From the NCBI GenBank assembly GCA_046089985.1, contig JBJSYW010000533.1, forward strand, positions 1-33,593: 33,593 bases of DNA, written 5' to 3'. Both the position numbers and the translations under genes were made by a program. The notes under the pieces were generated by a model, which made no database searches, was not told the DNA's origin, and saw nothing but the letters and a program-made list of their open reading frames with translations. How positions within the stretch are numbered: position 1 is the first letter of the stretch; each line of letters begins with the position of its first letter. Below, piece after piece: positions 1-33,593 of this stretch. The DNA is from Chloroflexota bacterium (lineage in GTDB: Bacteria > Chloroflexota > Anaerolineae > Anaerolineales > UBA4823).

Positions 1-20
1 TCCCGCTCGATTCAGCAGCT

Positions 21-2261
21 TCATCCAAGTTTGCCCAGCCCGCGCAGCACGCGTTCGGGGGTCAGTGGGAACTCATAGAACCACACCCCGGTCGCGTCAT
101 GCAGCGCGGCGGTCACCGCGGGCGTTAGCGGCAGGAAGGGCATCTCGCCCATCCCGCGCGCCCCATACGGGCCGATCGGGTCCGGGTATTCCAACACCAG
201 CGGCTGGACCCGCTCGGGCACATCCAGCACGGTGGGGATCAGGTACGTGGACAGGTGCTGGGTCTGCACAAAACCGTCCTTCTGGACAAAGTTCTCCAGC
301 ACGGCATATCCCGCCGCCTGCACCACTGCCCCCTCAATCTGCCCCTGCACCTGCAGCGGGTTGACCGCCTGGCCCACGTCGTTAGCTGAGATCACGTCCA
401 GCAGGCGCACATGACCGGTCTCGGTGTCAACTTCCACCGTGATCGCCTGCGCCACGTACCCATAAGCAAAATTCGGCTCCGACTTGCCGGTCTGCGGGTC
501 GAGCGGGGTGGTGCGCGGCGGGCGGTACTGGAATGTGGCGACCGCCGGGCGTTCCTCGGCCTGCCACTTCTCCAGCGCCTGCTCGACCGCGCCCTTGACT
601 GAGTTACCGGCCATAAAGGTCATGCGCGAAGCCGAGACGCTGCCCGAATTGCCCGTTTCGGCCGTGTCGGAGACGATCAGCTCGATCTTCTCCAGCCCCA
701 CACCGGCGGCCTGGGCGGCAGTCTGCGCCAGCACGGTGTGAATCCCCTGGCCCACCTCGGCCGCGGCGTGCCGCACCACCACGCGCTCGATCTGGCCGCC
801 GCCGTGCAGTTCCACCGTGGCGGTGCACTGCTCCGGCGCGCCGAACGAAAAGCCGACGTTCTTGAAAGCCGCCGCCACGCCCACGCCGCGCTTCAGGTGG
901 GCCGCCGGGGCGGGCGGCAGAACCGGCAGCGTTTCCCCGCGCCGGGCATGCTCGCGGCCCTGCTGGTCGCGCTCCACCTGCCAGCCGGCGGCGGCCACAC
1001 AGCGCTCCAGCACCTGCGGCAGGCTGACGCCCTTTGGCAGCGGCGTGCCCACCGAGAGCAGCGAACCTTCGCGCAGCAGGTTTTTAAAGCGCACCTCCAC
1101 CGGGTCCAGTCCCAGCGCTTCGGCGATGCGATTGATCTGCGTCTCGGCCGCAAAAGCACCCTGCGGGCCGCCAAAGCCGCGGAATGCGCCCCCCACCACG
1201 TTGTTGGTGTACACCGCATAGGCGTCCACCTTGACGTTGGGGATCTCGTACGGGCCGGTGCACATCAACGTGGCGTTGCCCAGCACCTTGGTGGAGGTAT
1301 AGGCGTACCCGCCGCCATCCTCGATCAATTCCACTTCAGCCGCCAGCAGGCGGCCGTCTTTAGCCGCGCCCCAGCGGGTCTTAATCGTATACGGGTGTCG
1401 CTTGTGATGTGCGATGATCGATTCTTCCCGGCTCCAGATGATCTTCACCGGGCGGTGGATGCCGCGCTGCGCCAGCCGCCAGGCAGCCAGCGCCAGCACG
1501 ATCTGCACCGACATATCTTCGCGCCCACCAAACGCCCCCCCGATGGCAGGGTAAATCACCCGCACCTGCTCCAGCGGCAGACCCAGGGCGTGAGCGATCT
1601 GCTCCTGGTCTTCGTGAGTCCACTGCCCACCCACCACCACCGTCACCCGCCCCTGCTCGTCGATATAGCCCAGCCCGGCCTCCGGCTGCAGGTAGGCATG
1701 CTCCTGCACCGGGGTCTGGTAGACCCCCTCTACGACCACCGCCGCGCCGGCGAAGGCTTCGTCCACGTCGCCCTTGCGAATGCGATAATGGCAGAAAACG
1801 TTCGAGCCGGTATCGGGGTGCAGCAGCGGCGCACCGTCCTGCATCGCCGCCAGCGGGTCGCAAACTAACGGCAGGTCCTGGTAATCGACCTCGATCAGGC
1901 CCAGCGCCTGCTGGGCGATGGCTTCCGTTTCGGCCACCACCAGCGCCAGCTGGTCCCCCGTCCAGCGCACGTGATCGGCATATGGCTTGGCCGACCCCGG
2001 CCCGCACAGCACCGGCTGGTCGGGCATAATCAGCCCATACTCGTTGACCGGCACATCTCGGGCGGTGAATACCGCCAGCACGCCCGGCAGCGCCTCGGCC
2101 CGGCTGGTATCCAGGCGCGTGATCACCGCGTGCGCCCGCTGTGAGAACAGGATTTTCAGATAAGCCTGGTCCGGAAGGTTGATATCGCCGGCGTACAGGG
2201 CTTCTCCGGTTACTTTTGCACGGGCATCCACCCGGGTGACAGACTGTCCGAAAACGGCCAT
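21..2261 (-). CDS. Xanthine dehydrogenase / aldehyde oxidoreductase family molybdopterin-binding large subunit (CoxL/XdhB-like)
   Basis: 746-aa ORF with its stop at 21-23. Family motifs in the translation: N-terminal 'GQSVTRVDARAKVTGEALYAGD', 'GGAFGGRED', 'AFRGFGGPQG', and C-terminal 'YGARGMGEMP'. An AGGAG SD lies about 8 nt upstream of the ATG. Substrate is not assignable. The Fe-S and FAD subunits are not in the window. Confidence 0.9.
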   Translation of the reverse strand: MAVFGQSVTRVDARAKVTGEALYAGDINLPDQAYLKILFSQRAHAVITRLDTSRAEALPGVLAVFTARDVPVNEYGLIMPDQPVLCGPGSAKPYADHVRWTGDQLALVVAETEAIAQQALGLIEVDYQDLPLVCDPLAAMQDGAPLLHPDTGSNVFCHYRIRKGDVDEAFAGAAVVVEGVYQTPVQEHAYLQPEAGLGYIDEQGRVTVVVGGQWTHEDQEQIAHALGLPLEQVRVIYPAIGGAFGGREDMSVQIVLALAAWRLAQRGIHRPVKIIWSREESIIAHHKRHPYTIKTRWGAAKDGRLLAAEVELIEDGGGYAYTSTKVLGNATLMCTGPYEIPNVKVDAYAVYTNNVVGGAFRGFGGPQGAFAAETQINRIAEALGLDPVEVRFKNLLREGSLLSVGTPLPKGVSLPQVLERCVAAAGWQVERDQQGREHARRGETLPVLPPAPAAHLKRGVGVAAAFKNVGFSFGAPEQCTATVELHGGGQIERVVVRHAAAEVGQGIHTVLAQTAAQAAGVGLEKIELIVSDTAETGNSGSVSASRMTFMAGNSVKGAVEQALEKWQAEERPAVATFQYRPPRTTPLDPQTGKSEPNFAYGYVAQAITVEVDTETGHVRLLDVISANDVGQAVNPLQVQGQIEGAVVQAAGYAVLENFVQKDGFVQTQHLSTYLIPTVLDVPERVQPLVLEYPDPIGPYGARGMGEMPFLPLTPAVTAALHDATGVWFYEFPLTPERVLRGLGKLG

Positions 2262-2332
2262 CTTCGCTCCTGTATTGGCTGCTAACGTTCATTTACCGCC
2301 GGGACAGCCGGCTCCGGACGCCCCGGAAAATT

Positions 2333-2338
2333 ATTATA
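2333..2338 (-). promoter_or_regulatory. Candidate -10 box (TATAAT on minus strand) for the xanthine-dehydrogenase-family gene
   Basis: Plus-strand 'attata' at 2333-2338 reads as a perfect TATAAT on the minus strand, about 70 nt upstream of the ATG at 2261. No good -35 is visible. It lies back-to-back with the nitrilase -10 box. Confidence 0.4.
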
Positions 2339-2366
2339 CCGTGCAATCCCGACCGCGGTGAGGGGG

Positions 2367-2372
2367 TATAAT
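2367..2372 (+). promoter_or_regulatory. Candidate -10 box for nitrilase gene
   Basis: Perfect TATAAT at 2367-2372, 68 nt upstream of the ATG at 2441. The -35 is weak. Confidence 0.4.
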
Positions 2373-2440
2373 GACCTGGGCGCCGGGGGAGCTTCCCCGG
2401 CAGGCCCGGGCCATTCAACTCAGCCAAACGGAGCTTATGC

Positions 2441-3388
2441 ATGTCTCAAACCGTACGCGTAGCCGCCATACAGGCGGCGCCGGCCCTGTTCGATCGCCGG
2501 GCCTGTGTCGATAAACTGTGCTCCCTGACCGCCGATGCCGCCGCCCAGGGAGCGCAGCTGGCGCTGTTCCCCGAAGCCTTTATCCCCGCTTACCCGCGCG
2601 GGCTGTCGTTTGGCATGGTGGTGGGCAGCCGCAGCCCGCTCGGCCGGCAGACCTGGCAGCGCTACTGGGAGCAGTCGATCGACGTGCCCGGGCCGGAGAC
2701 ACAGCGCATCGGCGAGGCGGCCCGCCGGGCCGGCATCCACCTGGCGGTGGGCGTGATCGAGCGCGACGGCGACAGTTCCGGCGGCACGCTCTACTGCAGC
2801 GTGCTGTACTTCGGCCCCGACGGCGCCCTGCTGGGCAAGCATCGCAAGCTCAAGCCAACCGCCGCCGAGCGCTTAATCTGGGGCGAGGGCGACGGCAGCA
2901 CCCTGACCGTGCTCGACACCCCGTTGGGGCGCATCGGCGGGCTGATCTGCTGGGAGAACTATATGCCGCTGGCGCGCATGGCGCTGTACGCCAAGGGCGT
3001 CGAGCTGTACCTGGCCCCCACCGCCGACAGCCGGGATGCCTGGCAGGCTACCCTGCGCCATATCGCTCTGGAAGGGCGCTGTTTTGTGATCGGATGCAAC
3101 CAGTACGTGACCAAAGATATGTACCCGGCCGACCTGCCCGGGCTGGATGAGCTGGCCAACCAACCCGAGGTGATGTGCCGCGGCGGCAGCGTGATCATCA
3201 GCCCGCTGGGCGAGGTGCTCAGCGGCCCGCTGTTCGACCGTGAAGGGATGCTGTTCGCCGACCTGGACCTGGATGACCTGGCGCGTAGCAAGCTGGATTT
3301 CGACGTGACCGGCCATTATGCCCGTCCCGACATCTTCCAGCTTGCCGTCGATGAGCGGCCGCGGCCGCCCGTCCGTTTTCAGCGCTGA
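2441..3388 (+). CDS. Nitrilase / cyanide hydratase family carbon-nitrogen hydrolase
   Basis: 315 aa. The Glu-Lys-Cys catalytic triad contexts are readable: 'LALFPEAFIPAYP' (Glu), 'HRKLKPT' (Lys) and 'LICWENYMPLAR' (Cys). The overall layout is typical of branch-1 nitrilases. Confidence 0.9.
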   Translation: MSQTVRVAAIQAAPALFDRRACVDKLCSLTADAAAQGAQLALFPEAFIPAYPRGLSFGMVVGSRSPLGRQTWQRYWEQSIDVPGPETQRIGEAARRAGIHLAVGVIERDGDSSGGTLYCSVLYFGPDGALLGKHRKLKPTAAERLIWGEGDGSTLTVLDTPLGRIGGLICWENYMPLARMALYAKGVELYLAPTADSRDAWQATLRHIALEGRCFVIGCNQYVTKDMYPADLPGLDELANQPEVMCRGGSVIISPLGEVLSGPLFDREGMLFADLDLDDLARSKLDFDVTGHYARPDIFQLAVDERPRPPVRFQR

Positions 3389-3403
3389 GGGCTGCGCGCC
3401 CTC
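3387..3403. terminator. Short GC hairpin between convergent nitrilase and trkA-like genes
   Basis: 'gagggc' (3387-3392) pairs with 'gccctc' (3398-3403) around a 5-nt loop. It overlaps the nitrilase stop codon. The stem is only 6 bp and there is no U-tract. Confidence 0.25.
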
Positions 3404-3410
3404 GCCCCGC

Positions 3411-4088
3411 TCAAACCTGGTTGGGAGAGAACAACTCGCGCAGGCGCTCCAGACCCTCATGCCCGGTGACCGCCAGCACTTCGTCGTCCACTTCGAAGGT
3501 GGTCAGCCCGCGCGGCACGATCACCTTGCCGTTGCGGATGATGGCGGCGATGACCGTTTCATCCTTCAACTGCAGGTCTTTCAGCGCCACACCCACCGCC
3601 GGCGCGCCGGGCGGGATTTTCTCTTCGATCAGCGAGTAGTTGCCCCGGCGCAGCTTGAGCAGGGTCATCATATCGCCGAACGACATTTCCTCTTCGATCA
3701 TGCTGGCCATCACACTGGCCTGGTTCAAGGCCACGTCCACGCAGAACTTCTCGTCGAACAACCAGGCGTTGCGCGGGTCGTTGATGCGGGCGATCGTGCG
3801 CCCCACCCCGAAATGGCAGCGCGCCATGTAGCAGATCACCAGGTTGTCTTCATCCACGGTGGTGCAGGCCGCCAGCACGCGCGCCTCGCGCACCCCAGCC
3901 CGCTCCAGCACTTCTAGATCGGTCGGGTTGCCTTCATAGATGATCTCGGTGGGCAGCTCGCGGTGGATGCGCGCCAGCACTTCTCTGCGGTGCTCGACCA
4001 CGCGCACTTCGTGGTTCTGGCCCATCAGGTGATAGGCCAGCTGGGTGCCTGTCCGGCCTCCGCCGGCGATAACGACCAGCATGCTCAT
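3411..4088 (-). CDS. TrkA/KtrA-type RCK potassium-transport regulatory protein (TrkA-N + TrkA-C)
   Basis: 225 aa. Rossmann motif 'VVIAGGGRTGTQLAYHL' and a C-terminal TrkA-C-like segment 'GVALKDLQLKDETVIAAIIRNGKVIVPRG'. Its ATG overlaps the stop of the upstream paralogue (ATGA at 4085-4088). Confidence 0.85.
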   Translation of the reverse strand: MSMLVVIAGGGRTGTQLAYHLMGQNHEVRVVEHRREVLARIHRELPTEIIYEGNPTDLEVLERAGVREARVLAACTTVDEDNLVICYMARCHFGVGRTIARINDPRNAWLFDEKFCVDVALNQASVMASMIEEEMSFGDMMTLLKLRRGNYSLIEEKIPPGAPAVGVALKDLQLKDETVIAAIIRNGKVIVPRGLTTFEVDDEVLAVTGHEGLERLRELFSPNQV

Positions 4089-4753
4089 TTCTCCTTCTGC
4101 GTGCGCAGCTTGGCCCGCAGCGACTCACTACCGTCCAGTGTGGCGCTGACCAGCACCACATCCCCTTCTTCCAGGCGCATCGTCGCATCGGGCAGCACCG
4201 CCCGCCCGGCGCGCGTCACCGCCACAGGGACGGTATCGCCGTTGGTCAGGTCTTTGAGCTGCCGCCCGGCCAGGGCTTCGCTGATCGAGAACTCGTAGAT
4301 CTCCACCTCGCCGTTGCCGGCTGAGAAGACCGTGCGGGTGGTCTGCTGGTAGAGCAGTTCTTCAATGCGCTGTGCGCCCCAGGAGGCCGATGAAACCACC
4401 TGCAGCCCGAAGACTTCGTGCATCGCCCGGTAGCGCGAGTCGTAATTGCGCACCACCACGCTGGGCACGTTATAAACCGAGCGGGCGATGTGCGCCACCA
4501 CCGCGTTGACGGTGTCCGAGTTCGTCACCACGGCAACGCCATCGGCTTCCTGGATCCCGGCCCTGCGCAGCATATCCTGGCTGGTGGCGTGACCTTCCAG
4601 CAGCCTGCCGCGGAAATCCATCGGCAGGTTCTGGAACGCGCTTTCGCGTTGGTCGATCACAACCACCTGGTTCCCCTTCTGATACAGCCGGTAGGCCAGC
4701 TCGGCCCCGATCCGGCCACAACCGATGACGATCATCTTCATGACAGCGCCCAT
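4085..4753 (-). CDS. TrkA/KtrA-type RCK potassium-transport regulatory protein, second paralogue
   Basis: 222 aa. 'MKMIVIGCGRIGAELAYRL' (GxGxxG) and the TrkA-C-like segment 'LAGRQLKDLTNGDTVPVAVTRAGRAVLP'. An alternative start at 4741 (MKMIV...) is equally plausible. Confidence 0.85.
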   Translation of the reverse strand: MGAVMKMIVIGCGRIGAELAYRLYQKGNQVVVIDQRESAFQNLPMDFRGRLLEGHATSQDMLRRAGIQEADGVAVVTNSDTVNAVVAHIARSVYNVPSVVVRNYDSRYRAMHEVFGLQVVSSASWGAQRIEELLYQQTTRTVFSAGNGEVEIYEFSISEALAGRQLKDLTNGDTVPVAVTRAGRAVLPDATMRLEEGDVVLVSATLDGSESLRAKLRTQKEK

Positions 4754-4785
4754 CCTATCTCTTGCGACAGCACCCCACGCAGCGT

Positions 4786-5484
4786 TCAGCTGCGCCGGCG
4801 GCCGCCCATCCCTAATACCAGCATCACATAATACAACAACTGCATCACCGCCGTCACCAGCCCGGCTACGTAGGTCAGCGCAGCTGCGTTCAATACGTTT
4901 GAAACACCGCCCATCTCGTCCTCGCCCTGGATCAGGCCGGACTGCGCCAGCAGTTCGCGCGCGCGTGCCGAAGCGTTCAACTCCACCGGCAGGGTCACCA
5001 GCGCGAAGAACGCGCCGCCGGCAAACACCGCCACGCCCAACCAGGCGATCCCGGTGGCCTGGATCATCAGGCCCACGATGATCAGGATCCAGCCCAGGTA
5101 GGAGCCGATGTTGACCAGCGGGACGATCGCCCCGCGCACGCGCAGCGGCAGATACCCCTCGTGGTCCTGCATAGCATGCCCCAATTCGTGGGCTGCGATC
5201 GCCAACGCCGCTACTGAGGGAGAATTATACACCCCCTCCGACAGGCGCAGCACTTTGCTGCGCGGGTCGTAGTGGTCGGTCATCGTGCCGCGGATGCCTT
5301 CCACGGTTACGTCGTACAGCCCGCCAGCCTGGATCAACCGCCGGGCGGCCTGCTCGCCGGTGAAACGGCTGCGGGCCTGCACGCGGCTCCACTTGCTGTA
5401 GGCAGATTTGACATACATCTGCACCGCCGCCATCAACAGGAAGGCCGGCAGCATAAAACACAGGTACCTCGGATCGTAGAACAT
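4786..5484 (-). CDS. Membrane zinc metallopeptidase, YugP / Zn_peptidase_2 family
   Basis: 232 aa. The N-terminal 'MFYDPRYLCFMLPAFLLMAAVQMYVKSAYSKW' is characteristic of the family. It has the HExxH motif 'AAHELGHAMQ' and C-terminal TM helices. Confidence 0.8.
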   Translation of the reverse strand: MFYDPRYLCFMLPAFLLMAAVQMYVKSAYSKWSRVQARSRFTGEQAARRLIQAGGLYDVTVEGIRGTMTDHYDPRSKVLRLSEGVYNSPSVAALAIAAHELGHAMQDHEGYLPLRVRGAIVPLVNIGSYLGWILIIVGLMIQATGIAWLGVAVFAGGAFFALVTLPVELNASARARELLAQSGLIQGEDEMGGVSNVLNAAALTYVAGLVTAVMQLLYYVMLVLGMGGRRRS

Positions 5485-5515
5485 GCGCTTACTCCTTCAA
5501 ATCCATCCGCACCGG

Positions 5516-6838
5516 TTACGGGACTGGGGTGACCGTGGGGGTCGGCGAGGGCACCGGGGTAGGCGGCGGAAGCAGCTGTTCCAGCAGCACCCGCACCGCC
5601 ATCTCCAGCTGCGGATCCTTCCCGGCCTCCAGTTCATCGGCGGTCAGTTCAACCACAAAATCCGGGCGCAGGCCCAGTTGATTGATCTGGCGCTTGTTCG
5701 GGGTCAGCCAGCGAGCGATCGTCACCCGCACCGCGCCCTGCTCTTCCACCAGCGGCACGATATTTTGCACCGAGCCTTTGCCATACGACTGCATGCCCAC
5801 CATGTAGCCGCGCCCCCGGTCCTGCACTGCCCCGGCGACGATTTCCGAAGCGGAGGCGCTGCCCTCATTGATCAGCACCACCAACGGAATCTCGGTGGCT
5901 GCGCCGCCGCGGCGGGCTTTAAATTCTTTCAGATCGCTGCCGTCGCCATACTGTTCGTACATCACCACACCGTCGCCGATGAACTGCGAGGCGACATCGA
6001 TCGCCGTCTCCAGGTAACCACCGCCGTTGTTGCGCAGGTCGAGGATGATGCCCTTCGGGTTCTGATCCAGCAGCTTGTTTAAGGCATTTTCCAAATCCGC
6101 GGCGGTGTCATCGCCGAAGATCAGCAGTTGGATGTAGCCCAGGCCGTCTTCACGCATCTCGTAGGTGATGGTCGGCACCACGATTGCGCCGCGCTCCACT
6201 TCCACGTCAAACGGTTCAGCCACGCCTTCGCGGCGGATGGTCAGGCGCACAATCGTGCCGCGCGGCCCCAGCACATGCTGGCGGGCGTATTCGCCGTCTT
6301 TGCCGGTCATGTCCTCGCCGTCGATGGCGATCACTTCATCGTTGGCCTTCAGCCCGGCCTTCTCAGCCGGTGAGTCGGGCATGGGGCTAATGATCTTCAG
6401 GTAGCTGCCGCTGACATCCACCCACGCGCCAATGCCTTCATATTCACTGCCGTCCAGCCGGGTGGTTGACTGCTCGAACATCTGCGGGTCCATGTACGAA
6501 GAATGCTCGTCACCCAGGGCGTCAAACATGCCCTTGATTGCGCCGCGCATCAGCACAGTCTTATTCACCGGCTGGTCCACGTAGGATTGGACGATCAGGT
6601 TCCAGGCCTGCCAGAACGGCTGAAACAGCGCTTCGGCGTCAGCCGGCATCTGGGTATCGCTGCCAGGCGGGCCAATCTCAAGATCCTGGATGCCAGGCAG
6701 CGCCGGCAGTTCCGCCTGCCCGGCAGCCGGCTGTCCGGTATACATCCGCCCGGCTACAAAACCCGCCGAGCAGGTCCCAGCCAGCAGGATCAGCCCCACC
6801 AATATTCCTAAAACCGCCAAAAAGCGTCGATTTTGCAT
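5516..6838 (-). CDS. S41 family C-terminal processing peptidase (Ctp/Prc-like) with PDZ domain
   Basis: 440 aa. It has an N-terminal signal/anchor helix, a PDZ-like segment 'SPAEKAGLKANDEVIAIDGEDM', the catalytic Ser context 'INEGSASASEIVAGA' and the Lys context 'SYGKGSVQ'. The tail is Pro/Thr-rich. An AGGAG SD precedes the ATG. Confidence 0.9.
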   Translation of the reverse strand: MQNRRFLAVLGILVGLILLAGTCSAGFVAGRMYTGQPAAGQAELPALPGIQDLEIGPPGSDTQMPADAEALFQPFWQAWNLIVQSYVDQPVNKTVLMRGAIKGMFDALGDEHSSYMDPQMFEQSTTRLDGSEYEGIGAWVDVSGSYLKIISPMPDSPAEKAGLKANDEVIAIDGEDMTGKDGEYARQHVLGPRGTIVRLTIRREGVAEPFDVEVERGAIVVPTITYEMREDGLGYIQLLIFGDDTAADLENALNKLLDQNPKGIILDLRNNGGGYLETAIDVASQFIGDGVVMYEQYGDGSDLKEFKARRGGAATEIPLVVLINEGSASASEIVAGAVQDRGRGYMVGMQSYGKGSVQNIVPLVEEQGAVRVTIARWLTPNKRQINQLGLRPDFVVELTADELEAGKDPQLEMAVRVLLEQLLPPPTPVPSPTPTVTPVP

Positions 6839-6868
6839 GATCGGTTCTCCTGTCTAACCGATAAGGTT

Positions 6869-6899
6869 ATCATAGGTTTGTTAGAATCGGGTATGTAAA
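6869..6899 (-). promoter_or_regulatory. Candidate sigma70-type promoter for the S41 peptidase gene
   Basis: On the minus strand: TTTACA (plus 6894-6899), a 19-nt spacer, then TATGAT (plus 6869-6874), followed by a leader of about 24 nt carrying AGGAG. The spacer is at the long end of the allowed range. Confidence 0.3.
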
Positions 6900-6952
6900 G
6901 TGCAGCCACCGGTCCACGTTCAACTGCCGCTAACATCCAATTAATGCCTGGC

Positions 6953-7675
6953 TCAACTTAACCGGAAGGGGTTGAAATCCGTCTCCCGGTCAAAGTAATC
7001 TTCCTGCTCGGCCCGTTTCAACCGGTTGACCACCAGGTAAGTGACCGGGGTCATCAGCGCTTCCACCCCCACCTTGAACAGGTAGTTGGTCAGCACCAGC
7101 GCGCCCCAAATTTCGGGCACAAAGCCGGGCACGCCGAAAAGCGTGGCCAGCGAGATAAAGATCAGCGTGTCGATCCCCTCACCGACCAGCGTGCTGCCAA
7201 TGGTGCGCAGCCACAGCAGCCGCCCGCCGGTGACCAGCTTCAGCCGCGCCAGCACATACGAGTTGGCGAACTCGCCCACCCAGTAAGCCCCCAGGCTGGC
7301 AGCCACAATCGCCCCGCTGCTCACCCCGCCCAGGATGCCGGCATAGGCTGCGTCGCCTACGTTCTGCTGCCAGTAGGCTTCACCCGGCAGCCGCCCCACC
7401 AGCCACAGCACCGCGCTCATCAGCAGCGCCGCGCCGAACCCGGCCCAAATGACACGCCGTCCGTAGCGATAGCCGTACACCTCGGTCAGCACATCGCCAA
7501 AAATATAGCTGACCGGAAAGAGCAGCGTGCCGGCGTCGAAGACCAGCGCCACACCAAACAGGCCTACGCCCCAATCAACGATCTTGGCCGAACTGGCGAT
7601 ATTGCTCACCAGCAGCACCGCCACGAAGGCAGACATCAGAATATCGGCATAACGATAGCGCATCCCAGCCCTCAC
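6953..7675 (-). CDS. yhhQ: Queuosine precursor (preQ0/preQ1) transporter, YhhQ / VUT (DUF165) family
   Basis: 240 aa polytopic membrane protein. 'LLVSNIASSAKIV', 'FPVSYIFGDVLTEVYGY' and 'FANSYVLARLK' match the YhhQ family pattern as I remember it. A GTG at 7675 overlaps the upstream stop (GTGA). There is an alternative ATG at 7663. Confidence 0.75.
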   Translation of the reverse strand: MRAGMRYRYADILMSAFVAVLLVSNIASSAKIVDWGVGLFGVALVFDAGTLLFPVSYIFGDVLTEVYGYRYGRRVIWAGFGAALLMSAVLWLVGRLPGEAYWQQNVGDAAYAGILGGVSSGAIVAASLGAYWVGEFANSYVLARLKLVTGGRLLWLRTIGSTLVGEGIDTLIFISLATLFGVPGFVPEIWGALVLTNYLFKVGVEALMTPVTYLVVNRLKRAEQEDYFDRETDFNPFRLS

Positions 7676-8493
7676 TCGCGCGCTTCCAGCCAGCGGTCCA
7701 GAAACCGCTGGAACGAGGCGTCATCTGCCACCTGTTCGGCATAAGCCAGCAACGCCTCACCGTCCAGCGGATACAGCGGGTGGCACGAACTGGGCAGCGC
7801 CCCACCCGGCGCCGGCGCTATCTGCGCCACCAGCGGCCCGACGATATCAGCCCGCGCCAGTTCGGGCACCACCTGCTCGGCGGTGATCACCACCCGCCGG
7901 GCCGACAGGGCCAGCTCTTCATCCACTCCGAGGTGCATGCCAATCTCGGCGTTGCCGTCCAGGTCGGCGCGCAGGGCATGGATCACCGCCACGTCCGGGC
8001 AGATCGCCGGGAAGGCCGCCAGTTCCTCGCCGCTGTACGGGTCAATCACCGTGCGCACATCCGGGCGCAGGCGCGGCAGGTCGGTGCCCAGCCAGCCACG
8101 CCCGGGCAGGAAGCCGATGCCGCCAATCTGTGCTCGCAGCCCATTCGCCAGGCTGGCTTCAGTCTCCTCGATCACTTCCAGGCGGGCGTGGTTGGCGAAG
8201 TAGGTGAACATCGGCGCCAGGCCAAAGATCTCCAATCCGAAATAGCAGGTGCGCACCCGGCTGACCATCCCCGCCCCCACCAGCAGATCGCTCTCCAGCC
8301 CGGCGGTGAAGGCCAGCAGGGTCAGATCACGCGGCTCGCCGGTCTGGCGGAAACGGCGCAGCAGGGCGCGCACAAAGGCCAGCGGGCGGCGGTAGAGCGT
8401 GGTGCCGCCCAATGCCAGCATCGCCCCGCTCGGCACACCGGCAGCCGCCTGCTCCAACGAAACCAGCTTTGCCGATGCCGGCGCGCTGCTCAT
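7672..8493 (-). CDS. CoA-transferase subunit A-like protein (glutaconate/3-oxoacid CoA-transferase alpha family)
   Basis: The N-terminal 'KLVSLEQAAAGVPSGAMLALGG' is typical of CoA-transferase A subunits. I chose the ATG at 8493 because it forms an ATGA overlap with the HAD gene stop. The ORF track starts at a GTG at 8505. No B subunit is nearby. Confidence 0.65.
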   Translation of the reverse strand: MSSAPASAKLVSLEQAAAGVPSGAMLALGGTTLYRRPLAFVRALLRRFRQTGEPRDLTLLAFTAGLESDLLVGAGMVSRVRTCYFGLEIFGLAPMFTYFANHARLEVIEETEASLANGLRAQIGGIGFLPGRGWLGTDLPRLRPDVRTVIDPYSGEELAAFPAICPDVAVIHALRADLDGNAEIGMHLGVDEELALSARRVVITAEQVVPELARADIVGPLVAQIAPAPGGALPSSCHPLYPLDGEALLAYAEQVADDASFQRFLDRWLEARE

Positions 8494-9158
8494 CGAACCG
8501 CCCACAATTCCGGCAGCACCTGCGGCAGGTCGGTCAGGGTTGGGATGGTGAAGCTGGCGGCGGGGTGCTCGCTGAGGGTCGGGTCGCGCCCGCCCACTGC
8601 GCTGACCAGCACGGTGGTCAGCCCCAGCTGGCGCGCCGGGGCCAGGTTAGCCGGCGAGTCGTCGATCATCAGGCACTCTTCCGGCGGCGGCCCGCCGGCG
8701 ATCTGCAGGGCGCGCCGGTAAGCCAGCGGCTCGGGCTTGCAGGCCCATTCCAGGGCGCGGATGTCGATGATGCGCGGGAACAGGTCGGTCAGTTCCAGGC
8801 GGGCCAGCACGCGCCCGGCGTGGGCCGCATCGGCATTGGTGAAGATGAAGCGCGGCTGCGGCAGCCCGGCGACCAGGCTGCGCACCGCCGGGTCGGGGGC
8901 GATGTACTCGGGCAGCGGCAGATCGTGCACGTAGGCCAGGTAATCGTCCGTATCCACGCGGTGGTGGATCTGCAGCCCGCGCAGCGTGGTCCCGTAGCGC
9001 TGGAAGTAGTCGCGGCGGATCTCGGGCACATCCGCTTCCGGCATACCCAGCACATCGACCATGTAGCGCCCCATCCGGTCACGGATGGCGCCCCACAGCC
9101 CGCAGGCGCTTGAATACAAGGTATCGTCAAGATCGAAGAAAATTGTTGAAATCGGCAC
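8490..9158 (-). CDS. HAD-superfamily hydrolase, pyrimidine 5'-nucleotidase-like
   Basis: Motif I 'FFDLDDTLY', 'IFTNA' (motif II-like), and 'DDSPANLAPARQLG' (motif III/IV). I placed the start at the GTG at 9158, not the ATG at 9260. The longer form would overlap mutL divergently by about 70 nt, and a perfect minus-strand TATAAT sits 6 nt upstream of the GTG. Confidence 0.75.
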   Translation of the reverse strand: MPISTIFFDLDDTLYSSACGLWGAIRDRMGRYMVDVLGMPEADVPEIRRDYFQRYGTTLRGLQIHHRVDTDDYLAYVHDLPLPEYIAPDPAVRSLVAGLPQPRFIFTNADAAHAGRVLARLELTDLFPRIIDIRALEWACKPEPLAYRRALQIAGGPPPEECLMIDDSPANLAPARQLGLTTVLVSAVGGRDPTLSEHPAASFTIPTLTDLPQVLPELWAVR

Positions 9159-9164
9159 GGCGCT

Positions 9165-9181
9165 ATTATACCCAGTATAAT
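9165..9181. promoter_or_regulatory. Back-to-back perfect -10 boxes in the 29-bp HAD/mutL divergent spacer
   Basis: TATAAT on the minus strand (9165-9170) lies 6 nt before the GTG at 9158. TATAAT on the plus strand (9176-9181) lies 6 nt before the ATG at 9188. Neither gap contains an SD. Confidence 0.55.
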
Positions 9182-9187
9182 ACGCCC

Positions 9188-11038
9188 ATGCCCATCCATA
9201 TTCTCCCCCCCGAGGTCGCCTCGCAAATTGCCGCCGGCGAAGTCGTCGAACGCCCGGCATCGGTGGTCAAGGAACTGGTCGAAAATGCGCTCGACGCCGG
9301 GGCGCACGCCATCACCGTCAGCGTGGAGGCCGCCGGGCAGAAACTGATTGAAGTGTCCGACGACGGCAGCGGCATCCCGCCGACCGAGCTGCCGCTGGCG
9401 GTGGAGCGGCACGCCACCAGCAAGCTCAACCAGGCGCAAGACCTGTTCAGCCTGGCGACGCTCGGGTTCCGCGGCGAAGCGCTGGCCTCGATCGGATCGG
9501 TGGCGCGCATGACCGTCACCGCCCGCACCGCCGGCGAAGCCGCCGGGGCGCGCCTGCGGGTGGAGGGCGGCCTGGTCTACCCGCTGGAGGCCGCCGGGGC
9601 GCCTGTGGGCACGCTGGTGCGCGTCGAAGACCTGTTCTACAACGTGCCGGCGCGCCTGAAGTTCCTGAAGAGCGACGCCACCGAGCGCCGCGCCATCGAC
9701 AACCTGGTCACGCGCTATGCGCTGGCTTATCCGGGAGTGCGCTTCAAGCTGGTGCAGGACGGTCGCCCGGTGATCCAGACCAGCGGGCGCGGCGACCGGC
9801 GCGAGATCCTGGCGCTGCTGTACGGCGCCGACGTGGCCCGGCGCATGCTGGAGGTGATCGCCAGCGAGCCGGGTCTGGGCGTGATGGGCTACATCAGCCC
9901 GGTGGCGCTCACCCGCCAGAGCCGGCGGGATATCTTCTTCTTCATCAACGGCCGTCCGGTGCAAGACTCGGCCCTGGCCGCCGCGCTGACGCGCGGCTAC
10001 CACACCCTGCTGATGGTCGGGCGCTTCCCGCTGGCGGTGCTGCTGATCGAAATGGACCCCGAGACGGTGGACGTTAACGTTCACCCGACCAAGGCCGAGG
10101 TGCGCTTTCGCGAGCCGGAGCGGGTCTTCAGCGGGGTGCAGAACGCCGTGCGCCGGGCGCTGCTGGCGCATAACCCGGTGCCCACCCTGGGCGATCCAGG
10201 CGCAGCGCAGGCCCCGTTCGGCGCCGCCCTGCGCTGGTCCGCCCCGGCCCCCCAATCCACCAGCTATCCACCACTCGACTATTCGACCTATACCGAGCCG
10301 CCTTCCAGCGGGGCGCCGGAAGGCTGGACGGCGGACAGCGGCCCGGATTCCGATCCGCCCGCCCCGATAGACTACACGCAGAGCGGCTGGCAGGGCACGC
10401 CTACGCCCGCTGCCCCGGCCTCCCCCGCCGCCCAACCACCGCTGCCCGCCCGCCACACCCACCTGCTGCGTCCGGTCGGCCAGGTGGCCAACAGCTACCT
10501 GGTGGCCGAAGGCCCGGACGGCCTGTACCTGATCGACCAGCATGCCGCCCACGAACGCGTGCTGTTCGAGCGCTTCATGGCCCAGCGCGGCGCAAGCATC
10601 CCATCTCAGGCGCTGCTGCAGCCCGCCAGCGTGGAGCTGCCTGCCCCAGCCGCCCGCCTGGTCGCCGACCAGCTGGACCTGCTGGGCCGGCTGGGCTTCA
10701 CCATCGAGCCGTTCGGGCCCAACACCTTCCTGGTGCGCAGCCTGCCGGCCCTGCTCAGCAGCCTGGACCCGGCCGCGGCCCTGCGCGTGCTGGTGGAGAA
10801 CTTTGAAGAAGACGAAACCCCGCTGCAGGCCGAGCAGGAGGCGCGCATCATCGCTCGGGTATGCAAGCGCGCCGCCGTCAAGGCCGGCATGAGCCTGTCG
10901 CCCGAAGAACAGCGCGCCCTGCTGAACGACCTGGAAGCCTGCGCCTCGCCGCGCACCTGCCCGCACGGGCGGCCGACGATGATCCACCTGCCGGTGGACC
11001 TGCTGGAGCGCCAGTTCGGGCGGCGCGGGGCGCGCTAG
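9188..11038 (+). CDS. mutL: DNA mismatch repair endonuclease MutL
   Basis: The start is taken at 'MPIHILPPEVASQIAAGEVVERPASVVKELVENALDAG', the canonical GHKL N-terminus. 'DQHAAHERVLFE' is the endonuclease motif DQHAxxExxxxE, and C-terminal 'CPHGRP' is present. A Pro-rich linker joins the two domains. Confidence 0.93.
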   Translation: MPIHILPPEVASQIAAGEVVERPASVVKELVENALDAGAHAITVSVEAAGQKLIEVSDDGSGIPPTELPLAVERHATSKLNQAQDLFSLATLGFRGEALASIGSVARMTVTARTAGEAAGARLRVEGGLVYPLEAAGAPVGTLVRVEDLFYNVPARLKFLKSDATERRAIDNLVTRYALAYPGVRFKLVQDGRPVIQTSGRGDRREILALLYGADVARRMLEVIASEPGLGVMGYISPVALTRQSRRDIFFFINGRPVQDSALAAALTRGYHTLLMVGRFPLAVLLIEMDPETVDVNVHPTKAEVRFREPERVFSGVQNAVRRALLAHNPVPTLGDPGAAQAPFGAALRWSAPAPQSTSYPPLDYSTYTEPPSSGAPEGWTADSGPDSDPPAPIDYTQSGWQGTPTPAAPASPAAQPPLPARHTHLLRPVGQVANSYLVAEGPDGLYLIDQHAAHERVLFERFMAQRGASIPSQALLQPASVELPAPAARLVADQLDLLGRLGFTIEPFGPNTFLVRSLPALLSSLDPAAALRVLVENFEEDETPLQAEQEARIIARVCKRAAVKAGMSLSPEEQRALLNDLEACASPRTCPHGRPTMIHLPVDLLERQFGRRGAR

Positions 11039-11847
11039 CTCGGGTCAACCGGCTCGACCGGTGCTGCGTCGGCGTCAGCCGCCGGGCCAAGCACCGCATC
11101 GGCGATGCGCGGCAGCACGTCGGCGGAGTCTTCATGCAAGATCACGTCGGCGCGCACATCCAGGTAGGTCTGCGAATGGTTGATCAGGATCAGGTGCGCG
11201 CCGTTCTCCAGGGCGCGCATCGGTAGCCCTGCCACCGGCAGCACCTCCAACGACGACCCCACCACGACCATCAGGTCGCAGGCCCGGCAGGCCGCCTGGG
11301 CCGCCAGCCAGGTCTTCGACGGTAGCTGCTCGCCCATCAGCACCATATCGGGCTTCAGCACCGCCCCACAGCTGCGGCAGTGCGGGATGGCTCCCGTCTC
11401 CAGGTATGGGCCGAGGTACTCATCGGAGGCGACCGTCTGGTAACAGCGGGTGCAGGTCATCGTGCGCAGCGAGCCGTGGATCTCCAGCACATTCACCGAC
11501 CCGGCCCGGTGGTGCAGCGCATCCACATTCTGGGTGATAATCGTCTTGACCACCCCGGCCTGCTCCATGCGGGCCAGACTGTAATGAGCAGGGTTCGGCC
11601 GGCAGCGGTAGATCACCTGCGCCAGTTCGCGCATCCACTGGTAGAAGACCTGCGGGTTATAGCGGAACGCGGTCAGCGAAGCGACCTCGAACGGGTTAAA
11701 TTTCTCCCAGATGCCGCTGTTGGGCGAGCGGAAGTCCGGGATGCCAGAGGGCGTGGAAACCCCGGCCCCAGTCAGCACAACCGTGCGCCGGCTCTCCTGG
11801 ATGATATCGGCCGCGCAGCGAATACCGGACCATACCGTATTGGGCAT
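11035..11847 (-). CDS. cobB: NAD-dependent protein deacylase, Sir2 family (sirtuin)
   Basis: 270 aa. 'GAGVSTPSGIPDFRS', 'QNVDALH' and 'HGS' are present, along with the Zn-ribbon cysteines 'CTRCYQ...CRSCG'. A GGAAGGAAAG SD precedes the ATG. Its stop shares a palindromic CTAG with the mutL stop. Confidence 0.9.
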   Translation of the reverse strand: MPNTVWSGIRCAADIIQESRRTVVLTGAGVSTPSGIPDFRSPNSGIWEKFNPFEVASLTAFRYNPQVFYQWMRELAQVIYRCRPNPAHYSLARMEQAGVVKTIITQNVDALHHRAGSVNVLEIHGSLRTMTCTRCYQTVASDEYLGPYLETGAIPHCRSCGAVLKPDMVLMGEQLPSKTWLAAQAACRACDLMVVVGSSLEVLPVAGLPMRALENGAHLILINHSQTYLDVRADVILHEDSADVLPRIADAVLGPAADADAAPVEPVDPS

Positions 11848-11892
11848 CTTTCCTTCCCGAGCAAGCGATACTGATAAAGACAGGCGCGCCGC

Positions 11893-13047
11893 TCAGGCCC
11901 GGGCGCGCTGCAGCAGCTTCTGCGCCAGGCTGTTGAACTGCTGGAGCGTCACCCCGTCGGCCTGGCGCAGCACCATCGGCTGGTGGTTCAACTGCGCCTG
12001 GTAAGCCAGCTCAGCGTTGGCGGTGAACACCACCGACACCGGTCGCCCCAATTCATCCTGCACCTGGCCCAGCGAAAGCTGGATCCCAGCCCGCACGCGG
12101 TTGACCAGGGCAATGGCAATGCTGCTTTCGCTGCGCCCCTGGTCTACCAGGTGGGAGAACAGGGCGCGCGTTTGCGCCAGGGTCTGCGCCACCGGCTCGG
12201 TGACCAGCACCACCTGCTGGCAGCGCTCCAGGATGCGGGCGTTGACCGGGGTCAGCCCCGGCCCCAGGTCCAGGAAGATATAGCGCCCCAGGAAGGCCAG
12301 GCCGGCGGTCACTGCGTCGAAGGCTTCTACTTCCAGCGCCAGGCCGGCGTCCTGTGGGCGGGTCGAGGAGAGCAGGAAACGCACCCCGCTGACCGGGTCG
12401 CTCAGCTTGCGCTCCACCACTTCAGGCGTGATCGCCGCCGGGGTCAGCCCCAACAGCTCGCTGAAACCCACCGCGTTGTTGATGCCCAACTCAAGCGCCA
12501 TCATCCCCAGACCAGGCCGGTAGTCCGATACCACGACCGGTTTTTTGCTTAACGCCGCCGCCACCACGCCCAGGTTGGTCGACAGAGTTGTCACCCCCAC
12601 CCCACCACGAGTGGATAGCAGCGCAACCAGCTCGCCCTTCTCGTTGTATTCGCGCGCCGGGATATTGACTGAACCCGAGGAGCGCTGCAAGACCGCCTTA
12701 ACATTGGCCACCAGCTCGCGCGGTTGGATCGGCTTGACCAGGTAAGCATCCGCGCCCGCCTCGAACCCCACCAGCTTGTCTTCCATCTGCGCCTTGGCAG
12801 TGAACATGATAATGAATGTATGACGGGTCTCAGGGTTGGCGCGCAGCTGGCGGGCCACCTCAACCCCATCGATATCCGGCATCATCAGGTCCAATAAAAT
12901 CAGGGTGGGTTTTTCGGCTTTAGCCAGCGTCAGCGCCTGCTGACCGCTGGTGGCGGCGACAATGGTGTACCCCTGACGTTCCAGCATCAACCCGACCAGG
13001 CGGAGGGTGTCGAGGTCATCGTCAACAACCAGAATCTTCTCGGCCAT
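11893..13047 (-). CDS. Response regulator receiver domain fused to a CpaE/MinD-like P-loop domain with degenerate Walker A
   Basis: REC domain: 'ILVVDDD', 'LILLDLMMPDIDG' and 'YLVKP'. The C-terminal domain resembles CpaE/ParA-type ATPases, but its P-loop reads 'RGGVGVTT' (12586-12609) instead of KGGxGK[ST]. I chose the start at 'MAEKIL' because a GAAGGAG SD precedes it. Confidence 0.8.
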   Translation of the reverse strand: MAEKILVVDDDLDTLRLVGLMLERQGYTIVAATSGQQALTLAKAEKPTLILLDLMMPDIDGVEVARQLRANPETRHTFIIMFTAKAQMEDKLVGFEAGADAYLVKPIQPRELVANVKAVLQRSSGSVNIPAREYNEKGELVALLSTRGGVGVTTLSTNLGVVAAALSKKPVVVSDYRPGLGMMALELGINNAVGFSELLGLTPAAITPEVVERKLSDPVSGVRFLLSSTRPQDAGLALEVEAFDAVTAGLAFLGRYIFLDLGPGLTPVNARILERCQQVVLVTEPVAQTLAQTRALFSHLVDQGRSESSIAIALVNRVRAGIQLSLGQVQDELGRPVSVVFTANAELAYQAQLNHQPMVLRQADGVTLQQFNSLAQKLLQRARA

Positions 13048-13082
13048 AGCGGCTCCTTCTCTAAATATCGGGTACTTAACCA

Positions 13083-13090
13083 ATTATAAT
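13083..13090. promoter_or_regulatory. Palindromic AATTATAATT giving TATAAT on both strands (RR gene / tilS divergent promoters)
   Basis: The plus-strand TATAAT at 13085-13090 is 9 nt before the tilS ATG (13100), with no SD in between. The minus-strand TATAAT at 13083-13088 is about 35 nt upstream of the RR gene ATG (13047), which does have an SD. Confidence 0.5.
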
Positions 13091-13099
13091 CTTCTTTAG

Positions 13100-14566
13100 A
13101 TGCTGGAACAAATTCTTTTTAATTTGCGCGTGCGTGGCAATTTTTCTGACGACCAGCGCCTGCTGGCAGCCGTGTCCGGCGGACCGGACAGCCTGGTCCT
13201 GCTGGACGCCCTGTGGCGGCTGGGCGTGCCGCTGGTGGTGGCCCACCTGAACCACCTGCTTCGCCCGCAGGCCGGGGATGACCTGCGCTTTGTGCAGCAG
13301 GCTGCCGCCGAGCGCGGCCTGCCCTTCGCCGGCGCGCAAGCCGATGCCGGGGCGTACGCCCGCCTGCACGGCCTGTCGATCGAGGAGGCGGCCCGCACCT
13401 TGCGCTACCGCTTCCTGTTCGAGAGCGCCGCCGCGCACGGCTGCGCCGCCGTCGCCACCGGGCACACCGCCGACGACCAGGCCGAGACGGTGCTGATGCA
13501 CCTGCTGCGCGGCGCCGGCCCATCCGGGTTGAGCGGGATGGCCTTCCGCAGCCTGCCCAACCCGTGGAGCCAGTCGATCGCCCTGCTGCGCCCGCTGCTG
13601 GACCTGCCGCGCCAGGCGATCCTGGATTACCTGGCGGTGCACGCGCTGCAGCCCGTGCACGACGCCACCAACGATGATCTGCGCTACTACCGCAACCGCC
13701 TGCGCCACGAAACCCTGCCCTACCTGGAGCAGCTCAACCCGGGCGTGCGCGGCCGGTTGGTGCGCATGGCCCAGGTCATCGGCGATGAAGACCGCCTGCT
13801 GGACCAACTCACCGCCGCCGCCTGGCAGCAGATCGACGCCCGGACGGCCGGCGAGAGCGTCTCGTTGGACCGGGCGGCCTTCAACCGCCAACCGCCGGCC
13901 CTGCAGCGCCGCCTGCTGCGCCAGGCGCTGGAGGTCCTGCGCCCCGGTCTGCGTGATATCGATTTCGAACGCGTCGAGGCAGCCCGGCGCTTCGCCGCCG
14001 CCCCGCCGCGCAGCCGCCAGGCCGACCTGGTCGCCGGGCTGCGCCTGCTGGACGAGGGCGGGCGGCTGGTCATCGCCGCCTGGGAGGCCGACCTGCCCGA
14101 CGGCGGCTGGCCTCAGGCCCCGCCGGTTGAAACGCGCATCGCGCTGCCCGGACGGCTGGCCCTGCAGGACGGCTGGCTGCTGCAGGCGGATCTGCTGCCC
14201 GCAGATCGGCTGCCGCCCGGCGTCGACGCGCAGGCGCTGGCTGCTGCCAACACCGACCCGTATACCGCTTACCTGGACCTGGAACGCCTGCCCGGGCCGC
14301 CGGCGCTGCGCCGCCGCCGTGCGGGTGACCGCTTCCGCCCGTTGGGGCTGCAGGGCCATTCGCTCAAGCTGTCCGATTTCATGATCAACCAGCGCCTGCC
14401 GCGCCGGGCGCGCCCCGCCTGGCCGCTGCTGACCGTTGCCGGGCAGGTGGCCTGGCTGCCCGGCTATCGCATCGCCCAGCCGTTTGCCGCCGGCCCCGCC
14501 ACACGCCGCCTGCTCGTGCTGCGCCTGTACCGCCCGCCTGCGGCGGACGAAACACCGGAAGGTTAA
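13100..14566 (+). CDS. tilS: tRNA(Ile)-lysidine synthase TilS
   Basis: 488 aa. PP-loop 'LLAAVSGGPDSLVLLDAL', 'ATGHTADDQAETVLM', and a C-terminal TilS_C-like segment 'KLSDFMINQRLPRRARPAWPLL'. Confidence 0.9.
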   Translation: MLEQILFNLRVRGNFSDDQRLLAAVSGGPDSLVLLDALWRLGVPLVVAHLNHLLRPQAGDDLRFVQQAAAERGLPFAGAQADAGAYARLHGLSIEEAARTLRYRFLFESAAAHGCAAVATGHTADDQAETVLMHLLRGAGPSGLSGMAFRSLPNPWSQSIALLRPLLDLPRQAILDYLAVHALQPVHDATNDDLRYYRNRLRHETLPYLEQLNPGVRGRLVRMAQVIGDEDRLLDQLTAAAWQQIDARTAGESVSLDRAAFNRQPPALQRRLLRQALEVLRPGLRDIDFERVEAARRFAAAPPRSRQADLVAGLRLLDEGGRLVIAAWEADLPDGGWPQAPPVETRIALPGRLALQDGWLLQADLLPADRLPPGVDAQALAAANTDPYTAYLDLERLPGPPALRRRRAGDRFRPLGLQGHSLKLSDFMINQRLPRRARPAWPLLTVAGQVAWLPGYRIAQPFAAGPATRRLLVLRLYRPPAADETPEG

Positions 14567-14571
14567 ACAGT

Positions 14572-14607
14572 AGAGCGCCGGGGGGTCACCGTCCCGCCCG
14601 GCGCTCT
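14572..14607. terminator. Bidirectional intrinsic-terminator-like hairpin between convergent tilS and fhs
   Basis: A perfect 11-bp inverted repeat: 'agagcgccggg' (14572-14582) and 'cccggcgctct' (14597-14607), with a 14-nt loop. It starts 6 nt after the tilS stop. There is no clear U-tract. Confidence 0.5.
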
Positions 14608-14714
14608 CTCAAGGAGGAGAAGAAACGCATCTAGCGTTATCTTATCAGGATTGTCGCTTCTCCGCTTGACGTACGGTCTACAATCTCCCTACGATCAGCC
14701 TACGATCTGCGGCC

Positions 14715-16640
14715 TTAGAACAGGCCCAGCACGCGGCCTGTCTCCAGGTCCAGGTCCACATCGTAGAACACCGGGCGGGTGGGCAGGCCCGGCATGGTGC
14801 GCATCGTGCCCAGCAGCGGGTACAGGAACCCGGCGCCAACCGAGGCGCGGATGTCGCGGATCGGCACCACAAAGCCCTTCGGCTCGCCCTTCAGTTCGGG
14901 GTCATGGCTCAGGCTCAGGTGGGTCTTGGCCATGCACAGCGGCAGGTTGTCAAAGCCCAGGCGGGTGTATAGGGCGATCTTCTCTTCGGCTTCGGGCAGG
15001 TACTCCACGCCGTCGGCGCCGTAGATCTCTTTGCAGATGATCTCGATCTTTTCCTTGATCGACAGGTTCAGGTCATACAGGAACTTGAAGTGGGTTGGCT
15101 TCTCGGCCGCTTTGATCACCGCTTCGCCCAGCTTGACCGCCCCGGCGCCGCCATCCATCCAGTGCGTGCAGACCACCGCGTCTTCCGCGCCGGCATCCAC
15201 TGCCGCCGCCCGCACCAGCTCGACCTCAGCCGGGGTATCGGTGGCAAACGAGTTGACTGCCACCACCACGTTCACGCCGTACTTGCGGGCGTTGCGGATG
15301 TGGTGCTGCAGGTTGCACAGACCGGCGCGCAGCAGGTCCAGGTTCTCTTCGGTGTAAGCCGCCGCCAGCGGACGACCGGCGACCACCTTCGGGCCGCCGC
15401 CGTGCATCTTCAGCGCTCGTACCGTGGCGACCATCACCACCACCTGCGGCACCAGCCCGGAATAGCGGCACTTGATATCGAAGAACTTTTCCATGCCGAT
15501 GTCGGCGCCAAAGCCCGACTCGGTCACCACGTAATCGGCCAGCTTCAGGGCGATCCGGTCGGCGATGATCGAGTTCTGTCCGTGGGCGATGTTGGCGAAC
15601 GGGCCGGCGTGAACGAACACCGGGGTGCCTTCCAGGGTCTGCATCAGGGTGGGCTTGATGGCGTCCTTCATCAGCACGGTCATGGCGCCCGCCACACCCA
15701 GGTCTTCAGCGGTGACGGCCTCGCCCTTGTGGCTGGTGCCGATCACGATCTTGCCCATGCGCTCGCGCATATCAGCCAGGTCGGCGGTCAGGGCCAGGAT
15801 AGCCATGATCTCGGAGGCCACGGTGATGTCATAACCGGTGCGGCGCGGCATGCCTTCTTCCGGCCCCAGACCGATCTCGATCTCGCGCAGGAAGCGGTCA
15901 TTGGTGTCGACCACCCGGCGCCAGGTGAGCGTGGCGGGGTTGATGTCCAGGCGAGCGAAGCGAGACTTCTCTTCCTTGGTCAGTTCGTTCGGGTCGGTCT
16001 TGTCGATGCCCAGCTTCTTCAGGCGGCGGATCATCGACGGGGAGAAGCGCCGCTTGCCCTGCTTATCGGCCGGGCACAGGGCGTTGAACAGCTTCTCGTC
16101 ATCGGGCTGCTTGCATTCATGATAGATGCGGGCGTCAATCGCCGCCGCCAGCAGGTTGTTGGCCGCGGTGATGGCGTGGATGTCGCCGGTCAGGTGCAGG
16201 TTGAACTCTTCCATCGGGATAACCTGGCTGTAACCGCCGCCGGCTGCCCCACCCTTGATGCCAAAGGTCGGGCCCTGGCTGGGCTGGCGGATGCAGGTGA
16301 AGACCCGCTTGCCCAGGTGCGCGCCGAGCGCCTGGCTCAGCCCGACCATCGTGGTCGATTTGCCTTCCCCCAACGGGGTGGGGGTGATGGCGGTCACGTC
16401 AATGTACTTGCCATCCGGCACGTCCTTCAGGCGATCAAGCACATCCAGGCGGACCTTGGCCTTGTAATTACCATGCAGTTCCAGCTCCTCAGGCAGCAAA
16501 CCCACTTCTTCAGCCACTTTCTGGATCAGCTTCAGCTGGGCTTCCTGGGCAATATCGATGTCTGAGGGAACCGGGCGGCGCAGGTTCAGTTTGATCGGCT
16601 CGAACTTACGCAGCCCCGGGAAATCGACGGATTTGGTCAT
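14715..16640 (-). CDS. fhs: Formate--tetrahydrofolate ligase, long eukaryote-type form
   Basis: 641 aa. '[12 protein letters not shown]' P-loop, '[38 protein letters not shown]', '[11 protein letters not shown]' and C-terminal '[17 protein letters not shown]'. It carries an insertion of about 50 aa (residues ~174-229) that short bacterial enzymes lack. Confidence 0.95.
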
Positions 16641-16758
16641 TTCGGCTCACCCTTTCGTGTTTATCGGATCAGAGAACTATCTTACAGTTATGGCCTATTT
16701 TCACAGAATTTGTCATTCAGCGCAATGGAATACTATCCTGTTATCCTTACGTCAAGTG
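16641..16758 (-). promoter_or_regulatory. AT-rich fhs upstream region (promoter and 5' leader)
   Basis: This is the only conspicuously AT-rich stretch in this neighbourhood. Minus-strand candidates include TTGACG-17 nt-TATTCC and TTGCGC-17 nt-GAAAAT. 'aaagggtgag' looks like an SD before the ATG. The exact promoter is unresolved. Confidence 0.3.
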
Positions 16759-18387
16759 TCATGACTCCAGATCACGCGCCAGGTACAGCTCGCCGCTGTG
16801 GAACCCCAGGCGGCGGTAATATTGGCGGGTGCCGACCGCCGAGATCACCGCCAGGCGGCGGAAGCCGCGCTGCTGCGCCAGGCGGGCCGCTTCTTCAACC
16901 AGGCGCGTGCCCAGGCCGCTGTGCTGGGCTGCGCCGGTCTCTTCCGCGCCCACCGCCAGCGCTTGACCATAGACGTGCACCTCGCGGATGATCGCCGCGC
17001 CCTGCAGGTCAGCTAAGCCGCACTCGGGCGCGCCGTCCGGCCCGCCCCACCCCGCGCCGGGCAGCGACAGGCGCAGGAAGCCCGCCAGATGGTCGCTCGG
17101 AGTGTCAAAGGACAGGAAGTGCTCCTCGGCGCCCGGCGTGGCATACACCAGGTCGTGCAGCGCCAGCTGCGCCGGGTCCACCTTCTGCTCGCCCACCTCG
17201 CGGCAGCGGATGCAGCGGCAGGCCTGGCCGCGCCGCTGCAGTTCGGCGTGCACATCCTGGCGCAGGCTGGTGCGCCGGTTGCCCTCCACCACATAGGTCG
17301 ACGGGATATCGCGGATCACCCGGTTGACCCGGCAGTAGCGCGGGATGCCGGGCTTGATATCCGCGATCAGGTCGATCAGCTCCTGGGTGGTGTACGGTCT
17401 GTATTCGCCGCGCTGCCAGACCGCGTACAGTTCGGCTTCCTTGAGCAGCTGGTTGGGGTAGATCTTGATCTCATCCGGGCAGCAGCCGTCCCACAGCCGG
17501 GCGAAGTCCTCCCGGTCGCCCTGCGGAGTTGCGCCGTACAGGTTGGGCATCCAGTGCAGCACAATCTTGAACCCGGCGGCGCGCAGCAGGTCCACCGCCT
17601 GCTTGGCCTGGGCGGCGCTGTGACCGCGCCGGTTCAGCGCCAGCAAGCCGTCATCCAGGCTCTGCACACCCAGCTGTACCTTGGTCACCCCTAACCGGCG
17701 CAGCCAGGCCAGTTCCTGCGGGGTGATCTCATCCGGGCGGGTCTCGATCACCAACCCCACGTTGCGGTGGGCGGCGGTCTCGTTATACGCCTGGGCCGCT
17801 TCCAGGCTGGGCAGCTCGGCGCCGTTCATCGCATCGAACAGGCGATGGATAAACCACTGCTGGTAATCGCGGCGGTAGGCGCTCCACGTGCCGCCCAGCA
17901 CCAGCAGCTCGATCTTATCGGTCGGGTGGCCCACCGCTTCCAGGGCCTGGATGCGCGCCGCCACCTGGGCGTAGGGGTCAAAATCGTGCTCCAGCGCCCG
18001 CCGGGCGCCCGGTTCGTCCTGGATATAGCTCTTCGGCATGCGCACGTCGGTGGGGCAGAAGATGCACTTGCCCGGGCACGGGTAGGGCATGGTCAGCACG
18101 GTGACCGTGGTGACGCCCGACAGCGTGCGCACCGGCTTCAAGCGGATGCGCTTGAGCAGCTGCGGGTCTTCCGCCCATTCGCCGCTTGCCACCAACCCGC
18201 GATAGGCCGCCACCAGCAGCGACTTGGCCGCATAACCGCCGTCTGGCAGCGGAAACCGGCGCACCGCATCCGTCACCTCCCGGCCGCGGCGCACCGCCTC
18301 CAGCACCTGGCGCGCTACCGCCAGCTTCTCGGGAGAAACTGCCCGCAGTTCGTGCCAGGTCGGCTGCTTTTCTGCTTTAGGGACCAT
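16759..18387 (-). CDS. elp3: Elp3-type tRNA uridine(34) carboxymethyl-modification enzyme (radical SAM + GNAT acetyltransferase)
   Basis: 542 aa. Radical-SAM cluster motif 'CPGKCIFCP', then 'ELLVLGGTWSAY'. The C-terminal GNAT domain has the acetyl-CoA motif 'QHSGLGTRLVEEAARLA'. The architecture matches archaeal/eukaryotic Elp3 and the rare bacterial homologues. Confidence 0.9.
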   Translation of the reverse strand: MVPKAEKQPTWHELRAVSPEKLAVARQVLEAVRRGREVTDAVRRFPLPDGGYAAKSLLVAAYRGLVASGEWAEDPQLLKRIRLKPVRTLSGVTTVTVLTMPYPCPGKCIFCPTDVRMPKSYIQDEPGARRALEHDFDPYAQVAARIQALEAVGHPTDKIELLVLGGTWSAYRRDYQQWFIHRLFDAMNGAELPSLEAAQAYNETAAHRNVGLVIETRPDEITPQELAWLRRLGVTKVQLGVQSLDDGLLALNRRGHSAAQAKQAVDLLRAAGFKIVLHWMPNLYGATPQGDREDFARLWDGCCPDEIKIYPNQLLKEAELYAVWQRGEYRPYTTQELIDLIADIKPGIPRYCRVNRVIRDIPSTYVVEGNRRTSLRQDVHAELQRRGQACRCIRCREVGEQKVDPAQLALHDLVYATPGAEEHFLSFDTPSDHLAGFLRLSLPGAGWGGPDGAPECGLADLQGAAIIREVHVYGQALAVGAEETGAAQHSGLGTRLVEEAARLAQQRGFRRLAVISAVGTRQYYRRLGFHSGELYLARDLES

Positions 18388-18388
18388 T

Positions 18389-18394
18389 TATAAT
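18389..18394 (+). promoter_or_regulatory. -10 box for the Trm9-like methyltransferase (leaderless configuration)
   Basis: Perfect TATAAT 7 nt before the GTG at 18402, with no SD. The box lies 1 nt from the divergent Elp3 start codon (18385-18387). Confidence 0.45.
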
Positions 18395-18401
18395 ACCTCG
18401 C

Positions 18402-19136
18402 GTGGACCTTTCTACCGCTAATCAATTGGTTGAACTCAACCGTCAATTTTACCAGACCTTCGCCCGCTCCTTTTCGGCCACCCGCCAGCGCCTGCAGCCG
18501 GGTGTGTGGCGCATCGTGGAAGAGCTGCCCGCCGGGGCTGCCGTGCTGGACCTGGGCTGCGGCAACGGCGAGTTGGGGCGCGTGCTGCTGGGGCGCGGCC
18601 ACACCGCGGGCTACACCGGGGTCGACTTCGCCCCCGCCCTGCTGGACGCCCGTCGGGAGTCGGCCGGCGCCCCGCCGGGAACGCTCGAGTTTGTCGAAGC
18701 CGACCTGGCCGCGCCGGGCTGGCAGGCGGCCCTGCCGGGCCGGCGCTTTGCGGTGATCACGCTGTTCGCCGTGCTGCATCACCTGCCCGGCGCGGCGGCT
18801 CGCCAGGCGCTGCTGGACGGCGCCGGTCAACTGCTGCTGCCCGGCGGGCGGCTGGAGCTTTCCTGCTGGCAGTTCCTGAACAGCCCGCGCCTGCGCCAGC
18901 GCATCCAGCCCTGGCAGGCCGCCGGGATTGACCCGGCCACGGTCGACCCCGGCGACTACCTGCTGGACTGGCGTCAGGACGGCGCCGGGCTGCGCTATGT
19001 GCACCATTTCGACGATCAAGAGCTGACCGGGTTGGCTGCCGCCGCCGGGTTCCAGGTCAGCCGGCGCTTCCACGCCGATGGCGAAGGCGGGCAGTTGAGT
19101 ATTTACCACACCTGGCAGCGATTAGGACCGGAGTAA
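18402..19136 (+). CDS. Class I SAM-dependent methyltransferase, Trm9/ALKBH8-MT-like
   Basis: 244 aa with a GTG start. 'FYQTFARSFSATRQRLQPGVWRIVEELPAGAAVLDLGCGNG', 'FAVITLFAVLHHLPG' and 'LLPGGRLELSCWQF' resemble the Trm9 pattern as I recall it (HFSxTR..PWP.V, D.GCGNGKY, ISIAVIHH, GG..L...WA.EQ). The generic methyltransferase call is solid. The Trm9 subfamily call is inference. Confidence 0.8.
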   Translation: MDLSTANQLVELNRQFYQTFARSFSATRQRLQPGVWRIVEELPAGAAVLDLGCGNGELGRVLLGRGHTAGYTGVDFAPALLDARRESAGAPPGTLEFVEADLAAPGWQAALPGRRFAVITLFAVLHHLPGAAARQALLDGAGQLLLPGGRLELSCWQFLNSPRLRQRIQPWQAAGIDPATVDPGDYLLDWRQDGAGLRYVHHFDDQELTGLAAAAGFQVSRRFHADGEGGQLSIYHTWQRLGPE

Positions 19137-19139
19137 TAG

Positions 19140-19145
19140 TATAAT
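19140..19145 (+). promoter_or_regulatory. Candidate -10 box for the metallophosphoesterase gene
   Basis: Perfect TATAAT overlapping the end of the methyltransferase ORF, 41 nt upstream of the ATG at 19187. Confidence 0.35.
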
Positions 19146-19186
19146 TCTCTGTTAACTCAGCTTAGATTGGTACACCCCGAGACGCA

Positions 19187-19915
19187 ATGCGAGTTTTAGT
19201 CATCTCCGATATCCATGCCAACCTGACCGCCCTGGAAGCCGTGATCTCCCAGGCAGGTTTTTTTGATGCTGCCTGGTGCCTGGGCGACATTGTCGGCTAC
19301 GGCCCAGACCCGAACGAGTGCGTCAGCCGGGTGCGCCGCCTGCCCAACCTGCAGTGCATCATCGGCAACCATGACGCCGCCGCCCTTAAGCAGATCGATT
19401 CGGCCACTTTCAACCCCGAGGCGCGTATCGCCATCCAGTGGACCCAGCAGGCGCTCACCTCCGACAGCCGCGCCTTCCTGGGCAGCCTGCCGGAAAAGCT
19501 GCGCCAGGACGAAGTGACCCTGACGCATGGCAGCCCGCGCCACCCGGTGTGGGAGTACCTGCTGGACACACGCACCGCCACGCTCAGCTTCGACTATTTC
19601 GACACCAACCTGTGTTTCGTTGGCCATACCCACCTGCCGGTGATTTACTCACTGCAAGACAGCTACAACCTGGCCCACCTGAACATCCCCGATCCAAACA
19701 TCGAGGTCACCCTGCCCGGGCGGGCCATCGCCAACCCCGGTTCGGTCGGCCAGCCGCGCGACCGAGACCCGCGCGCCTCCTTCGCCATCTTCGACACCGA
19801 AACCAACATCTGGAACTACCGGCGGGTCAGCTATGACATCCCCGCGGTGCAGGAGCGCATGCTGCGCGCCGGGCTGCCCGAACGCCACGTCCAGCGCCTG
19901 GCTGCCGGTTGGTGA
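19187..19915 (+). CDS. Metallophosphoesterase (calcineurin-like, YfcE/MJ0936-type)
   Basis: 242 aa. Motifs 'VISDIHAN', 'LGDIVGYGP', 'GNHD', 'FVGHTH' and 'NPGSVGQPRD'. Confidence 0.88.
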   Translation: MRVLVISDIHANLTALEAVISQAGFFDAAWCLGDIVGYGPDPNECVSRVRRLPNLQCIIGNHDAAALKQIDSATFNPEARIAIQWTQQALTSDSRAFLGSLPEKLRQDEVTLTHGSPRHPVWEYLLDTRTATLSFDYFDTNLCFVGHTHLPVIYSLQDSYNLAHLNIPDPNIEVTLPGRAIANPGSVGQPRDRDPRASFAIFDTETNIWNYRRVSYDIPAVQERMLRAGLPERHVQRLAAGW

Positions 19916-19931
19916 CCATCGCATAAGCCGC

Positions 19932-19955
19932 CGCCGCCGGTTCCCGCCGGCGGCG
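19932..19955 (+). terminator. GC hairpin downstream of the metallophosphoesterase gene
   Basis: 'cgccgccgg' (19932-19940) pairs with 'ccggcggcg' (19947-19955) around a 6-nt loop, 17 nt after the stop. There is no U-tract. Confidence 0.4.
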
Positions 19956-20051
19956 CTGTCAAACCGATGTCAGCGCTTTGTCAAGCGCCGGCTGGAACAT
20001 CCGGTATAACTGAAGCGTCCAGGGTTCAAGCTCAATCCTAAGGAGGAAGAT

Positions 20052-21047
20052 ATGTCCACCCGAACCCATTCGATGTTTCGCCTGTTGGCCGCCCTGCTTG
20101 TCTTGACCCTGCTGCTGTCTGCCTGCGCCAGTGCAGCAGCCCCGCTCGAGATGGAAGCTCGCTCCGTTGAAGGCTATGGCGGCGGCGCTCCCGCCGCGGC
20201 CCCAGCTGCGCCGGTTATGGAAGCCCCGGCGGCCGAGTCCAAAGCCTACGACGCCGCCACCGGACAGTCTGCTAACACCGCCGCCGCTCAAGAGCGCATT
20301 GTGATCACCAACGGCAGCCTGACCATCACCGTCCCGGATCCCGGGGCTTCGATGGAACGCATTCGCGCCCTGGCCAAAGAGATGGGCGGCTTCGTGGTCG
20401 GCGCTAACCTGTACAAGGAGTATTCCAACACCGGCATCGAAGTGCCGCGCGCCAACATCACCATCCGCGTCCCCGCCGGGCGCATGGATGAGGCCATGCA
20501 GCGCATCCAGGCTGAAAGCGGCCAGGAGCCGCGCAATGTGACCATCACCAGCCAGGATGTGACCAGCGAATATGTGGACCTGCAGTCTCGCCTGGCCAAC
20601 CTGGAAGCGGCCGAGAAAGAACTCACCCGCATCATGGAAGACGCCAACCGCACCGAAGACGTGCTGGCGGTCTACCAGCAGCTGGTCTCGATCCGCGAGC
20701 AGATCGAGGTGATCAAGGGCCAGATCAAGTACTACGATGAAGCCTCGGCGCTGTCGTCGATCAGCGTCGACCTGGTGGCCGATGCAGCCGTGCAGCCGAT
20801 CGAGATCGGCGGCTGGCAGCCGCAGGGCGTGGCCAAAGACGCCCTGGAAGCCCTGGTACGCACGATGCAGGGCCTGGTTGAGGTGGTGCTGTGGCTGCTG
20901 ATCTACCTGCTGCCGGTGCTGCTGGTGCTGTCGTTGATCTTTGTGCTGCCGCCGTTCCTGATCATCCGGGCGCTGGTGCGCCGCAGCCGGGCCAAGAAAT
21001 CCGCTGCAGTGGCCGACTTCCCGCCGCCTGCCGCTCCGGCCGAGTAG
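20052..21047 (+). CDS. DUF4349-family lipoprotein with C-terminal membrane anchor
   Basis: 331 aa. The lipobox 'LLSAC' puts Cys at position 25. 'ITNGSLTITVPDP', 'ANITIRVPAGRMDEAMQRI' and 'VTSEYVDLQSRLANLEAAEKEL' match the DUF4349 pattern. A C-terminal TM helix is present. A strong SD 'taaggaggaagat' precedes the ATG. Confidence 0.8.
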   Translation: MSTRTHSMFRLLAALLVLTLLLSACASAAAPLEMEARSVEGYGGGAPAAAPAAPVMEAPAAESKAYDAATGQSANTAAAQERIVITNGSLTITVPDPGASMERIRALAKEMGGFVVGANLYKEYSNTGIEVPRANITIRVPAGRMDEAMQRIQAESGQEPRNVTITSQDVTSEYVDLQSRLANLEAAEKELTRIMEDANRTEDVLAVYQQLVSIREQIEVIKGQIKYYDEASALSSISVDLVADAAVQPIEIGGWQPQGVAKDALEALVRTMQGLVEVVLWLLIYLLPVLLVLSLIFVLPPFLIIRALVRRSRAKKSAAVADFPPPAAPAE

Positions 21048-21075
21048 CCCGCCGCTACTCCCCAATTCTGATCCC

Positions 21076-21105
21076 GGATCGCCCCCCACAACTGGGGGGC
21101 GATCC
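21076..21105 (+). terminator. Intrinsic-terminator-like hairpin after the DUF4349 gene
   Basis: Perfect 12-bp stem: 'ggatcgcccccc' (21076-21087) and 'ggggggcgatcc' (21094-21105), with a 6-nt loop. Confidence 0.55.
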
Positions 21106-21107
21106 AC

Positions 21108-21113
21108 TATAAT
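21108..21113 (+). promoter_or_regulatory. -10 box for rsmG (leaderless configuration)
   Basis: Perfect TATAAT 2 nt after the hairpin and 7 nt before the ATG at 21121. There is no SD. Confidence 0.5.
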
Positions 21114-21120
21114 TACCGCC

Positions 21121-21846
21121 ATGAAAGAACTTGCTGCCGCCGCCCGCAGCCTGTTGGGGATCAGCCTGACGCCGCTGCAGATCACTGCGTTCGAGACCTA
21201 CGAGCGAGAGCTGTTGAATTGGAACGCGAAAATGAACCTGACTGCCATCCGCGAACCGGAGGGCATCCGCACCAAGCACTTCCTCGATTCGCTGACCTGC
21301 CTGCTGGTGATGCAGGGCGCTCCAATGGAGCGCGTCATCGACGTGGGCACCGGGGCCGGTTTCCCCGGGCTGGCGCTGAAGCTCCTCAACCCGGCTATGC
21401 AGTTGACCCTGGTCGAATCGGTGGGCAAGAAGGCCGATTTCTGCCGCCACGTGGCCAAAACGCTCAAACTGGACGGGGTGCAGGTGCTGACCGAGCGCGC
21501 CGAAGCCGTGGGGCAGCTAAAAGCTCACCGCCAGGCCTATGACTGGGCGCTGGCGCGGGCCGTGGCGGTGCTGCCGGTACTGGTGGAATACCTGCTGCCG
21601 CTGGCGCGCGTGGGCGGGGCGGCACTGGCTATGAAAGGCGAGAGCGCCCCGGCCGAGGCGCACGATTCCGAGCACGCCAACCGGGTGTTGGGCGGTCACC
21701 TGCGCCGGCTGGTGCCGGTCACCCTGCCGGGGGTGGTTGAGCAGCGCTACCTGGTGGTGGTGGATAAAGTGGCGGCTACGCCGTCCGGGTATCCACGCCG
21801 GGTGGGCCTGCCGGCCAAGAACCCGCTCCTGCCGGTCAAAACCTGA
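21121..21846 (+). CDS. rsmG: 16S rRNA (guanine527-N7)-methyltransferase RsmG (GidB)
   Basis: 241 aa. 'WNAKMNLTAIREPEGIRTKHFLDSL', the SAM motif 'VIDVGTGAGFPGLALK', and 'LVESVGKKADF'. Confidence 0.92.
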   Translation: MKELAAAARSLLGISLTPLQITAFETYERELLNWNAKMNLTAIREPEGIRTKHFLDSLTCLLVMQGAPMERVIDVGTGAGFPGLALKLLNPAMQLTLVESVGKKADFCRHVAKTLKLDGVQVLTERAEAVGQLKAHRQAYDWALARAVAVLPVLVEYLLPLARVGGAALAMKGESAPAEAHDSEHANRVLGGHLRRLVPVTLPGVVEQRYLVVVDKVAATPSGYPRRVGLPAKNPLLPVKT

Positions 21847-21861
21847 CGCCCGGGCTGGGCA

Positions 21862-23121
21862 CTATGGGTTTGCCGGGCCGGGCGTCACCGGGCCGGGCGT
21901 CACCGGGCCGGACCCAACCTGGCCTGACTGCACCTGCCAGACCGTCGAGCGGTGCACATATTCGCTCGAGTACAGGTCCAGGTCGGTGGTGGTGAGCATA
22001 GCCTGTTCGCTCTCTAGCAGCCGTGCAAGCAGGTCGACCCGCCGGGCGGGGTCCAGTTCTGCCAGCACTTCATCCAGCAGCAGCACCGGCCAGTGGCCGG
22101 TTTTTTCTTTCATCCAGGCCACCTCGCCCAGCTTGAGCGCCAGCACTGCCGTGCGCCCCTGGCCGCGCGAGCCATAGATCCCCAGGTCGATGCCATTGCT
22201 GAAGAAGCGCAGCTCGTCCCGGTGCGGGCCAAGGCTGGTTGTGCCGCGGGCGATATCCTCGCGGCGGGCGCGCGCCAGCGCTTCGCGGAAGCCCTTGCCG
22301 ATCTTATCCTGCGAGAGGCCCTGCCGGTCCAGGCTGGTCTTCAACGGCAGCCCCAACTGCAGCGGCGAGGTGGGGAACGGGTCAAAGGCGGGCTGGTAAT
22401 CCAGGCGCAGCACTTCCTGGCCGCGGGTCAGCTGGTGGTGGATCGGGCGCGCAATGCGCTCGATCTCCTGCACCGCCTGGATTCGGGCATGGATCAGCCC
22501 GCCGCCCAGCTGGGCCACCTGGTCGTCCCAATAATCCAGCTGCGCCGGGTCGCCGCCGCGCTCAGCCAGCGTCTTCAGCAGCGCGTTGCGCTGGGTCAGG
22601 ATGCGCGTGTACTCAGCCAGGTCGGCGGCGTAGCGCGGCCAGACCTGCCCCAGGGCCAGGTTCAGGTAGCGCCGGCGCTCATCGGGCGCACCTTCCACAA
22701 TGCGCAGCATGTGCGGCAGGAACAACACGGCGTTGAAGACGCCCATCGCTTCGCCCACCTTGCGCGGCACGCCGTCCACAATCACTTCTTTGCGCAAGCG
22801 CGGCAGGCCGCTGGCGGCGTCCAGGATCAGGCGCACTTCCATGCGGTGCGATGTCCCCGGCCCGATCTCGCCCAGGCTGCGCCGGAAATCGGCCACAATG
22901 CGCGTCACTGCCAGCGGCTCGTGCTCCACCTGGAAGCTGACCAGCTGCCGGTCGGCGCCGGCATGGAACGAGGTGAAGGTCGCCAGGTAATAGACCGCCT
23001 CCAACAGGCTGGTCTTGCCCTGGGCGTTGCCCCCCACCAACAAAACCGGCCCGCCCGGAACATCCAAATCCAGGCGGGCGAAACTGCGAAAGTTGGTCAG
23101 CGACAGATGTGTCAGCAGCAT
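21862..23121 (-). CDS. recF: DNA replication and repair protein RecF
   Basis: 419 aa. 'LSLTNFRSF', Walker A 'GGNAQGKTSLLEA', signature-like 'GSRGQGRTAVLALKL' and Walker B 'VLLLDEVLAELD'. The C-terminal tail is unusual: 'GPVTPGPVTPGP'. Its ATG overlaps the def stop by 1 nt. Confidence 0.92.
   Translation of the reverse strand: MLLTHLSLTNFRSFARLDLDVPGGPVLLVGGNAQGKTSLLEAVYYLATFTSFHAGADRQLVSFQVEHEPLAVTRIVADFRRSLGEIGPGTSHRMEVRLILDAASGLPRLRKEVIVDGVPRKVGEAMGVFNAVLFLPHMLRIVEGAPDERRRYLNLALGQVWPRYAADLAEYTRILTQRNALLKTLAERGGDPAQLDYWDDQVAQLGGGLIHARIQAVQEIERIARPIHHQLTRGQEVLRLDYQPAFDPFPTSPLQLGLPLKTSLDRQGLSQDKIGKGFREALARARREDIARGTTSLGPHRDELRFFSNGIDLGIYGSRGQGRTAVLALKLGEVAWMKEKTGHWPVLLLDEVLAELDPARRVDLLARLLESEQAMLTTTDLDLYSSEYVHRSTVWQVQSGQVGSGPVTPGPVTPGPANP
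21873..21911. repeat. 15-bp direct tandem repeat (about 2.6 copies) in the 3' end of recF
   Basis: 'ccgggccgggcgtca' occurs at 21873-21887 and 21888-21902, with a partial third copy to 21911. It encodes the (GPVTP)n tail. Confidence 0.9.
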
Positions 23122-23627
23122 TAATCGCGCGGGATCGCTTCTCCTTCAGCCGGTTTCCAGATTTTCAGCGCCCGGTCGGTGAACAACACGCCTTCCAGGT
23201 GATCGATCTCATGCTGGAAGATGCGCGCCAGCCAGCCGGAAGCCTTGACCCGCACCGGCTGACCGTGGCGGTTCTGGCCTTTGATGGTGATCTCGTTGGT
23301 GCGTTCCACATCCCCGATAAAGTTCGGGATCGACAGGCAGCCTTCCGTGCCAACCACCTGGTCTTCCGAGGTGCGCACGATCTCGGGGTTGACCATCGTA
23401 TACAGCTTCAGCGGCGCATCGTCGTCGTCTTCGTCGCCAAACTCCACCACGATCACCCGCAGCGGAACGTCAATCTGCGGCGCCGCCAACCCCACCCCGG
23501 GGGCTTCGCGCATCGTCTCCACCATGTCATCGATCAGCGTCTGCAGTTCGGGACCAAAATCGGTCACCTTGCGCGCCTTCTTGCGCAGCACCGGCGCCGG
23601 AACAGTCACAATTTCTCGTAATGCCAT
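23121..23627 (-). CDS. def: Peptide deformylase
   Basis: 168 aa. The three canonical motifs are 'GVGLAAPQI', 'EGCLSIP' and 'QHEIDHLEG'. Confidence 0.95.
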   Translation of the reverse strand: MALREIVTVPAPVLRKKARKVTDFGPELQTLIDDMVETMREAPGVGLAAPQIDVPLRVIVVEFGDEDDDDAPLKLYTMVNPEIVRTSEDQVVGTEGCLSIPNFIGDVERTNEITIKGQNRHGQPVRVKASGWLARIFQHEIDHLEGVLFTDRALKIWKPAEGEAIPRD

Positions 23628-23649
23628 CGCTTTCTACCTCTCTACAACC

Positions 23650-25356
23650 TTATCCTTCAACATCATCGCCGTCATCCTCATATACCTTATCATGGTAGAT
23701 CTCCAGCAGGTTCAGGATGCGGTCGCGCTCGCGGGCGATTTCGGCTTTCTGCTTCTGCAGCTGCAGCTGCTGCATGCGGCGGAAGATATCCTGCTGCACC
23801 CGGGCCGGTTGGTACACCCCGTCGAAGGTCAGCTTGGCGTCGCCCACGTTTACCATCACGTTCCCAAAATTGAACAGGTAGCCGATAAAACCCCGGCGTT
23901 CGTGGTTCAGGCTGATCACCCGGTCCAGCGGAGCGGAAGTGCGGTTCTCAGTGCCCAGCGGCTTGCGCTCGATGTCGTAAATGCTGTCCTTGGTGATCTG
24001 GTAAATATCGTTCGACCAATCCAAATAATTATACATCCACCATACGAATACCGGAATGCTCACCACCAGCGACAGGCCGTCGATCACCGCCAGCATATCG
24101 GCCGCCAGGCTGCCGTTGAAGTACAGCACCAGGCTGACCACGAACAGTCCAAACAGCGTCAGCAGCACCACCCCCGGTCGCAAGGTCTTCCCCAGCAGCA
24201 CCAGCCAGTGCTTGCGGTAGGTAATTACATCGCCCACTTCGGTGCGCATGCGGAACCAGTTGCCAAAGTAGCGCTCGCCGAAGCCCAGTTCCTCGGCTTC
24301 ACCGGGACGGGTCTCCTGGCGGCGCGTCTGGCGGCGGCTGGCTGCCGCGGCAGCCAGCGGCGGCGGCGGGCCAGACGGCTCGCGCTTCAGGATCTTCAGC
24401 ACCTCGCGCTCGGTTTCCGACTTCTGCGCCTCCACCGCCAGGCGCTGGTGGCGCCGCCAGAACTCACGGATCACCGCGTCCATCTGGTACGGGTCGCTCA
24501 CCAGGCGCAGCGGCACTTCGCCGGTATAGGTGGTGACGACGATATCGCCATACCCCAGCCAGCGCCCCACCAGGCTGGTCAGGATCTTGGTGCCGCGCAC
24601 CTGGTCCAGCGGTGCTTCCACCTGGCTCTCGTACAACCACAGCACCCGTTCGATCCACACCACGCGCTGGTTGGTGACGATGTAATAATCGTTGCCCCAG
24701 TCGATCCAGTTCCACAGCCCCCAGGCGGCAGCGCTGAACGCTAACAGGCTGCCCACGATCAGCGCGCCGGTCTGCAGCGGGCCGGTTAATACCGCCCACA
24801 GTGTAAACGTCACGATCAGCCCCCCCAGCAGCAGCAGCAGGAACGGCAGGACCAGCGTCAGCAGCAGGTAGGCCGGGTGCTTGCGGCGCACCTGGTAGAC
24901 GGTCTCGTTCTCGTTCAGCCAGCTGAACGGGTAGCGGCGGATGAACTGGCGGCTGTAGATAATCCAGTTCAGGTAATTGCCCACGTGGGGGAACTCGGCC
25001 AGCAGCTTGTGGAAGGCCTGTTTCTCCGAAACGAGGAGGGTCACCTCACCATTTGCCCGAGCGGTTGCTGCCCGGGGACGGTGAAGGATCAGGCCCTCCT
25101 CGCCGAAGTAATCGCCCGTGGTGAGCATATCCAACTGGCGGTCTTCATTTTTCAATCGGGTGCTAAAAATGACATCGCCCTGTTGGATGATATAGAAGGC
25201 ATCGGCCGGGCCGCCCTGCTCACAGATCAGCTGCCCGGGTTGGTAGACCACCTCTTTGAAAAAACCGGCGGCCCTGGACAGCTGCGCTTCATCCATCCCT
25301 GAAAAGAGGTGGATCTCCTTAAAGAGTGGAATGGCCCGCGCGCGTTCGACCCTCAT
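23650..25356 (-). CDS. Cyclic-nucleotide-binding domain protein fused to two membrane-anchored bPH_2 (YdbT/YdbS-like) modules
   Basis: 568 aa. The N-terminal cNMP-binding fold is 'LFSGMDEAQL...GGPADAFYIIQQGDV...GDYFGEEGLI...RAATARA'. Two TM hairpins follow, each trailed by a PH-like segment: 'YYIVTNQRVVWIERV...GDIVVTT' and 'IYQITKDSIYDIERKP...GNVMVNVG'. Confidence 0.75.
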   Translation of the reverse strand: MRVERARAIPLFKEIHLFSGMDEAQLSRAAGFFKEVVYQPGQLICEQGGPADAFYIIQQGDVIFSTRLKNEDRQLDMLTTGDYFGEEGLILHRPRAATARANGEVTLLVSEKQAFHKLLAEFPHVGNYLNWIIYSRQFIRRYPFSWLNENETVYQVRRKHPAYLLLTLVLPFLLLLLGGLIVTFTLWAVLTGPLQTGALIVGSLLAFSAAAWGLWNWIDWGNDYYIVTNQRVVWIERVLWLYESQVEAPLDQVRGTKILTSLVGRWLGYGDIVVTTYTGEVPLRLVSDPYQMDAVIREFWRRHQRLAVEAQKSETEREVLKILKREPSGPPPPLAAAAASRRQTRRQETRPGEAEELGFGERYFGNWFRMRTEVGDVITYRKHWLVLLGKTLRPGVVLLTLFGLFVVSLVLYFNGSLAADMLAVIDGLSLVVSIPVFVWWMYNYLDWSNDIYQITKDSIYDIERKPLGTENRTSAPLDRVISLNHERRGFIGYLFNFGNVMVNVGDAKLTFDGVYQPARVQQDIFRRMQQLQLQKQKAEIARERDRILNLLEIYHDKVYEDDGDDVEG

Positions 25357-25366
25357 GCATCCCGCA

Positions 25367-25987
25367 TCAGGCGGTGCGCAGCTTGCGCGCCAGGAAGATC
25401 ACCGCTGCCAGCAGCACAGCCAGGCCCAGCATCACCGGCAGGCCCACTTCATCGGCAAAGCCGGTCTGGGGCATGGCAGTGGGTTGGACGGCGCCGCGCG
25501 CCGTCGCCGTCATGGCGTTCATTGTCACGATCGCTTCCAATGTGACATAGCGCGCCGTGGCTGTGGCGTCATCCGGCGAGATCGGCGCCCCGCCGCTGTC
25601 TGGCGCGGCCGCCGCCGGGGCGGAGGGCTGCGCCACAACCGGGGTGGGGGTCAGCGTGATGGTGGGCGTGGGCGGGACCGGGGTGTTGGTGGGGGTAGCC
25701 GTATAGGCCGCCACAATCGCCGTCTCGGCCGCGGAGGTGGAGGTCTGCTGCACAATCGCTTCTACTTCGGTCTGCTGAGCATCCAGGGTGGCCTGGCGGG
25801 CAACGGTACCGGCGCGCGAGCGCGGCAGCAGCACCAGGGCATACACAGCGATGCACACCAGCGCCAGCAGGGCAATGCCGCCCAGGGCCGCCGCAATAAT
25901 CAAGAAGGTGCGGTTGCTCGATTCTTCCACCGGCGGCGGCGCATCTTGGTTCAGGGTGTCATCCAGGTCCAGGTTTTCGAAACTCAT
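25367..25987 (-). CDS. Pro/Thr-rich exported protein with N-terminal anchor helix and C-terminal sortase-type sorting signal (MPQTG + TM + RKLR)
   Basis: 206 aa. It has an acidic N-terminus, a helix 'FLIIAAALGGIALLALVCIAVYALVLL' and a 'TPTNTPVPPTPTITLTPTP' linker. The C-terminus reads 'MPQTG' (25460-25474), then a hydrophobic stretch of about 24 aa, then 'RKLRTA'. A GAGGAG SD precedes the ATG. Confidence 0.7.
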   Translation of the reverse strand: MSFENLDLDDTLNQDAPPPVEESSNRTFLIIAAALGGIALLALVCIAVYALVLLPRSRAGTVARQATLDAQQTEVEAIVQQTSTSAAETAIVAAYTATPTNTPVPPTPTITLTPTPVVAQPSAPAAAAPDSGGAPISPDDATATARYVTLEAIVTMNAMTATARGAVQPTAMPQTGFADEVGLPVMLGLAVLLAAVIFLARKLRTA

Positions 25988-26004
25988 AGCATTCTCCTCT
26001 TCGA

Positions 26005-27057
26005 CTATGCGATCACTTCAAGGTTCGCCAGCGGAATAATCGCCTTTGCGCCGTTTTCCAGGCGCACTTCGGCAGCCGGGGCGCGCAGCCCGCCAGGGAA
26101 AACCACCGATCCCTTCATGGCAGTGAGGACACCGGCGGCCCCGGCGTAGGGCGCCCGGCGGATGCGCACCGCCTGGTCCAGCGCAAACTGGACCGATTCA
26201 GGCGGGGGGGTGACCAAACCGGAAGGCGGCATGGGGATGACCACCTCCGGACGAACGCCGCTGTAAGCGTTCCAGGCATCGGCGTTCAATGCCAGTTCGC
26301 GGCGGTCGCTGCTGATCAGCAGCTTGAAGGCGGCCGGGTGATAGGCCCGCCGGCCAAAGCCTTCCAGCACAATCACCGGGATGTTCAGGCGCTGCAGCTG
26401 CGGCGCCAGCGCGGCGCTCACGCCGGAGAAGATCAGCCCGCGCAGCGGCAGCTCGTCGGCCGTCTTGAGCGCTTCTGCGCTGGCGCCGTACCCCGCCAGC
26501 ACGATCGAGCCGCGCATGCTCACATCCAGGTCGGAAGGCTGCAGTTCGTGCTCGGGCTGGCGGGCTACGCAGGTCAGCACGCCGAAGTCGAGCCGGCCGT
26601 TGCCCCATACGCCTTGGATCAGCGCCCCCGTGCCTTCGACTACTGCGCCGCGCTCGGGCACCAGATCCACCACTTCGCCCGGCAGCCCGGCCTTGATCTG
26701 CAGCGGTTTGCTGAGCGTTTCCAGCAGCACCTGGCCGTTGCCAGCCAGCATCACCCGCCCGTCACGCGGGCAGCGGATCACCCGTTTGAAGATCCCCACC
26801 GGGCCGGCCAGGATGTCTTTCTCAGCCAGCTGATCGCCTTCGTGCACCTTCAGGTGCTTATCGGCTTTCTCGGCCGGCAGCCCCAGGCCGCGGGCGATGT
26901 CCACCAACAGGTAATCGGCGTTGGCGGTTGTCTCGGCCAGCACATCGCTCGGGCCGACCTTCTGCCCGGCGCGCACCAGCACTTTGCCGGGCGCCGGCAG
27001 CAGCCGGGTGCGGCGGATGGTGGTCAGCGGCAAGATATGGGTCACCGGCGCTAGCAT
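26005..27057 (-). CDS. Hypothetical protein with barrel-sandwich-hybrid-like N-terminus and KOW-like C-terminus
   Basis: 350 aa and soluble. 'GKVLVRAGQKVGPSDVLAE' resembles lipoyl/biotinyl-type hybrid barrels. C-terminal 'VRIRRAPYAGAAGVLTAMKG...VRLENGAKAIIPLANLEVI' resembles a KOW motif. A GGGAGG SD precedes the ATG. A 1-nt gap separates it from the upstream stop. I recognise no family. Confidence 0.65.
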   Translation of the reverse strand: MLAPVTHILPLTTIRRTRLLPAPGKVLVRAGQKVGPSDVLAETTANADYLLVDIARGLGLPAEKADKHLKVHEGDQLAEKDILAGPVGIFKRVIRCPRDGRVMLAGNGQVLLETLSKPLQIKAGLPGEVVDLVPERGAVVEGTGALIQGVWGNGRLDFGVLTCVARQPEHELQPSDLDVSMRGSIVLAGYGASAEALKTADELPLRGLIFSGVSAALAPQLQRLNIPVIVLEGFGRRAYHPAAFKLLISSDRRELALNADAWNAYSGVRPEVVIPMPPSGLVTPPPESVQFALDQAVRIRRAPYAGAAGVLTAMKGSVVFPGGLRAPAAEVRLENGAKAIIPLANLEVIA

Positions 27058-27058
27058 G

Positions 27059-28810
27059 CTACTGGCCTCCCAGGTTCCACAACCATTTTTTATACAGCTC
27101 GGCCCTGCGCCCCCGGTCGGCCGGCAGGTTCAGTGGGCGGCCGCGGGCGTCGATAATCACCCCCAGCACGCCGCCCATCACGCGCAAACCGCCGCCGCGC
27201 CCCGGCGCGCCCATGCCAATATCGGCGCGGTGCAGCGGCTGCAGCTGCAGCTTCGCCATCTGCCCAGCCGGCAGCGGCAGCATCTCCAGGCTGCCCTGCT
27301 TGACCTCCAGCGAGGCTTCGTATCCGCTCTCATAGACGATCTTCAACCGCAGCACCGGCTCACCGCTGCGCACGCGCGCCAGCGGCGCAATCACCGTGCC
27401 GATATGCAGCAGCGAATTGGAATCGAGCACCTGCACCACCAGGGTGGGGTTTTGCGCCGCAGCCGCCCCCAACGCCGATACCATGTTGTGCTGGTCCAGC
27501 ACCATCGTGGTGATCCCGGTCGGCTGGATTCCATCCAGCATCATCAGCGTGCTGTGAGCCACGTTGGGCGCGCCCGCCAGCACCCCGCCGGCGGCGATGA
27601 TCGGCTCGAAGGCCGGCAGCAGCCCGGTTGCCAGCGGTTGGGCGGCCGCCGGGAAACCCGGGGCGGCCGCTTTCAGGGCGCTACGCATCAGATAGCGCGC
27701 CAGCGCCTGCTCGATCGCCATCTCTTCCGCCGTAGCCGGCAGGCTGTCGGGCAGCAGGGCTTTGTTGTACAGGTAGTCGCGCAGGTCGTCAAGCGGCATA
27801 TCCAATGCCAGCCAGCTGGAGATCGCCTCCAGCGCGCCGGGGTCGCTCTCATACACCGGACTGCCCATCCCATACTGTGGAAAAACGTTTAACGACAGGC
27901 TGCCGTCATACGCCGCCGCCACGCTGATCGCCCCCGCGCCCAGGTCGATCCCCAGGACACCTTTACGGGTGGCGTGGGTCTTGCTCTGGATGCGCACGAT
28001 GCGCCCAAAGGCGCTGGCGGTGGGCAGCAGCCCGCCGCCGGCCCAGCGGTTCAACTCGTCCACCCCGGGGATCTGCTTCGCTCGCACCTGAGTGTACATG
28101 CGCGCCATCTCGGCTCGTGCGCCTTCGATCTGCTCGGTCTCCAGATCGGGCCGCAGGTTGGGGGCAAAATGCAGGTTGGTGACCGGGCCCAGGCTCTCCT
28201 GGATTTCGTCTTTGAGGCTATCGTTGCCAGCGAACAGCAGTTCCGGACGGCCGCTGCTGCCGGTCAGATAGCCGTACAGGCCAACCGCCTCCAGCATCTG
28301 GATCACCGACTGCGACGCGCCGCCCTGCGTCCCGCCCGCGGCGATGATCAGGTCCGGGCGTTGGCGCAGCAGCAGGTTAATGCGCGTGTCGGTGCGCCGG
28401 CGGTCATTCAGGCTGAACGCCCCCTGCACGTTAGCATACGTGGAGGCCGCCAGCCGCCGGGCGCTTTCCAGGCTGATATCTTCCAGCAGGCCCACCACCA
28501 CCACCTTGAGCGGCTCGCCGGCCGAGAGCGTGGCGGCGAAACGGTCAATTCCCGAGCCGTCTGGTGCGGAAGGGATGATCAACTGCTCATCCGCGCCGAT
28601 CAGCGTGCGTCCGGTGATCGTCTGCAAGCGGTCCAGCGCCAGCCGCACGCCTTCGCCAACATTATTGAAGGGAGCTTTAGCGGTGGACGGCGCCGTGCCG
28701 GAGGCCACAAAGCGGTAACGCCCCTCGACCACATCAAAGAGCACCGCGCGGGTGTTCACCGTGCCGACATCTACAACCAGGAAGGAATCTGCATCGAGCA
28801 ACGAAGTCAT
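27059..28810 (-). CDS. GlmL/'glutamate mutase L'-type ASKHA-superfamily (actin/Hsp70-fold) ATPase with C-terminal extension
   Basis: 583 aa. Phosphate-1 motif 'FLVVDVGTVNTRAVLFD', 'GEPLKVVVVGLLEDISLESARRLA', 'PDLIIAAGGTQGGASQSV', 'LLFAGNDSLKDEI', and a second-lobe motif 'VLGIDLGAGAISVAAA'. The order matches GlmL-family proteins as I recall them. The C-terminal roughly 120 aa ends in 'GVIIDARGRPLNL'. Confidence 0.7.
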   Translation of the reverse strand: MTSLLDADSFLVVDVGTVNTRAVLFDVVEGRYRFVASGTAPSTAKAPFNNVGEGVRLALDRLQTITGRTLIGADEQLIIPSAPDGSGIDRFAATLSAGEPLKVVVVGLLEDISLESARRLAASTYANVQGAFSLNDRRRTDTRINLLLRQRPDLIIAAGGTQGGASQSVIQMLEAVGLYGYLTGSSGRPELLFAGNDSLKDEIQESLGPVTNLHFAPNLRPDLETEQIEGARAEMARMYTQVRAKQIPGVDELNRWAGGGLLPTASAFGRIVRIQSKTHATRKGVLGIDLGAGAISVAAAYDGSLSLNVFPQYGMGSPVYESDPGALEAISSWLALDMPLDDLRDYLYNKALLPDSLPATAEEMAIEQALARYLMRSALKAAAPGFPAAAQPLATGLLPAFEPIIAAGGVLAGAPNVAHSTLMMLDGIQPTGITTMVLDQHNMVSALGAAAAQNPTLVVQVLDSNSLLHIGTVIAPLARVRSGEPVLRLKIVYESGYEASLEVKQGSLEMLPLPAGQMAKLQLQPLHRADIGMGAPGRGGGLRVMGGVLGVIIDARGRPLNLPADRGRRAELYKKWLWNLGGQ

Positions 28811-28811
28811 A

Positions 28812-29486
28812 TCAGGCCGCCGGTGTAATCAAGACCAGGATCAGGTGGATGATCGCATCCCAGCGCTCGATCAGCGCTGCCAGCGCCGCCGCGTACACCC
28901 CGGCGAAGATCGTCCCCAGCGTGACCGCGATGAAGACCTGCCCGGTGGCAGACACGCCGCGCAGCAGCAGGCCGGGCGAGCCGGCGCTGAGGCGTGGGCT
29001 GAGGTTGAACTGGAAATACGCCAGCGTCGCAAGGGTGCCGGCCAGGATCACCAACCCGTTGAGCACGGTCAGCGCGTCGCTGCGGTCAATCTGCTGGATG
29101 CCGGCGCGCACCTGGGGCAGCAGCGTGCCCAGCACAGCGCCGCCGATCAGCGCCGCCGCGCCCACGCCGACCAGGAAGGCCATCACCGGGCTGCCCAGCC
29201 CCGCCAGCCGGGTGGTGGCCTTGCTGAGCAGCAGCAGCGCTCCCAGCAGCGGCACAGCCGCCAGCAGCATCTGGTCGGGCATACCTGATAGGAACGGCAG
29301 CACCAGCCGCGGCACGATCAGATTGGTGATCACCACCGCCGCCGTGTAACCGGCGGCGACCCCGATGAAGATATGGATCGCGGTGCGGAACAGCACGTTG
29401 TCGCCAAATAGATAGCTAAACACCATCAGGGTGAGCAAGAAACCCACCAATCCGCCCAGCAGCGTGCTCAGGTCGATTCCGTTCAT
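28812..29486 (-). CDS. Polytopic integral membrane protein, uncharacterised
   Basis: 224 aa with about 6 hydrophobic helices (for example 'LLGGLVGFLLTLMVFSYLF' and 'IHIFIGVAAGYTAAVVITNLIV'). It has an ATGA overlap with the upstream gene and a 1-nt gap to the downstream gene. Confidence 0.7.
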   Translation of the reverse strand: MNGIDLSTLLGGLVGFLLTLMVFSYLFGDNVLFRTAIHIFIGVAAGYTAAVVITNLIVPRLVLPFLSGMPDQMLLAAVPLLGALLLLSKATTRLAGLGSPVMAFLVGVGAAALIGGAVLGTLLPQVRAGIQQIDRSDALTVLNGLVILAGTLATLAYFQFNLSPRLSAGSPGLLLRGVSATGQVFIAVTLGTIFAGVYAAALAALIERWDAIIHLILVLITPAA

Positions 29487-32400
29487 GATTTCGCCTCACC
29501 CTGGCTGCCCGCCGCCGGGCGATCCGCCGGGCGGGAGGCCTTGCGGTTCGCGTTCCAACGGCTGATCAGGTTGAACAGGATGCCCACCAGCATCAAGACG
29601 CCGGCCACCAGCATGCCGACGGTATAGGCCGGCCAGTAGCGGGTGCCGGCGCCAGCTTGCACGGTGGCCCATTCCAGGGCCGCTGCACCGTACAGCCCGC
29701 TGACCAGCCCCTGCACCTGCCCGGCGTCATAATACGGGCGCACCATCGGCTCGGCCTGGGCGCTGCTCACCACCACCAGCGGCAGCGACCCCGCCAGCGG
29801 GCGGTGCACCTGCTCGATCCAACTGCGCGCCGTTTCAGGGTCATCCACCGCAACGATCAACAGCTTGAAGCCCGCCAGCCCGCCGGGCTGGCGCAGCCCG
29901 GCCTGGGTCTGCCAGACCGGTTCGCCATTCACATCCAACGGCAGCACTGCCGCCGGGCAGACGGCAAACGCCAGCAGGCCGGAAGCGCCGCCGGGGACCA
30001 GCCCCAGGTTGGTATAATCCTGCGGCGACTGCCATGCCGGCCCCTGGGCCTGCCGCGAAACGGCCAGCAAATGCTCGGCCTGCAGCGGCCCGGTGGGCAG
30101 CGTGGAGACCATCGCCAGATAGGCCTGGCGCTCAGACAGCTGCCGCAGCACAACCTGCATGATTGGGTCCAGTTCGCCCGAGTACCCCGGCTGATAATCG
30201 ACCGCCAACAGCACCGGCGATTGGGGCGGCACGCTGCGCAGCAGTTCCAGCGCCGTCGCCACTTCCGGCGCCATCGCCGGAGCAGCCGCCGGCGGATAGC
30301 CAGTGAACAACGACAGCGCCACCGGCAGGATCAACAGGAAAGCCATCGCCAGGCGCAGCACGCCCAGCGAGGTGATCGCCGGTTTGCCGGGCGGCGGCGG
30401 GTTCTGCCCTTCCTGCGCCACCAGCTGGCCAAGCAGTTCGGCCTGCGTGCGATGCAGATCGGAAACAACCAACCGTCCGGTATAAGCCGGCGGACGAGTG
30501 GCCTGCGAGATATCCGGCTCGGCGCGCAGCGCGCCGCGCAGCCCAGCCAGCGGGCCGGCCCCAGCCACACCCTCACTCTCATCGGCGGCGGCAGCCGCCG
30601 CGCCCACCGCCCCCACCGGGCGCATCGCCTGCAGCCAACCGGGCAGTTCAGAGGGCGCCAGGTCGGCAGGGGCGGCAGCCGCCAGCCCGGCTTCGTCCGG
30701 CTCCTGCGCCACCCAGGTCGGCAGGCCCACATCGGCAGCGGGCAGTTCAGCCACCCGATCGCCCGAGGCGCTGTCGCCGGCTTCACCGTCCTCCGGCTGC
30801 ACCTGCTCCAGCCAGCTCAGGTCGCCTTCGCCCAGTGCGCTGCCATCGGCAGCCGTGGAGAAACCGGGCGTGGCGCCGGCAATTGCCGCCATCCAGTCTG
30901 GCATGCCCGGCTGGGCCGCCGGCTCCAGGGCAGCCCCATGATCAGGCTGGACCAACCAATCTGGGGTCTCAAACAGCTCTGCTGCGCCGGAAGGTTCGCC
31001 CGCCCCCAGGCCGGCGTCTGCGGCAGGCTCGCCGGCCGCGCCGGGGGTCTCGGCCGCCTCGTCAGCCGCGCTGCTGAGCCAATCCAGTTCTTCATCACCC
31101 GGCCAGGCGGCGTCGCCGCCGGCGCTCAGCCAATCCGGCACTTCACCGGCTGCGGTTGAAGAGGCCGGAGCCGCGCCCGGCGCAGCGCGGTCTGCTGCGG
31201 CGCTATCTGGAGCCGCCGGGGAAGCCGCCGCACCGGCAGACGGCGTCAGCCAGTCAGACAGCGCTTCGTCACCCGCCGCGGCCATCCAGTCCGGCAGTTC
31301 GGTCGCCTGAGCCGGGGCTTCTGCCTGCGGCGCGGCCGGGAAGACCTCCGCTCCTGCGGCGGCGCCCGCCGGGCTGAGCCAGTCGGGCAGGCCGCCTGGG
31401 GCGCTCGCCTCAGCAGGCGCCATCCAATCGGGCAGTTCACCCGGGGCACTCTCATCCGTAGACGCCATCCAATCGGGCAGTTCGGCCGGGGCGCTTTCTC
31501 CAGCACCCGTCATCCAGTCCGGCAGTTCGGCCGGGGCGCTTGCATTGGCAGACGCCATCCAATCGGGCAGATCAGCCTGCCCCGGGGTGGGTGGAGCCGC
31601 CGGCTCCGGTTTCAGCCAATCCGGCGTATCGTCCGCCAGGTGCGCATCTCCGCTTCCCGACAACCAGTCCGGCAGATCAGCCTGGGCCGGCGGGTTCAGC
31701 CAATCCGGCAGATCGCCGGACGGCTGCGCCGGCTGTGCCGACGGGAAGACCTCCGCCCCCAAGGATGGGGTATCGGTACTCGATGCGCTCATACTCGCAG
31801 CGCCGGCGCTGAGCCAGTCCGGCAGACCGCCGGACGGTGGGGCTTCATTGGCGGAAGACATCCAGTCCGGCAGTTCATCAGCCGGCTGGGCCTCACTGGC
31901 AGACGCCATCCAGTCCGGCGCTGCCGGGCCGGGCTGTGGCGCCGCCGCTCCCGGCTCCGGCTTGAGCCAGTCGGGCAGGTCATCGGCGGCCGGGGTGCTG
32001 TTCAGCCAGTCGGGCAGGCCGCTGTCTGCCGCATCAGGGATCGGCTGTGACAGGAAATCAGCCTCGCCATTGGCAGCCTGGCCTGGCTTATCAGACGCCG
32101 GCTCCTGCCCGCCAATGCGCGACAGCCAATCCCCGGCCGCGCTGTCTTCATACTCGCCGCTCGCCGGGCTGTCCCACTCCTCGGCAGATCCGGGGGCGTC
32201 TCCCAGGATTTCATCCAGCCAATCTCGCCCGCCGCCCGCCGGAGCGTCCGAGGCGGCGTCCTGAGCGGGGACGTTCTCAGCCGGCAGTTCCGGCTCGGAG
32301 CGCAGCCCGCTCAACCAATCCGGCAGCCCATCCTGCGCTCCCGGCGCAGCTGAGCCGGGCTTACCCGGCGGCTGGTTGTCCGGCTGGCGCAGATCGCTCA

Positions 32401-32563
32401 GCCAGCCAGGCAGGCTGAACTCTTCCCCTCCGCCGGCCGGCTGGTCGGGGTTCAGGTCGCCCAGCCAGACCGGTTTGAGGCGCGCCTGGCAGAACTGGCA
32501 CACATCCCGGTCGGCCGGGTTGGGTTTTCCACACATCGGACAGCGCACGTCAGCCATGCTCAT
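29483..32563 (-). CDS. Zinc-ribbon protein with about 600-aa acidic PDW[LM]-repeat region and C-terminal TM-ectodomain-TM module
   Basis: 1026 aa. 'CPMC-x10-CQFC' spans residues 8-25. I hand-counted 26 copies of xPDW[LM]-type motifs between residues 51 and 645. TM helices lie at about 731-753 and 979-1001 and flank an alpha/beta-looking domain of about 225 aa. ATGA overlaps occur at both ends of the gene. Confidence 0.8.
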   Translation of the reverse strand: MSMADVRCPMCGKPNPADRDVCQFCQARLKPVWLGDLNPDQPAGGGEEFSLPGWLSDLRQPDNQPPGKPGSAAPGAQDGLPDWLSGLRSEPELPAENVPAQDAASDAPAGGGRDWLDEILGDAPGSAEEWDSPASGEYEDSAAGDWLSRIGGQEPASDKPGQAANGEADFLSQPIPDAADSGLPDWLNSTPAADDLPDWLKPEPGAAAPQPGPAAPDWMASASEAQPADELPDWMSSANEAPPSGGLPDWLSAGAASMSASSTDTPSLGAEVFPSAQPAQPSGDLPDWLNPPAQADLPDWLSGSGDAHLADDTPDWLKPEPAAPPTPGQADLPDWMASANASAPAELPDWMTGAGESAPAELPDWMASTDESAPGELPDWMAPAEASAPGGLPDWLSPAGAAAGAEVFPAAPQAEAPAQATELPDWMAAAGDEALSDWLTPSAGAAASPAAPDSAAADRAAPGAAPASSTAAGEVPDWLSAGGDAAWPGDEELDWLSSAADEAAETPGAAGEPAADAGLGAGEPSGAAELFETPDWLVQPDHGAALEPAAQPGMPDWMAAIAGATPGFSTAADGSALGEGDLSWLEQVQPEDGEAGDSASGDRVAELPAADVGLPTWVAQEPDEAGLAAAAPADLAPSELPGWLQAMRPVGAVGAAAAAADESEGVAGAGPLAGLRGALRAEPDISQATRPPAYTGRLVVSDLHRTQAELLGQLVAQEGQNPPPPGKPAITSLGVLRLAMAFLLILPVALSLFTGYPPAAAPAMAPEVATALELLRSVPPQSPVLLAVDYQPGYSGELDPIMQVVLRQLSERQAYLAMVSTLPTGPLQAEHLLAVSRQAQGPAWQSPQDYTNLGLVPGGASGLLAFAVCPAAVLPLDVNGEPVWQTQAGLRQPGGLAGFKLLIVAVDDPETARSWIEQVHRPLAGSLPLVVVSSAQAEPMVRPYYDAGQVQGLVSGLYGAAALEWATVQAGAGTRYWPAYTVGMLVAGVLMLVGILFNLISRWNANRKASRPADRPAAGSQGEAKS
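30629..32413 (-). repeat. Coding array of 26 dispersed PDW[LM]-type peptide motifs (DNA cores ccaGTCcggcag / ccaATCgggcag on the plus strand)
   Basis: There are 18 exact P-D-W-[LM] copies and 8 degenerate copies (LPGWL x2, RDWL, GDWL, LSDWL, ELDWL, LSWL, LPTWV). Spacers are 6-45 aa and rich in A/P/G/S/D/E. Synonymous codons differ among copies. Confidence 0.9.
31376..31573 (-). repeat. 45-bp (15-aa) periodic tandem block inside the PDW array
   Basis: Residues 331-396 read LPDWMA-SANASAPAE / LPDWMT-GAGESAPAE / LPDWMA-STDESAPGE / LPDWMA-PAEASAPGG / LPDWLS. The plus strand shows the recurring 'catccaRtcSggcagttc'. Confidence 0.85.
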
Positions 32564-33186
32564 CCACCGTACGGGCGGTCAGCGCCCATCAGAACGCGCA
32601 GACCGGCGGTAACCGATCCAAGCGCCACGCCCAGTAAAATACCGCGCGCCCCGGCCGTCGCCATGGCCTGCAGCAGCCAGACGCGCAGTTCGGTCACACC
32701 CGGCACACCCACCCCACCCAGGAAGAAGGTGGTCAGCAGCAGCACCAGCACCGTGGCGGCGAAAACCAGCGTAAACAGGTTGGCGCGCCGGTAGAGCATC
32801 CGCCCAACGGCGAACACCAGCACCACCGCCAGCAGCGCCAGCAGGCTGGACTCGACCGGCAGCAGCAGGTTCTGGTAAATCCAAACCGAAGGGGCGCTGG
32901 ATAAACCAAAAACCAGCCCCACCACCAGCGTGACCACCAGCGACAGCAGCAGCACCAGGCTGTAGAACAGACCAGGCTGACCGGTACGCACTTTCTTCCA
33001 ATGCACGCGGGCCAGGTTCAGCACACCCACCAGCAGGGCCGCTCCAGCCAGCAGCGTAGCCCAATCGACCAGCAGCACGCGGGCCGGCGTGAGCAGGGGC
33101 AGATCAATAAAATACGGCGCCAGCACAATCAACCCGCTGGCGATAGCGATCATCGCCAGCAGCGGGGCCTGCACCCGGCGGTTCAC
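32560..33186 (-). CDS. Polytopic integral membrane protein, uncharacterised
   Basis: 208 aa with a GTG start, and about 6 hydrophobic helices. It has a GTGA overlap with the upstream ORF and an ATGA overlap with the downstream giant gene. Confidence 0.65.
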   Translation of the reverse strand: MNRRVQAPLLAMIAIASGLIVLAPYFIDLPLLTPARVLLVDWATLLAGAALLVGVLNLARVHWKKVRTGQPGLFYSLVLLLSLVVTLVVGLVFGLSSAPSVWIYQNLLLPVESSLLALLAVVLVFAVGRMLYRRANLFTLVFAATVLVLLLTTFFLGGVGVPGVTELRVWLLQAMATAGARGILLGVALGSVTAGLRVLMGADRPYGG

Positions 33187-33593
33187 AGCACACCTGCCAG
33201 GCGCAGCAGTGCGCCGATGATCATCCCCAGCACCAGCAGCAGCCGCGCCACATCCTGCGCCTGCACGCTGGCGGTATGCGCCGCGCCCACCTGGGTGTAG
33301 GCGCCGGCGGCGTACAGTTCCTCACCCACCAGCGGCTCCTGCGCCAGGGCATACAGCACAGCCTGCGCTGCCAGGTTCTCCGAACCACCCAGGCTGGCGC
33401 CGCCGCTGCGTTCGGCTGCATCGGCGATCAGCGCCGCCTCTGCGCCAAACGAACCCGCCAGCATGTTCACTGACACCTGCTGGTCGTAGACCACCGGCAG
33501 CGCCCCGGCAGCATACGAGAACGGCGTCACCCCTGCCAGCATCCCGGCGTGCGGGTCATACTGGTCCTCGGCGTTGACCGCCTGGAAGGCGCT
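33183..33593 (-). CDS. Hypothetical (probably membrane-associated) protein, 5'-truncated by the window edge
   Basis: The reading frame stays open to the last base of the window ('SAFQAVNAEDQYDPHAGMLAGVTPF...'). It ends in a hydrophobic helix 'LLLVLGMIIGALLRLAGVL'. The listed ATG at 33542 is probably internal. Confidence 0.55.
   Translation of the reverse strand, partial: SAFQAVNAEDQYDPHAGMLAGVTPFSYAAGALPVVYDQQVSVNMLAGSFGAEAALIADAAERSGGASLGGSENLAAQAVLYALAQEPLVGEELYAAGAYTQVGAAHTASVQAQDVARLLLVLGMIIGALLRLAGVL

Follow-up and report, generated by a model that had tools for sequence, protein, structure and literature searches.

Whether a bacterium can carry both enzymes of the Elp3-Trm9 route to mcm5U at the wobble position of its tRNAs is the question raised by a locus of a Chloroflexota bacterium of the Anaerolineae type, in which elp3 lies beside the gene of a class I SAM methyltransferase (MT). 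According to a review, Elp3 is confined to Dehalococcoides among bacteria and no xcm5U derivative has been demonstrated in any bacterium (PMC7663514). Bacterial genes resembling Trm112-dependent methyltransferases, including Trm9, are likewise described as absent (PMC5372719), and reviews from both 2017 and 2020 regard a bacterial methyltransferase of this kind as undetectable. A sequence-only reading of the window (the whole stretch of DNA analysed, 33,593 nucleotides) had proposed that the two genes form a functional unit for an mcm5U-type modification, and this proposal is supported by HMM assignment, co-occurrence and active-site residues. With a probability of about 0.68, we interpret elp3 and MT as a divergent wobble-uridine modification pair, in which Elp3 would form cm5U34 and the MT would convert it to mcm5U. 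What is new here is a predicted bacterial member of an already known Elp3-Trm9 pathway.

In the proposed scheme Elp3 would act alone, as in archaea, using its [4Fe-4S]/SAM radical and acetyl-CoA-binding KAT domains to place a carboxymethyl group on C5 of U34, which would yield cm5U. The Trm9-like MT would then use SAM to form a methyl ester on the carboxylate of cm5U, resulting in mcm5U, or possibly in mcm5s2U after thiolation by other enzymes.

Both open reading frames lie where they had been placed and diverge across a gap of 14 bp (Table 1), which is short compared with the median of ~45 bp seen in 68 related genome loci. The spacer contains the hexamer TATAAT, the end of which is located 7 nt 5' of the GTG start codon of the MT, while no full sigma-70 site was found. 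All motif strings that had been quoted for the two proteins were located, namely CPGKCIFC, QHSGLGTRL, LDLGCGNG, ITLFAVLHHLPG and GGRLELSCWQF, as was FSATR.

Table 1. Features of the elp3-MT locus, with positions in the window.
Feature	Position	Strand	Remarks
elp3, radical-SAM/GNAT tRNA uridine-34 carboxymethyl synthase homologue	16759..18387	-	542 aa, ATG start
Acetyl-CoA-binding motif QHSGLGTRL, KAT/GNAT domain	16900..16926	-	Pfam Acetyltransf_1, residues 486-529
Zn-binding cysteines CRCIRC (C390, C392, C395)	17203..17220	-	DmcElp3 C310, C312, C315
Radical-SAM [4Fe-4S] motif CPGKCIFC (C104, C108, C111)	18055..18078	-	DmcElp3 C23, C27, C30
Elp3 N-terminal extension, residues 1-84	18136..18387	-	16 K/R; not in D. 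mccartyi Elp3
Divergent intergenic spacer, 14 bp	18388..18401	.	TTATAATACCTCGC
MT, Trm9-like class I SAM methyltransferase, predicted tRNA cm5U34 carboxyl O-methyltransferase	18402..19136	+	244 aa, GTG start
N-terminal motif FSATR	18471..18485	+	R28 = ScTrm9 R29, proposed carboxylate binder; 239/239 members
SAM-binding motif I LDLGCGNG	18546..18569	+	Found in MT sequence and alignments
HH pair, H126 and H127	18777..18782	+	ScTrm9 H115 and H116, catalytic histidines
W156	18867..18869	+	ScTrm9 W145, proposed stacking on U34; 238/239 members
C-terminal substrate-side motif DWRQDGAGLRYVHHF	18966..19010	+	W190 = ScTrm9 W168; R198 = ScTrm9 R241

To our knowledge, the Elp3 of Dehalococcoides mccartyi (DmcElp3, PDB 5l7j) is the only bacterial Elp3 with a structural study, and it served as the reference for the Elp3 of the window. 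The earlier claim of a full-length protein holds, since the NCBIfam model TIGR01211 is matched with 474.7 bits (cut-off 350), residues 73-539 being aligned to model positions 47-521 of 522, and Pfam identifies the domains Radical_SAM, Radical_SAM_C and Acetyltransf_1. Matches in the PDB comprise DmcElp3 (E 4e-112), archaeal Elp3 (~1e-109) and the human and yeast proteins (1e-81 to 1e-86). All ligands of the radical-SAM CX4CX2C cluster are present, and the four residues of the acetyl-CoA pocket of DmcElp3 (K77, K193, E386 and Y441) are all kept as K158, K274, E469 and Y523. The protein is therefore an Elp3 family member that retains the full set of catalytic and metal-binding residues mapped for DmcElp3. 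The zinc motif with three cysteines is of the bacterial and archaeal type (PMC6367351). The alignment begins at residue 85 with DmcElp3 and already at residue 25 with human Elp3; the N-terminal extension has been tied to tRNA binding and is short in DmcElp3 (PMC6367351, PMC7663514). The description of bacterial Elp3 homologues as rare did not survive a search, in which at least 8000 proteins were found at E <= 1e-20 and 574 of the 600 listed metagenome stretches were confirmed.

The pairing of the two genes was surveyed from both sides. Starting from the MT, a divergent and adjacent Elp3 is found in 68 of the 73 informative loci of GTDB species. The downstream phosphoesterase, by comparison, persists at only 25 of 77 MT loci, and the other neighbours are far less conserved than Elp3. 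Starting from Elp3, the MT is adjacent in 50 of 62 metagenome loci and lies within 3 kb in three more. The partner gene was absent from the flank examined at five of the 73 MT loci and nine of the 62 Elp3 loci. In Dehalococcoidia the partner is adjacent in five of six informative loci, so that the pairing spans the class boundary with Anaerolineae. The elp3-MT pair is tightly co-conserved across these two Chloroflexota classes, in hundreds of related genomes with D. mccartyi among them, which indicates that the Elp3-Trm9 pathway probably operates in these bacteria.

The assignment of the MT was less straightforward. An AlphaFold2 model (pLDDT 91.4) has the Rossmann-type strand order. Among the curated bacterial families of NCBIfam, including UbiE, UbiG and CmoM, none is matched above its cut-off. 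A quinone methyltransferase of the UbiE/UbiG/MenG type was rejected (UbiG 20.7 bits at a cut-off of 102.95, UbiE 17.5 at 216), as was CmoM/CmoA, for which no NCBIfam model matched at E <= 0.01 and the CmoA structures 4gek and 4iwn reached just E 0.046-0.063. When the profile HMM of the MT was compared with the PDB, Trm9 (5cm2_Z) ranked only ninth with 38.4 bits (3sm3, 45.4 bits), and in a Foldseek search with the MT model it was 34th by E-value, yet had the best target-normalised TM-score (0.79) among the 50 matches listed. Profiles restricted to the N-terminal or the C-terminal part of the window MT family did not recover Trm9. Raw PDB rank and fold search thus leave the MT inseparable from other methyltransferases.

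Profile comparison and specificity within the genomes point to Trm9. Aligned with hhalign to 120 named fungal Trm9 sequences, the MT family reaches a probability of 99.3% (E 2.4e-20) over 193 columns (residues 14-223), while RsmG of the same genomes, used as a control, reaches 44.5% (E 2.3e-4) over 48 columns. A fungal Trm9 HMM was run against 5985 open reading frames from 1.28 Mb of related DNA, and its top 82 matches are the MTs of all 82 sources, with E-values from 8.5e-17 to 4.6e-6, followed by the next open reading frame at 1.8e-4. Identity of the MT to fungal Trm9 is ~22%. Many MT homologues carry the name "tRNA (uracil-5-)-methyltransferase TRM9" from the JGI pipeline. The yeast Trm9 strings on which the initial resemblance had been based were essentially right, a ScTrm9 sequence matching the solved Yarrowia Trm9 (5cm2_Z) with E 4.5e-71.

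Mutagenesis has defined R29, D72, H116, W145, W168, R241, Y243 and N271 as essential in Trm9, the R29A variant retaining ~5% of the activity and the H116A and W145A variants being inactive (PMC4678810). Counted over 239 members of the MT family, six of these eight are near-invariant, the exceptions being Y243 and N271, which are assigned to tRNA and uracil recognition; the equivalents of the six, as well as those of Y18 and H115, are each found in 228-239 members. In addition to the counts in Table 1, 234 members have the acidic SAM ligand D75 (equivalent to ScTrm9 D72), 228 have H126, all 239 have H127, all likewise have W190, and 236 have R198. The position of Y243 is taken by V200 (valine in 200/239 members), and that of N271, the proposed uracil reader, by G227, which lies within a longer hairpin loop. 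Furthermore, the family has an insertion of ~20 amino acids between the motifs of W156 and W190.

A counterpart of the pair exists in Dehalococcoidia. In the D. mccartyi genome CP019867, a divergent class I MT is encoded 43 bp upstream of the gene of the crystallised Elp3, and this neighbour is not mentioned in the literature examined on that protein. Together with four other Dehalococcoidia loci, an MT of 186-224 amino acids is found divergently upstream of Elp3, with the motifs VPW, RYY.L, HH and RNICL, such that the equivalents of Y243 (RYY) and N271 (RNICL) are kept. Aligned with fungal Trm9 by hhalign, the Dehalococcoidia MT reaches E 1.5e-28, and its C-terminal, non-Rossmann part has Trm9 as its sole match in the PDB (E 1.7e-4, the next being 0.76; 177,635 sequences). 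It is related to the window MT family with E 6.5e-20, or 7.7e-8 for the C-terminal parts alone, at 22% identity. A gene for a zinc-ribbon protein of 72-75 amino acids follows the Dehalococcoidia MT in a conserved manner and is absent from the Anaerolineae loci; the protein has no Trm112 match in Pfam or the PDB.

Trm112 is required by the Trm9 of eukaryotes and of H. volcanii. A crude regular-expression search at the level of the loci found no Trm112-type Zn-knuckle open reading frame in the window or in 81 Anaerolineae loci. Similarly, the 1.86 Mb of Chloroflexota DNA examined contained no MnmG-like sequence, nor MnmG (GidA) as a neighbour of RsmG (GidB). A far-reaching reading, possible if rather doubtful, is that in this Chloroflexota lineage (Anaerolineae and Dehalococcoidia) the Elp3-Trm9 route to mcm5(s2)U replaces MnmE/MnmG, and that Trm9 would be Trm112-independent, either standing alone with a remodelled uracil-recognition loop (Anaerolineae) or being activated by the zinc-ribbon protein (Dehalococcoidia).

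The altered substrate side of the MT could also mean that it is a Trm9 descendant working on tRNA modified by Elp3 and has diverged in chemistry or substrate towards another xcm5U intermediate, the 2-thiolated form, another base context or another product. The exchange of the Y243 and N271 equivalents in nearly all members would fit with such a divergence, as would the insertion, the identity of just 22% to the more canonical Dehalococcoidia MT, and the scores of the fungal Trm9 HMM, which are 31 bits for the window MT and 64-67 bits (full-length) for the Dehalococcoidia MT. We nevertheless consider it unlikely, given that the proposed carboxylate-binding and catalytic residues R28, H126, H127 and R198, together with the stacking tryptophans, are near-invariant, and that the conserved pairing with Elp3 makes a substrate derived from the Elp3 product most likely.

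It appears very unlikely that the MT has no connection to tRNA and is a generic enzyme methylating small molecules or proteins, with its adjacency to Elp3 reflecting inherited synteny or shared SAM-related regulation, even though its Pfam hits are the generic Methyltransf_23/12/25/11 only, no curated NCBIfam cut-off is reached, and the best PDB and Foldseek matches are natural-product, lipid or uncharacterised methyltransferases. The PDB matches that rank above Trm9 stop at the Rossmann core (~residues 40-155), whereas Trm9 alone spans residues 25-220. Furthermore, the pairing persists where all other neighbours have changed, as well as between Anaerolineae and Dehalococcoidia despite the low identity of their MTs, the Trm9-specific active-site residues are near-invariant, and in the case of the Dehalococcoidia MT, the C-terminal part finds nothing but Trm9 in the PDB. 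Hardly probable at all is a role of Elp3 outside tRNA, for instance in the acetylation of proteins or in a different radical-SAM reaction, with the MT serving that pathway. The tRNA-induced activity of DmcElp3 in vitro was very weak, and bacterial xcm5U has never been detected (PMC7663514), which would be consistent with such a role; however, the window Elp3 has all catalytic residues as well as the N-terminal extension of the tRNA-binding type, and its partner is Trm9-like.

Returning to the preferred reading of a cm5U- and mcm5U-forming pair, the data point to a widespread and conserved module of Elp3 and a Trm9-like MT across Chloroflexota, present unremarked even beside the gene of DmcElp3. 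If active, the module would offer simple two-protein systems for the reconstitution of Elongator chemistry, the Anaerolineae Elp3 carrying the tRNA-binding-type N-terminus that is missing from the poorly active DmcElp3, and it would pose the concrete question of how Trm9 functions without Trm112. Should the lineage-wide, Trm112-free reading be true, the MT would count as the first Trm9 from a bacterium and would amount to a natural experiment on activation without Trm112. The module is relevant, too, to the origin of these genes, by vertical descent or by acquisition from archaea.

Several known systems share features with the pair. CmoM, the cmo5U34 carboxyl methyltransferase of E. coli, is, like the predicted MT, a bacterial class I methyltransferase that forms a methyl ester at the side-chain carboxyl of a modified U34, but the side chain is an oxyacetic acid provided by CmoA/CmoB and not by Elp3. 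The MnmE/MnmG (and MnmC) pathway likewise targets C5 of the wobble uridine and the reading of NNR codons, but employs unrelated enzymes (a GTPase and an FAD/folate-dependent protein) and cmnm5/mnm5 chemistry. Eukaryotic Elongator with Trm9-Trm112 or ALKBH8 follows the same two steps as predicted here, from cm5U to mcm5U; its Elp3 shares the domain architecture of the window Elp3, including the N-terminal extension, and FS.TR, HH, W, W and RY.H are motifs common to its Trm9 and the MT. By contrast, the window has no other Elongator subunits, Kti proteins or evident Trm112, and its two genes, unlike their eukaryotic counterparts, lie side by side in divergent orientation.

In archaea, the Elp3 and Trm9 genes are clustered in Sulfolobus (PMC2584109), and mcm5U is made by Trm9-Trm112 of H. 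volcanii (PMC6144793). Like these systems (HVO_2888 with HVO_1032-Trm112, and the cluster of Sulfolobus solfataricus), the window has a genetically linked Trm9-type MT, and its Elp3 comes without Elp1, 2, 4, 5 and 6 and with three Zn-binding cysteines; it differs in the bacterial host and in that no Trm112 gene is seen nearby. The window MT also has the insertion and, relative to yeast Trm9, the changes of Y243 to valine and N271 to glycine. The system of D. mccartyi belongs to the same phylum, with an Elp3 that is 43% identical and an MT divergently upstream. Its Elp3 starts without the N-terminal ~84 residues. The accompanying MT, at 224 aa the shorter of the two, is much nearer to canonical Trm9 and is followed by the zinc-ribbon gene.

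Elp3 and the methyltransferase (MT) diverge from a spacer of 14 bp (TTATAATACCTCGC, window 18388-18401), as the sequence-only reading had described, and every motif string quoted there was found at its expected place. The spacer holds a perfect TATAAT (18389-18394), the last base of which lies 7 nt ahead of the GTG of the MT, a position that would suit a leaderless MT mRNA, and on the opposite strand GAGG stands 9-10 nt ahead of the ATG of Elp3; a consensus scan found no complete sigma-70 promoter. The pair lies among ordinary chromosomal genes, including those for TilS, formate-tetrahydrofolate ligase (FTHFS), a metallophosphoesterase, a DUF4349 protein, RsmG, RecF and MutL, and the GC content of the window is even (~66%). 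Since housekeeping genes (TilS, FTHFS, RsmG, RecF, MutL) surround the pair and GC is even, its origin from a mobile element or island was rejected. The window contains no tRNA genes. TilS, the tRNA-Ile lysidine-34 synthetase and itself a wobble-base modifier, is encoded 2.2 kb from Elp3, but is near the pair in 0/80 genome loci and 0/80 metagenome loci, so that its closeness here looks coincidental. Further along the window, six co-directional ORFs form an uncharacterised operon, in which the 583-aa ORF alone has a Pfam match (PF13941, "MutL protein", of the glutamate-mutase-associated ATPase type), the other five having none at 1e-5.

Coordinates of features in the window and in related loci (L numbers)
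Feature	Source	Position	Strand	Start codon
Elp3 ORF, 542 aa	window	16759-18387	minus	ATG
MT ORF, 244 aa	window	18402-19136	plus	GTG
TilS	window	13100-14566	plus	
RsmG (GidB)	window	21121-21846	plus	
Six ORFs of 206, 350, 583, 224, 1026 and 208 aa	window	25367-33186	minus	
Second, weaker MT-like ORF	L061	16256-16906		
Zinc-ribbon gene	L082	4423-4650	minus	
Zinc-ribbon gene	L083	4387-4605	minus	
Zinc-ribbon gene	L085	1967-2185	minus	
Zinc-ribbon gene	L088	2002-2226	minus	
QueH and GNAT region	L082	3140-4406		
QueH and GNAT region	L083	2767-3859		
QueH and GNAT region	L085	484-1728		

Judged by its sequence, membership of the window protein in the Elp3 family is secure, because it scores 474.7 bits on the NCBIfam model TIGR01211 (cut-off 350), contains the Radical_SAM, Radical_SAM_C and GNAT domains, matches Elp3 proteins in the PDB (Dehalococcoides mccartyi Elp3, 5l7j, E 4e-112, 43% identity; archaeal Elp3, ~1e-109; human and yeast Elp3, 1e-81 to 1e-86) and conserves the cluster cysteines C104, C108 and C111, the Zn cysteines C390, C392 and C395 typical of bacterial and archaeal Elp3, and the acetyl-CoA pocket K158, K274, E469 and Y523. 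The protein is probably enzymatically active. Unlike D. mccartyi Elp3, it carries an N-terminal extension of 84 residues, 16 of them Lys or Arg, whose alignment with human Elp3 starts at residue 25. Such an extension has been tied to tRNA binding, and its absence is partly blamed for the weak activity of the D. mccartyi enzyme (PMC6367351; PMC7663514).

The pairing of the two genes is much better conserved than the gene order around them. The MT side yielded 80 loci (one genome per GTDB species, nearly all Anaerolineae or Chloroflexota MAGs), of which 73 extend more than 1 kb upstream; in 68 of these the gene directly upstream is a divergent Elp3, at a median distance of ~45 bp, whereas the downstream phosphoesterase is kept in only 25/77. 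From the Elp3 side, 62 of 80 metagenome loci had more than 700 bp of upstream sequence; the MT is adjacent in 50 of these, lies within ~3 kb in 3 and is missing from the covered flank in 9 (L101, L117, L129, L138, L146, L163, L166, L167, L168), while FTHFS is kept in only 11/80 and the phosphoesterase in only 12/80. The covered flank lacks Elp3 in five MT loci (L055, L060, L061, L071, L077); L061 encodes a second, weaker MT-like ORF. Co-occurrence, which had been proposed as a check on the pair, thus holds in genomes and metagenomes, and extends to the Dehalococcoidia.

By simple best-hit logic the MT would not qualify as a Trm9, since domain models return generic results and Trm9 is not the leading PDB match by sequence or by fold. 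Pfam assigns only generic class I families (Methyltransf_23/12/25/11). All NCBIfam models fall well short of their cut-offs: UbiE, UbiG, BioC, CpaM and RiPP MT models give 17-44 bits against cut-offs of 100-400, and the CmoM model has no match. The MT was accordingly rejected as a UbiE/UbiG, CmoM, RiPP or corrinoid-associated enzyme, all of which fall far under curated cut-offs. Against PDB sequences, the single protein matches Yarrowia Trm9 (5cm2_Z) weakly (E 0.015), and a 26-sequence family profile reaches it at E 8.5e-9, ranked ninth. This is the one PDB profile match that aligns from MT residue 25 to 220; most others cover the Rossmann core only, with 3sm3 and a few more extending further C-terminally. 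Family profiles of the N-terminal (A3) or C-terminal (A2) part alone had no meaningful PDB match, these parts being of insufficient length and too far diverged. The AF2 model of the MT is confident (pLDDT 91.4), and yet Foldseek failed as a discriminator, since more than 1000 class I MTs in the PDB match at E <= 0.001 and Trm9 is 34th by E-value, although its target-normalised TM-score of 0.79 is the highest among the 50 matches listed.

Profile comparison with Trm9 itself points to a Trm9-like protein. A yeast Trm9 sequence matched that of the Yarrowia structure (E 4.5e-71), and the latter was used to collect 120 fungal Trm9 sequences, many so named by their sources. In hhalign the bacterial MT family aligns to this set with a probability of 99.3% (E 2.4e-20, 193 columns, residues 14-223); the corresponding comparison against RsmG, another class I MT of the same genomes, gave 44.5% (E 2.3e-4, 48 columns). 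Furthermore, when the fungal Trm9 HMM was searched over 5985 ORFs from the window and 81 related loci (1.28 Mb), the best 82 matches were the MT of each source (E 8.5e-17 to 4.6e-6; window MT 3.7e-8), the first match beyond them having E 1.8e-4. The choice between Trm9 and UbiE therefore falls to Trm9 by HMM, with UbiE/UbiG far below cut-off, but not by PDB rank. The JGI annotation pipeline independently calls many homologues "tRNA (uracil-5-)-methyltransferase TRM9".

Mutation of eight Trm9 residues (R29, D72, H116, W145, W168, R241, Y243 and N271) abolishes or strongly lowers activity (PMC4678810). In the alignments the first six correspond to R28, D75, H127, W156, W190 and R198 of the MT, each kept in 234-239 of the 239 family members that are nearly full length; Y17 (yeast Y18) is found in 235/239 and H126 (yeast H115) in 228/239. 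The other two are not conserved: Y243 is replaced by V200, and the position of N271, the proposed uracil reader (PMC4678810), is taken by G227, where a hairpin loop longer than that of Trm9 begins. The likeness to yeast Trm9 seen in the sequence-only reading is hence borne out by the overall homology and six essential residues, and breaks down at these two positions.

The family is large, with more than 5798 clusters at 90% identity and 1239 at 50% (E <= 1e-30, family profile searched exhaustively over representatives); no relatives outside it appear among the best 150 of the 1239. A few MAG labels lie outside the Chloroflexota, namely Nitrosomonadaceae for the MT locus L064, Omnitrophica for the MT homologue P0106 and Bacteroidota for the Dehalococcoidia-type Elp3 P0457, which could reflect mis-binning or lateral transfer.

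A search with D. mccartyi Elp3 followed by a genomic context look-up led to Dehalococcoidia loci. In D. mccartyi (CP019867) the crystallised Elp3 has, 43 bp upstream, a divergent gene for a class I MT of 224 aa, and four further loci share this arrangement, which is missing from one informative locus. These MTs share only 22% identity with that of the window, but are by sequence clearly Trm9-like: they carry the motifs HH, VWN..Q, VPW, RYY.L(F/Y) and (S/A)RNICL, including equivalents of Y243 and N271, score 64-67 bits over their full length on the fungal Trm9 HMM and align to fungal Trm9 in hhalign at E 1.5e-28, and Trm9 is the sole PDB match of their C-terminal non-Rossmann profile (E 1.7e-4; next best 0.76). 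Since hhalign also links them to the window family (E 6.5e-20; C-terminal parts alone, probability 94.5%, E 7.7e-8), two classes of one phylum retain Elp3 with a divergent Trm9-type MT despite strong drift of the MT sequence. In three Dehalococcoidia loci QueH, an epoxyqueuosine reductase acting at tRNA position 34, and a small GNAT acetyltransferase are encoded 1-2 kb from the pair, and in L084 Elp3 is closely followed on its downstream side by SAM synthetase and AdoHcy hydrolase.

MnmG (GidA) often precedes RsmG (GidB) in bacteria. In the window RsmG has no MnmG neighbour, and likewise in ~30 related loci. A tblastn search with E. coli MnmG and MnmE, of low power since it covered only the flanks of the pair, found no MnmG in 1.86 Mb of Chloroflexota DNA, and a single weak G-domain match. 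These observations would fit loss of the MnmEG pathway, without demonstrating it. A crude regex found no Trm112-type Zn knuckle in the window or related loci, and the MT may act independently of Trm112. In four of the five Dehalococcoidia loci, including that of D. mccartyi, a conserved zinc-ribbon protein of 72-75 aa (CPxC...GPYKCWKCR; identity to the D. mccartyi copy, 41-51%) is encoded just downstream of the MT and in the same direction; the Anaerolineae loci lack it. It matches no Pfam family above cut-off (a generic zinc-ribbon below threshold) and not Trm112; speculatively, it could be a Trm112-like activator.

The best-supported reading, to which we assign a probability of about 0.68, is a two-step route to mcm5U. 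Like the archaeal enzyme, for which this has been shown, Elp3 would carboxymethylate U34 of some tRNAs on its own, and the MT would methyl-esterify the resulting cm5U; we infer these products and substrates. By analogy with Trm9, R28, H126, H127 and R198 would hold the carboxylate in place, and base stacking would fall to W156 and W190. The main rival, a Trm9-derived enzyme of altered specificity, is suggested by the changes of Y243 to V and N271 to G together with an insertion, and we consider it possible but doubtful. That the MT has nothing to do with tRNA is unlikely in view of its linkage to Elp3 and its conserved residues, and a role of Elp3 outside tRNA, against which linkage to the MT and conserved residues argue in the same way, is slightly less probable still.

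A 2017 review reported bacterial genes resembling Trm112-dependent MTases as not detectable (PMC5372719), and a 2020 review restricted bacterial Elp3 to Dehalococcoides, where an xcm5U derivative was not shown (PMC7663514); a 2026 paper places Elp3 in "numerous bacteria". A full-text literature search brought up no papers on a bacterial Trm9 or on an Elp3 of Anaerolineae or Chloroflexi, and the TRM9 name is used for these proteins by automated annotation only. The finding would be of more interest if the pathway replaces MnmEG, or if Trm9 works here without Trm112. Clustering of Elp3 and Trm9 genes is known in Sulfolobus (PMC2584109), and Trm9-Trm112 of H. volcanii makes mcm5U (PMC6144793). 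The pair is new in bacteria as a member of this known pathway, not as a new kind of system.

Follow-up and report, generated by a model that had tools for sequence, protein, structure and literature searches.

GlmL-type ASKHA (actin/Hsp70-fold) proteins are thought to be ATP-dependent, chaperone-like factors, which is the established view of reactivases. To our knowledge, they are known solely as accessory factors of B12-mutases, and none is known as a peptide or membrane binder. The E. coli locus used here as the comparator reads glmS-glmL-glmE-methylaspartate ammonia-lyase. A second point of comparison is the FtsZ C-terminal peptide, whose sequence is DIPAFLR. It binds FtsA and ZipA through I374, F377, and L378 (PMC8669495). 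In this work, an operon encoding a GlmL-type protein together with membrane and sorting-signal proteins was analysed in a Chloroflexota genome and in its relatives.

Gene order and junctions

The window is the whole 33,593-nt stretch of contig JBJSYW010000533.1. Its end is also the contig end, so the first operon gene (g0) falls outside. The features, from upstream to downstream, are:

Beyond the contig end: g0, 85-90 aa, upstream of g1 in relatives (present in 62 loci)
33183..33593, minus strand: g1, DUF6754 protein truncated at the contig end, 136 C-terminal aa remaining
33183-33186, minus strand: g1/g2 junction, GTGA overlap
32560..33186, minus strand: g2, 208 aa, about six TM segments, GTG start
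32560-32563, minus strand: g2/g3 junction, ATGA overlap
29483..32563, minus strand: g3, 1026 aa
32471..32548, minus strand: g3 zinc ribbon, residues 6-31, consensus RCPMCGKxNPxxxxxCQFCQARLKP
30626..32416, minus strand: g3 disordered array, residues 50-646
31379..31570, minus strand: tandem DNA array in the g3 repeat region, 45 nt (15 aa), 4.3 copies, TRF score 209, 76% matches
29564..30361, minus strand: g3 C-terminal module, TM 735-753, ectodomain 754-981, TM 982-1000
29483-29486, minus strand: g3/g4 junction, ATGA overlap
28812..29486, minus strand: g4, 224 aa, polytopic, about 6-7 TM segments
28811, minus strand: g4/g5 junction, 1-nt spacer
27059..28810, minus strand: g5, ASKHA NTPase of the GlmL/MutL family, about 583 aa
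27058, minus strand: g5/g6 junction, 1-nt spacer
26005..27057, minus strand: g6, 350-aa cytoplasmic protein
g6/g7 junction, minus strand: 17-nt spacer, GAGGAG present
25367..25987, minus strand: g7, 206 aa, bitopic
25370..25474, minus strand: g7 sorting signal, MPQTG, hydrophobic segment and RKLRTA
g7/g8 junction, minus strand: 10-nt spacer
23650..25356, minus strand: g8, 568 aa, cNMP-binding domain and two TM-hairpin/bPH modules; a neighbour, not core
23121-23627: def, follows g8
21862-23121: recF, follows def

A sequence-only reading of this DNA had described eight tightly joined minus-strand ORFs in 23650-33593. Their coordinates and every junction were re-derived unchanged (-4, -4, -4, +1, +1, +17, and +10 nt); g8 is followed by def after 22 nt, and def and recF overlap by 1 nt. 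The same reading saw no promoter box inside the block, in agreement with the zero sigma-70-like sites found in 21000-33593, where 1.2 were expected. Terminator-like matches in this interval are not enriched (10 against 6.5 +/- 2.1 expected), and all of them lie within coding sequence. As an eight-gene unit, on the other hand, the block had to be redrawn: g1-g7 belong together, g8 is not core, and the upstream g0 had been overlooked.

The conserved block consists of g0, the DUF6754 protein g1, the 6-TM protein g2, the scaffold g3, the polytopic membrane protein g4, the GlmL-type ATPase g5, the barrel-sandwich and KOW/SH3-like protein g6, and the LPxTG protein g7. Synteny outside this genome was found, with an identical gene order in 59 of the 61 related loci with enough sequence, and this order is kept even where g6 identity drops to 33%. 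All sampled loci were drawn from one class, Anaerolineae (Chloroflexota), in which at least 595 species-level genomes match, corresponding to at least about 600 species. The 4-nt start/stop overlaps recur in relatives at g0/g1 (54 of 62 loci), g1/g2 (51 of 63), and g3/g4 (43 of 71), so the tight packing is no local accident. All eight genes lie on one strand, and each is a clade-restricted orphan or belongs to a divergent subfamily. The operon is split in two loci (L076 and L080), where g6 and g7 stay paired. The setting of the block is chromosomal, with def, rsmG, recF, and PFOR nearby, and is found class-wide, which gives the operon a housekeeping character.

The operon is real, tightly packed, conserved in Anaerolineae, and matches no described system. 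This last claim of the sequence-only reading is borne out by both family searches and solved-structure comparisons: in Pfam, NCBIfam, PADLOC, and PDB, no component matched beyond the ASKHA fold, the zinc ribbon, the LPXTG signal, and one DUF. None of them matched known secretion, pilus, defence, or transport families, the PADLOC defence search gave no matches for the block, and no description of this operon was found in the literature.

Encoded proteins

The membrane trio agrees with its first description, g1 being hydrophobic and 5'-truncated, and g2 and g4 polytopic. The g1 match to PF20539 (DUF6754) has an E-value of 3e-15 here and 4e-28 in locus L031. By consensus and topology, full-length g1 homologues of about 250 aa have an N-terminal TM, a domain of about 190 aa, and a C-terminal TM; the domain is probably cytoplasmic, with Arg-rich sequence after TM1. 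In the g2 family, TM4 starts with an invariant Glu, the charged residues E112, R129, and R181 at TM boundaries do not vary, and the cytoplasmic tail at the C-terminus, GADRPYGG, is likewise invariant; nothing in Pfam, NCBIfam, PADLOC, or PDB matched g2. Similarly, g4 has an invariant GDNxLFR loop and invariant charges at TM boundaries (D29, R34, R208), with no family or PDB match and no homology to g1 or g2.

The g3 protein opens with a zinc ribbon, which is followed by a disordered, acidic, Ala/Pro-rich region with a repeated motif; its C-terminal part has an extracytoplasmic alpha/beta domain between two TM segments and finishes in a short basic tail. The ribbon, the PDW[LM] repeats, and both TM segments were recovered as initially described, with 18 strict copies of the motif. 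Zn-ribbon Pfam models match g3 below threshold, yet they do so repeatedly in homologues, whose N-termini are conserved. Under a loose definition, about 27 W-motifs are present in the array, with [ED]-[LIV]-P-[DE]-W-[LM]-x-x-[LM]-R as the consensus in the family. Across homologues there are 0 to 19 strict copies (median 4); since some lineages have 0-1, a large array is not essential, and short forms retain 3-4 D-W-L-type motifs. The 45-nt tandem array at the DNA level indicates a recent expansion of the motif array. The ectodomain is predicted to be a Rossmann-like three-layer alpha/beta fold (AF2 pLDDT 90.9, pTM 0.81) with conserved crest residues (VDYxPGxSGE, VSTxPTGP, NLGYIPGG, SAQAEP). No significant fold match to it was found in the PDB, the best E-value being 6e-3 and all matches being generic Rossmann, VWA-I, or GT-B halves.

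The assignment of g5 as a GlmL-type ASKHA protein lacking GlmS/GlmE partners was confirmed. It matches PF13941 (MutL/GlmL) with an E-value of 8e-60 and, along residues 13-371, shares 26% identity with a genuine GlmL from E. coli, and GlmS and GlmE, present in the E. coli locus, are absent beside it; the NCBIfam GlmL models score far under their cutoffs. In g5, the motifs for phosphate binding (D14-x-G16...T20, GGT-x-GG at 159-164, D289-x-G291) are invariant. A beta-rich C-terminal extension of about 120 aa ends in the near-invariant tail RRxELxKKWLWTLGG, the hydrophobic moment of which does not stand out (rank 71 among 573 windows).

Both domain types earlier ascribed to g6 were found in its AF2 model (pLDDT 76.6) by Foldseek: N-terminal barrel-sandwich-hybrid beta domains and a C-terminal KOW/SH3-like domain, with an alpha/beta domain between them. 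The Foldseek matches are at domain level only (Thermotoga NusG, Spt5 KOW, PetP, RpoC2 SI3), and the N-terminus has a weak resemblance to barrel-sandwich domains of the RnfC/NqrA and biotin-lipoyl types. The family has a near-fixed length, an invariant LIQGVWGNG motif, and matches in 1589 representative clusters at E<=1e-3, with no Pfam match. Neither a biotinyl-lysine nor an Fe-S motif is present.

The Pro/Thr-rich g7 indeed carries the reported MPQTG sorting signal (TIGR01167, 19.8 bits; cutoff 15.9). The signal, with ALPxTGFADEVGLPGLLGMAVLLIVVIFLARRLRTA as its family consensus, is kept in nearly all of about 80 homologues. It is the sole LPxTG-type signal within the window, and g7 is always the last operon gene. 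The bitopic nature of g7 was overlooked at first: the protein starts with an acidic segment in the cytoplasm, whose last residues form the conserved motif PPPEESSNRTF, and continues with a TM (28-46), a conserved helix, the Pro/Thr-rich spacer, and the sorting signal. No typical cleavable signal peptide was found in g7, and no sortase gene among the loci retrieved (no TLxTC ORF). With its conserved cytoplasmic N-terminus and TM, g7 looks like a membrane-to-wall tether and not like an ordinary secreted surface protein.

A candidate envelope-spanning complex

We tentatively hypothesize that g0-g7 are a single functional module, an Anaerolineae-wide operon for an envelope-spanning membrane complex, with constitutive cell-envelope biogenesis or maintenance as its likeliest role. 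The anatomy of the encoded proteins is consistent with the earlier idea of a membrane platform that combines an actin-fold ATPase in the cytoplasm with a multivalent disordered scaffold; four of the proteins are integral membrane subunits (g1, g2, g3, g4), accompanied by the small g0. In this complex, g5 and g6 would form a nucleotide-switched cytoplasmic part, recruited to the membrane platform via short conserved cytoplasmic peptides, namely the multivalent [ED]-L-P-D-W-L-x-x-L-R array on g3, the g2 tail, and the N-terminal motif of g7. A direct contact with the membrane may also be made by the basic-aromatic end of g5 (KKWLWTLGG). Sortase processing of g7 is assumed; after cleavage, its C-terminus would be joined to peptidoglycan while its TM and cytoplasmic motif would be retained, and g7 would thus fasten the complex to the wall, with the Pro/Thr spacer in between. 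The persistence of the g6-g7 pair in the split operons fits a contact between these two proteins. The g3 ectodomain, facing outward, would do the work or the sensing. Its generic fold is a point against the envelope-complex reading, and so are the low strict motif counts of some lineages, the unremarkable hydrophobic moment of the g5 tail, the lack of a sortase gene in the loci retrieved and of a typical cleavable signal peptide in g7, and the known role of GlmL-type proteins as mutase accessories. The g3 L-P-x-W-L motif spaces its key residues like I-P-x-F-L of the FtsZ C-terminal peptide, and with the docking of that peptide on actin-fold FtsA there is already a precedent for peptide reading of this kind by an ASKHA protein, although the likeness covers four residues and could be due to chance.

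Other readings of the operon

The same likeness could be taken further, in an unlikely reading as a division or cytoskeleton accessory. Here g5 would be FtsA-like, possibly polymerising, and membrane-tethered, and the g3 array would be a multivalent FtsZ C-terminal peptide mimic which either organises g5 or competes for and recruits FtsZ-binding proteins where the multicellular filament forms septa. The g3 [ED]-L-P-x-W-L is spaced as FtsZ D-I-P-x-F-L, in which I, F, and L are the contact residues, both proteins hold their motifs in a long disordered linker, the g5 tail recalls the membrane-targeting sequences of FtsA and MinD, and the operon is housekeeping and class-wide. However, the motif match is short, a literature search turned up nothing to suggest that Anaerolineae divide in an unusual way, and g5 falls in the GlmL/hydantoinase branch and not in the FtsA/MreB/ParM branch; we know of no member of the former that polymerises.

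Somewhat less probable is a dedicated pathway for the export, insertion, or anchoring of g7, with the membrane proteins as the conduit and g5/g6 as a cytoplasmic chaperone or energiser; its logic would be like that of the accessory Sec systems that serve LPXTG glycoproteins. The terminal position of g7 as the only LPxTG protein encoded here, its lack of a normal signal peptide, its pairing with g6 after the operon split, and the chaperone-like character generally attributed to GlmL-type proteins would agree with this. Against it, family searches gave no SecA, SecY, YidC, or Tat-like components, seven helper genes seem too many for a small, low-complexity protein, and the cytoplasmic motif and TM of g7 resemble a permanent anchor, not a cleaved targeting signal.

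A transporter or ion-translocating enzyme complex is improbable. In such a complex, g2 and g4 would form the pathway, as their invariant boundary charges could suggest, and g5 would maintain or reactivate it as a GlmL-like ATPase, in line with the service of GlmL relatives to enzymes; the weak RnfC/NqrA or biotin-lipoyl resemblance of g6 points the same way. But transporter, Rnf/Nqr, decarboxylase, and cofactor-binding families were not detected in any subunit, g6 has neither a biotinyl-lysine nor an Fe-S motif, and the disordered peptide array and the wall-anchored g7 would be left unexplained.

We regard as equally doubtful a wider transcript of ten genes that extends through def and recF and is regulated by cNMP, with g8 as the controller of the machine. 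The spacers of 10, 22, and -1 nt here, free of terminator or promoter matches, and the adjacency of g8 to g7 in 9 close relatives speak for it. Of the 2x bPH_2 architecture proposed for g8, Pfam supports the cNMP_binding domain and one bPH_2, and the second module follows from internal duplication alone (29% identity, E 2e-12). By comparing loci, g8 adjoins g7 in only those 9, an opposite-strand phosphoglucomutase/phosphomannomutase-family gene (PGM_PMM Pfam domains) sits between them in 31, and g8, def, and recF are absent in 19 loci with at least 5 kb of downstream sequence; these three move together as their own trio. They are lineage-specific neighbours of g0-g7. A single 21862-33593 transcript is therefore not general, the cNMP sensor is no core part, and the idea of tuning by a cyclic nucleotide rests on an adjacency specific to a lineage. 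Finally, it is very improbable that the genes form no system and are adjacent merely through slow genome rearrangement in one clade, as the single-class sampling and the partial synteny of PFOR, PGM, def, recF, and rsmG might suggest, because in many loci these neighbours have disappeared or been rearranged, whereas the eight same-strand, clade-restricted or divergent genes stay intact and ordered with conserved overlaps.

For the envelope-spanning complex preferred here, metabolism, defence, and nutrient transport are the less likely roles, and it would most likely couple wall and membrane, or act when the filament grows or forms septa.

Layout of the gene cluster and features of its products

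The window is an entire contig (33,593 bp) of a Chloroflexota MAG. Eight head-to-tail minus-strand open reading frames (g1 to g8) lie between 23650 and 33593, with def and recF next downstream. The sequence-only reading had described eight tightly joined ORFs, and direct reading of the junctions bears out both the arrangement and its coordinates:

33183-33593, minus strand: g1, cut by the contig end, DUF6754 match
33183-33186, minus strand: g1/g2 junction, GTGA overlap, read directly
32560-32563 and 29483-29486, minus strand: g2/g3 and g3/g4 junctions, ATGA overlaps
28811 and 27058, minus strand: g4/g5 and g5/g6 junctions, single-base spacers
g6/g7 and g7/g8 junctions, minus strand: 17-nt spacer with GAGGAG and 10-nt spacer, respectively
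g8/def and def/recF junctions, minus strand: def 22 nt downstream of g8; recF and def overlap by one base

A consensus scan of 21000-33593 found no sigma-70-like site, and terminator-like matches in the same stretch showed no excess over shuffled sequence and all fell within genes. Elsewhere in the window, a 396-aa protein of TadZ/CpaE-like architecture, a response-regulator receiver fused to a CbiA/MinD/ParA-type ATPase domain, is encoded within 11893-14359 (minus strand), and its ORF shares an 8-nt overlap with an ORF of 427 aa that lacks a Pfam match. Another ORF without Pfam match (732 aa) is located at 8789-10987, and RecF carries a short C-terminal Gly/Pro/Val/Thr repeat at 21862-21930 (GPVTPGPVTPGPANP), outside the RecF/SMC_N domain.

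The truncated window copy of g1 scores 56 bits against DUF6754 (PF20539), above the Pfam gathering score, and its full-length homologues score 79-99 bits. In the full-length relatives of about 250 aa, two terminal transmembrane (TM) segments enclose a conserved soluble domain some 190 aa long, which is probably cytoplasmic because an Arg-rich stretch follows TM1. The g2 protein (208 aa) has about six TM segments and an invariant terminal tail, GADRPYGG. The g4 protein (224 aa) is also polytopic, with no kinship to g1 or g2. Comparison by hhalign among g1, g2, g4 and g0, the product of a small gene found ahead of g1 in related loci, showed that the four are not paralogues.

The 1026-aa scaffold protein g3 begins with a zinc ribbon, which is followed by an acidic Ala/Pro/Gly-rich region containing 18 strict PDW[LM] motifs and about 27 looser W-motifs. 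The consensus drawn from 70 homologues is [ED]-[LIV]-P-[DE]-W-[LM]-x-x-[LM]-R, and the number of strict copies among them ranges from 0 to 19 with a median of 4; the window and one related locus (L006) stand out with 18-19. Even short forms of 530-550 aa hold three or four D-W-L-type motifs. Part of the array in the window has evidently expanded recently, since a tandem repeat is visible at the DNA level:

31379-31570: 45-nt tandem repeat within g3, 4.3 copies, 76% matches, encoding ELPDWM(A/T)xxxxSAP units

The C-terminal third of g3 was modelled with high confidence (pLDDT 90.9, pTM 0.81) as a Rossmann-like alpha/beta domain flanked on either side by a TM helix. Conserved residues of this ectodomain are grouped at strand ends. 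A Foldseek search of the model against the PDB gave no significant neighbour (best E 6e-3), and all matches were generic: Rossmann, integrin-I or GT-B halves.

The g5 protein (583 aa) belongs to the PF13941 MutL/GlmL family (E 8e-60; 203 bits against a gathering score of 27), with intact phosphate-1, phosphate-2 and adenosine motifs. Residues D14, G16, T20, G159, G160, D289, G291 and G408 vary little or not at all, and alignment to E. coli GlmL (26% identity, residues 13-371) confirms the ASKHA motifs. A beta-rich C-terminal domain of about 120 aa is added, and the last segment of the protein, RRxELxKKWLWTLGG, is near-invariant. The KKWLWTLGG tail resembles the membrane-targeting sequences of MinD and FtsA in composition and may form an amphipathic membrane-targeting helix; its hydrophobic moment is not exceptional.

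No Pfam family covers the 350-aa g6 protein, whose AF2 model (pLDDT 76.6) comprises N-terminal barrel-sandwich-hybrid beta domains, a central alpha/beta part and a C-terminal KOW/SH3-like domain. Foldseek matches of this model in the PDB are at the level of domains only: Thermotoga NusG (NusG DII), Spt5 KOW, PetP and RpoC2 SI3. Weak barrel-sandwich matches of g6 also raised a biotin-dependent decarboxylase or an Rnf/Nqr-like pump, which were rejected because neither a cofactor motif nor a partner family was found.

The g7 protein (206 aa) ends in MPQTG, a hydrophobic stretch and RKLRTA, and scores 19.8 bits against the LPXTG model TIGR01167 (cutoff 15.9). Among about 80 homologues the sorting signal takes the textbook form ALPxTGFADEVGLPGLL...ARRLRTA. 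The N-terminus consists of about 27 acidic residues ending in the conserved PPPEESSNRTF and a long TM segment; no cleavage site is obvious, and it resembles a signal anchor more than a normal cleavable signal peptide. A conserved helix and then a Pro/Thr spacer follow. No ORF with TLxTC, the motif expected of a sortase, occurs in the fetched loci. Two related loci encode a much longer LPxTG protein (L013:12965-14053, 362 aa; L074:3435-4670, 411 aa), and in L013 an ORF bearing a PDZ-like stretch comes before it. Extra domains can thus be added to the extracellular part of g7.

The neighbouring g8 protein (568 aa) combines a cNMP_binding domain (E 1e-18) with two TM-hairpin/bPH modules, the second visible only as an internal duplication (E 2e-12). 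It shares these parts with CRP-type cNMP-binding domains and YdbS/YdbT-type bPH_2 membrane proteins, respectively.

Comparison with known systems

With GlmL/MutL, the accessory proteins of B12-dependent glutamate/methylaspartate mutase, g5 shares the Pfam family and the ASKHA phosphate-binding motifs. However, it differs from them in its extra C-terminal domain and tail and in its position in an operon of membrane proteins. Its scores against the NCBIfam GlmL equivalogs fall far below their cutoffs (NF040745, 89.4 bits against 475; TIGR01319, 77.1 against 204). GlmS, GlmE and methylaspartase were absent from the window and from all 83 related loci, whereas the E. coli comparator locus reads glmS-glmL-glmE-methylaspartate ammonia-lyase. 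Genes for a B12-binding protein or MutE were likewise found neither in the window nor beside the homologues. The earlier assignment of a GlmL-type ASKHA protein unaccompanied by GlmS or GlmE therefore holds. On score and genomic context g5 was rejected as a true GlmL, and a role in glutamate fermentation was discarded because GlmS and GlmE are missing and the scores lie under the cutoffs. The canonical glmL match was also found in two chromosome-size E. coli records of PLSDB, NZ_CP141089.1 (4.94 Mb) and NZ_CP134663.1 (4.90 Mb), which are probably chromosomes filed as plasmids.

Actin-fold ATPases docking on short cytoplasmic peptides are represented by FtsA with the FtsZ C-terminal peptide or FtsN, PilM with the PilN N-terminus, and MreB with RodZ. 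The ensemble shares their logic, in which an ASKHA protein at the membrane is paired with a partner whose TM segment joins a cytoplasmic peptide to an extracytoplasmic domain. Furthermore, the L-P-x-W-L of g3 mirrors the spacing of I-P-x-F-L in the FtsZ C-terminal peptide. This peptide contacts ZipA and FtsA through I374, F377 and L378 (PMC8669495). On the other hand, g5 comes from another ASKHA branch, the g3 peptide is repeated up to about 27 times on a protein anchored in the membrane, and any docking is putative. Searches of Pfam and NCBIfam gave no match to the FtsA, PilM, MreB, PilN, PilO and RodZ families. A role as a division accessory, FtsA-like or cytoskeletal, in which g3 mimics the FtsZ tail, is unlikely: g5 lies outside the FtsA family, and the g3 motif resembles the FtsZ peptide only in its spacing. 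The idea that Anaerolineae might lack FtsZ, with this operon in its place, was dropped, as the literature searched gave it no support.

By comparing g7 with the LPXTG sortase substrates of monoderms, the LPxTG motif, hydrophobic segment and basic tail are found in common. However, g7 starts with an acidic cytoplasmic stretch, which is conserved, and a TM segment, its mature part amounts to a low-complexity Pro/Thr spacer and nothing more, and the gene is the last of an ATPase/membrane-protein operon. No component of Sec, Tat, YidC, ABC, Pil, Gsp, Tad, Fts, Mre, ESX or defence systems was recognised in the ensemble. With its sorting signal and its place in the operon, g7 could be served by the other products as a dedicated export or anchoring route, which is quite unlikely given this lack of recognisable export components. 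The polytopic g2 and g4 encoded beside a GlmL-branch protein could likewise form a transporter or ion pump that a GlmL-like ATPase maintains; this explanation is improbable.

In the gliding-motility machine of Myxococcus, an N-terminal zinc ribbon and a proline-rich linker of GltJ form a cytoplasmic docking module of an envelope-spanning assembly. Similarly, g3, a membrane protein of a putative trans-envelope complex, has an N-terminal cytoplasmic zinc ribbon that leads into a long disordered linker. However, there is no sequence relationship, and no outer-membrane domain, Agl motor or MglA; the sole GltJ match was a low-complexity one to g7 (E 0.08). None of the nine proteins matched the type IV pilus/T2SS platform (PilM-PilN-PilO, GspL), pilins or a secretion ATPase in Pfam or NCBIfam. 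PADLOC-DB v2 gave no matches for g0-g7 and only generic cNMP-domain matches for g8. A defence system was rejected on this result and on the class-wide, chromosomal, housekeeping context.

For g0, g2, g4, g6, g7 (apart from its sorting signal) and the g3 ectodomain, neither the window proteins nor divergent homologues matched any family in Pfam, NCBIfam or PADLOC. Profiles of g1, g2, g4, g5, g6 and the C-terminal part of g3 found nothing better than E 0.01 among PDB sequences. The literature searched contained nothing relevant on DUF6754, on PF13941, or on GlmL in connection with ASKHA cell biology, and LPDWL retrieved only AAV capsid peptides. Profile, Foldseek, PADLOC and literature searches are thus all in line with the initial view that the cluster matches no described system. 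The ensemble falls outside every described system that could be tested.

Conservation and boundaries of the module

The ASKHA protein g5 and the 350-aa protein g6 each have more than 1,500 database relatives of near-constant length, and all named relatives belong to Anaerolineales, Anaerolineae or Chloroflexota. In a scan of one genome per GTDB species, the g6 pattern matched at least 595 genomes. The best 80 of these are Anaerolineae-type MAGs, one of them assigned to Anaerolinea thermophila, and two contigs among these 80 are evidently mis-binned.

All window proteins were mapped onto the fetched related loci, and gene tables were inspected for two loci fetched later (L085, L086). The order g1-g2-g3-g4-g5-g6-g7 was invariant across the mapped loci. 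In 62 of the 63 loci bearing g1, it is preceded by the gene for g0 (85-90 aa), which overlaps g1 by 4 nt in 54 of the 62. Its product has a W-rich N-terminus, a hydrophobic hairpin GPLxxLGAQxVYxGQPxL and an acidic C-terminal helix. Examples are as follows:

L031:2638-2910 and L003:5223-5495: g0, upstream of the DUF6754 gene, in a position that lies beyond the 33593 end of the window

The operon truly begins with this gene, which the contig lacks. The complete set g0-g7 was found in 59 of the 61 loci with enough upstream sequence, and the eight-gene architecture is kept even at a g6 identity of about 33% (L085, L086). The two incomplete loci, L076 and L080, keep g6 and g7 together beside unrelated genes:

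L076:10001-11680: g6-g7, neighbouring adenosine deaminase, B12-radical SAM and MTHFR genes, with a convergent PGM gene; L080 has the same layout

Since g6-g7 stand alone there, the operon can split between g5 and g6.

Downstream of g7, 58 related loci carry a convergent 486-aa gene of the phosphoglucomutase/phosphomannomutase family (PGM_PMM Pfam domains):

L003:13527-14987 and L031:11895-13517, both minus strand: PGM_PMM gene between g7 and g8

No such gene stands there in the window or in its nine closest relatives, and this absence is why g8 adjoins g7 in the window. A cNMP-controlled ten-gene unit, in which g8 would be functionally tied to the other products, could appeal to this adjacency and to the cNMP domain. 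It is very unlikely in view of the wider distribution: g8 adjoins g7 only in the nine closest relatives, the oppositely oriented PGM_PMM gene lies between them in 31 loci, and g8, def and recF are all absent from 19 loci with at least 5 kb downstream. The g8, def and recF genes are neighbours in one sub-lineage that lost the PGM gene from that position, and g8 stands outside the conserved module. The core idea of the sequence-only reading therefore survives, while neither its inclusion of the cNMP sensor nor its extension of a single transcript through g8, def and recF applies generally; g0 and the bitopic nature of g7 had escaped it.

Because of the fixed order, the near-complete set, the upstream g0 and the non-core status of g8, the module is delimited as g0-g7. 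This conserved, translationally coupled operon very probably represents one functional module. That its genes share synteny and no function is hardly credible beside 59 of 61 complete sets.

Proposed function and significance

Five products of the operon are membrane-embedded and two are cytoplasmic, one of the latter being a predicted NTPase with an intact active site. A further product bears a sortase signal while retaining a conserved cytoplasmic motif and a TM segment. We hypothesize that g5 and g6 would form a cytoplasmic part switched by nucleotide, which would dock on the membrane platform via conserved cytoplasmic peptides, namely the g3 array, the g2 tail and PPPEESSNRTF of g7. An actin-fold protein reading such a peptide has precedent, as the L-P-x-W-L of g3 has the spacing of FtsZ I374-P-x-F377-L378. 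The SH3/KOW-like domain of g6 would be the natural candidate reader of the g7 motif; g6 and g7 remain paired where the operon splits. Once processed by sortase, g7 would tie the complex to peptidoglycan by a covalent link over the Pro/Thr spacer, and outside the cytoplasm the conserved g3 ectodomain would do the work or the sensing.

These putative docking, wall-link and ectodomain roles lead us to favour, tentatively, a constitutive envelope function in wall-membrane coupling, growth or septation of the filament. It is possible, if doubtful, that the operon encodes an unrecognised Anaerolineae-specific class of envelope-spanning machine, in which a GlmL-branch actin-fold ATPase, drawn from B12-enzyme maintenance to the membrane, reads a multivalent FtsZ-tail-like array on a transmembrane scaffold and is mechanically coupled to the wall by a sortase-anchored bitopic tether, for growth, septation or wall-membrane coupling of the multicellular filaments. 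An eight-gene operon intact in at least about 600 species, among core genes, likely serves a basic cellular function.

Anaerolineae are among the most abundant and widespread bacteria of the uncultured majority in sediments, anaerobic digesters, activated sludge and the subsurface. To our knowledge, their cell biology, including envelope architecture, filament growth and septation, is almost uncharted. Six orphan families and DUF6754, at present labelled 'hypothetical' or, misleadingly, 'glutamate mutase L', are here named and delimited. If the proposed model is true, it would give the GlmL branch of the actin/Hsp70 superfamily its first role outside mutases, supply a bacterial case of a multivalent short-linear-motif scaffold, and reveal a new tie between a membrane machine and the wall through a sortase substrate that retains its membrane anchor. 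Within a major bacterial lineage the module occurs class-wide and is core-like, it has gone entirely unstudied, and several unusual design features come together in it.

Follow-up and report, generated by a model that had tools for sequence, protein, structure and literature searches.

In the current study, a gene on the reverse strand (29483..32563) of the window, i.e. the whole 33,593-nucleotide stretch of Chloroflexota DNA that was analyzed, was found to encode a 1026-aa membrane protein whose acidic linker carries about 26 copies of a short Trp-centred motif. This array, together with its spread to unrelated soluble proteins, looks like a peptide-docking system of bacteria that has yet to be described. 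The 1026-aa open reading frame proposed in an initial annotation translates without interruption, and the overall layout given there (zinc ribbon, acidic low-complexity linker, TM hairpin around an alpha/beta domain) was also borne out. The NCBI start is the ATG two codons downstream (MADVRCPMC..., 1024 aa), where most orthologs begin too, and the NCBI record (MFM8322398.1) is labelled "hypothetical protein". Orthologs are present in 186 species genomes; the protein is a genuine, conserved and unannotated Chloroflexota membrane protein. No paper or family model was found that describes the PDW[LM] motif.

Near the N-terminus lies a C4 zinc ribbon (CPMC-x10-CQFC, residues 8-25; 32489..32542, reverse strand), which is indicated by the translation, Pfam and the orthologs. 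Its cysteines are spaced C8-x2-C11-x10-C22-x2-C25, as had been recognized initially, with one coordinate placed one codon off (32486; the correct position is 32489). For the 1026-aa protein itself Pfam gave only a sub-threshold match to DZR_2 (19.2 bits, cutoff 27); the ribbons of orthologs pass the DUF7577/Zn_Ribbon_1 thresholds. The segment is nearly invariant across orthologs, with the consensus M-a-e-x-r-CPmCGk-NP-x5-CqfC-ARLkP.

Residues 51-645 (30629..32413, reverse strand) form an acidic cytoplasmic linker that, judging from its composition, is probably disordered. It contains 106 D/E against 10 K/R residues (net charge about -96), and A/P/G/S/D/E account for 72% of residues 51-700. The linker has 26 W[LMV] sites, 18 of which are exact PDW[LM] motifs, in agreement with an earlier hand count of 18 exact and 8 degenerate copies; an extra VWL at residue 33 brings the number of sites to 27. 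Against the 18 motifs observed, 2000 composition-preserving shuffles gave a mean of 0.035 and a maximum of 1, and 27 of the 29 Trp residues within residues 1-645 lie inside a motif.

Synonymous codons vary between the motif copies (Pro CCG/CCC/CCA, Asp GAC/GAT), and within the gene, tandem repetition at the DNA level is confined to a 45-bp unit present in 4.3 copies with 76% matches (31379-31570, residues about 331-395). The view that the array is not a recent DNA expansion is upheld by the differing codons and by the divergence of this lone tandem, although an old unit duplication accounts for some of the copies. The densest block of motifs (residues 184-400; 31364..32014, reverse strand; spacing 12-38 aa) is largely lineage-specific, and most copies in it have no hydrophobic residue at position +4. 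Over the whole protein this residue is present at 8 of 27 sites; two further family members have it at 22 of 23 sites and at 42 of 57 sites, respectively. Many copies are pared down to a minimal LPDW[LM]. The extra copies that lack the +4 residue may be weaker or may serve another purpose.

Among 58 full-length orthologs, which carry 7-20 copies each, the consensus is [DE]3-(L/V/I)-P-D-W-L-x-x-(L/M/I), with the logo E-E-[ED]-[LVI]-P(78%)-D(64%)-W(100%)-L(86%)-x-x-[LMI], and 87% of the linker Trp residues fall within the motif. In an alignment of the 1026-aa protein with its six closest orthologs, identity was 57% in motif columns and 25% in spacers; W-to-W alignment reached 91%, a value partly favoured by the aligner, which tends to pair Trp residues. 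As had been predicted, orthologs thus keep the motif and not merely the composition, and on this sequence comparison the motif is under selection beyond composition. Linker length ranges from 256 to 697 aa among orthologs, and copy number (0 to 60) tracks linker length (r = 0.75). The 1026-aa protein is not the extreme case, since a 2219-aa family member has 38 PDW[LM] motifs.

The copies at the ends of the array are positionally conserved. In the ortholog alignment, the last one continues into a family-invariant extension, LPGWLQAMRPV (residues 640-650; 30614..30646, reverse strand). A further conserved linear segment, GPLAGLRGALRAEP (residues 670-683; 30515..30556, reverse strand), is family-specific and may be where partners encoded in the operon dock; it persists in degenerate form in P0036, a member without the array.

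The helix, alpha/beta segment, second helix and basic tail noted initially were all recovered in an AF2 model of residues 640-1026 (pLDDT 81.9). The model places a juxtamembrane cytoplasmic helix at residues 701-718 (30410..30463; fragment helix 63-80, pLDDT 81-85), and TM helices at about 732-754 and about 972-1009. TM prediction and AF2 together assign TM helix 1 to residues about 733-755 (30299..30367) and TM helix 2 to about 976-1003 (29555..29638). Between the two lies a predicted extracytoplasmic Rossmann-like alpha/beta/alpha domain with six strands (residues about 766-966; 29666..30268), and the translation ends in a basic cytoplasmic tail (residues 1004-1026; 29486..29554), all on the reverse strand. 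The Rossmann-like domain contains the conserved stretches VLLAVDYxPGxSGEM, STxPTGP, NLGYxPGG, WIEQ and SAQAEPxVRPYY; a comparison with the PDB gave no relative by fold at E<=1e-3 and none by profile. An N-in topology, with the array in the cytoplasm as had been proposed, is suggested by the absence of a signal peptide, the N-terminal Cys4 ribbon, and the Lys/Arg residues that precede TM1 and follow TM2.

When 1.84 billion representatives were searched with a profile of the motif, only 257 proteins reached E<=1e-3. Among the best 150 of these, 77 belong to the present family and 73 have other architectures, namely TPR-array-TPR, array with C-terminal TPR, and double zinc ribbon. The 73 proteins show the same logo, and 71 of them have no TM segment. 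The soluble TPR and other array proteins are not linked to the ASKHA and 350-aa genes that neighbour the 1026-aa gene.

The 1026-aa gene belongs to an operon that is fixed in all 80 loci examined (DUF6754, 6-TM, array protein, 7-TM, ASKHA ATPase, barrel-hybrid/KOW, LPXTG). In the window, on the reverse strand, it starts with a DUF6754 membrane protein that is truncated where the window stops (33183..33593; Pfam, TM prediction and synteny), followed by a 208-aa protein with about six TM segments and no family (32560..33186); the stop of its gene and the start of the 1026-aa gene overlap. The stop of the latter in turn overlaps the start of a 224-aa protein with about seven TM segments, also without a family (28812..29486). 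Next come a 583-aa ASKHA ATPase (27059..28810; Pfam MutL/GlmL, PF13941), which is extended at its C-terminus by about 120 aa, and a 350-aa soluble protein (26005..27057), in which an alpha/beta part lies between a barrel-sandwich hybrid at the N-terminus and a KOW/SH3-like barrel at the C-terminus. No convincing relatives of the 350-aa protein were found among solved structures; Foldseek returned Spt5 KOW, PetP and the Pex13 SH3 domain at E about 1e-2, and Pfam KOW matches 23 of 32 orthologs. A 206-aa protein (25367..25987) is anchored by an N-terminal TM segment and has a stalk rich in Thr and Pro; its LPXTG-type sorting signal consists of MPQTG, a hydrophobic stretch and RKLR, in that order. 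Another membrane protein (23650..25356), which carries cNMP-binding and bPH_2 domains, is frequently linked (36 of the 80 loci).

P0036 (no motifs) and P0044 (about one motif) also lie in this operon, next to the ASKHA and roughly 350-aa genes, so the array is dispensable for the core complex. Since the array also occurs in soluble TPR proteins, it would be an accessory rather than the glue of the core complex. We therefore favour, at about even odds, an array that serves as an accessory docking platform, acting by avidity on a putative lineage-wide cytoplasmic receptor, in a protein that is the hub of an Anaerolineae-specific membrane module; named Anaerolineae records are few among the non-family array proteins, and the word lineage-wide rests on those few. 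The TM hairpin of this hub subunit would hold the orphan Rossmann-like domain outside the cell, while the zinc ribbon and a disordered arm of about 600 residues and net charge -96 would face the cytoplasm and display the 26 acid-flanked copies. The motif hydrophobics are spaced i, i+3, i+4, i+7 behind a Pro-Asp cap, a spacing from which we infer that each copy may fold on docking into a short amphipathic helix in a groove of the folded receptor. Weak single copies would combine by avidity and 'fly-casting', concentrating the putative receptor at the membrane complex, whereas core partners would more likely engage the zinc ribbon, which is invariant, and two segments, LPxWLxAMRPV and GPLAGLRGxLPAEP.

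A lineage-wide cytoplasmic protein would be a likelier receptor than an operon partner. Recruitment of the GlmL/MutL-like ASKHA ATPase or of the 350-aa protein is an alternative that the initial annotation called attractive. The ASKHA fold recurrently serves as a peptide receptor. Models for it are amphipathic peptides in ASKHA clefts (FtsZ tail/FtsA, PilN/PilM, ParR/ParM, WH2/actin) or on SH3-like barrels: FtsA binds the FtsZ tail (PMC4117426), and WxxxF motifs dock on the SH3 domain of PEX13 (PMC11024197). Both genes keep their synteny in 75-78 of 80 loci, with gaps at contig ends, and a KOW/SH3-like barrel does end the 350-aa protein. This alternative is nevertheless weakened by the array-less members that retain both neighbours and by the unlinked arrays in soluble proteins, and a general likeness of fold explains the SH3/KOW matches; we consider it quite improbable. 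Also unlikely is an array with no dedicated receptor. In that case the arm, a polyanion with Trp/Leu stickers in acidic spacers, would form a membrane-attached condensate or brush, either by self-association or jointly with the soluble array proteins and with cations or basic partners, and would thereby keep out or order the cytoplasm near the complex. The extreme charge (24% acidic and 5% basic residues across orthologs), the copy number that varies with linker length, the reduced copies of the 1026-aa protein and the several soluble proteins with the same stickers fit this explanation. On the other hand, like-charged chains repel, the end copies are fixed in position, and conservation of six motif positions, including Pro and Asp, across unrelated architectures exceeds what generic aromatic stickers need.

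The motifs might also be interfacial anchors, with Trp and Leu inserted in the bilayer so that the arm is zipped to its inner leaflet. The protein already has a membrane anchor, Trp favours membrane interfaces, and the W-motif region of PEX5 binds membranes weakly (PMC8086558), but anionic bacterial lipids should repel an arm with three acidic residues before each motif and a net charge of about -96, and the same arrays occur between TPR domains in the 71 TM-less proteins, making this very unlikely. A wall- or matrix-binding array outside the cell, with the Rossmann-like domain in the cytoplasm, would suit the operon, whose LPXTG-sorted wall protein and several membrane proteins make a function in the envelope likely. 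It would, however, require export of more than 700 highly acidic residues behind a Cys4 ribbon and no signal peptide, against the Lys/Arg residues before TM1 and the five after TM2, and leaderless TM-less proteins bear homologous arrays; we regard it as extremely improbable.

Docking by avidity can be compared with several known systems. RodZ/ZipA-type adaptors combine a small binding domain in the cytoplasm with a long disordered linker, a TM segment and a domain outside the cell, and are encoded beside an ASKHA-fold ATPase and polytopic membrane proteins. The 1026-aa protein shares this layout and has such neighbours, but it is unrelated to these adaptors in sequence or fold. It carries a zinc ribbon where they have an HTH, has two TM helices, and bears a motif array that is absent from them. 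The DPW/DPF/NPF arrays of endocytic adaptors are multivalent aromatic tripeptides that act by avidity in acidic disordered regions, a likeness drawn in the initial annotation as an analogy only. The order is P-D-W here and not D-P-W, the bacterial motif spans about 8-10 residues, and no appendage or EH domains are found here.

W-acidic motifs in disordered regions bind the folded TPR domain of kinesin light chain with an electrostatic component and micromolar affinity (PMC6214655). These motifs are likewise acid-flanked Trp residues in disordered regions, and the bacterial arrays often share a polypeptide with TPR domains, which are putative binders here; the kinesin light chain motif is [LM]-[DE]-W-[DE], whereas here Pro-Asp precedes Trp and Leu/Met follows. 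The FtsZ tail (E. coli DYLDIPAFLRKQAD) matches in register: acidic, I/L(-3), P(-2), x(-1), aromatic(0), L(+1), R/K(+2), with the critical I374 and L378 at the conserved -3 and +1 positions. Its affinity is 20-81 uM as a peptide and 0.21 uM as full-length FtsZ, a gain by multivalency (PMC4117426), and a similar gain over a weak single peptide would be expected in the array. The tail has Phe or Tyr and is C-terminal, whereas the motif has an invariant Trp and is internal and repeated. In a PSSM scan the tail ranked first among the windows of B. subtilis FtsZ and second among those of E. coli FtsZ, with scores not above shuffles and with tails that are not from the host lineage.

The WxxxF/Y arrays in the N-terminal domain of PEX5 bind PEX14 and the PEX13 SH3 domain (PMC8086558, PMC11024197). 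PEX5 is eukaryotic, with about 6-8 copies and an aromatic residue at +4, whereas the present arrays reach 26-60 copies with L/M/I or no such residue at +4; here the array itself is membrane-anchored, and no PEX14-like receptor was identified. Both combine a long disordered region and several Trp-centred short helical motifs with folded receptors at a membrane, although docking is putative in the bacterial case, and the layout of a disordered W-array with a TPR domain is common to PEX5 and the soluble array relatives described here.

The gene at 29483-32563 (-) is open over 1026 codons, and the linker at residues 51-645 of its product carries 18 exact PDW[LM] motifs within a total of 26 W[LMV] sites, plus a VWL at residue 33. 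This regular-expression count upheld both numbers of the initial annotation. When the same segment was shuffled 2000 times by residue, the mean was 0.035 motifs and the maximum was 1. Over the first 645 residues of the protein 27 of 29 Trp lie within the motif, and the linker contains 106 D/E against 10 K/R.

The Pro and Asp codons vary among the motif copies of this gene, and the sole real DNA array detected in it by Tandem Repeats Finder is a 45-bp unit present 4.3 times (31379-31570, 76% matches), indicating that the motif is kept at the peptide level. An artefact of recent DNA repetition was ruled out, since the 45-bp array is single and its identity is 76%. The earlier statement that the motif is maintained in the peptide, and is not a recent DNA expansion, was therefore correct as to the differing synonymous codons and needs amendment for one block of about five copies, which is an old unit duplication. 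The same tandem repeat shows that copy number grows by duplication of units. The hydrophobic residue at position +4 (counting from Trp as 0) is kept at 8 of 27 sites in the window protein; in two further family members the corresponding figures are 22 of 23 and 42 of 57. It has been lost in most of the extra, lineage-specific copies, which occupy residues about 184-400 and 524-576. As 14-mer peptides, the family type of the motif is EEDLPDWLRELE and the window type is SAPAELPDWMASAN.

Relatives were sought by scanning one genome per species and were present in 186 species genomes, from which 80 loci were retained, with labels that are nearly all Anaerolineae or Chloroflexota MAGs. Full-length orthologues have 700-1070 aa, the same ribbon at the N-terminus and 7-20 W[LMVI] sites each. 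The range of copies per protein runs from 0 to 60, the largest array being that of the related protein P0068 (2219 aa, 38 PDW[LM], 60 W[LMIV] sites). Linker length correlates with copy number (r = 0.75), and orthologue linkers are on average 24% acidic and 5% basic. In 58 full-length orthologues 87% of linker Trp are inside the motif, and the logo drawn from 688 units of 58 proteins reads E-E-[ED]-[LVI]-P(78%)-D(64%)-W(100%)-L(86%)-[SA]-x-[LMI]-R. Position -1 is D/E in 76% of family copies, +1 is Leu or Met in 92%, and +4 is L/M/I/F/V in about 64% (F alone 6%), with acidic residues around the motif at -6 to -4 and +3. The hydrophobic residues at -3, 0, +1 and +4 would line up on one face (i, i+3, i+4, i+7) preceded by a Pro-Asp cap, suggesting that each unit folds as a short amphipathic helix.

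In an alignment of the window protein and its six nearest orthologues, the four or five leading copies and the three or four final ones are conserved in position. Column identity in this alignment was 57% in the motif vs 25% in the spacers, and W-to-W alignment was at most 91%, an upper bound because the aligner favours Trp-Trp matching. From the logo and the difference between motif and spacer columns, it is the motif that orthologues keep and not mere composition, as the initial annotation had proposed.

The same array was detected in other proteins. With the dense repeat block as query, a word-indexed search returned four, namely three TPR-array-TPR proteins and one fragment of the family. 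A motif profile of 21 positions, which was made from the window's own 26 units and is biased to the window's flavour of the motif, matched 257 proteins at E<=1e-3 among 1.84 billion representatives. Among the top 150 of these 257, the family C-terminal domain is present in 77 and missing from 73. The latter group includes about 31 proteins with the layout TPR-array-TPR (500-1860 aa; some also have a ComEA-like HHH domain, HHH_3), about 25 that start 'IESPVDGPTPDWM' and have a short TPR-like domain at the C-terminus, and two with double zinc ribbons. A TM segment is absent in 71 of the 73; examples of soluble carriers are P0046, P0048, P0049, P0053, P0054, P0069, P0071 and P0128. Their logo, [ED]3-L-P(80%)-D(71%)-W-L(85%)-[RKQS]-[ED]-hydrophobic, is the same as that of the family, and no Pfam model covers the repeat in the soluble proteins. 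The few non-family proteins with a named source are assigned to Anaerolineae, Anaerolineaceae or 'bacterium', and in neither the window nor the orthologous loci (1.4 Mb) was an array gene found outside the family. The motif is reused across at least four protein architectures.

The NCBI record of the window protein (MFM8322398.1, 'hypothetical protein ACKOC5_15905 [Chloroflexota bacterium]') has 1024 aa and starts at the second in-frame ATG. The first ATG of the ORF (32557-32563) lies two codons upstream of the one (MADVRCP...) at which the NCBI protein and most orthologues begin, and the true start is probably at 32557. A spurious ORF was ruled out by the orthologues and the fixed synteny. 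On the opposite strand, an ORF of 500 aa at 29657-31159 (+) overlaps this gene; similarly, an ORF of 732 aa at 8789-10987 (-) is antisense to mismatch-repair mutL at 9110-11038 (+), and a Pfam scan of it gave no match. Both long antisense ORFs are probably high-GC artefacts.

The predicted N-terminal zinc ribbon (C-x2-C-x10-C-x2-C) spans residues 8-25. The CPMC-x10-CQFC pattern described earlier is present there, and its coordinates are 32489-32542 and not 32486-32542. Across orthologues the consensus is CPmCGk-NP-x5-CqfC-ARLkP. The window ribbon scored 19.2 bits against Pfam DZR_2 (PF18912, cutoff 27), while orthologue ribbons gave 28.1 with DUF7577 (PF24463, cutoff 28) in P0015 and 38.2 with Zn_Ribbon_1 (PF13240, cutoff 25) in P0044. 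A zinc-binding anti-sigma factor (ZAS) was ruled out, as H-x3-C-x2-C is absent and the ribbon contains no His. No sigma factor gene was found in the operon, either in the window or in the 80 loci.

Residues 640-1026 were modelled with AlphaFold2 from an alignment of 22 homologues (mean pLDDT 81.9, pTM 0.70). The model begins with a low-confidence segment containing two invariant linear motifs. A cytoplasmic helix (residues 701-718) then leads to TM helix 1 (about 732-754), beyond which lie a compact alpha/beta/alpha domain with six strands (about 766-966), TM helix 2 (about 972-1009) and a basic tail. The helix, alpha/beta segment, second helix and basic tail recognized in the initial annotation are thus all present. 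Both termini would lie inside (N-in, C-in), with the hairpin holding the domain outside the cell, since the protein has no signal peptide, a Cys4-ribbon N-terminus, Lys/Arg before TM1 and five basic residues after TM2. Conserved motifs of the ectodomain are VLLAVDYxPGxSGEM, STxPTGP, NLGYxPGG, WIEQ and SAQAEPxVRPYY. A Foldseek search of the PDB with the ectodomain model found nothing at E<=1e-3 (best E = 3.9e-3, TM below 0.3), and the top matches were unrelated Rossmann-like folds (a WaaG half-domain, shikimate dehydrogenase and integrin I-domains). The C-terminal family alignment, used as a profile against PDB sequences, revealed no relatives (best E = 0.97), and neither Pfam nor NCBIfam has a model for this region. 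Assignment to vWA/integrin I-domains or to a solved Rossmann-like family was rejected, as no fold or profile match was significant, and the ectodomain is an orphan domain.

The gene order around the window protein was determined by tblastn of the window proteins against the 80 loci. The operon starts with a DUF6754 membrane protein and a 208-aa 6-TM protein, followed by the window protein, a 224-aa 7-TM protein, a 583-aa GlmL/MutL-like ASKHA ATPase (27059-28810 (-)), a 350-aa barrel-hybrid/KOW protein (26005-27057 (-)) and a 206-aa LPXTG protein (25367-25987 (-)). This order, seen in the window within 23650-33593 (-), is fixed in essentially all 80 Anaerolineae loci, with absences at contig ends only, and neighbouring genes overlap by a few bases. 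The genes def and recF adjoin the operon in about 35 of 80 loci. Upstream of DUF6754, the gene at locus L015 is on the opposite strand, and an 83-aa gene precedes DUF6754 at L083. The remaining window genes are housekeeping genes (recF, def, rsmG, mutL, FTHFS, TrkA and others). At E<=1e-5 Pfam matched none of three further ORFs, 13076-14359 (-), 18315-19109 (-) and 19959-21185 (-), which encode 427, 264 and 408 aa; the first adjoins a response-regulator gene (11893-13083).

The ASKHA ATPase is a family-level member of Pfam MutL/GlmL (PF13941, 203 bits), and it is far below the NCBIfam GlmL cutoffs (NF040745, 89 vs 475; TIGR01319, 77 vs 204). A GlmL/MutL role as accessory to glutamate mutase was rejected on these equivalog cutoffs and on the absence of a linked B12-dependent mutase, there being no mutase gene in the window or the loci. 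Past the Pfam domain the protein has a C-terminal extension of about 120 aa (residues about 464-583), which looks beta-rich and is without a family match. The 350-aa protein, to which no family is assigned, is unusually conserved, with 52-67% identity, a constant length of about 350 aa and >1500 clusters. Its AF2 model (pLDDT 85.4) is mostly beta, comprising a barrel-sandwich hybrid and a C-terminal KOW/SH3-like barrel. The best Foldseek match was T. maritima NusG (E = 1.7e-4), with further matches to Spt5 KOW domains, PetP and the Pex13 SH3 domain, and among its orthologues Pfam detected KOW in 23 of 32 and RnfC_N/biotin-lipoyl barrel-sandwich hybrids in 10-15 of 32. Searches of PDB sequences (phmmer and profile) with the ASKHA and 350-aa proteins revealed no relatives.

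In the 206-aa protein a TM segment at the N-terminus is combined with a Thr/Pro-rich stalk and a sorting signal of LPXTG type (MPQTG...RKLRTA in the window, LPDTG at locus L004). This protein scored 19.8 with TIGR01167 (cutoff 15.9), and [LMIV]PxTG lies within the last 45 residues of 60 of 74 orthologues, so that, judging by its sequence, this Chloroflexota operon product is probably a sortase substrate. The 208-aa and 224-aa membrane proteins had no Pfam match at E up to 10. A defence system was ruled out, as PADLOC gave no match among the seven operon proteins. In 36 of 80 loci the operon is linked to a gene (23650-25356 (-) in the window) for a 568-aa membrane protein, which bears a cNMP-binding domain at its N-terminus as well as bPH_2 domain(s); its weak PADLOC matches to Pycsar/TIR effectors are through the cNMP domain only. 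Literature searches returned no paper describing the motif, the ectodomain or the operon, and none of the three has a family model or annotation.

Natural variants of the family exist in which the array is missing. P0036 (407 aa), encoded at 7633-8856 of locus L083 and 7244-8467 of L084, has the ribbon, a short linker lacking any W motif, the GPLAGL-type segment in degenerate form, and the hairpin domain. P0044 (499 aa), at 1288-2787 of L085, has about one motif. The operon opens with DUF6754 at L083 and L084; its first gene at L085, truncated where the contig ends, is without a Pfam call. Next come, in each case, a membrane protein of about 210 aa, the family member, a membrane protein of 226-240 aa, MutL/ASKHA and a protein of about 335-353 aa. 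Since these family members without an array (0 or about one motif) keep the same operon, the array is an add-on, and the core module works without it. The LPXTG gene is missing at both the P0036 and the P0044 loci; its co-absence with the array, seen in two lineages only, may be purely phylogenetic. At L085 a PspA/IM30 gene lies two genes downstream of the operon.

With about even confidence, the linker is read as an arm that displays many copies of a helical Trp motif, by which a cytoplasmic receptor would be captured through avidity at a conserved envelope-spanning module. The initial annotation had suggested that a co-encoded protein is recruited, and the receptor could accordingly be the cleft of the operon ASKHA ATPase or the KOW/SH3-like barrel of the 350-aa protein. 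This is unlikely: an obligatory operon partner is disfavoured because the motif is common to soluble TPR proteins and because operons without an array exist. Alternatively, the linker might act as a sticker-spacer polyanion that has no receptor, which is possible, if doubtful. Binding of the array to the membrane interface is very improbable, and a location of the array outside the cell is scarcely conceivable.

For the preferred reading, capture of a receptor by avidity, several known motif systems offer a comparison. Endocytic arrays of DPW/DPF/NPF need D-P-[FW] or N-P-F, whereas here Pro precedes Asp (P-D-W-[LM]), and no AP-2 appendage or EH domains occur among the operon proteins. W-acidic motifs recognized by the TPR domains of KLC (PMC6214655) have D/E directly on both sides of Trp, in contrast to the Leu/Met found at +1. 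The WxxxF/Y motif of PEX5 has an aromatic residue at +4, a position where Phe is rare in the family. The layout of PEX5 is an analogy for proteins with array and TPR in one chain (PMC8086558, PMC11024197), a combination seen in about 31 of the top 150 profile matches. By this analogy, and by that of KLC recognizing W-acidic motifs, TPR domains are plausible receptors for the motif.

FtsZ's C-terminal tail shares the register of the unit (acidic, L/I, P, x, aromatic, L, R/K). Its pattern, [DE]-[IV]-P-x-[FY]-[LM]-[RK], is at the extreme C-terminus, whereas here the aromatic residue is Trp and the motif is internal. Affinity of the tail is 20-81 uM as a peptide vs 0.21 uM for full-length FtsZ (PMC4117426). 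When FtsZ sequences were scanned with a PSSM from 2538 motif units, the tail ranked first in B. subtilis and second in E. coli; 1309 and 841 of 2000 shuffles, respectively, reached the same score, since the PSSM penalises Phe where Trp is invariant. No FtsZ gene was found in the window's orthologous loci, and literature on Anaerolineae and FtsZ held no information on the operon locus. That the PDWL unit mimics the FtsZ tail is quite improbable and is offered as a lead, not a finding. If it were true, the arm would be a covalent 'polymer of tails' at the membrane beside an FtsA-fold (ASKHA) ATPase. Arm and soluble TPR-array proteins would jointly engage, or compete for, the FtsZ-tail receptors of the lineage (FtsA, SepF-like proteins or the operon ASKHA), and filamentous Anaerolineae would have an undescribed means of tethering, positioning or antagonising the division machinery. 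In wider terms, if true, Anaerolineae would own a bacterial network of short linear motifs akin to the PEX5 or KLC systems.

Eukaryotic cell biology abounds in multivalent arrays of short linear motifs carried by long disordered regions. To our knowledge, they have rarely been documented in bacteria. In Anaerolineae, which are abundant but poorly studied, one array carrier is built into an operon of six to seven genes that is strictly conserved and wholly uncharacterised, and the repeat and two orphan domains are flagged here as being without family models. A defined peptide, W-to-A controls and the natural array-less variants together provide a testable entry point to two questions, namely how a bacterial motif-receptor network is built and what the orphan membrane/ASKHA module does. 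The probable working principle, multivalent short linear motifs on a disordered tether, is of an already known kind. New are the motif itself, its occurrence in a bacterial setting, the way several architectures reuse it and its attachment to an orphan ASKHA/membrane module.
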